A stretch of DNA of 32,000 bases, from the NCBI RefSeq assembly GCF_000186885.1, contig NC_014972.1, forward strand, positions 3,270,001-3,302,000. The letters are read 5' to 3'. The notes below the pieces were generated by a model. It ran no database searches and had not been told where the DNA came from. It saw only the letters and a program-made list of their open reading frames with translations. The stretch comes from Desulfobulbus propionicus DSM 2032. GTDB taxonomy: Bacteria > Desulfobacterota > Desulfobulbia > Desulfobulbales > Desulfobulbaceae. Below, piece after piece: positions 1 through 32,000 of this stretch (positions are counted from its first letter, which is position 1; each line of letters starts with the position of its first letter). Made by a program: the position numbers and the translations under genes.

Positions 1-1324
1 CCAGAAAAATCGTGCCGCAGGTTACGGCGATCCCCAAATCCACCAAGGCAAATTCAGCGCTGCGCCGCATCCATTGCTCCCGCAGCTCCGCAAACCGTCT
101 CCTGACCGCCCATGCAGCATGCGCTGCCGCCAAGTTTGGCCGCTCCAGCTTGATCGGTGCGCCGAACACCGCCAGGACCGCATCCCCCATGAACTTATCG
201 ACCGTCCCCTGCCAGTGAAACACTTCCTCGGTGAAAAATTGAAAGAATTCGTTGAGGAACACGCGGAGTTCCCGCAGATCGATGCGCTGGACCAAACGGG
301 TAAAATTGCGGATATCGGCAAAAAGGACGGTCACCTCGGTGATTTCGCCCAACGCCATCAAATCGGTATTGCCGCCTTTCAGCAGCAGCTCAGCCACCTC
401 GGGGGCCACATACTGTTCGAACAGGGTGCGCATGCGGATAGTTGCGGCCAACTGCTGCCGTGCCCGCAAATTTTCCAGGGCATTGGCCGCCTGGCTGCAA
501 ATGATCCCGAGCAGTTCGGTATCCGCCTCGGAAAAACGTTCATCGGTCAATTTTTGACTGATGTTGAGCACCCCGATCACCCGTTCGCGAATGCGGAGCG
601 GAAAAGAAACAGCGGAAACGATATCTGGCTGGCGGAGCAGCGCCGAAAAGATGGAGGCATGCTGATCCTCCTTGTTAAGAATGACCGACTTGCCCTGCTG
701 AAAAACCCAACCGGCGATCTGGGCCCCGGGCTTGAGCCGGATGGATCGGGCCAGGACCGGATCCATGCCCCGGGAAGCGGCAATATGAAGACTCCCTTCC
801 TGGAGGTCATAAAGCATTACCGAAATATGACTGGCGCCTGTCTGCTGTTCCACCGCGGTCACCAAGCCATCGAGGATTTCCTGCTCACTGGTCGCCGCAA
901 GAAATTGCTCGCCGAGGCTGTAGAGGGGAATCAGGGTGCGTAACCGGATGTTTTCCTGTTGCAACCGGTGGCGTTCCAGAACCAGCTCGACGGCCCGTGT
1001 CAGATGCACCGGATTGCCAGGCCATTCCACCAATCCGGAAAGGCCCACCTCCAACACGCCCCGCGGCAATTCCGGACGGAGCGAAGCGGACAGCAACACC
1101 CCGGCCACGCCCGGCTGGGCAGCATTGAGAGCGGCAAAGACCTGGCAGCCGTCCATGGCGAGGGCATCCTCGACAATCAGCACCACGGCAACTGCTTGGC
1201 GGGCACAGATGTGGATTGCCGCCGATACGTCGCGGCAGCGAATCATCTTTATGTGCGACAATATCGCCATTACCTCCCCGGCCTGCGCATCGTCGGCGGC
1301 AAGGAGGACCACAGGAGTTTTCAT
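1..1324 (-). CDS. Receiver (REC) / GAF / class III adenylate-guanylate cyclase fusion protein; C-terminus runs off the left window edge
   Basis: Absent from the ORF track because it has no stop inside the window. My own minus-strand translation from ATG 1324..1322 stays open to position 1. It reads MKTPVVLLAADDAQAGEV...VVLIVEDALAMDG (receiver-like), ...GASHISVMLYDLQEGSLHIAASRGMDP...RVIGVLNISQ (GAF-like) and ...VTVLFADIRNFTRL...GTVDKFMGDAVLAVFGAP (class III cyclase motifs). The + strand ORF 74..943 is its antisense shadow. Confidence 0.85.
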   Translation of the reverse strand, partial: MKTPVVLLAADDAQAGEVMAILSHIKMIRCRDVSAAIHICARQAVAVVLIVEDALAMDGCQVFAALNAAQPGVAGVLLSASLRPELPRGVLEVGLSGLVEWPGNPVHLTRAVELVLERHRLQQENIRLRTLIPLYSLGEQFLAATSEQEILDGLVTAVEQQTGASHISVMLYDLQEGSLHIAASRGMDPVLARSIRLKPGAQIAGWVFQQGKSVILNKEDQHASIFSALLRQPDIVSAVSFPLRIRERVIGVLNISQKLTDERFSEADTELLGIICSQAANALENLRARQQLAATIRMRTLFEQYVAPEVAELLLKGGNTDLMALGEITEVTVLFADIRNFTRLVQRIDLRELRVFLNEFFQFFTEEVFHWQGTVDKFMGDAVLAVFGAPIKLERPNLAAAHAAWAVRRRFAELREQWMRRSAEFALVDLGIAVTCGTIFL

Positions 1325-1464
1325 TGATGGGCTCGCTGGAATTCCATACTTTTCAAAGCGATGTTACCATCGACCAGGAGGCAAGGCAAGCAATAGCGCC
1401 AAAAGAAGCCCCTTGCCGGGTTGGTCCCGCTGTTCATTTCCTTCCACCTGAGGTATACTCGGCC

Positions 1465-2826
1465 ATGCTTGCACAACTACCCCACAGTCCGCTCGCCGAG
1501 CGGATGCGCCCCACCCGCCTGGAAGATTTTGTCGGCCAGCGCCATCTGGTTGGCGAGGGCAAATTCCTCAACCAGCTGATCGACAGCGGCCGAATTCCCT
1601 CGCTGGTCCTCTGGGGGCCGCCCGGATCGGGCAAGACCACCTTGGCCACCATCCTTGCCCACGCCGTCTCTGCCCATTTCGTCTTTTTCTCCGCAGTACT
1701 CTCGGGGGTCAAGGAGATACGGCAGATCGTCGATCAGGCCAAGTCTGTCCATGAACAGGACGGCAGGCCGACCATTCTCTTTGTCGACGAAATCCACCGC
1801 TTCAACAAGAGCCAGCAGGACGCCTTTCTGCCCCACGTGGAAAGTGGCCTGCTGACCCTGATCGGAGCGACAACGGAAAATCCGTCGTTCCAGATCACCG
1901 CTCCCCTGCTCTCCCGCTGCCAGGTCCTGCTCCTCGCTCCACTCGACCGCAACGATCTCAAACAGGTCATGCGGCGCGCCCTCATCGATACCTCGGTCGG
2001 TTTCGGTGACGATCGTCTGACCATCGACGATCAGGCCCTCGACCTCCTGGCCGATACGGCGGACGGTGACTGCCGACGAGCGTTGAATCATCTGGAAACG
2101 GCGGCCGCCCTGACCCTGGAGCAGCTCAAGCGCCAGCCAGCGGCTGGAGAGGCAGAGCGAACGATCACCGTCGCCCAGGTGCGGGAAACACTGCAGCAAA
2201 AAACCCTCCGCTATGACGCCAGGGGCGAGGAACACTACAACCTGATTTCAGCCCTGCACAAAAGTCTGCGCGACAGCGATCCGGACGGTGCGGTCTACTG
2301 GCTGGGCAGGATGTTGCTCGGAGGCGAGGACCCACTCTATATTGCCCGACGGATGATTCGGTTTGCTTCCGAGGACATCGGCAATGCCGATCCACAAGCC
2401 CTGCAAGTGGCCCTAAACGGCCGTGAAGCCTACCATATGCTCGGTTCGCCAGAGGGCGAACTGGCACTCTATCAGGTGGCTGCTTATCTGGCCACCGCTC
2501 CGAAAAGCAATGCGGTCTACGTGTGCACCCATCGGGTACGGGCGGACATCGAACGTACGGGGTCCCTGCCGGTCCCCCTGCACATCCGCAATGCGCCGAC
2601 AGCACTGATGAAGGATTTTGGCTACGGCCACGGCTACCAATACGCGCACGACGACCGGGACGGTCTGGTGCTGCAGGAACACCTGCCTCCGGAGCTGGCG
2701 GGCCGCGTCTACTACGAGCCGACCACCCGCGGCTACGAGGCGGTGATCAAGGACCGATTGACCAAATGGAAACAAATACTCAAACAGCGAGCGCAACAGC
2801 ATGAACTGCAACAACGGAATAAATAA
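1465..2826 (+). CDS. rarA: Replication-associated recombination protein A (RarA/MgsA AAA+ ATPase)
   Basis: Lies within ORF 1216..2826. Walker A is [11 protein letters not shown] and Walker B is [10 protein letters not shown]. The MgsA-type C-terminal domain reads [42 protein letters not shown] moved the start to ATG 1465 ([26 protein letters not shown] about 11 nt upstream) because the 1216 extension overlaps the divergent cyclase gene. Confidence 0.93.
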
Positions 2827-3802
2827 GGGAAACGTATTATGGACCGTCCTGCTCCTCCTCGCTCTTCTCCTCTGGTGGGGCGAGGTTGAAGCGGCGGGCA
2901 TGCGGTTTATTTACACCAACGACAACCTCGGCGAACTCGACAGCTGTGGCTGACACCTGAACAAATTGGGCGGTCTGTCCAAAAAAGCATTTATAACCAA
3001 GACATTAACCAACGATTCGCACTACCCGGCCCTGATTGTCAACAGCGGCAACCTGCTGTTCAAAACCGATATTCTGCAGCCGGAGGAAGCTGAAACAGCA
3101 AGGATTGCCGCCGACGGCGTGTACCAGGCCACCCGGAAGACAGGGGCACTCATCGCCGGTGTAGGCAGCCGGGACCTGGCCGCCGGGACCGCCTTCCTGA
3201 GCCAATTCCATCAACCACCGCACTTTACCTGGTTGTCCCTCAACCTTGTTCATCCTTCCAACCGTCAGCCTCTGTTCACCCCGATTCATTGGCAGCAGGT
3301 GAATGGGATCAACATCGCGGTCCTGGCGCTGACCGACCACACCGCCCCTTCCGCGCAAGGCAACGATTTCCTTGCCCTTCCGTGGCAGCAATCACTGCCG
3401 GAGGTTCTGGCGCAGGTCGAGCAGCAGGCCGATTTCGTGCTGCTACTGTCCAACTATTCCTTGATCGATAATCAGGAAATCGCCCGCCACCACAGAGCCA
3501 TCGACCTCATCCTCCAGTCGGGCCATGCCATCGGCAACAGGACCCCGCTTGTGGTCAACAACACCCTGATCGCCCAAACCGAAACCCGCGGCAAATACCT
3601 GGGGGTGCTGAATGTGGACTGGAATGGCCATGGCCGCTGGCGCGAGGGCCAGCCAGGCGCGGCGACACCGGATGACAAGCCGGCGTCAACCTACAGTAAC
3701 CGGTTCATTGCGTTAAAACCTTCGATCACCAATGATCCCGAGGTGGAGGCCATTGTCCAGCAGACCAAGAGGCGCTTGGACAGCCATCAGGCCGGGCGAT
3801 AG
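2801..3802 (+). CDS. Secreted 5'-nucleotidase/metallophosphoesterase-like protein with a candidate selenocysteine (TGA 2951..2953)
   Basis: The ORF track lists only 2966..3802, a TTG start right after a TGA. The same frame is open upstream from ATG 2801: [50 protein letters not shown]-[TGA]-HLNKLGGLSKKAFITK.... That gives a signal-peptide-like N-terminus and a TND..G..CG motif continuous with the downstream body (ALIVNSGNLLF, NIAVLALTDH, DFVLLLSNYS). A SECIS-like hairpin follows the TGA. If the TGA is a true stop, the CDS is 2966..3802 or the gene is a pseudogene. ATG 2801 overlaps the rarA 3' end by 26 nt; ATG 2900 is an alternative start but would remove the signal peptide. Confidence 0.6.
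2951..2982 (+). promoter_or_regulatory. Candidate bacterial SECIS element (UGA plus downstream stem-loop)
   Basis: UGA 2951..2953 is followed by CAC. After 12 nt comes a 17-nt hairpin: UUGGGC (2966..2971) / loop GGUCU (2972..2976) / GUCCAA (2977..2982), six pairs including one G-U. The GGUC of the loop starts 18 nt after the UGA. As I recall the E. coli fdhF SECIS (UGA CAC GGC CCA UCG GUU GCA GGU CUG CAC C), it has the same UGA-CAC context and the same GGUCUG apical string at the same distance. Confidence 0.55.
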
Positions 3803-3841
3803 AAATCGGCCGACCTACACTGCCACTAACCGATAACCAAT

Positions 3842-3873
3842 AAAAAAGGCCGCCTCAAGAGGCGGCCTTTTTT
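3842..3873. terminator. Bidirectional rho-independent terminator between convergent genes
   Basis: A6 run (3842..3847), stem GGCCGCC (3848..3854), loop TCAAGA, stem GGCGGCC (3861..3867), T6 run (3868..3873). It sits between the + CDS ending at 3802 and the - CDS ending at 3893. Confidence 0.88.
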
Positions 3874-3892
3874 ATTGGTCGAAGCAATGAAC

Positions 3893-4813
3893 TTAGCAGC
3901 CGAATGCCTTCTGCAGGTTCGGAATGGTCTGTTTCTTGCGGCTCATCATGCCGTCGATCCACATGGAGTTGCCGGAAAGCTTCTTACCGAAAGCGCCTTC
4001 GATCAGAGCGGGATCATCGGAGAGCACCATCAAGTCGGTGCCTTCCTTGACCACGTCGGTGAGCATCAGCAGGACGGAATGCCGTTCGCTGCCCTTTTGC
4101 TCTTTCATGGCATTGTACAGGGCATCGCGCATGTCGGCTACCTGATCCAGGGTGGCAAGCTCGAGCTGACCGACGCCGACTTTTTTACCCTTCATATCGA
4201 AATCCTTGTAGTCGCGATGGAGCAGGTCCATGGCCGGAACGCCGGCAACGGCACTCTTGGCCTTGAGCATCTCCATGAACAATGCTTCGGTGTCCTTGAC
4301 ATCGGCGATTGCGGCCAATTCCTTCACGGCCTTCTTGTCGGCGTCAGTGCAGGTCGGGGACTTGAAATTGACGGTATCGCTGAGGATGGCGGCCAGCATC
4401 AGACCAGCAACCTTAGGATCAACCTTCACGCCTTCCAGATCATAGAGGATCTTGAGCACGGTACCGGTGCAGCCAACCGGCATGTTGCAGAAGAAGATCG
4501 GTTGATTGGTGGTCACATCACCGATTTTGTGATGGTCGACGACGGCCACAACCTCGCCGGCGGCCAGATTGTCCGGAGCCTGAGCCAGATCGCTGTGGTC
4601 AACCAGGGCAATTTTCTTGCCGGTGGCATCGGTCAGGGTCTCGGGGGTGGCAAAACCGAACTGCTTCAACACCATCTCGGACTCGGGATTCAGCTTGCCA
4701 GCAACGGCGGGAACATAATCCTCACCCTTGGCCTTCATCAGCGCTGCATAAGCGATGGCGGCGGTTACAGAATCGGTATCCGGACTTTTGTGACCTACAA
4801 CATAAACAGACAT
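3893..4813 (-). CDS. ppaC: Manganese-dependent inorganic pyrophosphatase, family II (DHH/DHHA2)
   Basis: 306 aa. N-terminal VVGHKSPDTDSV, DHH motif VVAVVDHHKIG, and DHHA2-type C-terminal half (DFDMKGKKVGVGQLE...SVLLMLTDV...MSRKKQ). The + ORF 3875..4933 is its antisense shadow. Confidence 0.95.
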   Translation of the reverse strand: MSVYVVGHKSPDTDSVTAAIAYAALMKAKGEDYVPAVAGKLNPESEMVLKQFGFATPETLTDATGKKIALVDHSDLAQAPDNLAAGEVVAVVDHHKIGDVTTNQPIFFCNMPVGCTGTVLKILYDLEGVKVDPKVAGLMLAAILSDTVNFKSPTCTDADKKAVKELAAIADVKDTEALFMEMLKAKSAVAGVPAMDLLHRDYKDFDMKGKKVGVGQLELATLDQVADMRDALYNAMKEQKGSERHSVLLMLTDVVKEGTDLMVLSDDPALIEGAFGKKLSGNSMWIDGMMSRKKQTIPNLQKAFGC

Positions 4814-4982
4814 AGCGAATTACCTCCCAGTACATGTTCAATGACACATTTTCATGTGCGCTTCTCTTCCATCTCGGACCCTATGCAGGTCAGAAACAAT
4901 AAAATTGAACGACCTTATAATGTTCACTTATAAGCGTCAAGCAGAAAAAGGAGCAATGGTGCAAGCAGCCTGCTCTGCCTTG

Positions 4983-5014
4983 AAAAACAAAGGGATCGAC
5001 GTTGTCGATCCCTT
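4983..5014 (-). terminator. Rho-independent terminator downstream of the BI-1 family gene
   Basis: Perfect 11-bp stem AAGGGATCGAC (4990..5000) / GTCGATCCCTT (5004..5014) with a 3-nt loop. On the minus strand it is followed by TGTTTTTC (complement of 4983..4989). It lies 30 nt after the stop at 5044. Confidence 0.7.
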
Positions 5015-5043
5015 GTATTTTGGGCTTGAAAATGAAGAACGGT

Positions 5044-5757
5044 TCAGTCGCGGCTGCCGCCAAAAAATCGCAGCAACATCAGAAACAGGTTGATGAAATC
5101 AAGATAGAGGGCCAAGGCTCCGATGATCGCTCCCTTGCGGATGGCAACCTCGCCCTGCTCCATGATCCCTTCCTCGCCGATGGTCTTGATCTTTTGCACG
5201 TCGTACGCGGTTAGACCCACAAAAACCAGTACACCGATGGCGGAAATGGCCCAGTAAAGAGCCGGGCTCTTGAAAAAGATATTGACGATCGAAGCCAGGA
5301 GAATGCCAATCAGCCCCATGAACATGAACGATCCCATGCCGGACAAATCGCGCTTGGTCACCATGCCGTAGACTGCCATGGCGGCAAACATGCCGGCCGT
5401 TACCAGGAATGTGGCGCCAATGGAGGCGTGGGTGTAGGCGAGAAAGATGGTGGATAGGGTCACACCGTTGAGGACCGAATAGCCGACAAACAGTCCGGTC
5501 GCCGTTCCCGGCTGCAGCTTGTCAATGCGGGCGGAGAGATAGAAAACCATGCCCAGCTCGGCCAACACCAGAATAAAGAATAGGGGGCTGGCGATCAGCG
5601 GCTTGACCAAGCCGGATTCGGCAGTGAACAAGGCCACGCCGCCGGTGATCGCCAGGCCGATGGCCATCCAATGAAATACCTTGGCGAGAAAAATGGTCGA
5701 GGCATCCTGGCGCGCCTTGGCCAGGGTGATGTCACGTGCTCCAATCTGCGTCTGCAT
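5044..5757 (-). CDS. Bax inhibitor-1/YccA family inner-membrane protein
   Basis: 237 aa with about 7 predicted TM helices. Family-typical strings include FLAKVFHWMAIGLAITG, GMVTKRDLSGMGSFMFMGLIG and C-terminal GALALYLDFINLFLMLLRFFGGSRD. A GGAGGA RBS precedes the ATG. Confidence 0.92.
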   Translation of the reverse strand: MQTQIGARDITLAKARQDASTIFLAKVFHWMAIGLAITGGVALFTAESGLVKPLIASPLFFILVLAELGMVFYLSARIDKLQPGTATGLFVGYSVLNGVTLSTIFLAYTHASIGATFLVTAGMFAAMAVYGMVTKRDLSGMGSFMFMGLIGILLASIVNIFFKSPALYWAISAIGVLVFVGLTAYDVQKIKTIGEEGIMEQGEVAIRKGAIIGALALYLDFINLFLMLLRFFGGSRD

Positions 5758-6107
5758 GTCTTAGCGTTCCTCCATATCTTGAAATAGATCACTGCGGTGT
5801 TGAGACGAAATATTAACCATTCCGATTGTAAAGGCAAGACATCTTGCCCTTTGCTGGCAAAAAACGACAAATCAACCTGTTGCGCAGGCCCCTGGACAGG
5901 AACGCCAACATCACGGATTCGGTTAGGTGCCATGCGGCCAAGCTGAAACGCTTCCGGCTGACTAACGGGACGCGCTCGGTCTTGTTTTCTTGTTGGACAG
6001 GTGTGCAAAAATTGAGCGAATGGCGTATCATGGCCGCCATCCGCCACGCGGGGAACAGCACGGGGCCGCCCAGCGCCCATCACCCTTAGCCAAAGAAGAC
6101 ACCCCTC

Positions 6108-6350
6108 ATGATACGCATTGAACAGTTAACGGTTATTGTCGACAAACCCACCACCAAGCTGCAAGCCTTTCGCCTGGAGGACACGATCCGGGCACCGGCG
6201 GTGATCGTGTTCATTGATGAGGAAAAAGCGCAACTCATCCCCCTTCCCCAGGGAGAAACGCCGCCCACCACCATTCGGTCGCATACCATGCAAGCCAAGA
6301 TTGACATCATCGGCCTCGATGAGATCAACGCCTATCTCCGGCAAAGTTGA
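6108..6350 (+). CDS. Hypothetical small protein (80 aa)
   Basis: ATG-initiated ORF with GC-rich third codon positions and a normal amino-acid composition (MIRIEQLTVIVDKPTTKLQAFRLEDT...). The overlapping minus ORF 6126..6584 is Arg-rich junk. There is no clear Shine-Dalgarno sequence and I recognise no motif. Confidence 0.45.
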   Translation: MIRIEQLTVIVDKPTTKLQAFRLEDTIRAPAVIVFIDEEKAQLIPLPQGETPPTTIRSHTMQAKIDIIGLDEINAYLRQS

Positions 6351-6371
6351 ACGAGAAACCAAGGCGGGAAA

Positions 6372-6398
6372 CCCGGCCCGTGGCAACGGCGGGCCGGG
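6372..6398. other. GC-rich stem-loop (possible transcript end for minE or for the 80-aa ORF)
   Basis: Perfect 9-bp inverted repeat CCCGGCCCG (6372..6380) / CGGGCCGGG (6390..6398) with a 9-nt loop. The minus strand continues TTTCCCGCC, a weak U-tract, and the plus strand continues with an A-rich tract. This is not a canonical terminator. Confidence 0.35.
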
Positions 6399-6532
6399 AA
6401 GAAAAACAAAGAGAGACCGGATCTGGCGGGAACGGAACACGCCCCGAAGCGCTTCTGCAGGGCGGCCAACCAGCGAATCGCGCCGGAGCGACCGCTTGCA
6501 CGAACAGGTGCCCTCGACAGCGGTTGAGTCAA

Positions 6533-6793
6533 TCAGGGTTTGCTTGAATCGGAGAGCGAGATGTTGAGCTCCAGCACTTCGCAATCACCCCGTCGATCCA
6601 AGGACAGTTTGACCTGATTTTCGTTAATCTGGATATATTTTCGGACCACTTCCAGGATGTCGTTCTGGAGTTGCGGCAGAAAATCGGGGCTGGTCGAACG
6701 CCTCCGCTCGTGGGAAACGATGATCTGCAACCGCTCCTTGGCCACCGATGCGGAGCTTGTTTTTTTTGCTCGAAAAAAGTCAAAGAATTTCAT
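6533..6793 (-). CDS. minE: Cell division topological specificity factor MinE
   Basis: Lies within ORF 6533..6910. The true start is ATG 6793 (MKFFDFFRAKKTSSASVAKERLQIIVSHERR..., the typical MinE N-terminus), 4 nt after the minD stop. 86 aa. Confidence 0.93.
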   Translation of the reverse strand: MKFFDFFRAKKTSSASVAKERLQIIVSHERRRSTSPDFLPQLQNDILEVVRKYIQINENQVKLSLDRRGDCEVLELNISLSDSSKP

Positions 6794-6797
6794 GGCA

Positions 6798-7607
6798 TCA
6801 TGATCCAAAGAAACGGGAGAAAAAGCCTTTCTTCTGCACGTCCATAAAACGGTACGGCACGTCTTCGCCCAGGAAACGGTCGACAATATCGAAATAGGCC
6901 TCACCGGCATCGCTCTCCTCGGCCAGGGTCACCGGTATGCCCGAGTTGGAGGCTGCCAGCACCAGCTTGGACTCGGGAACAACGCCAAGAAAAGGAATAG
7001 CAAGAATTTCACACACATCGTCGGCACTGAGCATATCGCCCCGTTCCACCCGCACCGGGTCGTAGCGGGTGACCACCAGATGCACCTTCACCGGCGGCTG
7101 GTCCTGTTCGGCCCGCTGGGTTTTGCTGGCCAGCATCCCGATGATCCGATCCGAATCCCGCACCGAGGAAATCTCGGGGTTGGTGACCACCAGGGCTTCG
7201 TCCGCATAGTACATGGCGGTCATCGCGCCCTTTTCAATCCCCGCCGGCGAATCGCAAACGATATATTCAAAGCTCTGCCGCAGGGTGGCTATCACCTCGC
7301 CGACCCCTTCCTTTGACAGAGCGTCCTTGTCGCGGGTCTGCGAGGCCGGGAGGATATACAGGTTGCCCACCCGTTTGTCCTTGATCAGGGCTTGATTGAG
7401 CGAGCCCTCGCCATGGATGACATTAAGCAGGTCGTAGACCACCCTCCGCTCGCAGCCCATGATCAGATCAAGGTTGCGCAGACCGACATCGAAATCAATG
7501 ACCACCGTTTTATATCCGCGTACCGCCAGGGCTGCCGCAACGGCCGCGCTGGTGGTGGTTTTTCCTACTCCGCCCTTGCCGGACGTCACAACGACCACTT
7601 TAGACAA
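6798..7607 (-). CDS. minD: Septum site-determining ATPase MinD
   Basis: 269 aa. Deviant Walker A SGKGGVGKTT, plus DFDVGLRNLDL. TTG start at 7607 preceded by AAGGAGGG at about 7 nt. Confidence 0.97.
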   Translation of the reverse strand: MSKVVVVTSGKGGVGKTTTSAAVAAALAVRGYKTVVIDFDVGLRNLDLIMGCERRVVYDLLNVIHGEGSLNQALIKDKRVGNLYILPASQTRDKDALSKEGVGEVIATLRQSFEYIVCDSPAGIEKGAMTAMYYADEALVVTNPEISSVRDSDRIIGMLASKTQRAEQDQPPVKVHLVVTRYDPVRVERGDMLSADDVCEILAIPFLGVVPESKLVLAASNSGIPVTLAEESDAGEAYFDIVDRFLGEDVPYRFMDVQKKGFFSRFFGS

Positions 7608-7663
7608 CGGATTTCCCTCCTTGTTTGCTCATCAATACTTTGTCTTCGCTTCTCTCTCTGATT

Positions 7664-8461
7664 TCACCGATGATGCGGGTCAAAGGCGCCCAAAATGTCG
7701 AACCGCAGGCGTCCCCTTTCATGGACGATCATCACACATTGGTTAAGGACCGCCCGATCGAGCAGGTCATTGACCACATAGGCATCGGCCACGGCGACCA
7801 GTTCCGGGTTGCATTGCAAACTGAAGATACGAGCGGTGGCATCGCCGTGCACACCGGCCATGGCTCGGCCGCGCAACGCACCGTAGACGTGAATATTGCC
7901 GGCGGCAATCACCTCCGCACCAGCATTGACCGATGACAGCACCACCAGATCACCGTCTGGCGCCACCACCTGCTGCCCCGAGCGCACCGGTTGACTGATG
8001 ACCATGGTTTTGGCCCCGGTCGAATCGCGCGTCTCTGCCACTGGCTCGGGGGCGGGCTGCTGTGGTGGCGGTTCAGGCACCTCGACCGGCTTGTCCTCCT
8101 CCGGCGCGGCCACCGTTTTCTCGGTTTTGGCCGCAGGCAACAGCCCCAGCCCCGCCGCCAGCACCCGCTCAGCCACACTGTCGGCACCACCGCGCACCCC
8201 CACCGGGACCAACCCCAAACCGCGCAGGAAAGTGCTGAGCACGAGAAAATCGAGCGCCAACTGTTCCTCTTCCGACGCCTGCTTCAGATCGATCAAGAGC
8301 GGCGCATTGCTGAAAAAGGAGCGGGCTGGGCCGATCTTTTTCTTCAGCTGCGGATAGAGCAGATCAGGATTGGTCAGCTTGACATGCAGGACCATCACGG
8401 TCAGCACGCTGCCCTTGAGCTCAAACACGGATGCTTCGGTGGTGGTATCGTTAGCTTTCAT
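7664..8461 (-). CDS. minC: Septum formation inhibitor MinC
   Basis: The C-terminal beta-helix strings VRSGQQVVAPDGDLVVLSSVNAGAEVIAAGNIHVYGALRGRAMAG are typical of MinC. A Pro/Glu-rich linker is present. I prefer ATG 8461 (MKANDTT...); the track start at 8479 is a TTG, and neither has a strong RBS. Confidence 0.9.
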   Translation of the reverse strand: MKANDTTTEASVFELKGSVLTVMVLHVKLTNPDLLYPQLKKKIGPARSFFSNAPLLIDLKQASEEEQLALDFLVLSTFLRGLGLVPVGVRGGADSVAERVLAAGLGLLPAAKTEKTVAAPEEDKPVEVPEPPPQQPAPEPVAETRDSTGAKTMVISQPVRSGQQVVAPDGDLVVLSSVNAGAEVIAAGNIHVYGALRGRAMAGVHGDATARIFSLQCNPELVAVADAYVVNDLLDRAVLNQCVMIVHERGRLRFDILGAFDPHHR

Positions 8462-8749
8462 GGAACGGTGCTTGTTCAAAAGAATTCAAAGTGGAATTGT
8501 ATACCTATTCATTCGCCAAATCTCAAGGATACTCTGCATGTCCGCAAGAGATTCACACTCGCCCAAAAAGACCCAATGAACCACTCCTGCGCAGAGCACA
8601 TCGGCGCCGCAGTTCAGGGGGCAGGACGTGGGCCAGCCCGGTCGAGGGGAAAGAAAAGGCCGAAAAGATCGATTATGAGGAAGCGGAAAAAACTGCAAAT
8701 CGTCTCTTTTCCCCGTTCCCGGGGAGACTGGGGACGGCGACGGCTGGCA

Positions 8750-10057
8750 TCAAAGACATTGGAGCCAGCCGATACTCCACATGCAGTGGCCGCAGGGTAC
8801 ACGACTGCCGTAGCAGTCATGCATGCCTAGGAGATTGGCATTGACCAGATCGGCACAGGGCGCCGAGGTGCAGCTCCAGCAAGGAGCGTACTCGCTGTGC
8901 CCGACCTCGATCCGAAAGGCGGTATATTCCGCTTTTTGCCAGATAGCCTCCAGCGATTCATCCTCGATGGAGCCCACAACGCGCTTGTTCACCCGGATAC
9001 TGCCGTGATTGACCTGACTGGGGCAGGTGTGCCATAAAAAATGACAGGGCATGACCTTGCCGTCTTTATCGATGAAGACCGCGTCGTCGTCGATAAAGGG
9101 GCATCTCCGGTGGCCATTGGCCGGCGCGTGGAGCGGCGGCAGGAACAGATCGATCCCATGTTTGCTTGCCGTCAGCCGGGCGCGGTGAAAATGAGCCTCG
9201 ATTTCTCCCATGTCGCGGTCGCTCTGCGCCACCAGATTGGGAAAATGAAGCGTGAGATCCTGTTGCTTGGCTTCCTGGCGCATGGCGTCTCCGAGTTGGA
9301 CGACCAAGGCATCTGCCGCACTCTTGGAGAACTTGAGCTGCGCAACGGGCAAATCCGCCAGGTTCACCCCTTGCCCCTTGGCCGCCGCCGACCATTTGGC
9401 AAAAAGGTTGGTTGCCTCACGACTGTTGGGATTGAACAGGCTGTATTCGCCCAACGAGCCATCGTAGGAAAACAGGTGACTGACGATGATGAAATCGACC
9501 TGATGCTCGCCGGCCCATGCCACCACGTCCGACAATTGGTGCAGTGTCTCCTTGCGGAGAACCACCTCAAGGCCAATGCGAACGCGCCGCTGGCTTGCTG
9601 CTCTTGCCTGTATCAGATGGGCAATCGCCTTGGTCACCGAGGAGCGTTGATGTCCGCCCCGGTTGCGCTCCTTGTCCTCGTCCGCATCCAAACTGTCCAA
9701 TGACAAGCACACGGTATCAAGCCCAGCCTCGATTAAGCGCACGGCGCGGCCGTGATTGAGCAGCAACCCATTGCTCTGGAAGCCGATGCGGCCATCAGGA
9801 GGCATCACCGCTCGGGCGAGGGCGATCATTTCTTCCAGGTCAGGGTGGAGCAGGGGCTCACCGAGCCCGTTGAGCACGAGGAATTCGGTGTGCGACAGGG
9901 AGGCGGTCGCCAGCTTTTTGAAAAGCGCCAGCGGCAGTTCCCCTTCCTCAATGCAGCTTCCCTCGGAAAATTTCAAGCACATGGGACACTGCAAGTTGCA
10001 GCGGGTGGTCAATTCAACATAGACCTTTTTCGGGTATGGGGACAGCATGATGGTCAT
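8750..10057 (-). CDS. Radical SAM enzyme with C-terminal SPASM/twitch-type auxiliary cluster domain
   Basis: 435 aa. CX3CX2C motif at TTRCNLQCPMC and GGE-like LNGLGEPLLH. The C-terminal part has CPFIDDDAVFIDKDGKVMPC (CX13GX4C), then CWSCTSAPC and CGHC. The start could instead be the second ATG at 10048. Confidence 0.88.
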   Translation of the reverse strand: MTIMLSPYPKKVYVELTTRCNLQCPMCLKFSEGSCIEEGELPLALFKKLATASLSHTEFLVLNGLGEPLLHPDLEEMIALARAVMPPDGRIGFQSNGLLLNHGRAVRLIEAGLDTVCLSLDSLDADEDKERNRGGHQRSSVTKAIAHLIQARAASQRRVRIGLEVVLRKETLHQLSDVVAWAGEHQVDFIIVSHLFSYDGSLGEYSLFNPNSREATNLFAKWSAAAKGQGVNLADLPVAQLKFSKSAADALVVQLGDAMRQEAKQQDLTLHFPNLVAQSDRDMGEIEAHFHRARLTASKHGIDLFLPPLHAPANGHRRCPFIDDDAVFIDKDGKVMPCHFLWHTCPSQVNHGSIRVNKRVVGSIEDESLEAIWQKAEYTAFRIEVGHSEYAPCWSCTSAPCADLVNANLLGMHDCYGSRVPCGHCMWSIGWLQCL

Positions 10058-10162
10058 TCAAGAAAACAATTACAATCAGACACAGGCGATCGGCTTGACG
10101 GCTTCACTAGTCGCGAAAATGATGCCCTCGGCCAGGGCGGTCTCGTCGTTCCTTGACCGAGA

Positions 10163-10393
10163 TCAGCTGATCCCCCCCTCAACTTCGCTTTGCTTCGGCA
10201 CCCGCCCCACGCACTTGACCTGACCGTCGACAACGACTGCAGGCGTAGAAAAAACGCCGAGCCTGGCAAACTCTTGAAAGTCCTTTACCTTGATGATCGT
10301 GGCCGCAATGCCTTTCGCCGCCACCGCCGCCTCCACAACCTTTTGCGTCTTTTCACAGGAAGCGCATCCTGGTCCACAGATCTTGATGTCCAT
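10163..10393 (-). CDS. Small thioredoxin-fold protein (redox-active disulfide protein 2 / MTH895-ArsE-like)
   Basis: MDIKICGPGCASCEKTQKVVEAAV...FSTPAVVVDGQVKCVGRVP: a CxxC right after the first beta strand and the cis-Pro TP motif typical of this about 77-aa family. The track start at 10405 adds MESN. I prefer ATG 10393 because the GGAG inside those extra codons sits about 6 nt upstream. Confidence 0.85.
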   Translation of the reverse strand: MDIKICGPGCASCEKTQKVVEAAVAAKGIAATIIKVKDFQEFARLGVFSTPAVVVDGQVKCVGRVPKQSEVEGGIS

Positions 10394-10567
10394 ATTGCTC
10401 TCCATCTGATAGCTTCAACAAAAAACCACGGCACATGCGCGCTTCTTCACCGCGCCCCTGCCCAGGCGGCATTGGCGATACAGGGAAGCCGCTCGGGCCG
10501 AAGCGTGATCGACCCGCTCCGATTTCCTCTCCACAAAGCAAGCCACATGCCTAGCCGTTCTATTTGC

Positions 10568-10596
10568 TTGACAAGAAAACATGGTTGATCTACCAA
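10568..10596 (+). promoter_or_regulatory. Candidate sigma-70 promoter and operator for arsR (possibly leaderless)
   Basis: TTGACA (10568..10573), 17-nt spacer, TACCAA (10591..10596, weak -10). The arsR ATG at 10604 has no SD and lies about 7 nt after the -10, which suggests a leaderless mRNA. The imperfect palindrome GGTtGATCtACC (10583..10594) spans the spacer and -10, where ArsR/SmtB operators commonly sit. Confidence 0.35.
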
Positions 10597-10603
10597 ATGA
10601 CAC

Positions 10604-10939
10604 ATGAAAAAACAACCACCGACCGACAAAGAAATGGCACTCATCGTGGCAAAGGCCAACGTCTTGAAGGCGTTGGGGCATCCCACCCGCCTGTGGATGG
10701 CGGAGCAGCTTGTTGATGGCGAAAAGTGCGTATGCGAATTGGCTGAATTCATTGATGCCGATTTTTCCACCATTTCCAAACATTTGTCGGTCCTTAAGCA
10801 GGCAGGTGTCGTCGAGGATGAAAAGCGCGGCAAGCAGGTATATTATCGTCTCAAAGTTCCCTGCGTTCTCAAGTATATGTCCTGCGTTGAAGCGGTGATC
10901 AAGACCACCGTCAAGGAGCAGGTGGAGATGCTGACCTGA
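10604..10939 (+). CDS. arsR: ArsR/SmtB family metalloregulatory repressor
   Basis: 111 aa. LKALGHPTRLWMAEQLVDGEKCVCELAEF carries the CVC metalloid-binding motif, followed by the wHTH STISKHLSVLKQAGVVEDEKRGKQVYYRL. Confidence 0.9.
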   Translation: MKKQPPTDKEMALIVAKANVLKALGHPTRLWMAEQLVDGEKCVCELAEFIDADFSTISKHLSVLKQAGVVEDEKRGKQVYYRLKVPCVLKYMSCVEAVIKTTVKEQVEMLT

Positions 10940-10998
10940 TCAGGTCGTTATTTTTCACCCTTTACAGGGTTAATTGACCAAACAAGCAAGGACGAGCT

Positions 10999-12297
10999 AT
11001 GGAATGGAGAGATGAGTGGAAATATCTACTGTTGATTATCGGTGTTTTTCTCGCCTGTTTTTACCTGCCGGTGGGGATGGAGCGGTTCGACAACGCCATG
11101 CTCGAAGCCTTGCACCTCGTCAAGTGGTATGCGCGTGAGCATGTGCTGCTGTGCCTGGTACCGGCGTTTTTCATAGCCGGTGCAATTGGCGTGTTCGTCA
11201 GCCAGACCTCGGTCATGAAATACCTCGGACCAACTGCCAACAAGATGGTGGCGTATGGAGTGGCCGCTGTTTCCGGCACCATACTGGCCGTGTGCTCCTG
11301 CACCATCCTTCCCCTATTCAGCGGCATCTACAGGATGGGGGCCGGCCTTGGGCCAGCGTGCGCTTTTCTCTATTCCGGTCCGGCGATCAATGTGCTGGCC
11401 ATCATTCTCACCGCCCGCATCCTTGGCACCGAAATCGGCATCGCCCGGGGGGTGGGAGCCGTTCTGTTCAGCGTGATCATCGGGGCCTTGATGGCCTTTC
11501 TTTTTCGCGGGGAAGAGCAGGAAAAAGCAGCCGTTCACATGGCCTTGCCCGAAGAGGAGGTCAAACGATCTCTGTGGCAGAACGCGCTCTATTTTGCCTC
11601 GATGGTCGGGGTTCTGGTGTTTGCCAACTGGGGCAAGCCGCAGGAGCCTGTTGGCGCCTGGGCAACCATCCATGCCATGAAATGGATCATCACCTCCGGA
11701 TTTGCCGCCGCCTTGGGGGTGATCCTCATTGCCTGGTTCAACATGAAGGCATGGAAAGTCGGCCTGATTGCCATTCCCGTGGTGGCACTGGCACTACTCT
11801 TCCCTGAGCAACCTGTCGTGGCCTTTGCCGCCGGACTGGTCGGGCTTTCCATGTTCACCAGCACGGACAAGGATGAATTGGGCGACTGGTTCTCTTCCTC
11901 ATGGGGCTTCGCCAAACAGATTTTGCCGCTGCTGCTGTTTGGCGTGTTGATTGCGGGCGCCTTGTTGGGCCGGGTTGGCCATGAAGGGTTGATACCCTCG
12001 GAATGGGTGGCCAAGGCCGTGGGCGGCAATTCCTTTCAGGCCAACTTTTTTGCTTCGTTTGCCGGAGCCTTCATGTATTTTGCGACCCTCACCGAAGTGC
12101 CCATCGTTCAGGGGCTGATCGGCAGCGGCATGGGCAAGGGACCAGCGCTGGCCCTACTCCTCGCGGGGCCCGCTCTGAGTTTGCCCAACATGCTGGTGAT
12201 CAACAGTGTCCTTGGGGTGAAAAAAACCGTCACCTTTGTTGCCTTGGTGATCGTGATGGCCACCTTGAGCGGCATGTTGTTCGGTTCGTTTTTTTAA
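10999..12297 (+). CDS. COG0701-type permease with vicinal-cysteine CSC motif (ArsP-like putative organoarsenical/arsenic permease)
   Basis: 432 aa and polytopic, with two repeated halves separated by a charged loop (RGEEQEKAAVHMALPEEEVKR). TILAVCSCTILPLFSGI resembles the CxC motif of ArsP-type permeases. It lies directly downstream of arsR. The permease call is solid; the substrate is inferred. Confidence 0.8.
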   Translation: MEWRDEWKYLLLIIGVFLACFYLPVGMERFDNAMLEALHLVKWYAREHVLLCLVPAFFIAGAIGVFVSQTSVMKYLGPTANKMVAYGVAAVSGTILAVCSCTILPLFSGIYRMGAGLGPACAFLYSGPAINVLAIILTARILGTEIGIARGVGAVLFSVIIGALMAFLFRGEEQEKAAVHMALPEEEVKRSLWQNALYFASMVGVLVFANWGKPQEPVGAWATIHAMKWIITSGFAAALGVILIAWFNMKAWKVGLIAIPVVALALLFPEQPVVAFAAGLVGLSMFTSTDKDELGDWFSSSWGFAKQILPLLLFGVLIAGALLGRVGHEGLIPSEWVAKAVGGNSFQANFFASFAGAFMYFATLTEVPIVQGLIGSGMGKGPALALLLAGPALSLPNMLVINSVLGVKKTVTFVALVIVMATLSGMLFGSFF

Positions 12298-12479
12298 ATC
12301 GCTTCGATGGAGGTAAAGACATTCAAAGTTCAGATATTGGACTTACAGGATGCAGAAAATATCCTCATCCGGAGGCACAAAGCTCCCTGATTGCCGCCTC
12401 CTGCCCCTTGCCCTCATCCCTTGCCAGGATCAACTCGCTCATTCAACTCTTACCGCTGGAAATTGAACGCATCAACGCT

Positions 12480-12506
12480 GAACAAGCCGGTTGTTCTATT
12501 ATTTGC
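12480..12506 (+). terminator. Weak terminator-like hairpin between the convergent permease and acr3
   Basis: GAACAA (12480..12485) / loop GCCGG / TTGTTC (12491..12496), followed by TATTATTTGC on the plus strand. The stem is short, and the hairpin overlaps the acr3 stop region. Confidence 0.3.
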
Positions 12507-13584
12507 TGCGGACATGGCAGACCCCGGTCAGCGTGCGTTGTGCGTGAGGGAAATACTTGTTTCTGAGCCGAAGGGCGACGTTCACCAAGGCGATGAGGAC
12601 CGGAACTTCGACCAGGGGGCCGATGACTGCGGCAAAAGCCTCGCCGGAATTAATGCCGAACACGGCGATGGCCACGGCAATGGCCAGCTCGAAATTGTTG
12701 GAGGCGGCGGTGAAACTCAGGGTCACGGTCTGCTCGTAAGTGGCGCCGACCTTCATAGACAGGAAGAAGGAGACGAAGAACATCACCAAAAAGTAAATGG
12801 TCAGGGGCACGGCGATGCGCAGCACATCAGACGGCAACTGGACGATGTATTCGCCCTTGAGCGAGAACATCACCAGGATGGTGAACAGCAGGAACATGAG
12901 GGTCAGGGGACTGATCCGGGGAATGAACACCTCCTCGTACCACGCCCTGCCCTTCAGCTTGATGCCGAGCAAACGGCTGAGCATGCCGGCAATGAAGGGA
13001 ATGCCCAGATAGATAAACACCGACTGACCGATCTCAGCGATGGAGACATCGACCACCGCCCCTGCTAAACCAAACCAGCCGGGGATGACGGTAATGAAGA
13101 TCCAGGCGTAAAGGGAAAAGAACAAAACCTGAAAAATCGAATTGAAGGCCACCAGCCCGGCGCAGTACTCGGTGTCGCCGTCGGCCAGATCGTTCCAGAC
13201 AATCACCATGGCGATACAGCGGGCCAGACCGATAAGGATCAGGCCGACCATGTAATGCTGTTGGCCGGAAAGCAGGGCGATAGCCAGGAGGAACATCAGC
13301 ACCGGCCCGATCACCCAGTTCTGCACCAAGGAGAGCAGCAGTACCCGGCCATTGCGAAAGACCTGGCCCAACTGCTCGTATTTGACCTTGGCGAGCGGCG
13401 GATACATCATCATGATCAGGCCGATGGCGATGGGAATGTTGGTGGTGCCCACCTGAAAGGCGTTGATCACCTGCTGCACGCCGGGAGCGGTGTAGCCCAG
13501 CATGACACCGGCGAACATGGCGAGAAAGATCCACAAGGTGAGGAAGCGATCCAAAAAACCGAGCTGTTTGGCCTGTTGCGACAT
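12499..13584 (-). CDS. acr3: ACR3 family arsenite efflux transporter
   Basis: Lies within ORF 12499..13680. Start moved to ATG 13584 ([24 protein letters not shown]..., AAGGA RBS upstream). Family strings include [12 protein letters not shown] and [24 protein letters not shown] (conserved Cys). Confidence 0.93.
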
Positions 13585-13651
13585 GGTGCATCCTTGTGCG
13601 GAAGATTGAGCAGAAAAGTACGCTGACAGTGCGACGTCCGTCTTTTTTTTA

Positions 13652-13680
13652 TTTTTAATCCACCAAGACGGAGGCGTCAA
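13652..13680 (-). promoter_or_regulatory. Candidate sigma-70 promoter of acr3, bracketed by an inverted repeat
   Basis: The minus strand reads TTGACG (13680..13675), 17 nt, TAAAAA (13657..13652), about 65 nt upstream of the acr3 ATG. The 8-bp inverted repeat TCCGTCTT (13637..13644) / AAGACGGA (13665..13672) flanks the -10 region and could be an operator. Confidence 0.45.
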
Positions 13681-13830
13681 TCCCGTGCAACGTGTTCAAG
13701 TCATTGGCCAAAGGCACGGTCAGCTCGGACGTTCAGCCGGCCATCAAATGGTGAGGTGAAAGGTTGGCGAAGAAAACTGCCGGACAGGAGGGAGCATCCA
13801 TGGAGGGGAAAAAACGGGCGTTGGTTGATT

Positions 13831-13875
13831 GATCCTCCAGGCCCCCATGGCTTTGGCTCAGGGGGTCTGGAGATC
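13831..13875 (-). other. Long GC-rich stem-loop downstream of the relay operon (terminator-like or RNA-stabilising)
   Basis: Arms GATCCTCCAGGCCCCC (13831..13846) and GGGGGTCTGGAGATC (13861..13875) form about 15 pairs with one bulge and one G-U, around a 14-nt loop. On the minus strand a T6 run follows only after about 13 nt, so this is not a textbook intrinsic terminator. Confidence 0.4.
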
Positions 13876-13938
13876 ATCCAGGGTGATGCGGCGTCCGGAA
13901 AGGCGAGCCGCCCCTGCGATCGGCGCGATCGTAAGCGG

Positions 13939-14367
13939 TCACCACCCCTTGCAGCCGATAATGTTTTTGATGACCTCTTCAGTGCGTTTTTCCACCAGCA
14001 GCATCTTCTGCGCCTTGGCCTCCTTGATCTTGGCATTCAACGCCTGGATGTCGATCGGTTTTTCCAGAAAATCCATCGCCCCGAGCTTCATTGCCTCGAT
14101 TCCCTTTTCCACGGTCGCGTGGCCGGTGAGCAGGATAATCTGCAGATCGGGATTCTTGGCCCTGAGCCGGGTCAGCGCCTCCAGCCCGTCCATCTCCGGC
14201 ATCATCAGATCAAGGATGACGGCGTCGTAACTCTCTTCGCCCGCCTTGTCCAAGGCCTCCAGCGGCGAGGTGGTGGTGCTCACGTTCATGCCCCGATCGC
14301 GCATCCGCTCCGCCAGCACATCCATGAAATCCTGTTCATCGTCAATCAGCAACACTCGCTCGTTCAT
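13939..14367 (-). CDS. Single-domain response regulator (REC) with short C-terminal helical tail
   Basis: MNERVLLIDDEQDF...YDAVILDLMMPEMDGLE...LLTGHAT...MDFLEKP carries the full set of receiver signatures. ATG 14367 is preceded by AAGGAGG; the track start at 14370 is a GTG one codon upstream. Confidence 0.9.
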   Translation of the reverse strand: MNERVLLIDDEQDFMDVLAERMRDRGMNVSTTTSPLEALDKAGEESYDAVILDLMMPEMDGLEALTRLRAKNPDLQIILLTGHATVEKGIEAMKLGAMDFLEKPIDIQALNAKIKEAKAQKMLLVEKRTEEVIKNIIGCKGW

Positions 14368-14391
14368 CACAACCTCCTTCCAGCAGAATGA

Positions 14392-15048
14392 TCAATGGGA
14401 CGTGACGTCCAGCGGCAATCGCAGCACAATCTCTCCCGCCGCGGTCCGCAGGTCGACCTTGAGCCAGTCCATCAGCGCCTTTTCCTGCGCTCCGGGAAAG
14501 GACTCGGTTGCCACCAGAGGCAGGCCGCTGGGGTTCACCAGGCGGATCGCCACCGCTCCTTCCTCCACCGACACTGTCAGCAGCACCGATTCCCGCCGGG
14601 GCAGGGTCTCGATCACCTGCCGCAGCATCAGATAGACCAACGATTCCAGATAGATCAAGCAGGTGCGCACCGTGGTCTCGGCCGGGGTGACCGTCAACTC
14701 CAACTCCTTCATCGCCGCATGTCGCCCCGCCAATTCGACCATCAGGACCAGGGTCTCGGCCACGTTGCCCTGGAGAATCGGCGCGTCGGTGGTATGGGCG
14801 AAACGGTTGAGACTCTTCAACACCGCATCGCCGCGCTTGACCTGCTTGAGAATACGGCCGGTGGCCACGGCCAACCGATCAGGCGGAATCTCGATCCCCT
14901 TGGCCGCGCGCAGGGCCAGATCATCCAGCAGGCCGGCACTTTCGTTGACAATCGCCAGCACATTTTTCAGATCATGGGACACGGCGGCGGAAATCTTGCC
15001 AAACACCTGCAAACAGGCCGCGTCCAACGTTTCGTTGAGCGGTTCCAT
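14392..15048 (-). CDS. Sensor-less histidine-kinase-like protein with H-box but degenerate ATP-binding domain (candidate ChpT/Spo0B-type phosphotransferase)
   Basis: 218 aa with no TM segment. The H-box region ISAAVSHDLKNVLAIVNESAGLLDDL is paralogous to AAGIAHEINNPLAIINEKAGLIQDL of the neighbouring kinase. The C-terminal half (LVYLMLRQVIETLP...VAIRLVNPSGLPLV...) lacks a recognisable N-box Asn and DxGxG/GxGxGL boxes. The ATG directly abuts the upstream TGA, with a GGAGGAG RBS. Confidence 0.75.
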   Translation of the reverse strand: MEPLNETLDAACLQVFGKISAAVSHDLKNVLAIVNESAGLLDDLALRAAKGIEIPPDRLAVATGRILKQVKRGDAVLKSLNRFAHTTDAPILQGNVAETLVLMVELAGRHAAMKELELTVTPAETTVRTCLIYLESLVYLMLRQVIETLPRRESVLLTVSVEEGAVAIRLVNPSGLPLVATESFPGAQEKALMDWLKVDLRTAAGEIVLRLPLDVTSH

Positions 15049-15417
15049 TCACTCCTCCCCGGCGTCAAAGGCGGCATGAATCTTGGCCACCAGTTCCTGG
15101 ATATTGACCGGCTTGATCAGATAGTTATCCGCTCCGGCCTCCGAGGCCCCGGCCTCGAAATCCTCCTCCGAGCCGTGGCCGGTCAAAAAAATAAACCGCA
15201 TCGCCGGCGACAGTTTCTGCAATTCCGCCTTGAGCTGCAGGCCGTTCATCTTCGGCATCTTCATATCTAGCACCGCCAGATCGTAGGGACGCTCGGCCGC
15301 CAGCCGCAGCGCGTCCTCGCCGCACAGCGCCCAGTCGGCCTCGATGTCGCGCAACGACAGCCGTTCCGCCAGGGTCACCACCAATTCTTCCTCGTCGTCT
15401 ACCAACAGTACCTTCAT
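15049..15417 (-). CDS. Single-domain response regulator (REC)
   Basis: 122 aa. MKVLLVDDEEEL...YDLAVLDMKMPKMNGL...FLTGHGS...DNYLIKP. Confidence 0.92.
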   Translation of the reverse strand: MKVLLVDDEEELVVTLAERLSLRDIEADWALCGEDALRLAAERPYDLAVLDMKMPKMNGLQLKAELQKLSPAMRFIFLTGHGSEEDFEAGASEAGADNYLIKPVNIQELVAKIHAAFDAGEE

Positions 15418-15420
15418 CGC

Positions 15421-17190
15421 TTACCCCTTGTGCTCCGCCATGGTGAGCGGCAGCGTGATGATGAAACAGGTGCCCTTGCCCTGTTCACTGGTCACCCGGA
15501 TGGTTCCTCCCAGTTCGCTGACCAAGCCGTAGGTGATCGACAATCCCAGGCCGGTGCCGCCCCGACCGCCCTTGGTGGTGAAGAACGGCTCGAAAATTTT
15601 GGCCAGGTCTTCCGGCGGAATGCCGCAGCCGTCGTCGCTGATCGACAATTCCACCGCGCCGCTCCCCGCCTTGCGGACGGCGATTCCCAGGTTACCGCCA
15701 TCCTCCACCGCAGCAAAGGCATTTTTGATGATATTGAGCAGCACCTGCTGCAACTTCCCCTTGTCGCTGACAATATCCTCGATCCCGTCGTCAATGTCGA
15801 TCTTGATGGTGATCGAACGATACTCCGGCTCCTTGCCGAGAAAGCTGAGCACCTCGGTGATGATCTTGTGGAGATTGATCCGGGTGACGGTCGCCTCCGA
15901 CTGGCGGGCAAAGCTGAGCAGGCGGCGGGTGATCACCGAGCACCGCTCCACCGAGGAGACGATCGAGGCAATCAGCCCCAGCAGTTTGGCATCCTGTTTG
16001 TATTGCTCCTTGATCATGAACAGATCCTGGATCAGCCCGGCCTTCTCGTTGATGATCGCCAGCGGATTGTTGATCTCGTGGGCGATCCCCGCCGCCAGCC
16101 GGCCGATGCTGGCCATCTTCTCCGAATACTCGATCTCGTGAAGCATCATCACCCGTTTCTGGTCGGCGGTGTGGATGGCGTTGACCAGATAGGTGACCAC
16201 GCACAGCAGGACCAGGAGGATGATGCCCACGGTAAAGGAGAGGAAGATCAGGATCTTCATCCGCGTTTGCCGCCACTGGGCCATCAGCTCCGCCTTGGGG
16301 CTAACCAGCATGAGGATGAACGGCGAATTCTCCACATAGGCGTAACTGACCACCAGGGTGCCGTCGGCCACCGTCTCGGGCAACCGTGTGTCGGCGGCAC
16401 CCGGCACCGGCATGCCCTCGAGCTGATACCCCTCGGTATGATCGGAGAACTCGGGGACCGCCAGCGGCACCTTGCCGAGCACCTCGCCGAAATAGCGGGA
16501 TGGCGTCTGCAATACCCCCTCATGGTTGATGAGGAAGGCGTCACCGACCTCGCCGGTCTGTTCATGGGAGAGAATTTCCGTGAGCCGTTCGATGCTCACC
16601 GAGGTCCGGAGCACATAAAACGATCCGCCCGGCATCGACCGTTTCACCGCGATCACAATGTGGGGCAGATTACGCAGCCCCATGAACACGTCGCTGATGA
16701 AGATACCCCTGTTCTGGATCTCCTTGAACCACGGCTGGGACGAATAGTCGGCGTTCTCCAGGTGGAAGGGCCCTGAATAGGCACGCTGGATGCCGGCGGC
16801 ATCAATCACCCCCAGATCGGCAAACAGGCCCAAACCGCGGTTGAGGTTCTCGAGCAGGACCGTCAGCCGCCCCGGCTGGAGCAGCTGCTCAAAGGTATTG
16901 TCATGGATGATGAATTCCAGGGCGAACCGCTTCTTGGACAGGAGAAAGGATTCGGTCCGCCTGGTCTTGGCCACGAACCGGCTGGCCCGGGCCAGGGCCT
17001 CGGATTCAAAGGTGGCCTTGGTCACCTTGTACTCGTAGGCGGTCAGCATGACCAGCGGCAGAAACACGATCACCACCGAAATCAGCGCCGCCTCTTTCCA
17101 CAGGCGGCGGTAGTTGAACAGCTGCTTGTACATCCCCGAGGCATCGCCGTCGTGCCAGAATTCCGGGATGAACTTGTCAATCAACCACAT
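15421..17190 (-). CDS. Membrane sensor histidine kinase (2 TM, Cache-like periplasmic domain, HisKA, HATPase_c)
   Basis: 589 aa. TM helices around AALISVVIVFLPLVML and ILIFLSFTVGIILLVLLCVV. H-box AAGIAHEINNPLA, N-box LLNIIKNAFAAV, G-boxes SDDGCGIP and [22 protein letters not shown] upstream. Confidence 0.92.
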   Translation of the reverse strand: MWLIDKFIPEFWHDGDASGMYKQLFNYRRLWKEAALISVVIVFLPLVMLTAYEYKVTKATFESEALARASRFVAKTRRTESFLLSKKRFALEFIIHDNTFEQLLQPGRLTVLLENLNRGLGLFADLGVIDAAGIQRAYSGPFHLENADYSSQPWFKEIQNRGIFISDVFMGLRNLPHIVIAVKRSMPGGSFYVLRTSVSIERLTEILSHEQTGEVGDAFLINHEGVLQTPSRYFGEVLGKVPLAVPEFSDHTEGYQLEGMPVPGAADTRLPETVADGTLVVSYAYVENSPFILMLVSPKAELMAQWRQTRMKILIFLSFTVGIILLVLLCVVTYLVNAIHTADQKRVMMLHEIEYSEKMASIGRLAAGIAHEINNPLAIINEKAGLIQDLFMIKEQYKQDAKLLGLIASIVSSVERCSVITRRLLSFARQSEATVTRINLHKIITEVLSFLGKEPEYRSITIKIDIDDGIEDIVSDKGKLQQVLLNIIKNAFAAVEDGGNLGIAVRKAGSGAVELSISDDGCGIPPEDLAKIFEPFFTTKGGRGGTGLGLSITYGLVSELGGTIRVTSEQGKGTCFIITLPLTMAEHKG

Positions 17191-17221
17191 GGCCGCCCTC
17201 CTTTCGCCCGCGCGCCGACCG

Positions 17222-18442
17222 TCAGGCTCTCTTGTGTGCCCGCACTTTGTCGTAGGCCCGTTTCAGGGTGGCGCTCAGCTCGTCGATGTCCACCGGCTTC
17301 TGCAGATAGGCAAAGGCGCCCAGCCGCATGCAAGTGGCCTTGTCCTCCTCCGAGCCATGGCCGGTCAAAATCACCACCTCCACGTTGGGACGGGTCTCCT
17401 TGGTCTTGCGCAGGACCTCGAATCCGTCGATGCCCGGCATCTTCAGGTCCAGAATCATCACCTCCGGGTCATCGGTGGCCATCAGATCCAGGGCCGACTC
17501 GCCGTCATAGACCACCGCCGAGTCGATATCCCGCATCGACAACCGCTCCGACAAGGTCTGAACAAACTCGCGCTCGTCGTCGACCAGGAGCAGCCGCGGC
17601 GTTTCGAAGTCGTACTTGCGGTAGATATCGGTCTTGTGAAATCCCTTGCCCAGCCGGGTTTCGATCGAGGTCACGCCGTCGACCGAGCCGGCGATGGTTT
17701 TCAGCTCCTCCTCGAGACGGCTGAGCAGCAACACGTTCTGATGGATGGTCAGGGTTACCGCGCCGTCACGGGCAGCCACGCTGACAAAATGGCCCTGCCG
17801 GGCCAAGGCCACTTCCACCTGAGCCGCCAGCACAAAATCACGCTCCGCCCTCTTGGATGCCTTGGTGGGCTGGATCACCTCGCTGCGCAGATTCTCCACC
17901 ACCAGTTTGACCGCCTCTTCCAGCTTGATCTTGTCCACCGGGATGACCAAGTCGTACAACGAGGCACTCCACGGATCGGGCTGCCCGAACAGGGTATCGG
18001 TCCACGCCGCCTTTTCCTTGTCCTGCTTGTGGATCAGCGCCACCGCCTCCTTCTCGCTCACCTGCGTTTCTCGACCGGCCTGGACCAGGCGGTAATTCAT
18101 GTCGGCAATCAGGCAGACCCGGAGCACATGGGTGATCTCGTCGGGGATCAGATGACCGGTCAGTCCGTGGATCAGCGTGTTGTCCGCCTCCAACAAGGTC
18201 TCGGCCATGGCCAGTTTCATCCAGGCCAGCGCCCGTTCCTTTTCGTGGGTGATATTGTTGAAGATCGACGGCTTGTTCGCCAGCACATTCTCGATCTTCT
18301 TCCGGCTGATGGCCGACATGTCGGCCGCCTTGGCAACAATCTCCTCGTCGGTGATGACACTGTAGCGCACCTGTTCCCTGAGCAGGGAAACCAGTTGCTC
18401 GCCCTGGCAGTAACTGCCGCACATTAAGGTAATAACGGACAT
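17222..18442 (-). CDS. Cytidylate-kinase-like (degenerate P-loop) / BON-like / C-terminal REC fusion protein
   Basis: Lies within ORF 17222..18493. Start set to ATG 18442 (MSVITLMCGSYCQGEQL...) with a perfect AGGAGG 6 nt upstream. The N-terminal about 200 aa resemble the cytidylate-kinase-like family, but the P-loop position reads CGSYCQGE. The middle segment VSVAARDGAVTLTIHQNVLLLSRLEEELKTIAGSVDGVTSIETRL looks BON-like. The C-terminal receiver reads LLLVDDEREF...MILDLKMPGIDGF...ILTGHGS...YLQKP. Confidence 0.8.
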   Translation of the reverse strand: MSVITLMCGSYCQGEQLVSLLREQVRYSVITDEEIVAKAADMSAISRKKIENVLANKPSIFNNITHEKERALAWMKLAMAETLLEADNTLIHGLTGHLIPDEITHVLRVCLIADMNYRLVQAGRETQVSEKEAVALIHKQDKEKAAWTDTLFGQPDPWSASLYDLVIPVDKIKLEEAVKLVVENLRSEVIQPTKASKRAERDFVLAAQVEVALARQGHFVSVAARDGAVTLTIHQNVLLLSRLEEELKTIAGSVDGVTSIETRLGKGFHKTDIYRKYDFETPRLLLVDDEREFVQTLSERLSMRDIDSAVVYDGESALDLMATDDPEVMILDLKMPGIDGFEVLRKTKETRPNVEVVILTGHGSEEDKATCMRLGAFAYLQKPVDIDELSATLKRAYDKVRAHKRA

Positions 18443-18546
18443 GCGTTCCTCCTTGGAAATACGCTCGTGGTGGCTCCGGGTCGCAGGGGGCACGGCCGCC
18501 GGGCCGCAGCTCCATCCCTGGACGTCAATCGTTCGTTATCCATTAA

Positions 18547-18561
18547 GCAAGATACGGGCCA
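18547..18561 (-). promoter_or_regulatory. Candidate sigma-54 (-24/-12) promoter for the 18442..13939 operon
   Basis: The minus strand reads TGGCCC-GTATC-TTGCT. GG and GC have the canonical spacing of TGGCAC-N5-TTGCW. It lies about 105 nt upstream of ATG 18442 and directly downstream of the NtrC-type activator gene. Confidence 0.55.
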
Positions 18562-18626
18562 CTATTCAGTATCTCAGTTTTTCAACCAGTTACCCCCCGC
18601 ACTCCCTTTCCGTCGCCCCCGGAGGA

Positions 18627-18671
18627 CGAAACGCAACAGAACACCGCGAAACACCCGAAATGGTTCGAAAC
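18627..18671. repeat. Phased CGAAA(C/T) repeats upstream of the sigma-54 promoter (candidate activator binding array)
   Basis: CGAAAC occurs at 18627, 18647 and 18666, and CGAAAT at 18656, giving spacings of 20, 9 and 10 bp. The last copy lies in the 8-bp palindrome AAACGTTT (18668..18675). The array sits 66-115 bp upstream of the -24 box relative to minus-strand transcription. Confidence 0.4.
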
Positions 18672-18713
18672 GTTTTGGAACAAAGGGTCCGGCCGGCCGG
18701 CAAGGGCTGCTTC

Positions 18714-20108
18714 TCAGCTTTTTTCCCGGAATCGGTGCAACGCTATGCCGTATTTGTTGATCTTGTCGTAGAGGCTCTTGCGGGAGATGCCCATCAGCTG
18801 GTGGGCCAGGCTGACCTGACCGCCGACCTGCCGCAAAACCTGCTCCACATACAGTTGCTCCTGCTGGTCCATGTAGTCCTTCCACGGCAGGCAGGGGGTC
18901 TCGACATCAGGTACGGCAAGGGATTGCCCGCCCTGTTCCTGGTCCCGCCCCCCCAACACGCAGTATCGGCGCACAACATTGCGCAGTTCGCGAATATTGC
19001 CGGGCCAGTCCTGGGCCATCAGCTCGCGGATCAGCTCCGGCGAGCAGGGGCGGACCTCGCCGGGTTGGCCGTCACAGTACTCCTTCCAGAAATAATCGAC
19101 CAGCAGCGGGATGTCCTCCTTGCGTTCGCGCAGTGGCGGCAGGTGTACCGGCAGGACATTGAGGCGGAAATAGAGATCCTGGCGGAAGGCGCCCTTGTCG
19201 ATTTCGGCCCGCAAGTCGCGGTTGGTGGCGGCGATGATCCGCGCCTTGAGCGGAATGACCGTGTTGCTGCCCAGGCGGCAAAAGGTGCGATCCTCGAGCA
19301 CCCGCAGCAATTTGGATTGCAGTTGCGTCGGCATGGAACAGATCTCGTCGAGAAAGAGCGTGCCCTCGCCAGCATATTCGAATGTGCCCACCTTGCGCTG
19401 GATGGCCCCGGTGAAGGCTCCTTTCTCGTGGCCGAACAGCTCGGATTCGATCATCTCCGAGGGAATGGCCCCCATGTTGACCGCCACATAGGGCAGGGCA
19501 TGCCGTGGGCCGATGTCGTGAACGGCCCGGGCCACCAGTTCCTTGCCAGTGCCGGTTTCGCCGACGATCAACACCGGATCGTTCTCCTTGGCGACGGCCT
19601 CGATCAGGTTGTACAGACTGAGCATCGAAGGATGGCTGCCCACCAGCCCGTAAAAGCGGGACCGGCCCTGGCGGGTGGCGATCAGCTGCCGCTCCAGCCG
19701 GCGATTTTCCAGCACCAGCTGCCGCCGCTCGATAGCCCGGGCCAGGGTGGCGAGAATCATCTCCTCATCCACCGGTTTTTGCAAAAAGTTGTAGGCTCCC
19801 TTCTTGACCGCCTCCACCGCCATGCTGATATCGCCGTGCCCGGTGATCAGGATCACCGGTAGATCGCAATCCTTGGCCAGCATCCGCTCCAGGAGCACCA
19901 TGCCGTTCATCTCCGGCATGCGGATGTCGGCGAGCACCGCCGAATAGGTATGGCCGTCGACGCTTGCCAGGGCTTCCAGCGGATTGCCAAAGGTCCGCAC
20001 CGCATAGCCGTTGAGCACCAGAGTCTGTTTGATGGCCGCCAGCAGATAGAGGTCGTCATCGACAACCAGAATCTCCGGGACCGGAACTGTCTCCTGATCG
20101 GTATTCAT
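18714..20108 (-). CDS. NtrC-family sigma-54-dependent response regulator (REC, AAA+, Fis-type HTH)
   Basis: 464 aa. REC (ILVVDDDLYL...VLADIRMPEMNG), Walker A GETGTGKE, canonical ESELFGHEKGAFTGA, WPGNIRELRN, and C-terminal HTH LAHQLMGISRKSLYDKINKYGI. The ATGA overlap with the upstream kinase suggests translational coupling. Confidence 0.95.
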   Translation of the reverse strand: MNTDQETVPVPEILVVDDDLYLLAAIKQTLVLNGYAVRTFGNPLEALASVDGHTYSAVLADIRMPEMNGMVLLERMLAKDCDLPVILITGHGDISMAVEAVKKGAYNFLQKPVDEEMILATLARAIERRQLVLENRRLERQLIATRQGRSRFYGLVGSHPSMLSLYNLIEAVAKENDPVLIVGETGTGKELVARAVHDIGPRHALPYVAVNMGAIPSEMIESELFGHEKGAFTGAIQRKVGTFEYAGEGTLFLDEICSMPTQLQSKLLRVLEDRTFCRLGSNTVIPLKARIIAATNRDLRAEIDKGAFRQDLYFRLNVLPVHLPPLRERKEDIPLLVDYFWKEYCDGQPGEVRPCSPELIRELMAQDWPGNIRELRNVVRRYCVLGGRDQEQGGQSLAVPDVETPCLPWKDYMDQQEQLYVEQVLRQVGGQVSLAHQLMGISRKSLYDKINKYGIALHRFREKS

Positions 20109-21331
20109 CGCTCCTCCTGGCGCGGGCCTTCCGTTGTCGGCGCTGGCCGATACTGGGGAATATAGACGGAAAAGCAGGCGCCCTTGCCGGGAACGCTCTC
20201 CACCTCGATATGACCGGAAAAGCCGCGAACGATACGATCCACGATCGACAGCCCCAGCCCGGTGCCGGTGCCGACCTCGCGGGTGGTGAAGAAGGGATCG
20301 AAAATCTTTTTCTGCAGTTCCTCGGGGATGCCTTCACCGTTATCGGCCACGGTGACCAGCACATAGGGCTCCTTTTGCATGGTGGTCAGATTGAGGCAGT
20401 CGGTGATCCGGCTGGTGATGGTCAAGCGGGGAACCACCACCCGCCCCATGGCCTGGACCGCGTTTTGCACCAGGTTGAGAAACACCTGTTCGAGGCGGAC
20501 CTCGACCCCCAAAACCACGCAGGGGTGGTCGTCCAGGCGCAAATCGAGAAAAACCTCGCTCAGGCGCAGTTGGGCCTCGAGAAACTTGAGGATCTTGCGG
20601 ATGATCTGGTTCAGATCGAGCGGCGCCTGTTCTTCCTCGACCTTGCGACCAAAGCTGCGCATGGTGGCAATGATCGAGGAGGCCTTGTTGACCCGGTCGA
20701 TGATGATCTGCAGATTTTCCCGCAGCATGTCCTTGTGGTCGCCCGGTGCATCCAGGGCCTTGAGGCAGTTGCGGGCGAAAAGCAGGATGGCGTTGAGCGG
20801 CTGGGTCAGCTCGTGGCCGACACCGGCTGCCATCTCCCCCAGGCTGGCCAGCCGGCTGGAATGGATGAGCTGTTTCTGCCCCTCCTGCATCTGCGCCATC
20901 AGATCGTAGAACTCACTGCAGTCAGAGCAGATCAGCATATGCAGCACCAGACCGTTGGGGTTGACATGGGTCGAACCACGCATCTTCACAGGCAGACCGG
21001 TGCCCTTGGCGGTTTTGAGATGGGCTTCGAATTCCGTGAACTCTCCCTTGGCAAAAGCCTGGCGGATTGCTTCGGCCGTCTCCGGCTGCACCAGATCTTC
21101 CAAGGCCAGTTGTTGGTCGCTGTCCAGAAGAAAACCGGTTCGTTCGAGGAACTCACGATTGGTCTGGATAACCTGAAATTCCTGGTCCAGCAGAAGAAAC
21201 AACTCGGAGATCCCCGCCAAAATCCGCTCGGTGAACGAGCGGCTGGCTTCCATTTCCTCGTGTTTCCGCAACACCCGAACAACCAGGTCCTGCCGTTGTT
21301 TTTCCAGTATTTTTATTGCCTGATCATGCAT
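20105..21331 (-). CDS. Cytoplasmic PAS-domain histidine kinase (NtrB-like)
   Basis: 408 aa with no TM segment. PAS-like N-terminal half, H-box [16 protein letters not shown]-box [13 protein letters not shown]-boxes ADNGEGIP and [22 protein letters not shown] upstream. Confidence 0.92.
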
Positions 21332-21568
21332 CGTTCTTCCTCCCGCTGGTCAAGGACAGCCGGATAGTACCCGCAGGCCCTCTCGCTCGTCACCAATTTT
21401 ACACAGCGTTAACCGAGAATTTCAGACCTCGCTCCCACCTCTAGGAACATCAGCGCTTTTTTGTGGATAAATGGGCCGCTGTCCTGTAACTCTGCCTGCA
21501 AGAATGCGCTTGCGGCACGGGACTCTCTCTTCCCGAATTGAACGACCAGCCCCAACCCCCTGTTTGCC

Positions 21569-23059
21569 ATGCTCCACTGTTGCATCTTCCTCTGCGGCGC
21601 GGCCCTGATGATCATCGAACTCACCGGCTCGCGCATCCTGGCCCCCTTCCTTGGCACCTCCCTGGTCGTCTGGACGAGCCTGATCGGAATCATCCTCGCC
21701 AGCCTCAGCTTCGGGGCCTGGTGGGGTGGGGTACTCGCCGACCGATCGCCACGCCCCAATCTCCTGGGGCGCATTGTTTTGATGGCCGCCTGGTCCACCG
21801 CCGCCATTGGCCTGTCCAAGAGCTGGATCCTCGAATTTCTTCAAGGCACGGGCAACCTGCACGCCGTGGCCATCACCGCCACCGTTGCCCTGTTCGCGCC
21901 AGCGGCGATCCTGCTCGGCATGGTGCCGCCCTTTGCGGTCCGCCTCTGCCTGCACGACACCGACCACACAGGACGCACGGCAGGGAGCCTTTATGCCCTC
22001 TCCACCATCGGCTCCATAGTCGGCACCTTTCTCGCCGGGTTTGTTCTCATCGCCTGGGTGGGCAGCACCGCGATTCTCTTCATCACAGCCGCCTTCCTCG
22101 TCCTGGCTTCATGGTTGGCCGAACCCTCGAACAAAGCCATCAAGGGCGTCTCCCTGTTCCTTTTTCTGCTGGCCATCGCCCTCTGCCGCCTCCAGGATCA
22201 ACGCCTTGAGCAACTGGGATTCCTCGACCGGGATACCCCCTACAACCGGGTCTTGGTCTACACCAGCAAGGAAGAAGGCACGGACCGACTGATGCGGGAG
22301 ATGGTCACCGGGCCTCAGGGGCGGCAATCGGCCATGTACCTGGACAATCCTACCGAACTGGCCCTGCCCTACACGCGTTTTTATCGGCTGATCGAGCATT
22401 ACCATCCCACGGCACGCCGCATGCTGGTGCTGGGCGGAGGGGGCTATTCCTTCCCCAAATACGCCTTGGCCCGGTACCCGGATCTGCGGATTGACGTGGT
22501 TGAACTCGATCCAGGTATTACCAACCTGGCGCGGACCCACTTCGGCCTGACCGACCATCCCCGTTTGACCATCATCGAGGAAGACGCCCGTACCTTTCTT
22601 AAAAAAGTCGACCACCCCTACGATGTGATCCTGTGCGATGTGTTCAACTCGCACTACTCCATCCCTTTTCACCTGGTGACCGTCGAGGCCATCGGCCTGA
22701 TGCATTCCGCTCTCAAGGCGGACGGCGTTGTCCTGGTGAACCTGCTAGCCTCCACCGAAGGGGTGTCGAGCCGATTTTACAAGGCGTTGCATGCCACCTT
22801 CCGCGCCGCTTTTCCCTCGGTCCAAGCCTATGCGGTGGTCGATCCCACCGACAAGCACTTGTGGCAGAACATGCTGCTCGTCGCCGGCAAGGGCGAGCTT
22901 TCCACCAACGAGCCCAAGGATCCCTCCCTGCGGCGGATGCTTACCCACGCTCTGCCCCCACCCGATAACCATCCCCCTCCCTTCACCGACGAGTATGCCC
23001 CGGTGGATCGCTACATTGGCGAGTTTGGTTTAGGATTGACCGCGCACAGCGATTCCTGA
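21569..23059 (+). CDS. Membrane-fused spermidine-synthase-like (SpeE-fold methyltransferase-like) protein
   Basis: 496 aa. About 6-7 N-terminal TM helices are followed by MLVLGGGGYSFPKYA...IDVVELDPGI...YDVILCDVF, matching the SpeE-type aminopropyltransferase fold. Confidence 0.85.
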   Translation: MLHCCIFLCGAALMIIELTGSRILAPFLGTSLVVWTSLIGIILASLSFGAWWGGVLADRSPRPNLLGRIVLMAAWSTAAIGLSKSWILEFLQGTGNLHAVAITATVALFAPAAILLGMVPPFAVRLCLHDTDHTGRTAGSLYALSTIGSIVGTFLAGFVLIAWVGSTAILFITAAFLVLASWLAEPSNKAIKGVSLFLFLLAIALCRLQDQRLEQLGFLDRDTPYNRVLVYTSKEEGTDRLMREMVTGPQGRQSAMYLDNPTELALPYTRFYRLIEHYHPTARRMLVLGGGGYSFPKYALARYPDLRIDVVELDPGITNLARTHFGLTDHPRLTIIEEDARTFLKKVDHPYDVILCDVFNSHYSIPFHLVTVEAIGLMHSALKADGVVLVNLLASTEGVSSRFYKALHATFRAAFPSVQAYAVVDPTDKHLWQNMLLVAGKGELSTNEPKDPSLRRMLTHALPPPDNHPPPFTDEYAPVDRYIGEFGLGLTAHSDS

Positions 23060-23256
23060 GCCCGGTCCAGATCACCGTCGGCAATCGTCCGTGCTCACTC
23101 CCCGGCGCCATTGATCGCGCAGCGCCTTCACACCGTTGCCCGATACACCCAGAGTGGCCTCCCATGCCACTTCGCTTTCAAGTTGTCATGTATCCGTAGA
23201 GACAAAGGCGAATGTGCGATTGTTCATCTTCAGAAGAATGAAGACAGCATGGCGGA

Positions 23257-25806
23257 TCAATGCGGGGATGAGGTGGCGAGCAGATATTTTGAGGAGGGCC
23301 CCCGGCCCGACTTCTTCATCAGTCCCTTGTCGACCAAGTCGTGCAAATCGTATTGAGCCGTGCGAACGGAAACGGCATCCCCCACCACCTTCTGATACTC
23401 GCTGCGGCTGATGACGCCATTTTTGACAATCAGAGGCCAGGCCTTGCGTTGCCTGATATTCAACTCGGGAGGGACGCCCATGTCCTGCTGTTCTGCTTCA
23501 GCCTCGTTGGCTGGCGGGGCAGACAGGGCTTTTGCAGGGGGTGTGGGCGGCAGTGCGGACGGAAACGACTCGTTCTCCGGCGCGTCGTCACCTTCCAGCT
23601 CGACGCCTCGCTCGTCAAAGAGAATATGCTGAGCGAGCAGCAGATCGCTTTCGGCAAAAGCCAGCGAGCGGGTGATACAGTTGCGCAACTCACGGATATT
23701 TCCCGGCCAGTCATGACTGAGCAATCGTTCCAGGGCACCACGGCTGATCCCCACCGGGTCCAGCCCTGAGAGGGTCATGTGTTCATCGAGGAAATATTTG
23801 ACCAGTACCGGAATATCCTCCTTCCGCTCACGCAACGGCGGCGTATTGATGGTGATCACCGCCAGGCGGTAGTAGAGATCTTCCCGAAAATCACTGGTCA
23901 GAGAGAGCTGGAGCAGGTCAACATTAGTGGCGGCGATAATGCGGGCGTCAAAGGCGACATCCTGATCCGATCCCAGAGGCCGAATCCGGCGGACGGATAA
24001 GGCTCGCAGCAAGGCCTGCTGCACCTTGGGGGAGGCATTGCCGATCTCATCGAGATGCAGGGTACCGCCCGATGCAGCGACAAAAGCGCCCTTCCGCTCG
24101 TTTTGGGCATCAGAAAAGGCGCCCTTGACATGACCGAACAGGGCATCCATGAGCAGATTTTCATCCAAGGCTCCGCAGTTAATGGAAATGAACGGCCCTT
24201 TGGCCCGGTGACTGACCGAATGGATGGCTTCGGCGGTCAGCTCCTTCCCCGTCCCGGTTTCGCCAACGATCAATACGTCCGCCAGGACCCGCGACGCCTT
24301 GTGGATCTGCTGGCGGAGCGTTCCAACCGCCTGACTGCCGCCGACAATCCCGTAGAGCGGCATGGCCAGCAATCGCGCATCAAGCAACGGATTATCACGC
24401 ATCTCCTTCTCCAAATTGACTCGCTGACGCATGCGATCATCCTCGACAAGCCCTTCGCGCAACAACGAATCACTTCGCGCAATATGCAATTGCATAAGCA
24501 GGATATTGATGGACCGCTGAAACTGGTTGATCTCCGCAAACAGCGGTCCAAGGGCCAGCGGTGAAGGATCGTCTCCACCCGCCCTGACATCGACGGCCTC
24601 GGCGAGCAATTCGAGCTGTCGCGCGATACGGCGACTGACAAAATACATGGCCATGAAGACCAGAATGACGCCAAGTGCCACGCAAACGCTCAAGGTTCCG
24701 GCAATCCGGTAGGTGGAGGCCATGAACACAAAACTGGTGTCGATGCAACCGATACCGCCGACAATACGCCGTGTCCCCGCGCCCTCCTCAAAGACAATCG
24801 GCACATAGCTGAGATAGAGGGATCGATCACTCCCGGACGGCGCGATAAACGGACGCGTGACCAATATCTGTCCCGATTTTCCGGCCTGGACGTCGGACAC
24901 CATCGCCCAGTAGAGATCGTGGGCAAAGCCCGGACGAAAGGCGGTGCTGAATCCAGGACGCCCCACATCTCCCTGCAATCCCATGCGCAAGAGATCGACG
25001 GAAAGATCGGCCTGCTGTCGGTCGGGAGATTCGGATTGGAACAGCAGCCAGCCCGCGGCATCAAAGAAAAAACTTTTTTTATGCTCGCTTTCCTGGGGAA
25101 AGAGGAAGAGCGGCGACTGTTTGGAGGTATGCAGGGAGATGATATCGCGCAAGTGGGGCAGATCGATCGACAGTGTCAGTTGTCCTTTATAGGTCTTGCT
25201 GCCGTCATAGACCGGCGTGGTCAGACGGATGACATGCATGTTGAGCGCGCTCATTTTTCCCTCGACATGCACCGACGGGTAGACCACCTCCATGGGTTCC
25301 CCGATCTGAATGTACCCTGCCGGCTTGCCGGTCAACAGATCGCGACTGGAAAAAATACCGAATTTTGCCCCCATGGCCTGATCAATGGGCACGGGGATCA
25401 CGCTGCTTCCGGTGTTGACCAGGACAAAACGCTCCTCGGCGGTCTGACCATGGAAGGCTATTTCACGATAGCGGTTGCGCTCCTCGGCTGATTTGGCGGC
25501 CAGATGAGTGCTGATTGACTCCGGCGTGAGGGACAGACGGGTGAGATATTCCAATTCGTATCGGGCCGCCACCAGCAACTGGTTGATCTCGTGCGCCTGC
25601 GCTAGAGCCCGCACTTGAGCATTTCTCGAATAGGCTTGGTCGAGATAGGAGGAAACGATGTGATAGGTGACGATCACCGTGGCGGAGAGGATGATCACCA
25701 CCAGCAGAGTGCCCAAGAGCACCAGAAACTTGCCGACGCTCCAGGAATAGATCGACCCATCGACCCGGATCAACGGGTTCAGCAGGGGGGGATGCGAGTA
25801 GCGCAT
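23257..25806 (-). CDS. Membrane-anchored sigma-54 activator-like protein (TM, about 330-aa periplasmic sensor, TM, HAMP-like linker, AAA+, winged-helix C-terminus)
   Basis: The track start at 25833 is a GTG. I prefer ATG 25806 (MRYSHPPLL...), which has AAGGAGAA 8 nt upstream. TM1 is FLVLLGTLLVVIILSATVIV and TM2 is IAGTLSVCVALGVILVFMAMYFV. AAA+ motifs: VGETGTGKE, LFGHVKGAFSDA in place of GAFTGA, GGTLHLDEIG, WPGNIRELRN. The C-terminus ISRSEYQKVVGDAVSVRTAQYDLHDLVDKGLMKKSGRGPSSKYLL is a wHTH pattern, not a Fis-type HTH. Confidence 0.9.
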   Translation of the reverse strand: MRYSHPPLLNPLIRVDGSIYSWSVGKFLVLLGTLLVVIILSATVIVTYHIVSSYLDQAYSRNAQVRALAQAHEINQLLVAARYELEYLTRLSLTPESISTHLAAKSAEERNRYREIAFHGQTAEERFVLVNTGSSVIPVPIDQAMGAKFGIFSSRDLLTGKPAGYIQIGEPMEVVYPSVHVEGKMSALNMHVIRLTTPVYDGSKTYKGQLTLSIDLPHLRDIISLHTSKQSPLFLFPQESEHKKSFFFDAAGWLLFQSESPDRQQADLSVDLLRMGLQGDVGRPGFSTAFRPGFAHDLYWAMVSDVQAGKSGQILVTRPFIAPSGSDRSLYLSYVPIVFEEGAGTRRIVGGIGCIDTSFVFMASTYRIAGTLSVCVALGVILVFMAMYFVSRRIARQLELLAEAVDVRAGGDDPSPLALGPLFAEINQFQRSINILLMQLHIARSDSLLREGLVEDDRMRQRVNLEKEMRDNPLLDARLLAMPLYGIVGGSQAVGTLRQQIHKASRVLADVLIVGETGTGKELTAEAIHSVSHRAKGPFISINCGALDENLLMDALFGHVKGAFSDAQNERKGAFVAASGGTLHLDEIGNASPKVQQALLRALSVRRIRPLGSDQDVAFDARIIAATNVDLLQLSLTSDFREDLYYRLAVITINTPPLRERKEDIPVLVKYFLDEHMTLSGLDPVGISRGALERLLSHDWPGNIRELRNCITRSLAFAESDLLLAQHILFDERGVELEGDDAPENESFPSALPPTPPAKALSAPPANEAEAEQQDMGVPPELNIRQRKAWPLIVKNGVISRSEYQKVVGDAVSVRTAQYDLHDLVDKGLMKKSGRGPSSKYLLATSSPH

Positions 25807-25939
25807 TTGACGTTCTCCTTGCGTAACAATCACGCCGCATCACGAACGGCTTTTTTTTCGCTACCAGATAACGCGCAATAGCGCAATGGCAAAATCACAA
25901 CTCTTTGAAATTTTAAATATATTCATTTGCACAAAAAGT

Positions 25940-25955
25940 TGGCACACGGTTTGTT
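25940..25955 (+). promoter_or_regulatory. Candidate sigma-54 promoter P1 for the 26138..29266 operon
   Basis: TGGCAC-ACGGT-TTGTT: a perfect -24 box with correct spacing, but the -12 element reads GT instead of GC. An AT-rich tract (25901..25938) lies immediately upstream, and a tandem GCGCAAT repeat sits at 25873..25887. Confidence 0.4.
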
Positions 25956-26017
25956 TACACACTGACAGCTGTTTTCTTGAACCGGGAAACGCACTCCCCC
26001 GTTGCAGAAAAAGAGCC

Positions 26018-26059
26018 GATCTGAGCGCCCAGTCTCCCCCAACTGGTAGCGCTCAGATC
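26018..26059. promoter_or_regulatory. Perfect 11-bp inverted repeat / extended hairpin in the operon control region
   Basis: GATCTGAGCGC (26018..26028) pairs with GCGCTCAGATC (26049..26059). An inner CCAGT (26029..26033) pairs with ACTGG (26042..26046), leaving loop CTCCCCCA. No U-tract follows. It is either an RNA leader structure (if P1 is used) or a DNA operator/UAS (if P2 is used). Confidence 0.5.
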
Positions 26060-26075
26060 CCATTCGTGACCAACC

Positions 26076-26091
26076 CGGCACCAGACCTGCC
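26076..26091 (+). promoter_or_regulatory. Alternative candidate sigma-54 promoter P2
   Basis: CGGCAC-CAGAC-CTGCC has the GG and GC dinucleotides at canonical spacing. The predicted start is about 36 nt before ATG 26138. The same bases form the 7-bp hairpin CCCGGCA (26074..26080) / TGCCGGG (26088..26094), so the match may simply reflect the palindrome. Confidence 0.35.
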
Positions 26092-26137
26092 GGGATGCAC
26101 AAGCCAACAAGCAAGACATCAAAAGAGGAGAACACAA

Positions 26138-26437
26138 ATGAAGAAACGATTACTGCGGTTATGGTGGGCGTTCCTGACCCTGGTGCTGTTTGCTCCGAGC
26201 CTGTCCCTGGCGGCGGGTGGCGGGAAAAGCGCCCCCATTGTCATTGTTGCCGATACGCGCAAACTGGACGGCATCATGGCTTGGTGGGCCAACTTGTACA
26301 ACGAAAGTCACGTGTACTTCATGATCCTGACCATCATCATCATTCCCCTCACCGGCGTGATCTTCGGTGTCCTAGCGGACATCATCATGGGTTGGATCGG
26401 CATCGATCTGAAATCCCGCGAACTGGCTGAACATTAA
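26138..26437 (+). CDS. Small secreted/type-I membrane protein (99 aa), first gene of the envelope operon
   Basis: Lies within ORF 25886..26437. ATG 26138 is preceded by AAGAGGAG. Signal peptide MKKRLLRLWWAFLTLVLFAPSLSLA|AGGG, a short periplasmic segment (APIVIVADTRKLDGIMAWWANLYNESH), then one C-terminal TM helix (VYFMILTIIIIPLTGVIFGVLADIIMGWI). Confidence 0.8.
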   Translation: MKKRLLRLWWAFLTLVLFAPSLSLAAGGGKSAPIVIVADTRKLDGIMAWWANLYNESHVYFMILTIIIIPLTGVIFGVLADIIMGWIGIDLKSRELAEH

Positions 26438-26458
26438 TTCGATTTCAAGGAGACCCTC

Positions 26459-27514
26459 ATGGACTGGCTTTATATTCTCATGCCCATTGCCGGTGTTAAG
26501 ATTTTCTGGCCCGGCCTCATTATCCTCGGTATCGGCGTTGGTATCATTGGCGGTTTCTTTGGCATGGGCGGTGCCTGGATGGTGACCCCCGGCCTTAACA
26601 TTCTCGGTTTCCCCATGGCCTTTGCCATCGGCACCGACATCGCCCACATGGCCGGAAAATCACTCATCTCCACCATGCGGCACGGCAAGTTCGGCAACGT
26701 TGACTACAAACTCGGCATGATCATGCTGGTCGGCACGGTGGTCGGCTTCGAGTGCGGCGCCCAGATGGTTATGTGGCTGGAGCGCCTTGGTTCGGTGGAA
26801 AAGGTTGTCCGCTGGATCTATGTCGGCCTGCTGCTGTTCATTGCCTGGACCGTCTTCCACGATGTGGCCAAACGCAAGGCCAAAGAGAAGGCTGCCGCTG
26901 AAAAAGGCGAGACCCTGGAAGCCGGCGCCACCGGTGTCGAGTGGCACAAGACCCTGCACAAGATCAAGATCCCGCCGATGGTCCATCTCAAGGCCGCTGG
27001 CATCTACTGCTCCGCCTGGCTGCCGATCTTCGTCAGTTTCCTTACCGGTTGGCTGGCCGGTATCCTCGGTATCGGCGGCGGTCTGATCCGTATGCCCGCC
27101 CTGATCTACATGATCGGTTGCCCGACCCATGTTGCCGTCGGCACCGACCTGTTTGAAGTGGCCATTTCCGGTCTGTACGGTGCAGCCACCTATACCTTCA
27201 AGGGCCGGACCGAACTGGTCGCCGCCATGGTCATGCTCGTCGGCGCCGCCATGGGTGCCCAGGTTGGCGCGGTCGCCACCAAGTACATCAAGGGCTACGG
27301 CATCCGTATCATCTTCGGCTACGCGGTTCTCGGCTGCATGGCCTCCATCCTGATGAAGCTCGTCCAACCCTGGCTGCCGCAATACAAGGATCTGCTCAAC
27401 AACATGGCCACCATCACCGTTCTTGGCCTGATCACCGCCATGTCGGCCTACATCTTCATCAAGATGGTCCAGGGCGTGAAGAAGGAATTGGCCATGAAAC
27501 AACAGAAAATTTAA
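26459..27514 (+). CDS. TauE/SafE (sulfite-exporter) family anion permease, long-loop variant
   Basis: 351 aa with 4+4 TM architecture. Both halves carry GGFFGMGGAWMVTPGL and GILGIGGGLIRMPALI repeats. The central charged loop reads KRKAKEKAAAEKGETLEAGATGVEWHKTLHK. AAGGAG RBS upstream. Confidence 0.88.
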   Translation: MDWLYILMPIAGVKIFWPGLIILGIGVGIIGGFFGMGGAWMVTPGLNILGFPMAFAIGTDIAHMAGKSLISTMRHGKFGNVDYKLGMIMLVGTVVGFECGAQMVMWLERLGSVEKVVRWIYVGLLLFIAWTVFHDVAKRKAKEKAAAEKGETLEAGATGVEWHKTLHKIKIPPMVHLKAAGIYCSAWLPIFVSFLTGWLAGILGIGGGLIRMPALIYMIGCPTHVAVGTDLFEVAISGLYGAATYTFKGRTELVAAMVMLVGAAMGAQVGAVATKYIKGYGIRIIFGYAVLGCMASILMKLVQPWLPQYKDLLNNMATITVLGLITAMSAYIFIKMVQGVKKELAMKQQKI

Positions 27515-27538
27515 TCCGGATCGCATAAGGAGACCAGA

Positions 27539-28153
27539 ATGAACGTGAAACAGATACTGCTCACCATGGCCGCGGCCGCCATGGCCATGACGCTCACGGC
27601 ATGCAAGGAAGATTACGGCAAGGTGGAACAAGGTCGGGCCATCGCCTTTGACAAGGACAAGAAAGAGGTTACCCTGATCCATGACAGCGCCATGGATCCC
27701 CAGAAACCGGTGTACGATGTCCTGCCTCCCTCGGTGTTCAAGCTGCCGACCGATCCCAAGGAAACAGGCCCCGAACCCAAGGCCGGGCAGCGTTTGAAGC
27801 TGGACACGGACAAGAAAATCATCGTGATCTTCGACACCAATACCCAGAAAATCGTCGAGGTGCCGATCACCATCGTGGATCTGCAACAGCCCGTCGACAA
27901 GGAGCATCCGCTGGTGTATGACAAGGCCGAGAAGAAGGCCAAGAAGTTCCCGGCCGTGGACAAAGAGAAGAAGACCATCACCATTTACTCCGGTCGCCAG
28001 AAAATGCTCTGCACCTTCTCGGTCCCGGACCAGTACTTCAGCTATCCTGACAGCACCTGGGACGCAGGCGATGAAGTACGGCTCTACTACAAGACAGCTG
28101 GCCAATCGCTGCGGTTCATGAACATCTCCAAAACCGATATCTTCAAGAAGTAA
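27539..28153 (+). CDS. Lipoprotein of unknown function
   Basis: 204 aa. Signal peptide with lipobox (AMAMTLTAC). The mature part is Lys/Asp-rich and beta-rich. AAGGAG RBS upstream. From memory it may belong to a Desulfovibrio-type DUF lipoprotein family, but I cannot verify this. Confidence 0.85.
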   Translation: MNVKQILLTMAAAAMAMTLTACKEDYGKVEQGRAIAFDKDKKEVTLIHDSAMDPQKPVYDVLPPSVFKLPTDPKETGPEPKAGQRLKLDTDKKIIVIFDTNTQKIVEVPITIVDLQQPVDKEHPLVYDKAEKKAKKFPAVDKEKKTITIYSGRQKMLCTFSVPDQYFSYPDSTWDAGDEVRLYYKTAGQSLRFMNISKTDIFKK

Positions 28154-28208
28154 AGGCTCCACAGCGGGCGGGAGTCATCCCGCCCGCTGCTCCACCGAGA
28201 GGTTGACC

Positions 28209-28430
28209 ATGTCGGACTATACTTTCTTTCTCTTGCACAAACTGTTGGTGATCGGAATCAACTGCCTGGTGGTCCTGGCCCTGTTCATCGCCATGTATCG
28301 CGCCTCGCTTTATCCGGACGATTTTAATCTCACCTTTTTCAAGACCATCTTTTCCCTGCTCATCCCCACGCTGATCCTCGGGTGCATCGGCAAACGATTC
28401 CTCCGCAGCCGTTGCAACACCTCGATATGA
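28209..28430 (+). CDS. Small 2-TM membrane protein (73 aa)
   Basis: ATG 28209 with GAGAGG about 8 nt upstream; the track start at 28203 is a TTG. Two hydrophobic helices (LLVIGINCLVVLALFIAMY and FSLLIPTLILGCIG). Its stop overlaps the next gene's start (ATGA at 28427..28430). Confidence 0.6.
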   Translation: MSDYTFFLLHKLLVIGINCLVVLALFIAMYRASLYPDDFNLTFFKTIFSLLIPTLILGCIGKRFLRSRCNTSI

Positions 28431-29266
28431 CCGCAGGCTTTGGATTCGTCATCTGGCAAAAACGCGCTGGCCTGGTGGCCATGGTGTTGCTGGTGGCGGC
28501 CCTGCTGTCCCTGGCCGACGCGCTTGTGGGCGGCTTCCGGGGCGGGGGGGGGCTAATCGAACTCCTCCCCGGCGATCACTATCTCATCAGCGGCCCCCTG
28601 CCGCCACGAACCGAGGCAATCAGGGATTTTGTCATCGATGGCCAGCCCGATGATGGCTCGGTTCGCCTCATCCCGAAAACCATCTTTTCCGGATACTGGT
28701 TCGGCGGGTCGATGTGGCGCGGAGCCATCGAGGTCGATCCCCATGCCCAGGAAGGCCACCATGTGTTTCGCGTCAAGGACCCCTACGGCGAAAAACAGAA
28801 TCCCGCGCTGGTCTTCAATGTCCGCGTTTGGCCCGACCAGGCCACCCTCAATGCCCATTCGCCTTCGCTCCTGACCCGGCTGACCGGAGTGAGCCCCTTC
28901 GTCGTCGCCGTTGCCTTCGCCTTGGGCGGCATCGCGGGGATGGCGGCCAATTTCCTTTTCGGACGTTTGTGGGCGCGGCATCTCCACACCCACCACTGTG
29001 GCGAAATTTACAAGCTCCGCCAGACGGAACGAGGCACGGAAATAACCTGTGAACTTCACTGTGGCCGAGCCCTCCAACCCGGCATGGACGGGGCAGTCTA
29101 TCGACCATCTGGCGAGCTTTTGGGCGCAGCCAAGGTGATTAACTGTGAAAACGGCGAGGTCTTGCTGCTGATCAGTCAGTCCATTGATGTGCGTTTGGGC
29201 GATGTCGCCTGTGTCCAGGTCGAGAGCAAGCAGAATGGCTCGGAGAGGGGCAGCTCCGCCGTTTGA
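28427..29266 (+). CDS. Bitopic/2-TM membrane protein with periplasmic domain and Cys/His-bearing cytoplasmic C-terminal domain
   Basis: Lies within ORF 28382..29266. The start is ATG 28427 (MTAGFGFVIWQKRAGLVAMVLLVAALL), overlapping the upstream stop. TM1 is followed by about 130 aa (LLPGDHYLISGPLPP...VFNVRVWPD), then TM2 (VSPFVVAVAFALGGIAGMAANFLF), then RHLHTHHCGEIYKL...ITCELHCG... and a beta-rich tail. Confidence 0.75.
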   Translation: MTAGFGFVIWQKRAGLVAMVLLVAALLSLADALVGGFRGGGGLIELLPGDHYLISGPLPPRTEAIRDFVIDGQPDDGSVRLIPKTIFSGYWFGGSMWRGAIEVDPHAQEGHHVFRVKDPYGEKQNPALVFNVRVWPDQATLNAHSPSLLTRLTGVSPFVVAVAFALGGIAGMAANFLFGRLWARHLHTHHCGEIYKLRQTERGTEITCELHCGRALQPGMDGAVYRPSGELLGAAKVINCENGEVLLLISQSIDVRLGDVACVQVESKQNGSERGSSAV

Positions 29267-29401
29267 AAAAGAATTGACAACCCCAGCCATGCTTTGTAGG
29301 GATTACAGGCGCATAACAGGGCGTGATCCGTAACGGGCACCGTGTCCGTCTGTGTGGCACACCGCGGCATCGGCAAAGGCATGGTAGGGGAAGAGTCAAG
29401 A

Positions 29402-29440
29402 CACACGTTGACACAGGGTATTTTTTCTCACCACACGTTG
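29402..29440. repeat. Direct repeat CACACGTTG x2 upstream of the sensor kinase gene
   Basis: CACACGTTG occurs at 29402..29410 and 29432..29440, exactly 30 bp apart, 50-90 nt upstream of ATG 29492. The first copy overlaps a TTGACA hexamer. Function unknown. Confidence 0.45.
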
Positions 29441-29491
29441 CATCCCGATTCCAGGAGGGTAGCCTGACGGGGCCGGGATAAGGATTCCACC

Positions 29492-31144
29492 ATGGAAAGA
29501 AACTATCGAAAACTCTGGTGGCAGCACTGTCTGGCCATTATTTGTTTTTCCGTTGTTCCCCTGTTGTTCGTCAACATCTCCCTCTACGTGCTCTTTGACC
29601 GGATATACACCGACACGGTCACGGAAACCCTGCGGAGCTCGGCCGAAAACCGACGCGACGCCATCGACCTGTTTTTTTCCGAGCGTATCGCCCAGCTGTT
29701 CACTGTCGCCAACACCAACACCTTCAAGGACCTCACCGACGAGAACTATCTCAACCGCGTGTTCGACATCATGCATGCCAAGTCCACTTCCTACATGGAT
29801 ATTGGCATCATTGACAACGAGGGCCGCCACCTCTCCTATGTTGGCCCCTACTACGACCTGCTCAAACAGGTCAACTACAAGAACGAACCCTGGTTCAACG
29901 CCGTCAAGGCCAACGGTATCTACATCAGCGACATCTTCATGGGGTATCGCAAGGTGCCTCATTTCATTATCGCGGTCATGGTTCGGGAGAAGAGTACCTC
30001 CTGGATCCTGCGGGTGACGATCAACCTGAAGAACATCGACGACATCGTCCATAAGGCGTGGATCGGCACCCTGAGTGATGCCTACATCGTCAACGGCAAG
30101 AATATCCTCCAGACCAGGCCGCGCTTCGGCGGCGACTTCCTTGAACCCGCCGGTGGACCGGATTTTTCTTCAACCGTGGCCACCAAGATCTCCCGACTCG
30201 CCTATAAAGGCAGCGAGGCGTTCTACGCCGCCATTCCCGTCGCCAACACCAAGTGGGTGCTGGTGATCAAGGAAAATCCCGATGAAATTCTTTCCCCGCT
30301 GCAAAAGGGCAAATATTGGATGGCCTTCCTTTCGCTGCTGGGCTTGACCATCATCGCCACCGGCGCCGCCTTGTTCACCAACACCCTGATCAACCGCATC
30401 GAGGAAACGGATCGCGAGAATGCCGCCAATTCCGATATGCTGCTCCAGGCCAACAAGATGATCGCCCTCAGCAAGATGGCTGCGGGCATCGCCCATGAGG
30501 TCAACAATCCCCTGGCTTCGATTTCCGAAAAGGCTGGTTGGATGAAAGACCTGCTTGCCGAAGAGGATATCGCCGCCAGCCCCAATTTCGCCGAGTTCAG
30601 TGAATCGATCGACAAGATCGAGTATCATGTCGACAGGGCAAGAAAAATAGTTCACAACCTGCTTGGTTTTGCCCGAAGAATGGAACCAGCCAAAGAGAAG
30701 ATCAACATCAACAACCTGCTCGACGAAACGACCGGATTGCTGGAAAACGAGGCCCGGTATGTCAACATCCTCATCAAAAAGCAGTATGCGGAAAATGTCC
30801 CGGTGATCACCAGCGACCTGTCCCAGATCCAGCAGGTGGTGCTCAACCTGCTCAACAATGCCATCGACGCCATCGGCAGTGACGGCACGATCACTGTCGG
30901 CTCGCGCTATCTTGAGGACACCGACCAGGTGGAGCTGTGGGTCGCCGATACCGGCAAGGGCATACCTGAAGCCGAGCAGAGCAAGATCTTCGAACCGTTC
31001 TTCACCACCAAGGCTGTTGGCAAGGGCACGGGCCTTGGACTTTCCATTTCATACAGCATTATCGAAAAGCTGGGCGGGAAAATGCGGGTTCAGAGCAAGG
31101 TAGGCGAGGGAACGATGTTCACCATTCTTCTTCCGAAAAATTAA
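29492..31144 (+). CDS. Membrane sensor histidine kinase (Cache-like periplasmic domain, HisKA, HATPase_c), paralog of 15421..17190
   Basis: 550 aa. TM helices [21 protein letters not shown] and [20 protein letters not shown]-box [14 protein letters not shown]-box [13 protein letters not shown]-boxes ADTGKGIP and [12 protein letters not shown]. Confidence 0.93.
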
Positions 31145-31150
31145 GGGTAC

Positions 31151-31537
31151 ATGATGGATACGTTGCGGGTTTTATTTGTGGATGACGAGGATGATTTTCG
31201 GGAAACCATTGTCAAAAGGCTGAATGCAAGAAAAATCCAGGCCATGGGTGCCGAAAGCGGTTTCAAGGCCCTGGAAATTCTTAAAGACCACGATTTTGAC
31301 GTCATGGTGCTGGACGTCAAGATGCCGGGCATGGACGGGATTGAAACCCTGCGGCACGTGAAGAAGATGAAACCGGAGATCGAGGTCATCATGCTCACCG
31401 GTCATGCCTCGGTGGAGTTTGGCCTCAAGGGCATGCAGCTCGGTGCCTTTGACTATGTGATGAAACCGGCGCCGCTCAACGAACTGCTCGACACCATCGG
31501 TCAGGCCTACAACAAGAAACGTGGCGTGATTCACTGA
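31151..31537 (+). CDS. Single-domain response regulator (REC)
   Basis: 128 aa. LRVLFVDDEDDF...FDVMVLDVKMPGMDGI...MLTGHAS...FDYVMKP. Confidence 0.93.
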   Translation: MMDTLRVLFVDDEDDFRETIVKRLNARKIQAMGAESGFKALEILKDHDFDVMVLDVKMPGMDGIETLRHVKKMKPEIEVIMLTGHASVEFGLKGMQLGAFDYVMKPAPLNELLDTIGQAYNKKRGVIH

Positions 31538-31652
31538 AAGAGCCACGTCAGCGAAATGCTGGCCGTCATGCTTCCATGTCCGGCCGCCACCGGACAGCAC
31601 GGCAAGCAGGCAGGGCGCAACGGTATCGCATTGTGACGGAGAGGCCGAACCA

Positions 31653-32000
31653 ATGAGAGTCTGGGATACAAGTCATCTGCTCGATGATATACCGGCCAGC
31701 AAAACCGCTTCCACCGAGCATGTCTACGACTATACCGACAGTCAGGCCAACCTGAACCGCATTCGACAGCACTTCAAACAGCTCCAGACCCGGTTGATCC
31801 TGGGCTTGGTGGTCGGCTTTCTGCTGCCCAACGCCCTGCTTTCCGCCTACTTTCATTACCAGTTTGCCCATACCCTGAAAAACAGCGCCAAGCTCAATCT
31901 GATCGCGGTGGCGGAGAGCCAGAAAAACACTATCGATCTCTACCTGCAGGAACGGCTGGTCAATCTGTACAACCTGTTCCACAGCAAGGAATTCACCCTG
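31653..32000 (+). CDS. N-terminal part of a third paralogous sensor histidine kinase (runs off the right window edge)
   Basis: Absent from the ORF track because it has no stop in the window. My translation from ATG 31653 (GGAGAGG about 9 nt upstream) is MRVWDTSHLLDDIPASKT...RLILGLVVGFLLPNALLSAYFHYQFAHTLKNSAKLNLIAVAESQKNTIDLYLQERLVNLYNLFHSKEFTL. It is open to position 32000. The TM helix and post-TM segment parallel [22 protein letters not shown] of the 29492 kinase. The minus ORF 31566..31982 is its shadow. Confidence 0.75.
   Translation, partial: MRVWDTSHLLDDIPASKTASTEHVYDYTDSQANLNRIRQHFKQLQTRLILGLVVGFLLPNALLSAYFHYQFAHTLKNSAKLNLIAVAESQKNTIDLYLQERLVNLYNLFHSKEFTL

Follow-up and report, generated by a model that had tools for sequence, protein, structure and literature searches.

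A very likely selenocysteine codon and recoding hairpin in a secreted UshA-like protein of Desulfobulbus propionicus

At one locus of the Desulfobulbus propionicus DSM 2032 genome, a reading frame that opens at ATG 2801 runs for 50 codons into a TGA (2951-2953), is followed 12 nt later by a TTG (2966), and stays open to a TAG at 3800-3802. The question that this arrangement raises is whether the TGA ends one protein or is decoded within a longer one. Positions given here are those of the window, by which we mean the whole 32,000-nucleotide stretch that was analysed (contig NC_014972.1, positions 3,270,001 to 3,302,000), and the features are collected in Table 1. The GenBank and RefSeq annotation covers only 2966-3802, as Despr_2835, a "hypothetical protein" of 278 aa, and this annotated tail is identical to ADW18969.1 / WP_015725494.1. 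A preliminary description of the sequence had proposed that the TGA encodes selenocysteine (Sec) in a secreted, metallophosphoesterase-like protein that ORF callers truncate; the coordinates that it gave for the ATG, the TGA, the TTG and the hairpin, and the spacing of 18 nt, were all correct when the sequence was read again, and the signal peptide, the UshA fold and the 278-aa Despr_2835 record agree with the proposed secretion, protein class and truncation. In our assessment, it is very likely that the TGA does encode selenocysteine and that the hairpin serves to recode it, within a protein that is secreted and enzyme-like. We put at roughly 0.92 the probability that 2801-3802 is a single gene for a secreted protein of 333 residues, in which hairpin recoding of the SelB type inserts selenocysteine at codon 51.

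Table 1. Predicted features at and around the in-frame TGA (window coordinates).
Feature	Position	Strand	Remarks
mgsA/rarA (AAA+ ATPase)	1327..2826	+	Pfam MgsA_C and AAA; start inferred from L004
Predicted UshA-like selenoprotein CDS	2801..3802	+	333 codons and TAG stop; putative Sec is codon 51
Predicted Sec-type signal peptide	2801..2896	+	Read from sequence; cleavage site approximate
Metallophosphoesterase motif I remnant	2921..2929	+	D-N-L for D-x-H; D41 kept, His replaced by Leu
C-G-U motif	2945..2953	+	Codons 49-51, TGT GGC TGA
SECIS-type hairpin	2966..2982	+	6-bp stem, 2966-2971 with 2977-2982; GGUCU loop, 2972-2976
Two-way intrinsic terminator	3838..3878	.	A-run, 8-bp G+C stem, U-run; -29.1 kcal/mol, z -8.5
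Manganese-dependent inorganic pyrophosphatase (DHH/DHHA2), convergent, downstream	3893..4813	-	

The predicted signal peptide begins with charged residues, continues with a hydrophobic core and ends in small residues, a pattern seen in 31 of 31 homologues, and no twin-arginine motif could be read in 2801..2896. The residue that precedes Cys49 is Ser, giving S-C-G-U, and the sequence of the 2801-3802 protein contains no CXXCH motif. The TGA appears both in the closed D. propionicus genome and in a separate Logan assembly. As read from its sequence, Despr_2835 is not a hypothetical cytoplasmic protein of 278 residues but a secreted selenoprotein of 333, and the 50-codon 'orphan' upstream of it is the N-terminus of the same protein. 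The same mis-annotation recurs in well over a hundred relatives in the databases, and in about 80 of the best 150 cluster representatives; at the relatives' loci, gene callers list an upstream piece of 45-53 aa as a separate ORF.

Comparison across related loci bears directly on how the TGA is read. The set consisted of 31 loci (28 distinct sequences) together with L042-L047, 37 in total with the window included. The stop at the Sec column is TGA in 37 of 37 and never TAA or TAG, and in every one of them both halves lie in the same frame and are joined by that TGA. Relatives with the same TGA range in protein identity from about 40% to 99% and come from independent assemblies. A scan of a genome collection with the single protein as query gave one match only, the distant L001 from Ignavibacteriaceae. 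Conservation of the 50 codons ahead of the TGA, which the preliminary description had named as a test, was found in the homologues: the amino acids are conserved while the codons vary (Arg is encoded by five different codons, Tyr and Asp by two each), and the signal peptide and a Y-x-N-D-x-L-G-E-L-x-x-C-G motif are kept as coding sequence. Both halves are under purifying selection by this measure.

The preliminary description had also pointed to relatives of the type G.LEPCGC....LGGLARRA, with Cys at the position of the TGA, and such relatives exist. The full-length Cys forms P0177, P0193 and P0250 read ...GETEPCGC....GG(L/M)(S/G)(K/R)(K/R)..., their Cys aligns with the TGA column, and C49 and G50 are invariant in the alignment. 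Four Cys-containing relatives carry TGC or TGT at the TGA column or one codon later. The Cys two residues before the Sec is missing as such in two relatives (G-S-G-U in L029 and C-S-G-U in L021), which means that not every member can depend on a Cys49-Sec51 selenenylsulfide. The residue before the Cys is Gly in close relatives, and the Pro of 'PCGU' is not conserved in Desulfobulbus-type members.

The 17-nt hairpin downstream of the TGA, UUGGGC-GGUCU-GUCCAA, overlaps the codons for L-G-G-L-S-K, and its GGUCUG begins 18 nt downstream of the UGA, at 2972. Folding, which had been suggested for 2940..3010, gave a divided answer: the fold of the 71-nt segment (2940-3010) is no more stable than those of its shuffles (z +0.46), whereas the minimal hairpin of 23 nt reaches -6.4 kcal/mol with a z of -3.1. 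Because the real apical hairpin of E. coli fdhF is likewise not separable from its shuffles (z -0.39), the comparison of 2940-3010 with shuffled sequences was dropped as a criterion. Rfam returned no match for the whole window at the gathering threshold, nor for 2900-3060 at E<=10, a miss that says little either way, the element being short and lineage-specific. A second arrangement of a TGA, 18 nt and a GGUC-loop hairpin occurs in the window at 7314. It runs antisense to a minD-like gene for a MinD/ParA-type ATPase, and we put it down to chance and do not regard it as a recoding site.

In a single sequence, a TGA followed by such a hairpin would be a weak indication, and it is the comparative evidence that carries the pattern far beyond chance. 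The hairpin core TGGGCGG(T/C)CTGTCCA has one variable base and is otherwise invariant across the loci. Codon entropy at the four hairpin codons is 0-0.21 bit. The other conserved degenerate columns, 108 in number, average 1.13 bit, and only 1.9% of them fall below 0.25 bit. The consensus structure is a 6-bp stem with five invariant pairs and one covarying pair (U-A in 16, C-G in 9, C.A in 3), so that covariation is confined to one pair, among related sequences. The hairpin is absent in all four Cys-form genes, where the same GG(L/M)(S/G/A) peptide is encoded by other codons.

The likeness to the E. coli fdhF SECIS that the preliminary description had drawn was compared with the real sequence (UGA CAC GGC CCA UCG GUU GCA GGU CUG), and most of it stood. 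In both, GGUCUG begins 18 nt after the in-frame UGA and encodes Gly-Leu at +7/+8, and the apical stabilities are similar (-5.7 kcal/mol for fdhF and -6.4 for the 2966-2982 hairpin). The UGA-CAC context is also common to both, but CAC is not conserved among the UshA-like relatives, so that the shared CAC is a coincidence. The two elements differ in their stem sequences, in the loop, which is GGUC closed by A-U in fdhF and a 5-nt GGUCU closed by C-G here, in the bulged U, which the predicted fold of 2966-2982 lacks, and in the lower stem, since none that reaches down to the UGA is conserved in the UshA-like loci.

These observations have to be set against other readings of the locus. If the annotation were right, TGA 2951 would be a true stop, separating a 50-residue secreted peptide (2801-2953) from a 278-residue cytoplasmic protein initiated at TTG 2966. 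GenBank, RefSeq and every gene caller present the locus in this way, and UGA serves as an ordinary stop elsewhere in the window. We nevertheless consider two separate genes very improbable, because the pieces are in frame and TGA-joined at all of the loci compared, the Cys-form relatives are continuous single proteins over the junction, the signal peptide, first strand and motif I are all supplied by the upstream piece, and the sequence ahead of TTG 2966 contains no Shine-Dalgarno motif. Two genes would also leave the nucleotide-level constraint right after the TGA without explanation. An equally small probability attaches to read-through of the UGA in which no selenocysteine takes part; a near-cognate tRNA might supply Trp or Cys, for instance, and the hairpin would be a mere stimulator. 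Downstream hairpins are able to promote stop-codon read-through in other systems. However, the column holds only UGA or Cys codons, which is the classic Sec/Cys pattern, and the loop sequence and spacing are those of the SelB-binding fdhF element; moreover, D. propionicus is a documented user of selenocysteine, and the family is curated as a selenoprotein.

Seen in one genome alone, a stop inside the reading frame combined with degenerate catalytic residues would resemble decay, and the gene might then be a pseudogene with a nonsense mutation, or the TGA a sequencing error. This is the least probable of the alternatives, and close to negligible, given that the same TGA is found in at least 28 distinct sequences from independent assemblies, that amino-acid conservation is accompanied by synonymous change in both halves, and that the closed genome and the Logan assembly agree. 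Selenocysteine insertion, the reading that we prefer, presupposes a host with the appropriate machinery. D. propionicus DSM 2032 is listed as Sec-utilizing, with 8 selenoproteins (PMC5029168 Table S2), and the presence of the machinery in the host rests on that table; selA, selB, selC, selD and tRNA genes of any kind are absent from the 32-kb window.

Whether the family had already been catalogued was left open in the preliminary description, and it has been (PMC2398784, NF041198). With U written as C, the read-through protein matches the NCBIfam model NF041198, "UshA-like (seleno)protein", at 286.8 bits (cut-off 275, E 2.9e-85), its best-scoring stretch covering model positions 16-276 of 519, and the margin is narrow because the protein, having no haem domain, matches the model over its N-terminal half only. 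For comparison, the long form P0118 reaches 520 bits (positions 43-518) and the Cys form P0193, 569 bits (6-519). The D. propionicus protein shares with this family (UshA_like_PCGU) the C-G-U / C-G-C column, the N-terminal UshA-like domain and the signal peptide; it shares with the long forms the same invariant SECIS hairpin and, in L043-L046, the same chromosomal place, mgsA-X-ppaC. It differs in having neither the coiled linker nor the cytochrome c554-like C-terminal domain with its four CXXCH motifs, which occupy positions ~280-519 of the model, and in having Ser instead of the Pro of 'PCGU' before the Cys. Judged by profile and alignment, it is a short-form member of the NF041198 family, and the short-form subgroup has some 100 or more database relatives. 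NF049981 (UshA_like_Sel_2, 'UshA-like (seleno)protein family 2') is also a selenoprotein family on a UshA-like scaffold, but its cut-off of 140 bits is well above the weak match of 36.8 bits obtained here, and it is defined by CxxU, not CxU. "COG0737 UshA-like, CxU" has been on the list of selenoprotein families since 2008 (Zhang & Gladyshev, PMC2398784), and COG0737 UshA-like is a selenoprotein family in two reviews as well (PMC9312934, PMC13188914). The family, the CxU motif and a curated model are therefore already catalogued, and the finding made from the sequence is correct but not new.

The fold of the protein was addressed by profile and structure comparisons. The family profile matched UshA (E 5e-12) and SoxB (2.5e-9) in the PDB, and hhalign against E. 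coli UshA gave a probability of 98.5%. P0218, a relative of the short Cys form, was modelled with AlphaFold (pLDDT 84.7), and Foldseek matched this model to 1ush with an E of 2e-18 and a TM of 0.64. Pfam gave no significant match for the read-through protein, Metallophos included. The metal ligands of UshA we take to be D41, H43, D84, N116, H217, H252 and Q254, with H117-D120 as the catalytic pair. At these positions the hhalign alignment shows H43L, D84N, N116S, H117R, D120A and H217N in the window protein, and the only ligand kept is D41, possibly along with H242 as the equivalent of H252; the degenerate metal site that the preliminary description had noticed is thus confirmed residue by residue. 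The first strand and motif I, which the upstream piece supplies together with the signal peptide, align to UshA residues 33-48, and the alignment stops near residue 356 of 550, where the window protein also ends.

The alignments lead us to conclude that the N-terminal domain fold of 5'-nucleotidases is retained, while most of the two-metal ligands and the catalytic His-Asp pair have been lost. The protein resembles E. coli UshA in this homologous N-terminal domain, in periplasmic secretion and in the D41 of motif I, but it lacks the C-terminal nucleotide/substrate-binding domain and has the C-G-U loop inserted after motif I. It scores far below the cut-off of the UshA equivalog model (17.6 vs 600), and its score with the SoxB thiosulfohydrolase model TIGR04486 (36.2 vs 550) reflects distant homology only.

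The last 26 nt of mgsA/rarA overlap the start of the predicted selenoprotein gene, and mgsA/rarA is also the neighbour in L002, L003, L004, L041 and L043-L047. The terminator between the selenoprotein gene and the convergent pyrophosphatase gene is a strong one, although a consensus scan missed it. A mechanical scan of the window produced dozens of other TGA-joined ORF pairs, as a G+C-rich genome typically does, but no convincing candidate. A permease of the ArsP_1 type (10999-12297), related to the SO_0444 family with its Sec members, was likewise rejected as a candidate, with a score far below the cut-off and no in-frame TGA.

If the locus follows the established bacterial selenocysteine pathway, a ribosome positioned at UGA 2951 would have the 2966-2982 hairpin just outside its mRNA channel, and the hairpin would recruit SelB.GTP.Sec-tRNA(Sec), with insertion of selenocysteine in place of termination. 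The working site of the protein would be the C-G-U loop, directly after the metal motif I remnant, and this loop probably forms a periplasmic redox or chalcogen-binding centre; from the sequence, a redox role for C-x-U is plausible. In the long forms, the C-terminal four-haem (c554-like) domain would feed electrons to the C-G-U loop, and the D. propionicus short form, without a haem domain, would need a separate partner.

The gene neighborhoods of some relatives offer a hint to function. Two of the three long Cys-form genes with readable surroundings lie directly downstream of yedF, with selD immediately before yedF in one of these, and one long Sec form has a YedE/TsuA-type transporter and a rhodanese nearby. 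The reviews consulted name YedE, YedF, DUF3343 and LysR_Se as selenium genes predicted from their neighborhoods, and the UshA-like family is not among them. It is conceivable, though on balance unlikely, that the UshA-like (seleno)protein family is the periplasmic part of selenium (or sulfur/selenium) handling. If this conjecture is true, a dismantled phosphoesterase pocket with C-x-U would reduce or bind oxidised selenium or sulfur species extracellularly, for uptake; the four haems would feed the C-x-U in the long forms, and the short form in D. propionicus would be derived from that enzyme but lack haems.

For the field, our results contain nothing categorically new. For the D. propionicus genome they amount to a correction of the annotation, in that the public records very likely cut a selenoprotein short, and the UshA-like family illustrates cleanly how an enzyme scaffold can have its metal site dismantled and a Cys/Sec loop put in its place.

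Our analysis demonstrated a single gene, with a recoding element under selection, in an organism documented to use selenocysteine (Sec) and within a curated selenoprotein family, and it supports the preliminary description, in which the UGA was read as a Sec codon with a SECIS hairpin. From the ATG at 2801, a frame of 50 codons leads into TGT GGC TGA (2945–2953); the start taken by ORF callers is a TTG at 2966, 12 nt past the TGA, and the frame then continues to a TAG at 3800–3802. Pairing is possible over the 17 nt from 2966 to 2982 (UUGGGC/GUCCAA, loop GGUCU), with GGUCUG beginning 18 nt past the UGA. Re-reading of the sequence confirmed exactly this layout as first described, from the ATG to the spacing, and the suspected truncation is seen in the database record, where Despr_2835 (ADW18969.1 / WP_015725494.1) is an annotated fragment of 278 aa from the false start, named 'hypothetical protein'. 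The likeness to fdhF proposed there largely held: the E. coli K-12 sequence (UGA CAC GGC CCA UCG GUU GCA GGU CUG) shares with the window UGA-CAC, GGUCUG, the spacing, and Gly-Leu at +7/+8, but the CAC context is a coincidence.

Within this window alone, the pattern hardly exceeds chance. Folding of the 71 nt at 2940–3010, which had been suggested as a check, gave a stability no greater than that of shuffled sequence (z +0.46), and the minimal 23-nt hairpin reached −6.4 kcal/mol (z −3.1). Because the authentic fdhF apical hairpin is likewise unremarkable against shuffles (z −0.39), folding energy is not useful as a criterion here. Rfam gave no match over the whole window at the gathering threshold, nor within 2900–3060 at E ≤ 10. 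A chance SECIS look-alike lies on the plus strand at 7314–7348 (TGA, 18 nt, and the GGTC-loop hairpin TCGCG-GGTC-TGCGA), antisense to a minD-like gene.

The read-through protein, used as a search query, returned 124 relatives, nearly all of about 280 residues, covering 83% of the query and starting at (M/L)GGLSKKA, the same false start. Across 31 loci including the window (28 distinct sequences), the upstream frame continued via TGA in every case and met TAA or TAG in none, and it encoded a signal peptide and the conserved R-(L/F)-I-Y-x-N-D-N-L-G-E-L-x-x-C-G; six more loci, with long-form genes, had the same arrangement. Arg was retained in 29 of 30 sequences through five alternative codons; Tyr and Asp were both kept in 30 of 30, with two codons apiece. 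This synonymous variation around kept amino acids indicates that the 50 upstream codons, assigned to the gene in the preliminary description, behave as coding sequence and are conserved in homologues. After the TGA, the core TGGGCGG(T/C)CTGTCCA showed no variation except at one base, and the Gly-Gly-Leu-Ser codons had entropies of 0–0.21 bit, compared with a mean of 1.13 bit for 108 other conserved degenerate columns, 1.9% of which fell under 0.25. The RNAalifold consensus comprised a 6-bp stem and a 5-nt loop, with five pairs invariant and the sixth U-A in 16 sequences, C-G in 9 and mismatched in 3. The covariation, seen among related sequences, is modest, and the stronger argument comes from the Cys forms.

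When 1.8 billion cluster representatives were searched exhaustively with the profile, four relatives had an N-terminal extension. Three long forms read ...GETEPCGC....GG(L/M)(S/G)(K/R)(K/R)..., with Cys in the Sec column of the alignment, confirming the CGC-type relatives of the preliminary description, and one short form reads C-G-S-C; their genes have TGC or TGT at the Sec codon, or one codon downstream in the C-G-S-C form. The same GG(L/M)(S/G/A) peptide is encoded, yet it is written as GGT CTC TCG, GGC ATG TCC, GGG CTT GGC and GGA TTG GCC, and the hairpin can form in none of the four genes. It is thus the UGA, rather than the peptide or codon bias, that accounts for the constraint on the nucleotides. 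The exact false start was found in about 82 of the best 150 cluster representatives, and thus Sec forms dominate the family.

The protein (U as C) matched NCBIfam NF041198, 'UshA-like (seleno)protein' (UshA_like_PCGU), at 286.8 bits (cut-off 275, E 2.9e-85). A 2008 ocean-metagenome survey reported 'COG0737, UshA-like', CxU, as a selenoprotein family with 76 Sec sequences and 92 Cys homologues (PMC2398784), and it appears once more in reviews of 2022 and 2026 (PMC9312934, PMC13188914), of which the later one cites NF041198. The question of whether the family is catalogued is thereby answered, and novelty is low. By exact-sequence look-up the window belongs to D. propionicus DSM 2032, which is among the Sec-utilizing organisms in Table S2 of Peng et al. 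(PMC5029168); no selA, selB, selC or selD lies within the 32-kb window. The NF041198 profile has 519 positions, of which the window protein, in its best-scoring part, matches 16–276 only. In long forms, such as P0118 (520 bits) and P0193 (569 bits), the chain goes on through a coiled linker to a cytochrome c554-related C-terminal domain that carries four CXXCH motifs. As long forms in L043–L046 share its chromosomal place, mgsA-X-ppaC, the D. propionicus gene looks like the same gene minus the haem domain.

The family profile matched the N-terminal domain of E. coli UshA (E 5e-12) and SoxB (2.5e-9), and hhalign against the actual UshA sequence gave a probability of 98.5%. An AlphaFold model of a short Cys form, P0218 (pLDDT 84.7, pTM 0.82), matched 1ush at E 2e-18, and also CD73 and SoxB. 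We take the UshA ligands, from the crystal-structure literature, to be D41, H43, D84, N116, H117, D120, H217 and H252, a numbering consistent with its sequence. In the hhalign alignment, the window protein retains D41 and has H43L, D84N, N116S, H117R, D120A and H217N, bearing out the degenerate phosphoesterase site first proposed; H252 possibly corresponds to H242, where the alignment is ambiguous. The nucleotide-binding C-terminal domain of UshA is absent. Because C49-G50 falls within an insertion right after motif I, we infer that the C-G-U loop lies beside the former metal pocket, and it is reasonable to regard C-x-U as a putative working centre. Two relatives, with G-S-G-U (L029, 1540–1554) and C-S-G-U (L021, 1252–1266), have no Cys at the second position before Sec, which means that neither a Cys49-Sec51 selenenylsulfide nor the CxU spacing is universal in the family.

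The first 26 nt of the gene (2801–2826) are shared with the 3' end of mgsA/rarA, and a strong palindromic terminator, which a consensus terminator scan did not report, lies past the end of the gene, so that the gene is probably co-transcribed with mgsA as the last of the unit. L041, L043 and L047 have comparable overlaps, and in ten loci including the window, L044 and L047 among them, long and short forms alike have mgsA upstream. In L002 (9298–9852), the upstream gene encodes only 184 aa, has MgsA_C as its sole domain and adjoins a GAF/guanylate-cyclase gene; this mgsA may be truncated, or its start miscalled.

Features of the window
Feature	Position	Strand	Basis or remark
GAF/guanylate-cyclase-domain gene, 5' part	1–1324	minus	runs off window; comparison with relative locus L004
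Two-way terminator, perfect 18-bp palindrome	3838–3878		−29.1 kcal/mol, z −8.5
minD-like gene, MinD/ParA-type ATPase	6798–7607	minus	antisense to hairpin at 7314
Radical SAM/SPASM 'putative metalloenzyme maturase'	8750–10057	minus	TIGR04311, 473 bits, cut-off 400
ArsP_1-type permease	10999–12297	plus	adjoins ACR3 gene
ACR3 arsenite efflux transporter	12499–13680	minus	TIGR00832, 456 bits
Three-gene run: DVU0150-family, TauE/SafE sulfite-exporter-like membrane protein, DUF4881	25886–28153	plus

Elsewhere in the window, plus-strand ORFs 74–943 and 936–1451 matched no family and probably represent spurious antisense frames, and the roughly 940 nt beside the radical SAM/SPASM gene (10058–10998) held no ORF of at least 140 aa. 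The ArsP_1-type permease was rejected as a selenoprotein: it is a distant relative of SO_0444, a family with Sec members, but falls far short of that family's cut-off, and its frame contains no TGA. Sigma-54 activators and histidine kinases flank the three-gene run.

Gene neighbourhoods offer a lead on function. In L038 (1–3054), selD (TIGR00476, 260 bits, cut-off 125) and yedF (TIGR03527, 203 bits, cut-off 110) are followed directly by a Cys-form long gene; another directly follows yedF (191 bits) in L040 (883–3085), and a long Sec form in L042 (5001–9160) lies near a rhodanese and a YedE/TsuA-like transporter (below cut-off). L039 has a different context, and the ten mgsA loci show that neighbourhood only. 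In the review literature, YedE and YedF count as selenium genes predicted from gene neighbourhood; the UshA-like family is not named there. These neighbours may tie the family to the handling of selenium or sulfur; three suggestive contexts among about 14 are not enough for any conclusion on function.

Under the known bacterial mechanism, SelB carrying Sec-tRNA(Sec) would bind the GGUCU loop while the UGA occupies the ribosomal A site. The protein, which has a signal peptide but lacks a twin-arginine motif, would be exported by the Sec pathway, and its C-G-U loop could act as a redox or chalcogen-binding site, served in long forms by the fused haems and in D. propionicus by a separate partner. 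The practical outcome is an annotation correction for Despr_2835 and many of its relatives.

Follow-up and report, generated by a model that had tools for sequence, protein, structure and literature searches.

Five tightly packed minus-strand genes of Desulfobulbus propionicus DSM 2032, at 18442..13939 of the 32,000-nucleotide stretch of DNA analyzed here (the window), lie behind a conserved sigma-54 promoter and include a histidine kinase, three receivers, and a kinase-derived protein that has lost its ATP-binding boxes. We give an even chance to the reading that they form one sigma-54-dependent operon encoding a closed, probably branched His-Asp-His-Asp phosphorelay. Pfam matches and direct reading of the open reading frames upheld the layout proposed in the initial annotation, which comprised seven co-directional minus-strand genes. 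A PAS kinase gene and an NtrC-type activator gene overlap in an ATGA, which couples them translationally, and a gap carrying the promoter-like element TGGCCCGTATCTTGCT separates them from the five downstream genes, which are spaced 0–31 nt apart as claimed and have the structure of an operon. From the activator to the last receiver (REC) gene, the successive gaps measure 271, 31, 3, 0, and 21–24 nt. A stem-loop on the same strand, ∼60 nt past the final stop codon (13829..13876; centroid energy −27.9 kcal/mol), is a candidate operon terminator, a tentative call given a z-score of just −1.76 and a T-run beginning 16 nt past the stem.

The first operon gene (17222..18442, minus strand) encodes a 406-aa protein with a cytidylate-kinase-like domain (Pfam Cytidylate_kin2, 1e-19), a small middle domain, and a C-terminal REC (Response_reg). 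We take ATG 18442 as its real start because an AAGGAGG ribosome-binding site precedes it and the N terminus, MSVIT..., is kept in 53 orthologues; a longer GTG reading frame to 18493 was rejected on these grounds. The Walker A/P-loop is degenerate in all 53 orthologues. In the AF2 model (pLDDT 83), the N-terminal domain matches 3hdt, and the middle domain is a small alpha-beta-beta-alpha-beta fold. The BON label earlier given to this protein was not sustained, since Pfam returned no BON match even at E ≤ 10. The protein is ∼60% identical to its Desulfobacterales orthologues, and this response regulator is the probable output protein.

The remaining operon genes are likewise on the minus strand. 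The second (15421..17190) encodes a 589-aa membrane sensor histidine kinase with a periplasmic dCache domain (Pfam dCache_1/HisKA/HATPase_c), two transmembrane helices (34–52 and 313–331), and intact N, G1, F, and G2 boxes. It is followed by a single-domain receiver of 122 aa (15049..15417; Pfam REC), the proposed relay intermediate, with intact DD/D/T/K residues. After the 218-aa protein described below comes a 142-aa single-domain receiver with a C-terminal tail (13939..14367; Pfam REC), the proposed terminal acceptor, whose active-site residues are also intact. It had rightly been read as a receiver, but with a GTG start at 14370, whereas the ribosome-binding site and start codon make ATG 14367 more likely. 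All operon RECs thus retain their catalytic residues, and their three classes have a common alpha1 signature, E.EFV.TLAERL..R, across loci; the alpha1 helix of the neighboring NtrC-type protein's REC is unlike it. The FATGUY-type motif of alphaproteobacterial intermediates, which is not universal, was sought in these RECs and not found. As the initial annotation had claimed, none of the operon proteins has a detected DNA-binding domain; the output of the operon would not be direct DNA binding.

The 218-aa protein (14392..15048), a kinase-derived relay protein with a DHp hairpin and a CA-like domain, is the proposed histidine phosphotransferase. It had no Pfam match above threshold, HisKA appearing at E = 0.04. 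Its AF2 model (pLDDT 93.7) shows a confident DHp plus CA-like fold, for which Foldseek matched HK853, DivL, and KinB at 1e-10. A profile search of its family against the PDB matched ZraS, ThkA, and KinB and did not match ChpT or Spo0B. The earlier description proved correct: the protein is a histidine-kinase core whose H-box is retained but whose N, G1, F, and G2 boxes are gone. The DHp hairpin bears His25 (SHDLKN), which is invariant, together with Asp/Glu26 and Asn29, in an alignment of 25 sequences; an N or G2 box is absent from all 25, and the lid loop is short. Mean identity within the family is 57% for the DHp versus 27% for the CA-like domain. Its DHp alpha1 is nearly identical to that of the partner Cache kinase, and HE(I)xN.LAIINExAGL is common to both proteins. 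The family comprises ∼1,062 clusters (50% identity), nearly all of them stand-alone proteins of 215–230 aa. Rare REC-relay and relay-REC fusions were also found; these two could be assembly or frameshift artefacts.

We infer the following route from these components. The Cache kinase would autophosphorylate on sensing, with its dCache domain, a periplasmic ligand; given the genomic company that the module keeps elsewhere, this could be sulfate or a related anion. It would then phosphorylate the 122-aa receiver, from which His25 of the 218-aa protein, presumably of the same kinase lineage with the receiver-docking helix kept and ATP binding lost, would accept the phosphoryl group. From there the phosphoryl group would go to the 142-aa receiver, to the REC of the cytidylate-kinase-like protein, or to both. 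Two other roles for the 218-aa protein deserve consideration. It might be an ATP-independent phosphatase or phosphate sink, with the Cache kinase phosphorylating all three receivers directly, which we consider unlikely though by no means far-fetched. An acidic residue at H+1 and an Asn at H+4 are the mark of HisKA phosphatase activity, and the H-box of this family, with Asp/Glu at the first position and an invariant Asn at the second, would fit a phosphatase-only role equally well. Moreover, the docking helix is that of the kinase, and the protein should therefore bind the same receivers. However, several kinases can act as phosphatases without strictly requiring the H-box His, whereas all 25 aligned sequences retain it, and a shuttle fits better both with three receivers of one alpha1 signature and with fusions to the upstream and the downstream REC. 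PhyT-type proteins were long regarded as phosphatases (PMC5898713); phosphatase and phosphotransferase roles could also coexist, as proposed for PhyT. We find it improbable that the protein is a DivL-type pseudokinase scaffold that binds a phosphorylated receiver and tunes the Cache kinase allosterically while carrying no phosphate. DivL is indeed among the top structural matches, and the protein is tightly encoded with a kinase and a receiver, but the histidine of DivL is replaced, whereas that of the 218-aa family is invariant, and the Foldseek match is to the generic kinase-core fold, with HK853, KinB, and CusS scoring alike.

The module is conserved well beyond this genome, as had been anticipated, with 465 loci in GTDB species representatives and ∼1,060 protein clusters (50% identity). 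The idea that gene order spells the phosphorelay survived in part. Cache kinase, receiver, and relay protein are contiguous in 65 of 68 loci, and in 74 of 77 the relay protein is immediately preceded by a receiver; the terminal REC, however, follows the relay protein in just 48 of 75 and in the Desulfopila/Desulforhopalus lineage adjoins the first gene instead. The fixed gene order is therefore kinase-receiver-relay protein only. Among sulfate reducers, SulP or DASS transporter genes usually accompany the module, one or the other being present in 47 of 56 loci and SulP standing immediately upstream of the first gene in 25. In the closest relatives, a REC-CBS-DASS operon lies directly downstream, and a paralogue of the last REC heads such operons in relatives. 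No transporter adjoins the operon in the window genome, where an arsenite-efflux gene occupies that place; the neighboring REC-CBS-DASS operon has been lost here. Its wide distribution in sulfate-reducing bacteria beside candidate sulfate transporters makes the module a real, testable, yet not unprecedented kind of system.

Transcription of the operon would require sigma-54, an enhancer-binding protein, and probably IHF. The −24/−12 element TGGCCCGTATCTTGCT (18546..18561, minus strand) matches 11 of 12 consensus positions, with GG at 18560–18559 and GC at 18548–18547, and predicts a transcription start near 18536. Upstream on the same strand is a putative activating sequence of five GTTYC direct repeats spaced by ∼10–11 bp (18627..18682), and between repeats and promoter lies TAACTGGTTGAAAA (18579..18592), which we take to be a putative IHF-like site. 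The pair GTTYC-N5-GTTYC has no second occurrence in the window. An alignment of seven Desulfobulbus upstream regions conserves the repeats and, at the IHF-like site, the block YAA-N4-YTGWAA, and Desulfobulbus species have the ribosome-binding site in common as well. In relatives, the GTTYC motif is found upstream of both the orthologous operon and the REC-CBS-DASS operon.

The TGGCCC-N5-TTGCT match could in principle be due to chance, with transcription of the operon starting at a sigma-70 promoter or running on from the upstream pair, but we hold this to be very improbable. The loose pattern TGGC-N7-TTGC occurs four times in the window versus 2.3 expected, so near to chance that the pattern by itself is weak, and a search downstream of the activator gene found no convincing terminator. 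TGGCCCGTATCTTGCT is the sole such site in the window that is both intergenic and facing a gene. What argues against chance is positional conservation across families: in 25 of the 29 related loci that have no upstream SulP gene, similar elements precede the orthologous gene by 83–234 nt, against a background of 0.046 such sites per kb per strand, and the flanking blocks are conserved too. With these upstream repeats and the IHF-like site, the claimed sigma-54 promoter is well founded. Adjoining it are the genes for a soluble 408-aa PAS sensor histidine kinase with no predicted transmembrane segment (20105..21331, minus strand; Pfam PAS_9/HisKA/HATPase_c) and a 464-aa NtrC-type sigma-54 activator (18714..20108, minus strand; Pfam REC, Sigma54_activat, HTH_8). 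The activator is functional-looking, judging by the D at LADIRMP, the Walker A GETGTGK, and GAFTGA. Of the two-tier cascade drawn from this arrangement, the conserved promoter beside the pair stands, but the pair is adjacent only in the closest relatives (the window, L006, L086, and L087), sitting directly upstream of the operon in all four genomes of this clade. Orthologous −24/−12 sites are present in L086 and L087 too. In this lineage the pair is the obvious candidate activator. It is nonetheless quite possible, if short of an even chance, that the cascade is mere adjacency, with a different activator firing the sigma-54 promoter, a pan-Desulfobulbus factor binding the GTTYC repeats, and the pair controlling other genes. 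L008, L009, L011, and L012 keep the repeats without an adjacent NtrC pair and have a PAS-AAA-HTH activator instead, non-orthologous to the NtrC-type protein (∼40% identical, with different HTH recognition helices); the neighboring NtrC-type protein may thus not be the activator. Direct repeats are also an unusual target for Fis-type HTH activators. On the other hand, activator genes commonly adjoin their target promoters, and no window-genome orthologue of the PAS-domain activator appeared among the best 120 matches, which reach down to 54% identity, so this lineage seems to have replaced it.

It is useful to compare this locus with known systems. Like NtrB/NtrC cascades, it sets a kinase/activator pair beside a −24/−12 promoter with upstream sites and an IHF-like bend site; unlike them, its upstream sites are direct rather than inverted repeats, its target is a signaling operon, and its cognate activator is a candidate only. 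The module had been considered uncharacterized, but a 2025 study describes such clusters as two-component systems of DASS/SulP sulfate-transporter clusters in Desulfobacteraceae, with putative regulation of sulfate uptake (PMC11887813). Its gene sets recur among our related loci: L001 is TetR-SulP followed by the five genes, and L005 combines Usp, receivers, DASS, Cache kinase, and CBS. That the Cache kinase senses sulfate was likewise proposed there. That study contains no biochemistry and interprets the system as resembling the PhoR/PhoB pair, with "WalR-type" regulators, leaving the kinase-derived relay protein unnoticed and omitting the cytidylate-kinase-like regulator and the sigma-54 promoters; the window's copy also differs in having no adjacent transporter.

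Spo0F/Spo0B, ChpT, and SdrG/PhyT are precedents for the proposed relay topology. The alphaproteobacterial general stress response phosphorelay Pak-SdrG-PhyT-PhyR (PMC5898713) passes from kinase to single-domain receiver to a kinase-derived protein, with a degenerate catalytic domain and a conserved His through which it acts, to response regulator, as we infer here, and the relay protein could, like PhyT, have a second role in dephosphorylating or sequestering its partners. PhyT, however, is membrane-anchored and of the HWE/HisKA_2 lineage, whereas the 218-aa protein is soluble and of the ZraS/AtoS-like HisKA lineage; moreover, a single operon holds the genes here, the FATGUY motif is missing from the receivers, and no anti-anti-sigma factor serves as output. 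Spo0B and ChpT resemble the proposed phosphotransferase as dimeric four-helix-bundle proteins with an ATP-free CA-like domain, and ChpT also branches to two acceptors, CtrA and CpdR, as proposed here, but neither has a sequence relationship to the 218-aa protein, for which the PDB profile search and Pfam gave no matches to their families. Our first receiver is free-standing, unlike that of CckA, and the terminal acceptors, unlike those of Spo0A/CtrA-type relays, have no DNA-binding domain. RedCDEF of Myxococcus xanthus is a "four-component" operon that combines a membrane kinase and receiver-only proteins with a second, sensor-less kinase-like protein, which exchanges phosphate with receivers. 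As generally described, it resembles our locus in holding all these components in one operon; it differs in that RedE reportedly keeps its ATP-binding domain, whereas the 218-aa protein has lost the ATP-binding boxes.

Seven genes follow one another on the minus strand of the window. The first two encode a soluble PAS-HisKA-HATPase_c kinase (20105-21331; Pfam) and a sigma-54 activator of REC, AAA+ and HTH_8 domains, whose sequence features include Walker A and GAFTGA motifs (18714-20108), and the ATG of the activator gene overlaps the TGA of the kinase gene. A 271-nt gap then leads to an operon of five genes, also on the minus strand. These encode a 406-aa regulator in which a Cytidylate_kin2-like domain and a small domain precede a REC domain (17222-18442), a dCache histidine kinase with two TM segments (15421-17190), a single-domain REC of 122 aa (15049-15417), a 218-aa protein without a Pfam family (14392-15048), and a REC protein of 142-143 aa (13939-14367/14370). 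The gaps between them are 31, 3, 0 and 21-24 nt. Since MSVIT... is the conserved N-terminus in 53 orthologues, the true start of the first gene is the ATG at 18442, with the RBS AAGGAGG, and not the GTG at 18493. The co-directional run of seven genes and the tight packing of five of them are as the initial annotation had described, apart from its BON label for part of the 406-aa protein. That label falls away: Pfam gave no BON match to residues ~195-275 even at E<=10, and none on the whole protein. The predicted fold of this middle domain, alpha-beta-beta-alpha-beta, is compatible with BON without being specific to it. None of the seven proteins falls in a curated NCBIfam equivalog family. A search of the whole window against Rfam found no RNA family match, and therefore neither a riboswitch nor a known sRNA in the 5' leader.

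The 218-aa protein, hereafter the relay protein for its proposed part in phosphotransfer, is the most distinctive member of the operon. In an alignment of 25 diverse homologues reaching down to 28% identity, His25 (within SHDLKN) is invariant, and Asn29, Glu36, Ala38-Leu40, Asp43 and an NRFAH motif are invariant or nearly so. Mean pairwise identity is 57% in the DHp part and 27% in the rest, the C-terminal half being poorly conserved. The N and G2 boxes are absent from 25/25 homologues, and G1 and F are absent too, save for a single chance DxGxG in one of the 25. The relay protein thus has the H-box, lacks all four ATP-binding boxes and falls outside the canonical HisKA kinases, which upholds the earlier description of a kinase-like protein that had kept the former and lost the latter. 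The Cache kinase of the operon and the PAS kinase both have all ATP-binding boxes. An AlphaFold2 model of the relay protein (pLDDT 93.7) consists of a helical hairpin, with DHp helices at 8-49 and 56-88 (pLDDT >90), and an alpha/beta domain in which only a 15-residue loop stands at the ATP-lid position of kinases. This CA-like domain is predicted to be unable to bind ATP.

Pfam returned only a sub-threshold HisKA match to the relay protein. Foldseek matched it to complete kinase cores at ~1e-10 (HK853, DivL, SrrB, KinB and CusS), and a profile search of PDB sequences matched ZraS, ThkA, KinB and LvrB but gave no match to Spo0B or ChpT at E values up to 10. These matches place the relay protein, in degenerate form, within the ZraS/AtoS-like HisKA lineage and not among the kin of known phosphotransferases. 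In the first DHp helix it barely differs from the Cache kinase, whose gene lies two genes upstream (HEINNPLAIINEKAGL vs HDLKNVLAIVNESAGL), a likeness that holds in ~70 loci. An exhaustive profile search yielded 1,062 clusters of relay proteins (E<=1e-30), almost all of them stand-alone and 215-230 aa long. Their present database names are "sensor histidine kinase" or "hypothetical", and both mislead. Two rare clusters, P0371 (343 aa) and P0432 (358 aa), fuse the relay protein to a REC domain, one at the N-terminus and one at the C-terminus, mirroring the flanking genes of the operon; each may be a genuine fusion or the artefact of a frameshift. Two related loci, L009 (13996-14925) and L011 (17670-18539), encode proteins of ~290-310 aa downstream of a PAS-domain activator that have a HisKA match only and no HATPase_c. 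These may represent another type of degenerate kinase in this neighbourhood.

The arrangement of the module was compared across 80 loci with relatives of the relay protein, fetched from GTDB species representatives, onto which the domains of the window were mapped by tblastn; 465 loci were confirmed in all. A REC gene lies immediately upstream of the relay gene in 74/77 loci, and the triad of Cache kinase, REC and relay protein is contiguous in 65/68. The cytidylate-kinase-like regulator is found upstream in 49/56, and a REC gene follows the relay gene in 48/75. Two layouts dominate. In type A, a SulP gene, sometimes with a TetR gene before it, precedes the same five genes in the order of the window. 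Type B, found in the Desulfopila, Desulforhopalus and Desulfocapsaceae clades, begins with a sigma-54 promoter, the regulator, a tailed REC, a DASS transporter and a PAS-domain sigma-54 activator, and continues with a small ORF, the Cache kinase, REC, the relay protein and a kinase/NtrC pair. The invariant unit is thus kinase-REC-relay protein, with the presumed terminal receivers travelling together, which fits a relay with two end acceptors. The proposal that gene order spells out the path of phosphotransfer holds for the contiguous triad, but the receiver after the relay gene is present in only 48/75 loci, and gene order is not a literal pathway everywhere. Elsewhere in the window, a second dCache histidine kinase (29492-31144, plus strand) is 32% identical over its full length, sensor included, shares the HE(I/V)NNPLA..EKAG helix, and is followed by a single-domain REC (31151-31537, plus strand). 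A TauE/SafE-family anion permease (26459-27514, plus strand) lies nearby, and this trio is syntenic in L086, one of the two closest relatives of the window.

By alignment to CheY, the NtrC-type activator and all three receivers of the operon have the DD, phospho-acceptor D, T/S and K residues. Across loci, the three receiver classes (before the relay protein, after it, and within the 406-aa protein) have in common the alpha1 signature E.(E/D)F..TL(A/S)ERL..R, and the receivers of the neighbouring NtrC-type activators read DQQLGLSFAKIL at that position. In two-component systems, docking and specificity depend mainly on the alpha1 helix, and because the signature is shared there, the five proteins appear to form a single closed set for phosphotransfer that is insulated from the pair next door. 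A FATGUY-type motif, which marks intermediate receivers, was sought in the 122-aa receiver but was non-discriminating, all three receivers being of the NtrC-like "LTGHG" type. In L087, the other closest relative, the lead receiver of the DASS operon (11597-12037) is a paralogue of the last receiver of the operon (13939-14367 in the window); they have the alpha1 signature in common, and the C-terminal tail of each ends in K(S/G)W, suggesting that the two tails bind a common partner. Within the module, conservation is highest in the 406-aa protein (~60% identity to Desulfobacterales). Its N-terminal domain matches PF13189 (9.6e-20) and the fold of 3hdt. An active NMP kinase has an intact Walker A, GxxGxGK[ST]; this position reads CGSYCQGE in the window. 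As it is degenerate in 53/53 orthologues, the domain is predicted to be a pseudo-kinase.

Upstream of the operon, the -24/-12 element TGGCCCGTATCTTGCT (18561-18546, minus strand) agrees with 11/12 positions of the consensus TGGCAC-N5-TTGCW, and exactly 10 nt separate its GG and GC doublets. Transcription would be expected to start ~12 nt downstream of the GC doublet, near 18536. Taken alone the element is weak evidence, since the window has 4 matches to the loose pattern where 2.3 would be expected. Among loci without a SulP gene before the first gene, however, an element with GG-N10-GC and >=10/12 consensus matches lies 83-234 nt before the first start codon in 25/29 (23/27 distinct contigs), against a background of 0.046 sites per kb per strand, or ~0.03 expected per region; L086 and L087 likewise carry it. 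The comparison thus turns weak single-site evidence into a strong case for the sigma-54 promoter that had been proposed, and a chance match is effectively excluded. None of the 31 SulP-linked loci has a sigma-54 element upstream of the SulP gene, and sigma-54 control of the module is therefore not universal.

Classical sigma-54 architecture runs from upstream sites through a bend site to the -24/-12 element. The upstream regions of seven Desulfobulbus loci align in four conserved blocks amid otherwise diverged sequence: five GTTYC direct repeats (18682-18627, minus strand), lying 65-120 nt upstream; an IHF-site-like block, YAA-N4-YTGWAA (18592-18579, minus strand); the -24/-12 element; and the RBS. 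GTTYC-N5-GTTYC occurs once in the 32-kb window, upstream of the operon. In relatives the motif is found at two places: one is the promoter of the relay operon, the other a sigma-54 promoter that serves a REC-CBS-DASS operon. These REC-CBS-DASS operons of Desulfobulbus relatives (promoter regions L008 10430-10590, L011 12112-12260, L086 12182-12330 and L087 11340-11495) have their own -24/-12 element preceded by GTTYC/GRAAC motifs in inverted arrangement, implying a putative single regulon with the relay operon. Nine loci of Desulfopila/Desulforhopalus type (L013, L019, L023, L025, L049, L052, L064, L074 and L083) instead have four to six tandem GATACA/GTTACA repeats with ~11-bp spacing. These repeats lie upstream of the sigma-54 element that precedes the first module gene, at a distance of ~60-150 nt, and appear to be the form that this direct-repeat enhancer takes in that lineage.

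Which activator acts at these repeats is a matter of two readings. The NtrC-type gene of the window is intact, adjoins the promoter and encodes GAFTGA. Its orthologues are confined to L006 (87% identity in the AAA+ domain) and, by gene order, L086 and L087; other neighbouring activators are 44-50% identical to it. In L008, L009, L011 and probably L012, all Desulfobulbus, a PAS-AAA-HTH activator is instead encoded after the operon. It is orthologous to the type B activator (52-82%) and only 40% identical to the NtrC-type protein, with a different HTH. The GTTYC repeats are nevertheless common to both groups, so that relatives with these repeats encode a different activator. The NtrC-type protein may have taken over the GTTYC sites, or the repeats may bind something else. 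The genome of the window was absent among the 120 best matches to the PAS activator, down to 54% identity, which is suggestive, not proof, that it has no orthologue. The two-tier cascade proposed earlier, in which the PAS kinase/NtrC pair would switch on the relay operon, is thus plausible in this clade but not established. As the DNA-binding end point of the relay, the NtrC-type activator is an unlikely candidate: its receiver alpha1 and the DHp of its kinase differ from the module signatures. Beyond the PAS kinase gene, and divergent from it, lies a gene for a fused MFS/spermidine-synthase-like protein (21569-23059, plus strand; NF037959, 281 bits), an arrangement conserved in L087. Also conserved in L087 is an 858-aa sigma-54 activator encoded in the window (23257-25833, minus strand), with no Pfam domain in its first ~490 residues and no recognisable HTH_8 at its C-terminus.

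SulP or DASS genes accompany the module in 47/56 assessable loci. L086 and L087 share with the window the same upstream genes, PAS kinase/NtrC pair and operon, and continue with (PilZ)-REC-CBS-DASS-CitMHS. At that position the window has an ACR3 arsenite exporter gene (12499-13584, minus strand; TIGR00832, 456 bits) that has a separate sigma-70-like promoter, and the transporter operon therefore seems to have been lost or displaced here by replacement or insertion. This downstream SBF-family transporter was rejected as a target of the module, being an arsenite exporter under its own sigma-70-like promoter. An ArsP_1-family permease gene (10999-12297, plus strand) diverges from the ACR3 gene. 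A PilZ-domain gene stands between the relay operon and REC-CBS-DASS in several Desulfobulbus genomes, at L009 (11268-11726), L011 (11298-11729) and L086 (11391-11822), and is absent from the window. Such clusters were described in 2025 as DASS-/SulP-type sulfate-transporter clusters, with Cache-domain kinases proposed as sulfate sensors (PMC11887813); that study models them as PhoR/PhoB-like and makes no mention of the relay protein, the pseudo-kinase regulator or sigma-54. A comparative survey of sulfate transporters does not mention the neighbouring signalling genes (PMC5840216). Our search found no published experiments on the signalling proteins, Desulfobulbus and Desulfobacterium included. 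The system is thus widespread in sulfate reducers and partly noticed in the literature.

The best-supported model is that a sigma-54-dependent operon encodes a branched relay, and the original interpretation as a phosphorelay cascade is to this extent partly supported. Phosphate would pass from the Cache kinase to the 122-aa REC, from there to His25 of the relay protein, and then to the 142-aa REC, the 406-aa regulator or both; the output would be non-transcriptional and, in most species, tied to anion transport. For transfer through the relay protein from one receiver to another, the indirect support consists of the shared docking signatures and the REC fusions. In the main rival model the relay protein would act as a phosphatase, in keeping with its intact H+1/H+4 motif. 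The two roles may coexist, as has been argued for PhyT (PMC5898713). A DivL-like scaffold, DivL being among the Foldseek matches, is unlikely because the His is invariant.

A bolder version of the branched relay, which we consider improbable, makes the module a sulfate (or oxyanion) sensor of sulfate reducers that acts post-translationally on transporters. The periplasmic Cache kinase would feed the relay, and the terminal acceptors, the pseudo-nucleotide-kinase receiver protein and the tailed single-domain receiver, would bind STAS or CBS partners of SulP/DASS and gate uptake directly. If true, this would be a two-component relay with transporter activity, not transcription, as its output, and a sensing system long sought. 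The module offers a defined set of five proteins, conserved in hundreds of species, on which sulfate sensing and the switch between uptake systems in sulfate reducers can be studied. One of the five is a response regulator whose output domain is an uncharacterised pseudo-kinase.

Overall, the system is a new, independently evolved version of a known phosphorelay type. The relay protein has no sequence similarity to Spo0B or ChpT detectable by Pfam or PDB profile search. It represents a relay family that arose independently from a kinase, comprises about a thousand clusters and lacks a Pfam profile. Here again a histidine kinase has degenerated into a module for either phosphotransfer or phosphatase activity. 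With the functional class of Spo0B, ChpT and PhyT, it shares a DHp with a conserved His and a CA-like domain predicted to be ATP-free.

What the first reader, a model, noticed from the sequence alone, without database searches (positions are those of the whole stretch)
26138..29266. Five-gene envelope module built around a TauE/SafE-like permease, with no assignable function: candidate novel transport or sensing complex
Five same-strand genes are separated by 21, 24 and 55 nt, with a 4-nt ATGA overlap between the last two. The first four have strong or recognisable RBSs (AAGAGGAG, AAGGAG x2, GAGAGG). All products are predicted to be envelope proteins. (1) A 99-aa signal-peptide protein with a C-terminal anchor. 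(2) A 351-aa TauE/SafE-type 4+4 TM permease with an unusually long charged central loop. (3) A 204-aa Lys/Asp-rich lipoprotein. (4) A 73-aa 2-TM protein. (5) A 279-aa protein with a periplasmic domain between two TM helices and a cytoplasmic tail beginning RHLHTHHCGE...CELHCG, a possible metal or redox site. Known TauE/SafE members move sulfite, sulfoacetate or other small anions and act alone. Here the permease is embedded with four accessory proteins, placed under a dedicated membrane-bound activator, and followed by a Cache-HK/REC/HK module. That pattern suggests a multi-subunit system responding to an extracytoplasmic cue, plausibly a sulfur or selenium oxyanion or an organosulfonate in this type of organism. 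The substrate guess is pure inference.
Basis: partly seen in the sequence, partly recalled or inferred. Interest (0 to 1): 0.7.

Follow-up and report, generated by a model that had tools for sequence, protein, structure and literature searches.

The report
Conserved multi-subunit TauE transporter operon
This is the Desulfobulbus propionicus copy of a conserved, sigma-54-controlled gene cluster already noticed in Desulfovibrio vulgaris (DVU0150-DVU0146, switched on during syntrophic growth); it most likely builds a multi-subunit membrane transporter for a small inorganic ion, and its substrate is still unknown.

Summary
Five same-strand genes lie at 26138-29266 with the stated spacers, ribosome-binding sites and ATGA overlap, and all five products are envelope proteins. 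The window is Desulfobulbus propionicus DSM 2032 (gene 5 = Despr_2860).

The cluster is not new as an object. Gene 1 is an NCBIfam 'DVU0150 family' equivalog, gene 3 is Pfam DUF4881, and gene 2 is a TauE/TSUP permease. The layout matches the D. vulgaris DVU0150-DVU0146 operon. That operon was predicted to be a sigma-54 target of DVU0151 and reported as up-regulated in syntrophic co-culture. Its function is unknown.

Synteny is very strong. Genes 1-2-3 are present in 51/51 genome loci that have room for them, gene 5 in 45/48 and gene 4 in 40/48. A wider family keeps the same plan: small subunit, TSUP permease, short DUF4881-like periplasmic protein and a gene-4-like protein.

Best reading: a Cache-sensor/sigma-54-controlled, multi-subunit TSUP ion transporter with a periplasmic small-beta-barrel partner. 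Uptake of a sulfur oxyanion is the leading but unproven substrate guess, and a metal cation is the main rival.

Novelty: a new member of a known but uncharacterised kind.

The parts
23257..25833 (-). Divergent sigma-54 enhancer-binding protein (858 aa). It has two TM segments flanking a periplasmic Cache-like region, an AAA+ domain with a GAFSDA motif at residue 571, and no Fis-type HTH. It corresponds to DVU0151.
   Evidence: Pfam Sigma54_activat 6e-58, AAA_lid_14, and a weak dCache_1 hit. Hydropathy gives segments 28-64 and 374-404. GAFSDA position. The full-length ortholog lies divergent to g1 in 27 genome loci. DVU0151 is described with GAFSEA and without a Fis HTH (PMC4641369).
25873..25887 (+). 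Tandem direct repeat GCGCAAT-A-GCGCAAT, a candidate activator-binding site upstream of the promoter.
   Evidence: Read from the sequence. GCGCAA-like elements align at this position in 16 Desulfobulbaceae loci. Binding is inferred, not shown.
25940..25954 (+). Sigma-54 (-24/-12) promoter TGGCACacggtTTGT, 184 nt upstream of the gene 1 start codon.
   Evidence: It is the only exact TGGCAC-N5-TTGY match in the 32-kb window. TGGCAY-N5-TTGN occurs 120-210 nt upstream of g1 in 25/51 loci under a strict pattern, and it is aligned in all close relatives.
26018..26059 (+). Conserved hairpin in the 5' leader, with loop WWUCCCCC. It is specific to Desulfobulbaceae.
   Evidence: RNAalifold predicts 14 pairs, 7 of them with compensatory changes. 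Of the cells, 98% are paired, and 0/500 shuffles reach the observed covariation score. Slid controls are far lower. No Rfam family matches.
26138..26437 (+). Gene 1: DVU0150-family small membrane subunit (99 aa). It has a cleavable signal peptide, a conserved periplasmic segment (IVIVADTR..WW.NLYNESH), one long TM segment, and the invariant C-terminus IDLKSRELAEH.
   Evidence: NCBIfam NF040783 equivalog at 1.1e-46 and 157 bits (cut-off 70), full length. Conservation and hydropathy. It lies immediately upstream of the permease in 51/51 genome loci and in 51 metagenome loci.
26459..27514 (+). Gene 2: long-form TSUP/TauE permease (351 aa). It has the duplicated G-rich/GTD motifs, a charged central loop with an invariant IPP, and the clade signature D60/H63, R211, C221-P-T-H224 and D230/E233.
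   Evidence: Pfam TauE 1.9e-41. It is 60-92% identical across phyla. The signature was compared with 87 more distant representatives. No solved structure is found by sequence.
27539..28153 (+). Gene 3: DUF4881 periplasmic lipoprotein (204 aa). It is all-beta, made of small barrel/hairpin modules, and ends in the near-invariant C-terminus RFMNISKTDIFKK.
   Evidence: Pfam DUF4881 2.7e-77. Lipobox and 71% mean column identity. AlphaFold2 pLDDT 87.9. The best Foldseek PDB hits are CusF/SilF at E 0.18-0.5, which is not significant. A short 110-aa homolog occupies the same position in sister loci.
28162..28189 (+). Very stable GC hairpin directly after gene 3 (CAGCGGGCGGGA-gtca-TCCCGCCCGCTG, -27 kcal/mol) with no U tract. 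It is a likely internal attenuator or mRNA-stabilising element that separates the g1-g3 core from g4-g5.
   Evidence: A hairpin of -19 to -43 kcal/mol with unrelated sequence lies at the same place in nearly every related genome locus. Its effect on expression is inferred.
28209..28430 (+). Gene 4: 73-aa two-TM protein, translationally coupled to gene 5 by the ATGA overlap.
   Evidence: HMM hits lie downstream of g3 in 40/48 genome loci and 22 metagenome loci. No Pfam or NCBIfam family matches.
28427..29266 (+). Gene 5 (Despr_2860): a bitopic-pair membrane protein with a periplasmic Ig-like beta-sandwich carrying the conserved GxWxGGxMWRG motif, and a cytoplasmic beta-barrel.
   Evidence: It is 100% identical to Despr_2860. 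AlphaFold2 pLDDT 90.7. Foldseek matches chagasin/ICP-type Ig-like folds at E about 1e-3. Conservation analysis. It is present in 45/48 loci.
29492..31144 (+). Sensor histidine kinase with a periplasmic dCache_1 domain. It is a conserved neighbour of the cluster.
   Evidence: Pfam dCache_1, HisKA and HATPase_c. A full-length ortholog lies next to the cluster in about 21 genome loci, before or after it, and also in sister-clade metagenome loci.
31151..31537 (+). Stand-alone receiver (REC-only) response regulator. Its counterpart in D. vulgaris is DVU0145.
   Evidence: Pfam Response_reg 1.5e-29 with no output domain. It is conserved in 31 loci. DVU0145 is described as the response regulator next to the cluster (PMC4265775).
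31653..32000 (+). Start of a second membrane sensor kinase. It runs off the end of the window.
   Evidence: Open frame with a TM segment. The homologous gene in L001 is a 597-aa dCache_1 histidine kinase followed by a second REC.

Best explanation
The region is the Desulfobulbus propionicus ortholog of the Desulfovibrio vulgaris DVU0150-DVU0146 cluster. It is a sigma-54-dependent operon encoding a multi-subunit transporter built on a long-form TSUP (TauE-like) permease.

Shown:
- The five genes and their envelope topology.
- Their orthology to the D. vulgaris cluster.
- Near-perfect synteny across Desulfobulbales, Desulfovibrionales, Syntrophobacterales, Thermodesulfovibrio and other MAGs.
- A conserved -24/-12 promoter facing a membrane-bound enhancer-binding protein.
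- An invariant, very highly conserved three-gene core (g1 small subunit, g2 permease, g3 periplasmic lipoprotein), followed by a conserved hairpin and then the faster-evolving g4-g5.

Inferred mechanism:
- A periplasmic signal is read by the Cache-like domain of the activator, with the dCache kinase/REC pair as a second input.
- This signal switches on sigma-54 transcription.
- g2 forms the translocation path. Its pseudo-symmetric Asp/His and Asp/Glu pairs in TM2 and TM6 serve as the ion-coupling or ion-binding site.
- g1 and g4 are small integral subunits.
- g3, a membrane-tethered stack of small CusF/TOBE-like beta-barrels, captures or hands over the ion at the periplasmic face.
- The hairpin after g3 lets the core be made in excess of g4-g5.

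Most likely role (weakest step): uptake of a small inorganic sulfur oxyanion (sulfite, thiosulfate or sulfate type) when sulfate respiration is not running. This would fit the reported induction in sulfate-free syntrophic growth and the repression after sulfate addition.
For: Identity and orthology. g1 is an NCBIfam DVU0150-family equivalog at 157 bits, g3 is DUF4881 and g2 is TauE. g5 equals Despr_2860. The layout and the GAFS[DE]A activator match the published DVU0151 -> DVU0150-DVU0146 regulon (PMC4641369).

Joint function.
- g1-g2-g3 are present in 51/51 loci, g5 in 45/48 and g4 in 40/48.
- g2 is 60-92% identical, g3 46-86% and g1 43-91% across phyla.
- g3 has 71% mean column identity.
- The same plan is found in 80 metagenome loci of sister clades: a g1-like protein upstream of the permease in 51, a short DUF4881-like protein downstream in 34, and a g4-like protein in 22.

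Regulation. There is a unique and conserved sigma-54 promoter. dCache HK and REC are recurrent neighbours. A Usp gene is fused to the operon in 22 distant loci, as is seen next to many regulated transporters.

Hairpin after g3. It is present in almost all loci, each time with a different sequence. This agrees with reports that single out DVU0148-DVU0150.

Ion-type substrate. g3 has small beta-barrels whose best, though weak, fold matches are CusF/SilF and TOBE-type domains.

Sulfur link.
- The family is TauE/TSUP.
- The haloarchaeal homologs (33-40% identical, with the same central loop) sit among MBL-fold hydrolase, YeeE/YedE, PiT-type permease, TusA/DsrE, sulfurtransferase and thioredoxin genes.
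- The carriers of the cluster are almost all sulfate reducers or their syntrophic relatives.
- Expression is up in sulfate-free co-culture (PMC4265775).
- A TauE homolog has been proposed as a sulfite importer in Archaeoglobus (PMC3949148).
Against: - No experiment or annotated homolog assigns a substrate or a transport direction.
- No physical interaction between the subunits is shown. AlphaFold-Multimer could not be run here.
- The fold matches of g3 are not significant (E > 0.1), and g3 is not a Venus-flytrap binding protein.
- The clade-specific D60/H63, C221/H224 and D230/E233 residues in g2 would suit a metal cation at least as well as proton coupling.
- The haloarchaeal sulfur context belongs to relatives that lack most of this signature and are probably exporters.
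- From memory, the original co-culture comparison used sulfate-limited monocultures. I could not read that paper. If so, simple sulfate limitation may not be the inducing signal.
- The hairpin after g3 has no U tract, and its effect on expression is untested.
Confidence: 0.4

Rival explanations
1. This is a metal-cation homeostasis system. The TSUP permease moves a transition-metal cation such as Fe, Zn, Ni or Co. g3 acts as a CusF-like periplasmic metallochaperone. The operon is induced when sulfide production stops and free metal activity rises, as in sulfate-free syntrophic growth.
For: - The clade signature in g2 is an Asp/His pair, a Cys-Pro-Thr-His motif and an Asp/Glu pair at pseudo-symmetric TM positions. 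More distant TSUPs lack it.
- The best fold matches of g3 are CusF and SilF.
- From established knowledge, TSUP and NiCoT metal permeases are classed as related 4+4 TM families.
- Repression after sulfate addition fits sulfide-controlled metal availability equally well.
Against: - g3 has no conserved His, Met or Cys. The CusF ligands are absent, and the conserved residues are QG(R/K), GD..R..Y and (R/K)xMNxSKxD.
- The CusF matches are not significant.
- The His/Cys cluster in g5 is lineage-specific.
- C221 is variable even within the clade.
- No metal-responsive regulator or metal-related neighbour recurs.
Confidence: 0.2
2. This is an ordinary TauE-type exporter of sulfite or another sulfur anion. 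It serves as a safety valve for the sulfate-reduction or disproportionation pathway, and the small proteins are only stabilising partners.
For: - Pfam TauE match.
- The closest archaeal relatives lie in sulfide/persulfide-oxidation-type neighbourhoods, where sulfite export is the expected role.
- Characterised family members (TauE, SafE) are exporters, from established knowledge and as cited in PMC5840216.
Against: - The D. vulgaris cluster is reported as up-regulated when no sulfate is being reduced, so no sulfite is being made. It is reported as unresponsive to stresses in sulfate-grown cultures (PMC4265775).
- Exporters rarely need a tethered periplasmic partner, periplasmic Cache sensors and sigma-54 control.
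Confidence: 0.12
3. This is a signalling or co-sensor complex rather than a transporter. The permease-like protein and its partners report an extracytoplasmic or membrane state to the adjacent Cache kinases, the REC protein and the activator, in the way DctA-DcuS or BceAB-BceS work.
For: - Three Cache-type sensors and REC-only regulators are tightly linked to the cluster, and the dCache kinase is conserved next to it in distant clades.
- g5 has a sensor-like architecture: TM, periplasmic domain, TM, cytoplasmic barrel.
Against: - g2 is conserved over its whole transmembrane core at 60-92% identity, as expected of a working carrier.
- Many loci carry the g1-g3 core with different regulators or none nearby, such as Usp, NtrC-type regulators or a PPDK_N protein.
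- g5 is the least conserved part.
Confidence: 0.1
4. The five genes are neighbours without a shared function. They are separate envelope proteins that happen to be co-located.
For: - No direct interaction data exist.
- A strong hairpin and, in distant taxa, 100-500 nt spacers separate g3 from g4-g5.
Against: - g1-g2-g3 keep the same order in 51/51 loci across phyla. g4/g5 follow in 40-45 of 48 loci.
- The start and stop codons of g4/g5 overlap.
- The same plan recurs in sister clades.
Confidence: 0.03

Closest known systems
Desulfovibrio vulgaris Hildenborough DVU0150-DVU0146 cluster with DVU0151 (sigma-54 activator) and DVU0145 (response regulator)
   Same: It has the same gene families in the same order: a DVU0150-family protein, a TauE-like permease, a lipoprotein and two hypothetical membrane proteins. 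A divergent one-component membrane activator carries a GAFS[DE]A motif and no Fis HTH. A sigma-54 promoter is present, and a REC gene lies downstream.
   Different: The organism belongs to a different order (Desulfobulbales). A dCache kinase and a second kinase/REC pair are inserted downstream. The Desulfobulbaceae have their own structured 5' leader and a Cys/His-rich g5 tail. Expression in syntrophy is known only for D. vulgaris.
TauE/SafE (TSUP family, TC 2.A.102) single-component anion permeases, e.g. Cupriavidus necator TauE (sulfite) and SafE (sulfoacetate)
   Same: Gene 2 matches Pfam PF01925 well above threshold and has the duplicated 4-TM repeat with G-rich motifs.
   Different: Gene 2 is about 100 residues longer, with a charged central loop and an extra C-terminal hydrophobic segment. 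It carries the clade-specific D/H, CPTH and D/E residues. It is always accompanied by g1 and g3 and stands under sigma-54/Cache control. The substrate and direction are unknown.
Tripartite secondary transporters (TRAP DctPQM; TTT TctABC)
   Same: The logic is the same: a large secondary permease, a small membrane subunit and an extracytoplasmic partner protein encoded together. Usp-type and two-component regulation lie nearby. This is a resemblance in how it may work, not in ancestry.
   Different: There is no sequence or fold relationship. The permease is TSUP, not DctM or TctA. g3 is a stack of small beta-barrels, not a Venus-flytrap binding protein. Substrate capture by g3 is untested.
CusF/SilF periplasmic metallochaperones of the CusCFBA/Sil systems
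   Same: They are small all-beta periplasmic proteins. The best structural matches of the g3 model are CusF/SilF, and the short g3 homologs have the size of CusF.
   Different: The matches are not significant (E 0.18-0.5). The Met/His/Trp copper ligands are not conserved. The partner is a TSUP permease, not an RND pump.
Haloarchaeal DUF7512 + TauE pairs (with Usp) on megaplasmids
   Same: They have a long-form TauE with the same central loop (IPPM motif) and the GTDLFE motif, at 33-40% identity. A tiny one-TM protein is encoded immediately upstream in 6/6 loci, and a Usp gene lies nearby in 5/6.
   Different: DUF7512 shows no detectable homology to g1. There are no DUF4881, g4 or g5 partners. 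The first-half D60/H63 and the C221/H224 residues are absent. The context is sulfur oxidation/detoxification genes, which suggests export.

Membership tests
DVU0150-DVU0146-type cluster (D. vulgaris) | First gene is a DVU0150-family protein (NCBIfam NF040783, equivalog) | tested here: met
   1.1e-46, 157.3 bits against a cut-off of 70, aligned 1-99 of 99
DVU0150-DVU0146-type cluster (D. vulgaris) | Followed on the same strand by a TauE-like permease and a lipoprotein (DVU0149, DVU0148), then two small or hypothetical membrane proteins | tested here: met
   Pfam TauE and DUF4881. The lipobox is present. The published description of DVU0148 as a lipoprotein and of the DVU0146-DVU0150 cluster agrees. 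The same order is seen in Desulfovibrionaceae loci L016-L019.
DVU0150-DVU0146-type cluster (D. vulgaris) | Divergent one-component sigma-54 activator with a GAFSEA-type motif and without a Fis-type HTH, plus a sigma-54 promoter | tested here: met
   Sigma54_activat 6e-58 and no HTH_8 hit. GAFSDA at residue 571. Promoter at 25940-25954. Published features of DVU0151.
DVU0150-DVU0146-type cluster (D. vulgaris) | Induced in syntrophic (sulfate-free) growth and repressed on return to sulfate respiration | not testable with these tools
   Expression data exist only for D. vulgaris (PMC4265775). None were found for Despr genes.
TSUP / TauE-SafE family (Pfam PF01925) | Profile match above the curated threshold, with a duplicated 4-TM repeat | tested here: met
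   142.7 bits against 32.6, covering 20-292. The repeated GxGGG...P.L...GTD motifs and the hydropathy support the repeat.
TSUP / TauE-SafE family (Pfam PF01925) | Transport of sulfite, sulfoacetate or another sulfur-containing anion | not testable with these tools
   There is only indirect context: the sulfur-gene neighbourhoods of archaeal relatives.
TRAP / TTT tripartite transporters | DctM/TctA-type large permease and DctQ/TctB small subunit | tested here: not met
   No Pfam or NCBIfam hits to these families for g1, g2 or g4
TRAP / TTT tripartite transporters | Venus-flytrap periplasmic substrate-binding protein | tested here: not met
   The g3 model is all-beta small barrels. Foldseek finds no binding-protein fold.
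CusF-type metallochaperone | Small OB-like beta-barrel fold | tested here: inconclusive
CusF-type metallochaperone | Conserved Met/His (and Trp) ligands for Cu(I)/Ag(I) | tested here: not met
   No invariant His or Cys, and Met194 is the only invariant Met, among 39 long and 32 short homologs
   C191 in 22/48, C208 in 15/48, C212 in 9/48, C262 in 21/48. H187, H189, H190 and H211 are variable. Conservation is seen only within Desulfobulbaceae.

The most novel reading that the evidence does not exclude
The g1-g2-g3(-g4) module would be a third, so far unrecognised class of periplasmic-protein-dependent secondary transporter, beside TRAP and TTT. It would be built on a TSUP permease with a small OB-like capture protein. 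In sulfate reducers it would be the long-sought inducible, high-accumulating uptake system for sulfate, thiosulfate or sulfite described physiologically in the 1980s-90s, including for Desulfobulbus propionicus, whose genes were never identified.
Probability: 0.15. Interest if true: 0.8.

Novelty: new member of a known kind. Interest (0 to 1): 0.5.

Why it matters
The cluster is one of the most consistently reported 'syntrophy genes' of Desulfovibrio, and it is conserved across sulfate reducers and syntrophs of several phyla. Nobody knows what it does.

This analysis shows several things. The invariant unit is a three-part core: a small subunit, a TSUP permease and a tethered periplasmic beta-barrel protein. 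A much wider family shares that plan. The eye-catching Cys/His tail is a lineage quirk.

These results turn a vague 'hypothetical membrane cluster' into a concrete and testable transporter model. If the substrate proves to be a sulfur oxyanion, it would identify missing transport genes of dissimilatory sulfur metabolism. It would also help explain how these organisms switch between respiration and syntrophy. If the substrate is a metal, it would link syntrophy to metal availability in the absence of sulfide.

Tried and rejected
1. Metal/redox site in g5: rejected as a family feature.
2. PilZ-like reading of the g5 cytoplasmic barrel (RxxxR before the barrel): there is no Pfam hit, and the motif is not conserved in the 48-sequence alignment.
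3. Homology of g1 to the haloarchaeal DUF7512 partner: none by hmmsearch or hhalign.
4. Known RNA families in the leader or the intergenic hairpins: no Rfam hit at E <= 10.
5. Canonical intrinsic terminator after g3 or g5: none on the + strand by the consensus scan.
6. Solved structures by sequence for g1, g2, g3, g5 and both sensor domains: nothing significant.
7. Similarity between the periplasmic domains of the activator and the kinase: no BLAST similarity.
9. Papers by Walker 2009 and Plugge 2011 on the D. vulgaris cluster: not held. Scholten 2007 has no PMC id and I did not look it up. What I say about them beyond searches is from memory.
10. Literature on the Despr_ or Dde_ locus tags of the cluster: nothing found.
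11. Recurrent metabolic neighbour genes that could name the substrate: only regulators recur, namely the sigma-54 activator, HK, REC, Usp and a PPDK_N protein.

Full report
**1. The observation**

The spacers of 21, 24 and 55 nt, the ATGA overlap and the four Shine-Dalgarno sequences can be read directly from the sequence.

All products are envelope proteins:
- Gene 1 has a signal peptide ending LAA|GGG and a long C-terminal hydrophobic segment.
- Gene 2 is a TauE/TSUP permease (Pfam 1.9e-41) with a charged central loop.
- Gene 3 has a lipobox. Its mature part contains 27 Lys and 19 Asp in 182 residues.
- Gene 4 has two hydrophobic segments.
- Gene 5 was modelled with pLDDT 90.7. It has a TM helix, a periplasmic beta-sandwich, a second TM helix and a cytoplasmic beta-barrel.

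The divergent upstream gene is a sigma-54 enhancer-binding protein with two TM segments. Downstream lie a dCache histidine kinase, a REC-only protein and the start of a second sensor kinase.

**2. What it is**

The window comes from Desulfobulbus propionicus DSM 2032. Gene 5 is 100% identical to Despr_2860. Gene 1 matches the NCBIfam equivalog model 'DVU0150 family' over its full length, at 157 bits against a cut-off of 70. Gene 3 is Pfam DUF4881.

The cluster is therefore the ortholog of D. vulgaris Hildenborough DVU0150-DVU0146. Kazakov et al. (PMC4641369) list that operon as the predicted target of the one-component activator DVU0151. DVU0151 has a GAFSEA motif, a long unknown N-terminal sensing region and no Fis-type HTH. 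The activator here has GAFSDA, two TM segments around a Cache-like region and no HTH_8 hit.

Qi et al. (PMC4265775) summarise earlier array work and add single-cell data. The cluster has no functional annotation. It is up-regulated in syntrophic co-culture with a methanogen. It does not respond to the stresses tested in pure culture. The response regulator DVU0145 lies next to it. No paper mentions the Despr_ or Dde_ orthologs.

So the object has been described before, but its function is open.

**3. Synteny**

Seeding with gene 3 returned 55 species-level genome loci. They come from Desulfobulbales, Desulfovibrionales, Syntrophobacterales/Syntrophales, Desulfobacterium N47 and Thermodesulfovibrio. 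There are also MAGs labelled Acidobacteriota, Nitrospinota and Nitrospira.

With profile searches of the ORFs, g1-g2-g3 occur in that order in 50 of the 51 loci that have room for them. The one exception is an ORF-start artefact. g5 occurs in 45/48 loci and g4 in 40/48 (tblastn view).

Conservation is steeply graded. g2 is 60-92% identical, g1 43-91%, g3 46-86%, g4 30-76% and g5 23-69%.

The full-length membrane activator is divergent to g1 only in the Desulfobulbales- and Desulfovibrionales-type loci. Elsewhere the dCache kinase plus REC, or NtrC-type regulators, lie next to the cluster. In 22 loci a Usp gene directly precedes g1 on the same strand.

**4. Regulation and transcript anatomy**

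TGGCACacggtTTGT at 25940-25954 is the only exact -24/-12 match in the window. It aligns with equivalent motifs in all close relatives and is found in 25/51 loci under a strict pattern. Upstream of it lies a tandem GCGCAAT repeat.

Directly after the g3 stop codon there is a 12-bp GC stem (28162-28189, -27 kcal/mol) without a U tract. A hairpin of -19 to -43 kcal/mol with unrelated sequence occupies the same position in almost every related locus. In distant taxa the g3-g4/g5 spacer grows to 100-500 nt.

I read this as a conserved partition into a g1-g3 core and a g4-g5 accessory pair. This fits reports that emphasise DVU0148-DVU0150. The effect on expression is inferred.

**5. The proteins**

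*Gene 2.* It is nearly invariant through its transmembrane core. I compared it with 87 full-length representatives of more distant long-form TSUPs. These came from a search that found 6849 library hits at E < 1e-3 and 234 at E < 1e-30. The clade carries D60/H63 (GTDIAH), R211, C221-P-T-H224 and D230/E233 (GTDLFE). More distant members have Ser/Gly and Gln/Phe/Tyr at these positions. These pseudo-symmetric acidic/His pairs are candidates for an ion-binding or ion-coupling site.

*Gene 3.* It is modelled confidently (pLDDT 87.9) as all-beta modules. The best Foldseek PDB matches are CusF and SilF, with traces of TOBE-type domains. All have E > 0.1, so this is only a lead. No His or Cys is conserved, and Met194 is the only invariant Met. 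The conserved residues are QGR, GD..R..Y and RFMNISKTDIFKK.

*Gene 5.* Its periplasmic domain is an Ig-like sandwich (chagasin/ICP-type, E about 1e-3) with the conserved motif GxWxGGxMWRG. Its Cys/His tail is conserved only inside Desulfobulbaceae.

**6. A wider family**

A metagenome scan with more distant permeases (36-50% identical to g2) returned 80 loci. Of these:
- 51 have a g1-like gene immediately upstream of the permease.
- 34 have a 110-aa secreted protein immediately downstream. It shares both termini of DUF4881 (V.QGK..YD and GD..RIAY...RVMNVSKQDL.KK). It passes the Pfam DUF4881 threshold at 31 bits against 27.
- 22 have a g4-like gene.

dCache kinase, REC and Usp genes recur in these loci. 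In 27 loci a divergent PPDK_N/PEP-utilizer protein stands where the activator stands here. The module 'small subunit, TSUP, small periplasmic beta protein, g4' is therefore much broader than the Desulfovibrio cluster.

**7. Archaeal relatives**

The best plasmid-borne homologs of g2 are haloarchaeal TauE proteins (33-40% identical). They have the same central loop with the IPPM motif, and the GTDLFE motif. In 6/6 loci inspected they are preceded by a 48-57-aa one-TM protein; the two that I scanned match Pfam DUF7512. They are usually flanked by Usp, MBL-fold hydrolase, YeeE/YedE, PiT-type permease, thioredoxin, TusA/DsrE or sulfurtransferase genes.

This gives the subfamily a sulfur-compound context. 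It also shows that a tiny membrane partner is not unique to the bacterial clade. DUF7512 is not detectably homologous to g1.

**8. Mechanism and rivals**

The best-supported reading is a multi-subunit TSUP ion transporter switched on through periplasmic Cache-type sensing and sigma-54. For the substrate I favour uptake of a sulfur oxyanion, for these reasons:
- The family is TauE/TSUP.
- The archaeal relatives sit in sulfur-gene neighbourhoods.
- The carriers are almost all sulfate reducers and their syntrophic relatives.
- The D. vulgaris cluster is induced in sulfate-free growth.
- Transporters for sulfite and thiosulfate in these organisms are unidentified, and the sulfate carriers remain uncertain (PMC5840216; PMC3949148).

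The main rival is metal-cation handling. It is supported by the D/H/C/H/D/E signature and the CusF-like hint. It is weakened by the lack of soft ligands in g3 and by the lineage-specific Cys/His tail in g5. Plain sulfite export, a co-sensor role and mere co-location are less likely, for the reasons given in the rival entries.

My probabilities for the steps:

| Step | Probability |
|---|---|
| Orthology to the D. vulgaris cluster | about 0.95 |
| Sigma-54 operon | about 0.85 |
| Joint transporter complex | about 0.65 |
| Sulfur-oxyanion uptake | about 0.25 |

**9. Novelty and score**

The finding re-discovers a 'known unknown'. It is a new member (in a new order) of an already described but uncharacterised cluster type.

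What this analysis adds:
- The core/accessory partition and the conserved hairpin after g3.
- The broader family with a short DUF4881-like protein.
- The clade signature in the permease.
- The refutation of the Cys/His site as a family feature.
- A covarying leader hairpin.

Interest is moderate (0.5). The system is widespread and linked to a much-studied lifestyle, but nothing here fixes its function. The most novel reading that is still open is a third class of periplasmic-protein-dependent secondary transporter that accounts for inducible sulfur-oxyanion accumulation in sulfate reducers. I give it a probability of about 0.15.

Noticed in passing
window 26018-26059 (and a second, weaker hairpin about 26078-26098): The roughly 185-nt 5' leader of gene 1 holds a hairpin with a conserved C-rich loop (WWUCCCCC). 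In 13 Desulfobulbaceae it is 98% paired, and 7 of its 14 pairs show compensatory changes. No shuffle out of 500 reaches the observed covariation score. No Rfam family matches. It is absent from Desulfovibrionales leaders. Its function is unknown, and it is not an obvious anti-Shine-Dalgarno element.
   Followed up: partly
window 28162-28189; the same position in loci L001-L055: A very stable GC hairpin follows the stop codon of gene 3 in almost every DUF4881-clade locus. The sequences are unrelated, and the stabilities range from -19 to -43 kcal/mol. In Thermodesulfovibrio loci it is followed by a T-rich tail, like a terminator. In the short-g3 sister clade, g3 and g4 are instead only 3-45 nt apart.
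   Followed up: partly
loci L021-L054, e.g. L036:3091-3504: In 22 distant genome loci (Syntrophobacterales, Thermodesulfovibrio, an Acidobacteriota MAG and others), a 137-aa universal stress protein gene (Pfam Usp 3.7e-28) sits immediately upstream of gene 1 on the same strand. Usp genes also flank the haloarchaeal homologs.
   Followed up: partly
metagenome loci L062-L141, e.g. L135:6049-6384 and L104:6065-6400: A sister family has a 110-aa secreted 'short DUF4881' protein that keeps only the two termini of gene 3. It lies directly after a related TSUP permease. A g1-like gene precedes that permease, and a g4-like gene often follows the short protein.
   Followed up: partly
metagenome loci, e.g. 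L081:1646-4240 (-): In 27 of 80 sister-clade loci, an 864-aa protein lies divergent to the g1-like gene, in the place the sigma-54 activator occupies in Desulfobulbus. It has PPDK_N and PEP-utilizer mobile domains and an unassigned 300-aa C-terminus.
   Followed up: no
plasmid loci L056-L061 (e.g. L056:4734-4895 and 4899-5927): Haloarchaeal long-form TauE genes are always preceded by a 48-57-aa one-TM protein; the two scanned are Pfam DUF7512. They sit among MBL-fold hydrolase, YeeE/YedE, PiT-type permease, TusA/DsrE, sulfurtransferase and thioredoxin genes. This looks like a sulfur-compound island.
   Followed up: partly
window 23257-25833, 29492-31144, 31653-32000: Three separate periplasmic Cache-type sensors surround the operon: the activator and two kinases. 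They come with REC-only regulators that have no output domain. The two sensor domains I compared show no BLAST similarity. How the REC proteins act is unclear.
   Followed up: partly
window 25873-25887: A tandem direct repeat GCGCAAT-A-GCGCAAT lies about 55 nt upstream of the sigma-54 promoter. GCGCAA-like elements align here in relatives. It is a candidate binding site for the winged-helix-type activator.
   Followed up: partly
window 21569-23059 (+): The gene upstream of the activator encodes a fused MFS/spermidine-synthase-like protein (NCBIfam NF037959, 1.8e-83). I saw no link to the cluster, and it is not among the families that recur across the related loci.
   Followed up: no
window 28427-29266, residues 186-212 and 262 of gene 5: Cys191, Cys208 and Cys262 are nearly invariant within Desulfobulbaceae but are replaced elsewhere (Lys/Gln, Phe, Ser/Ala). 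This may be a lineage-specific cytoplasmic metal or thiol site on the beta-barrel.
   Followed up: yes
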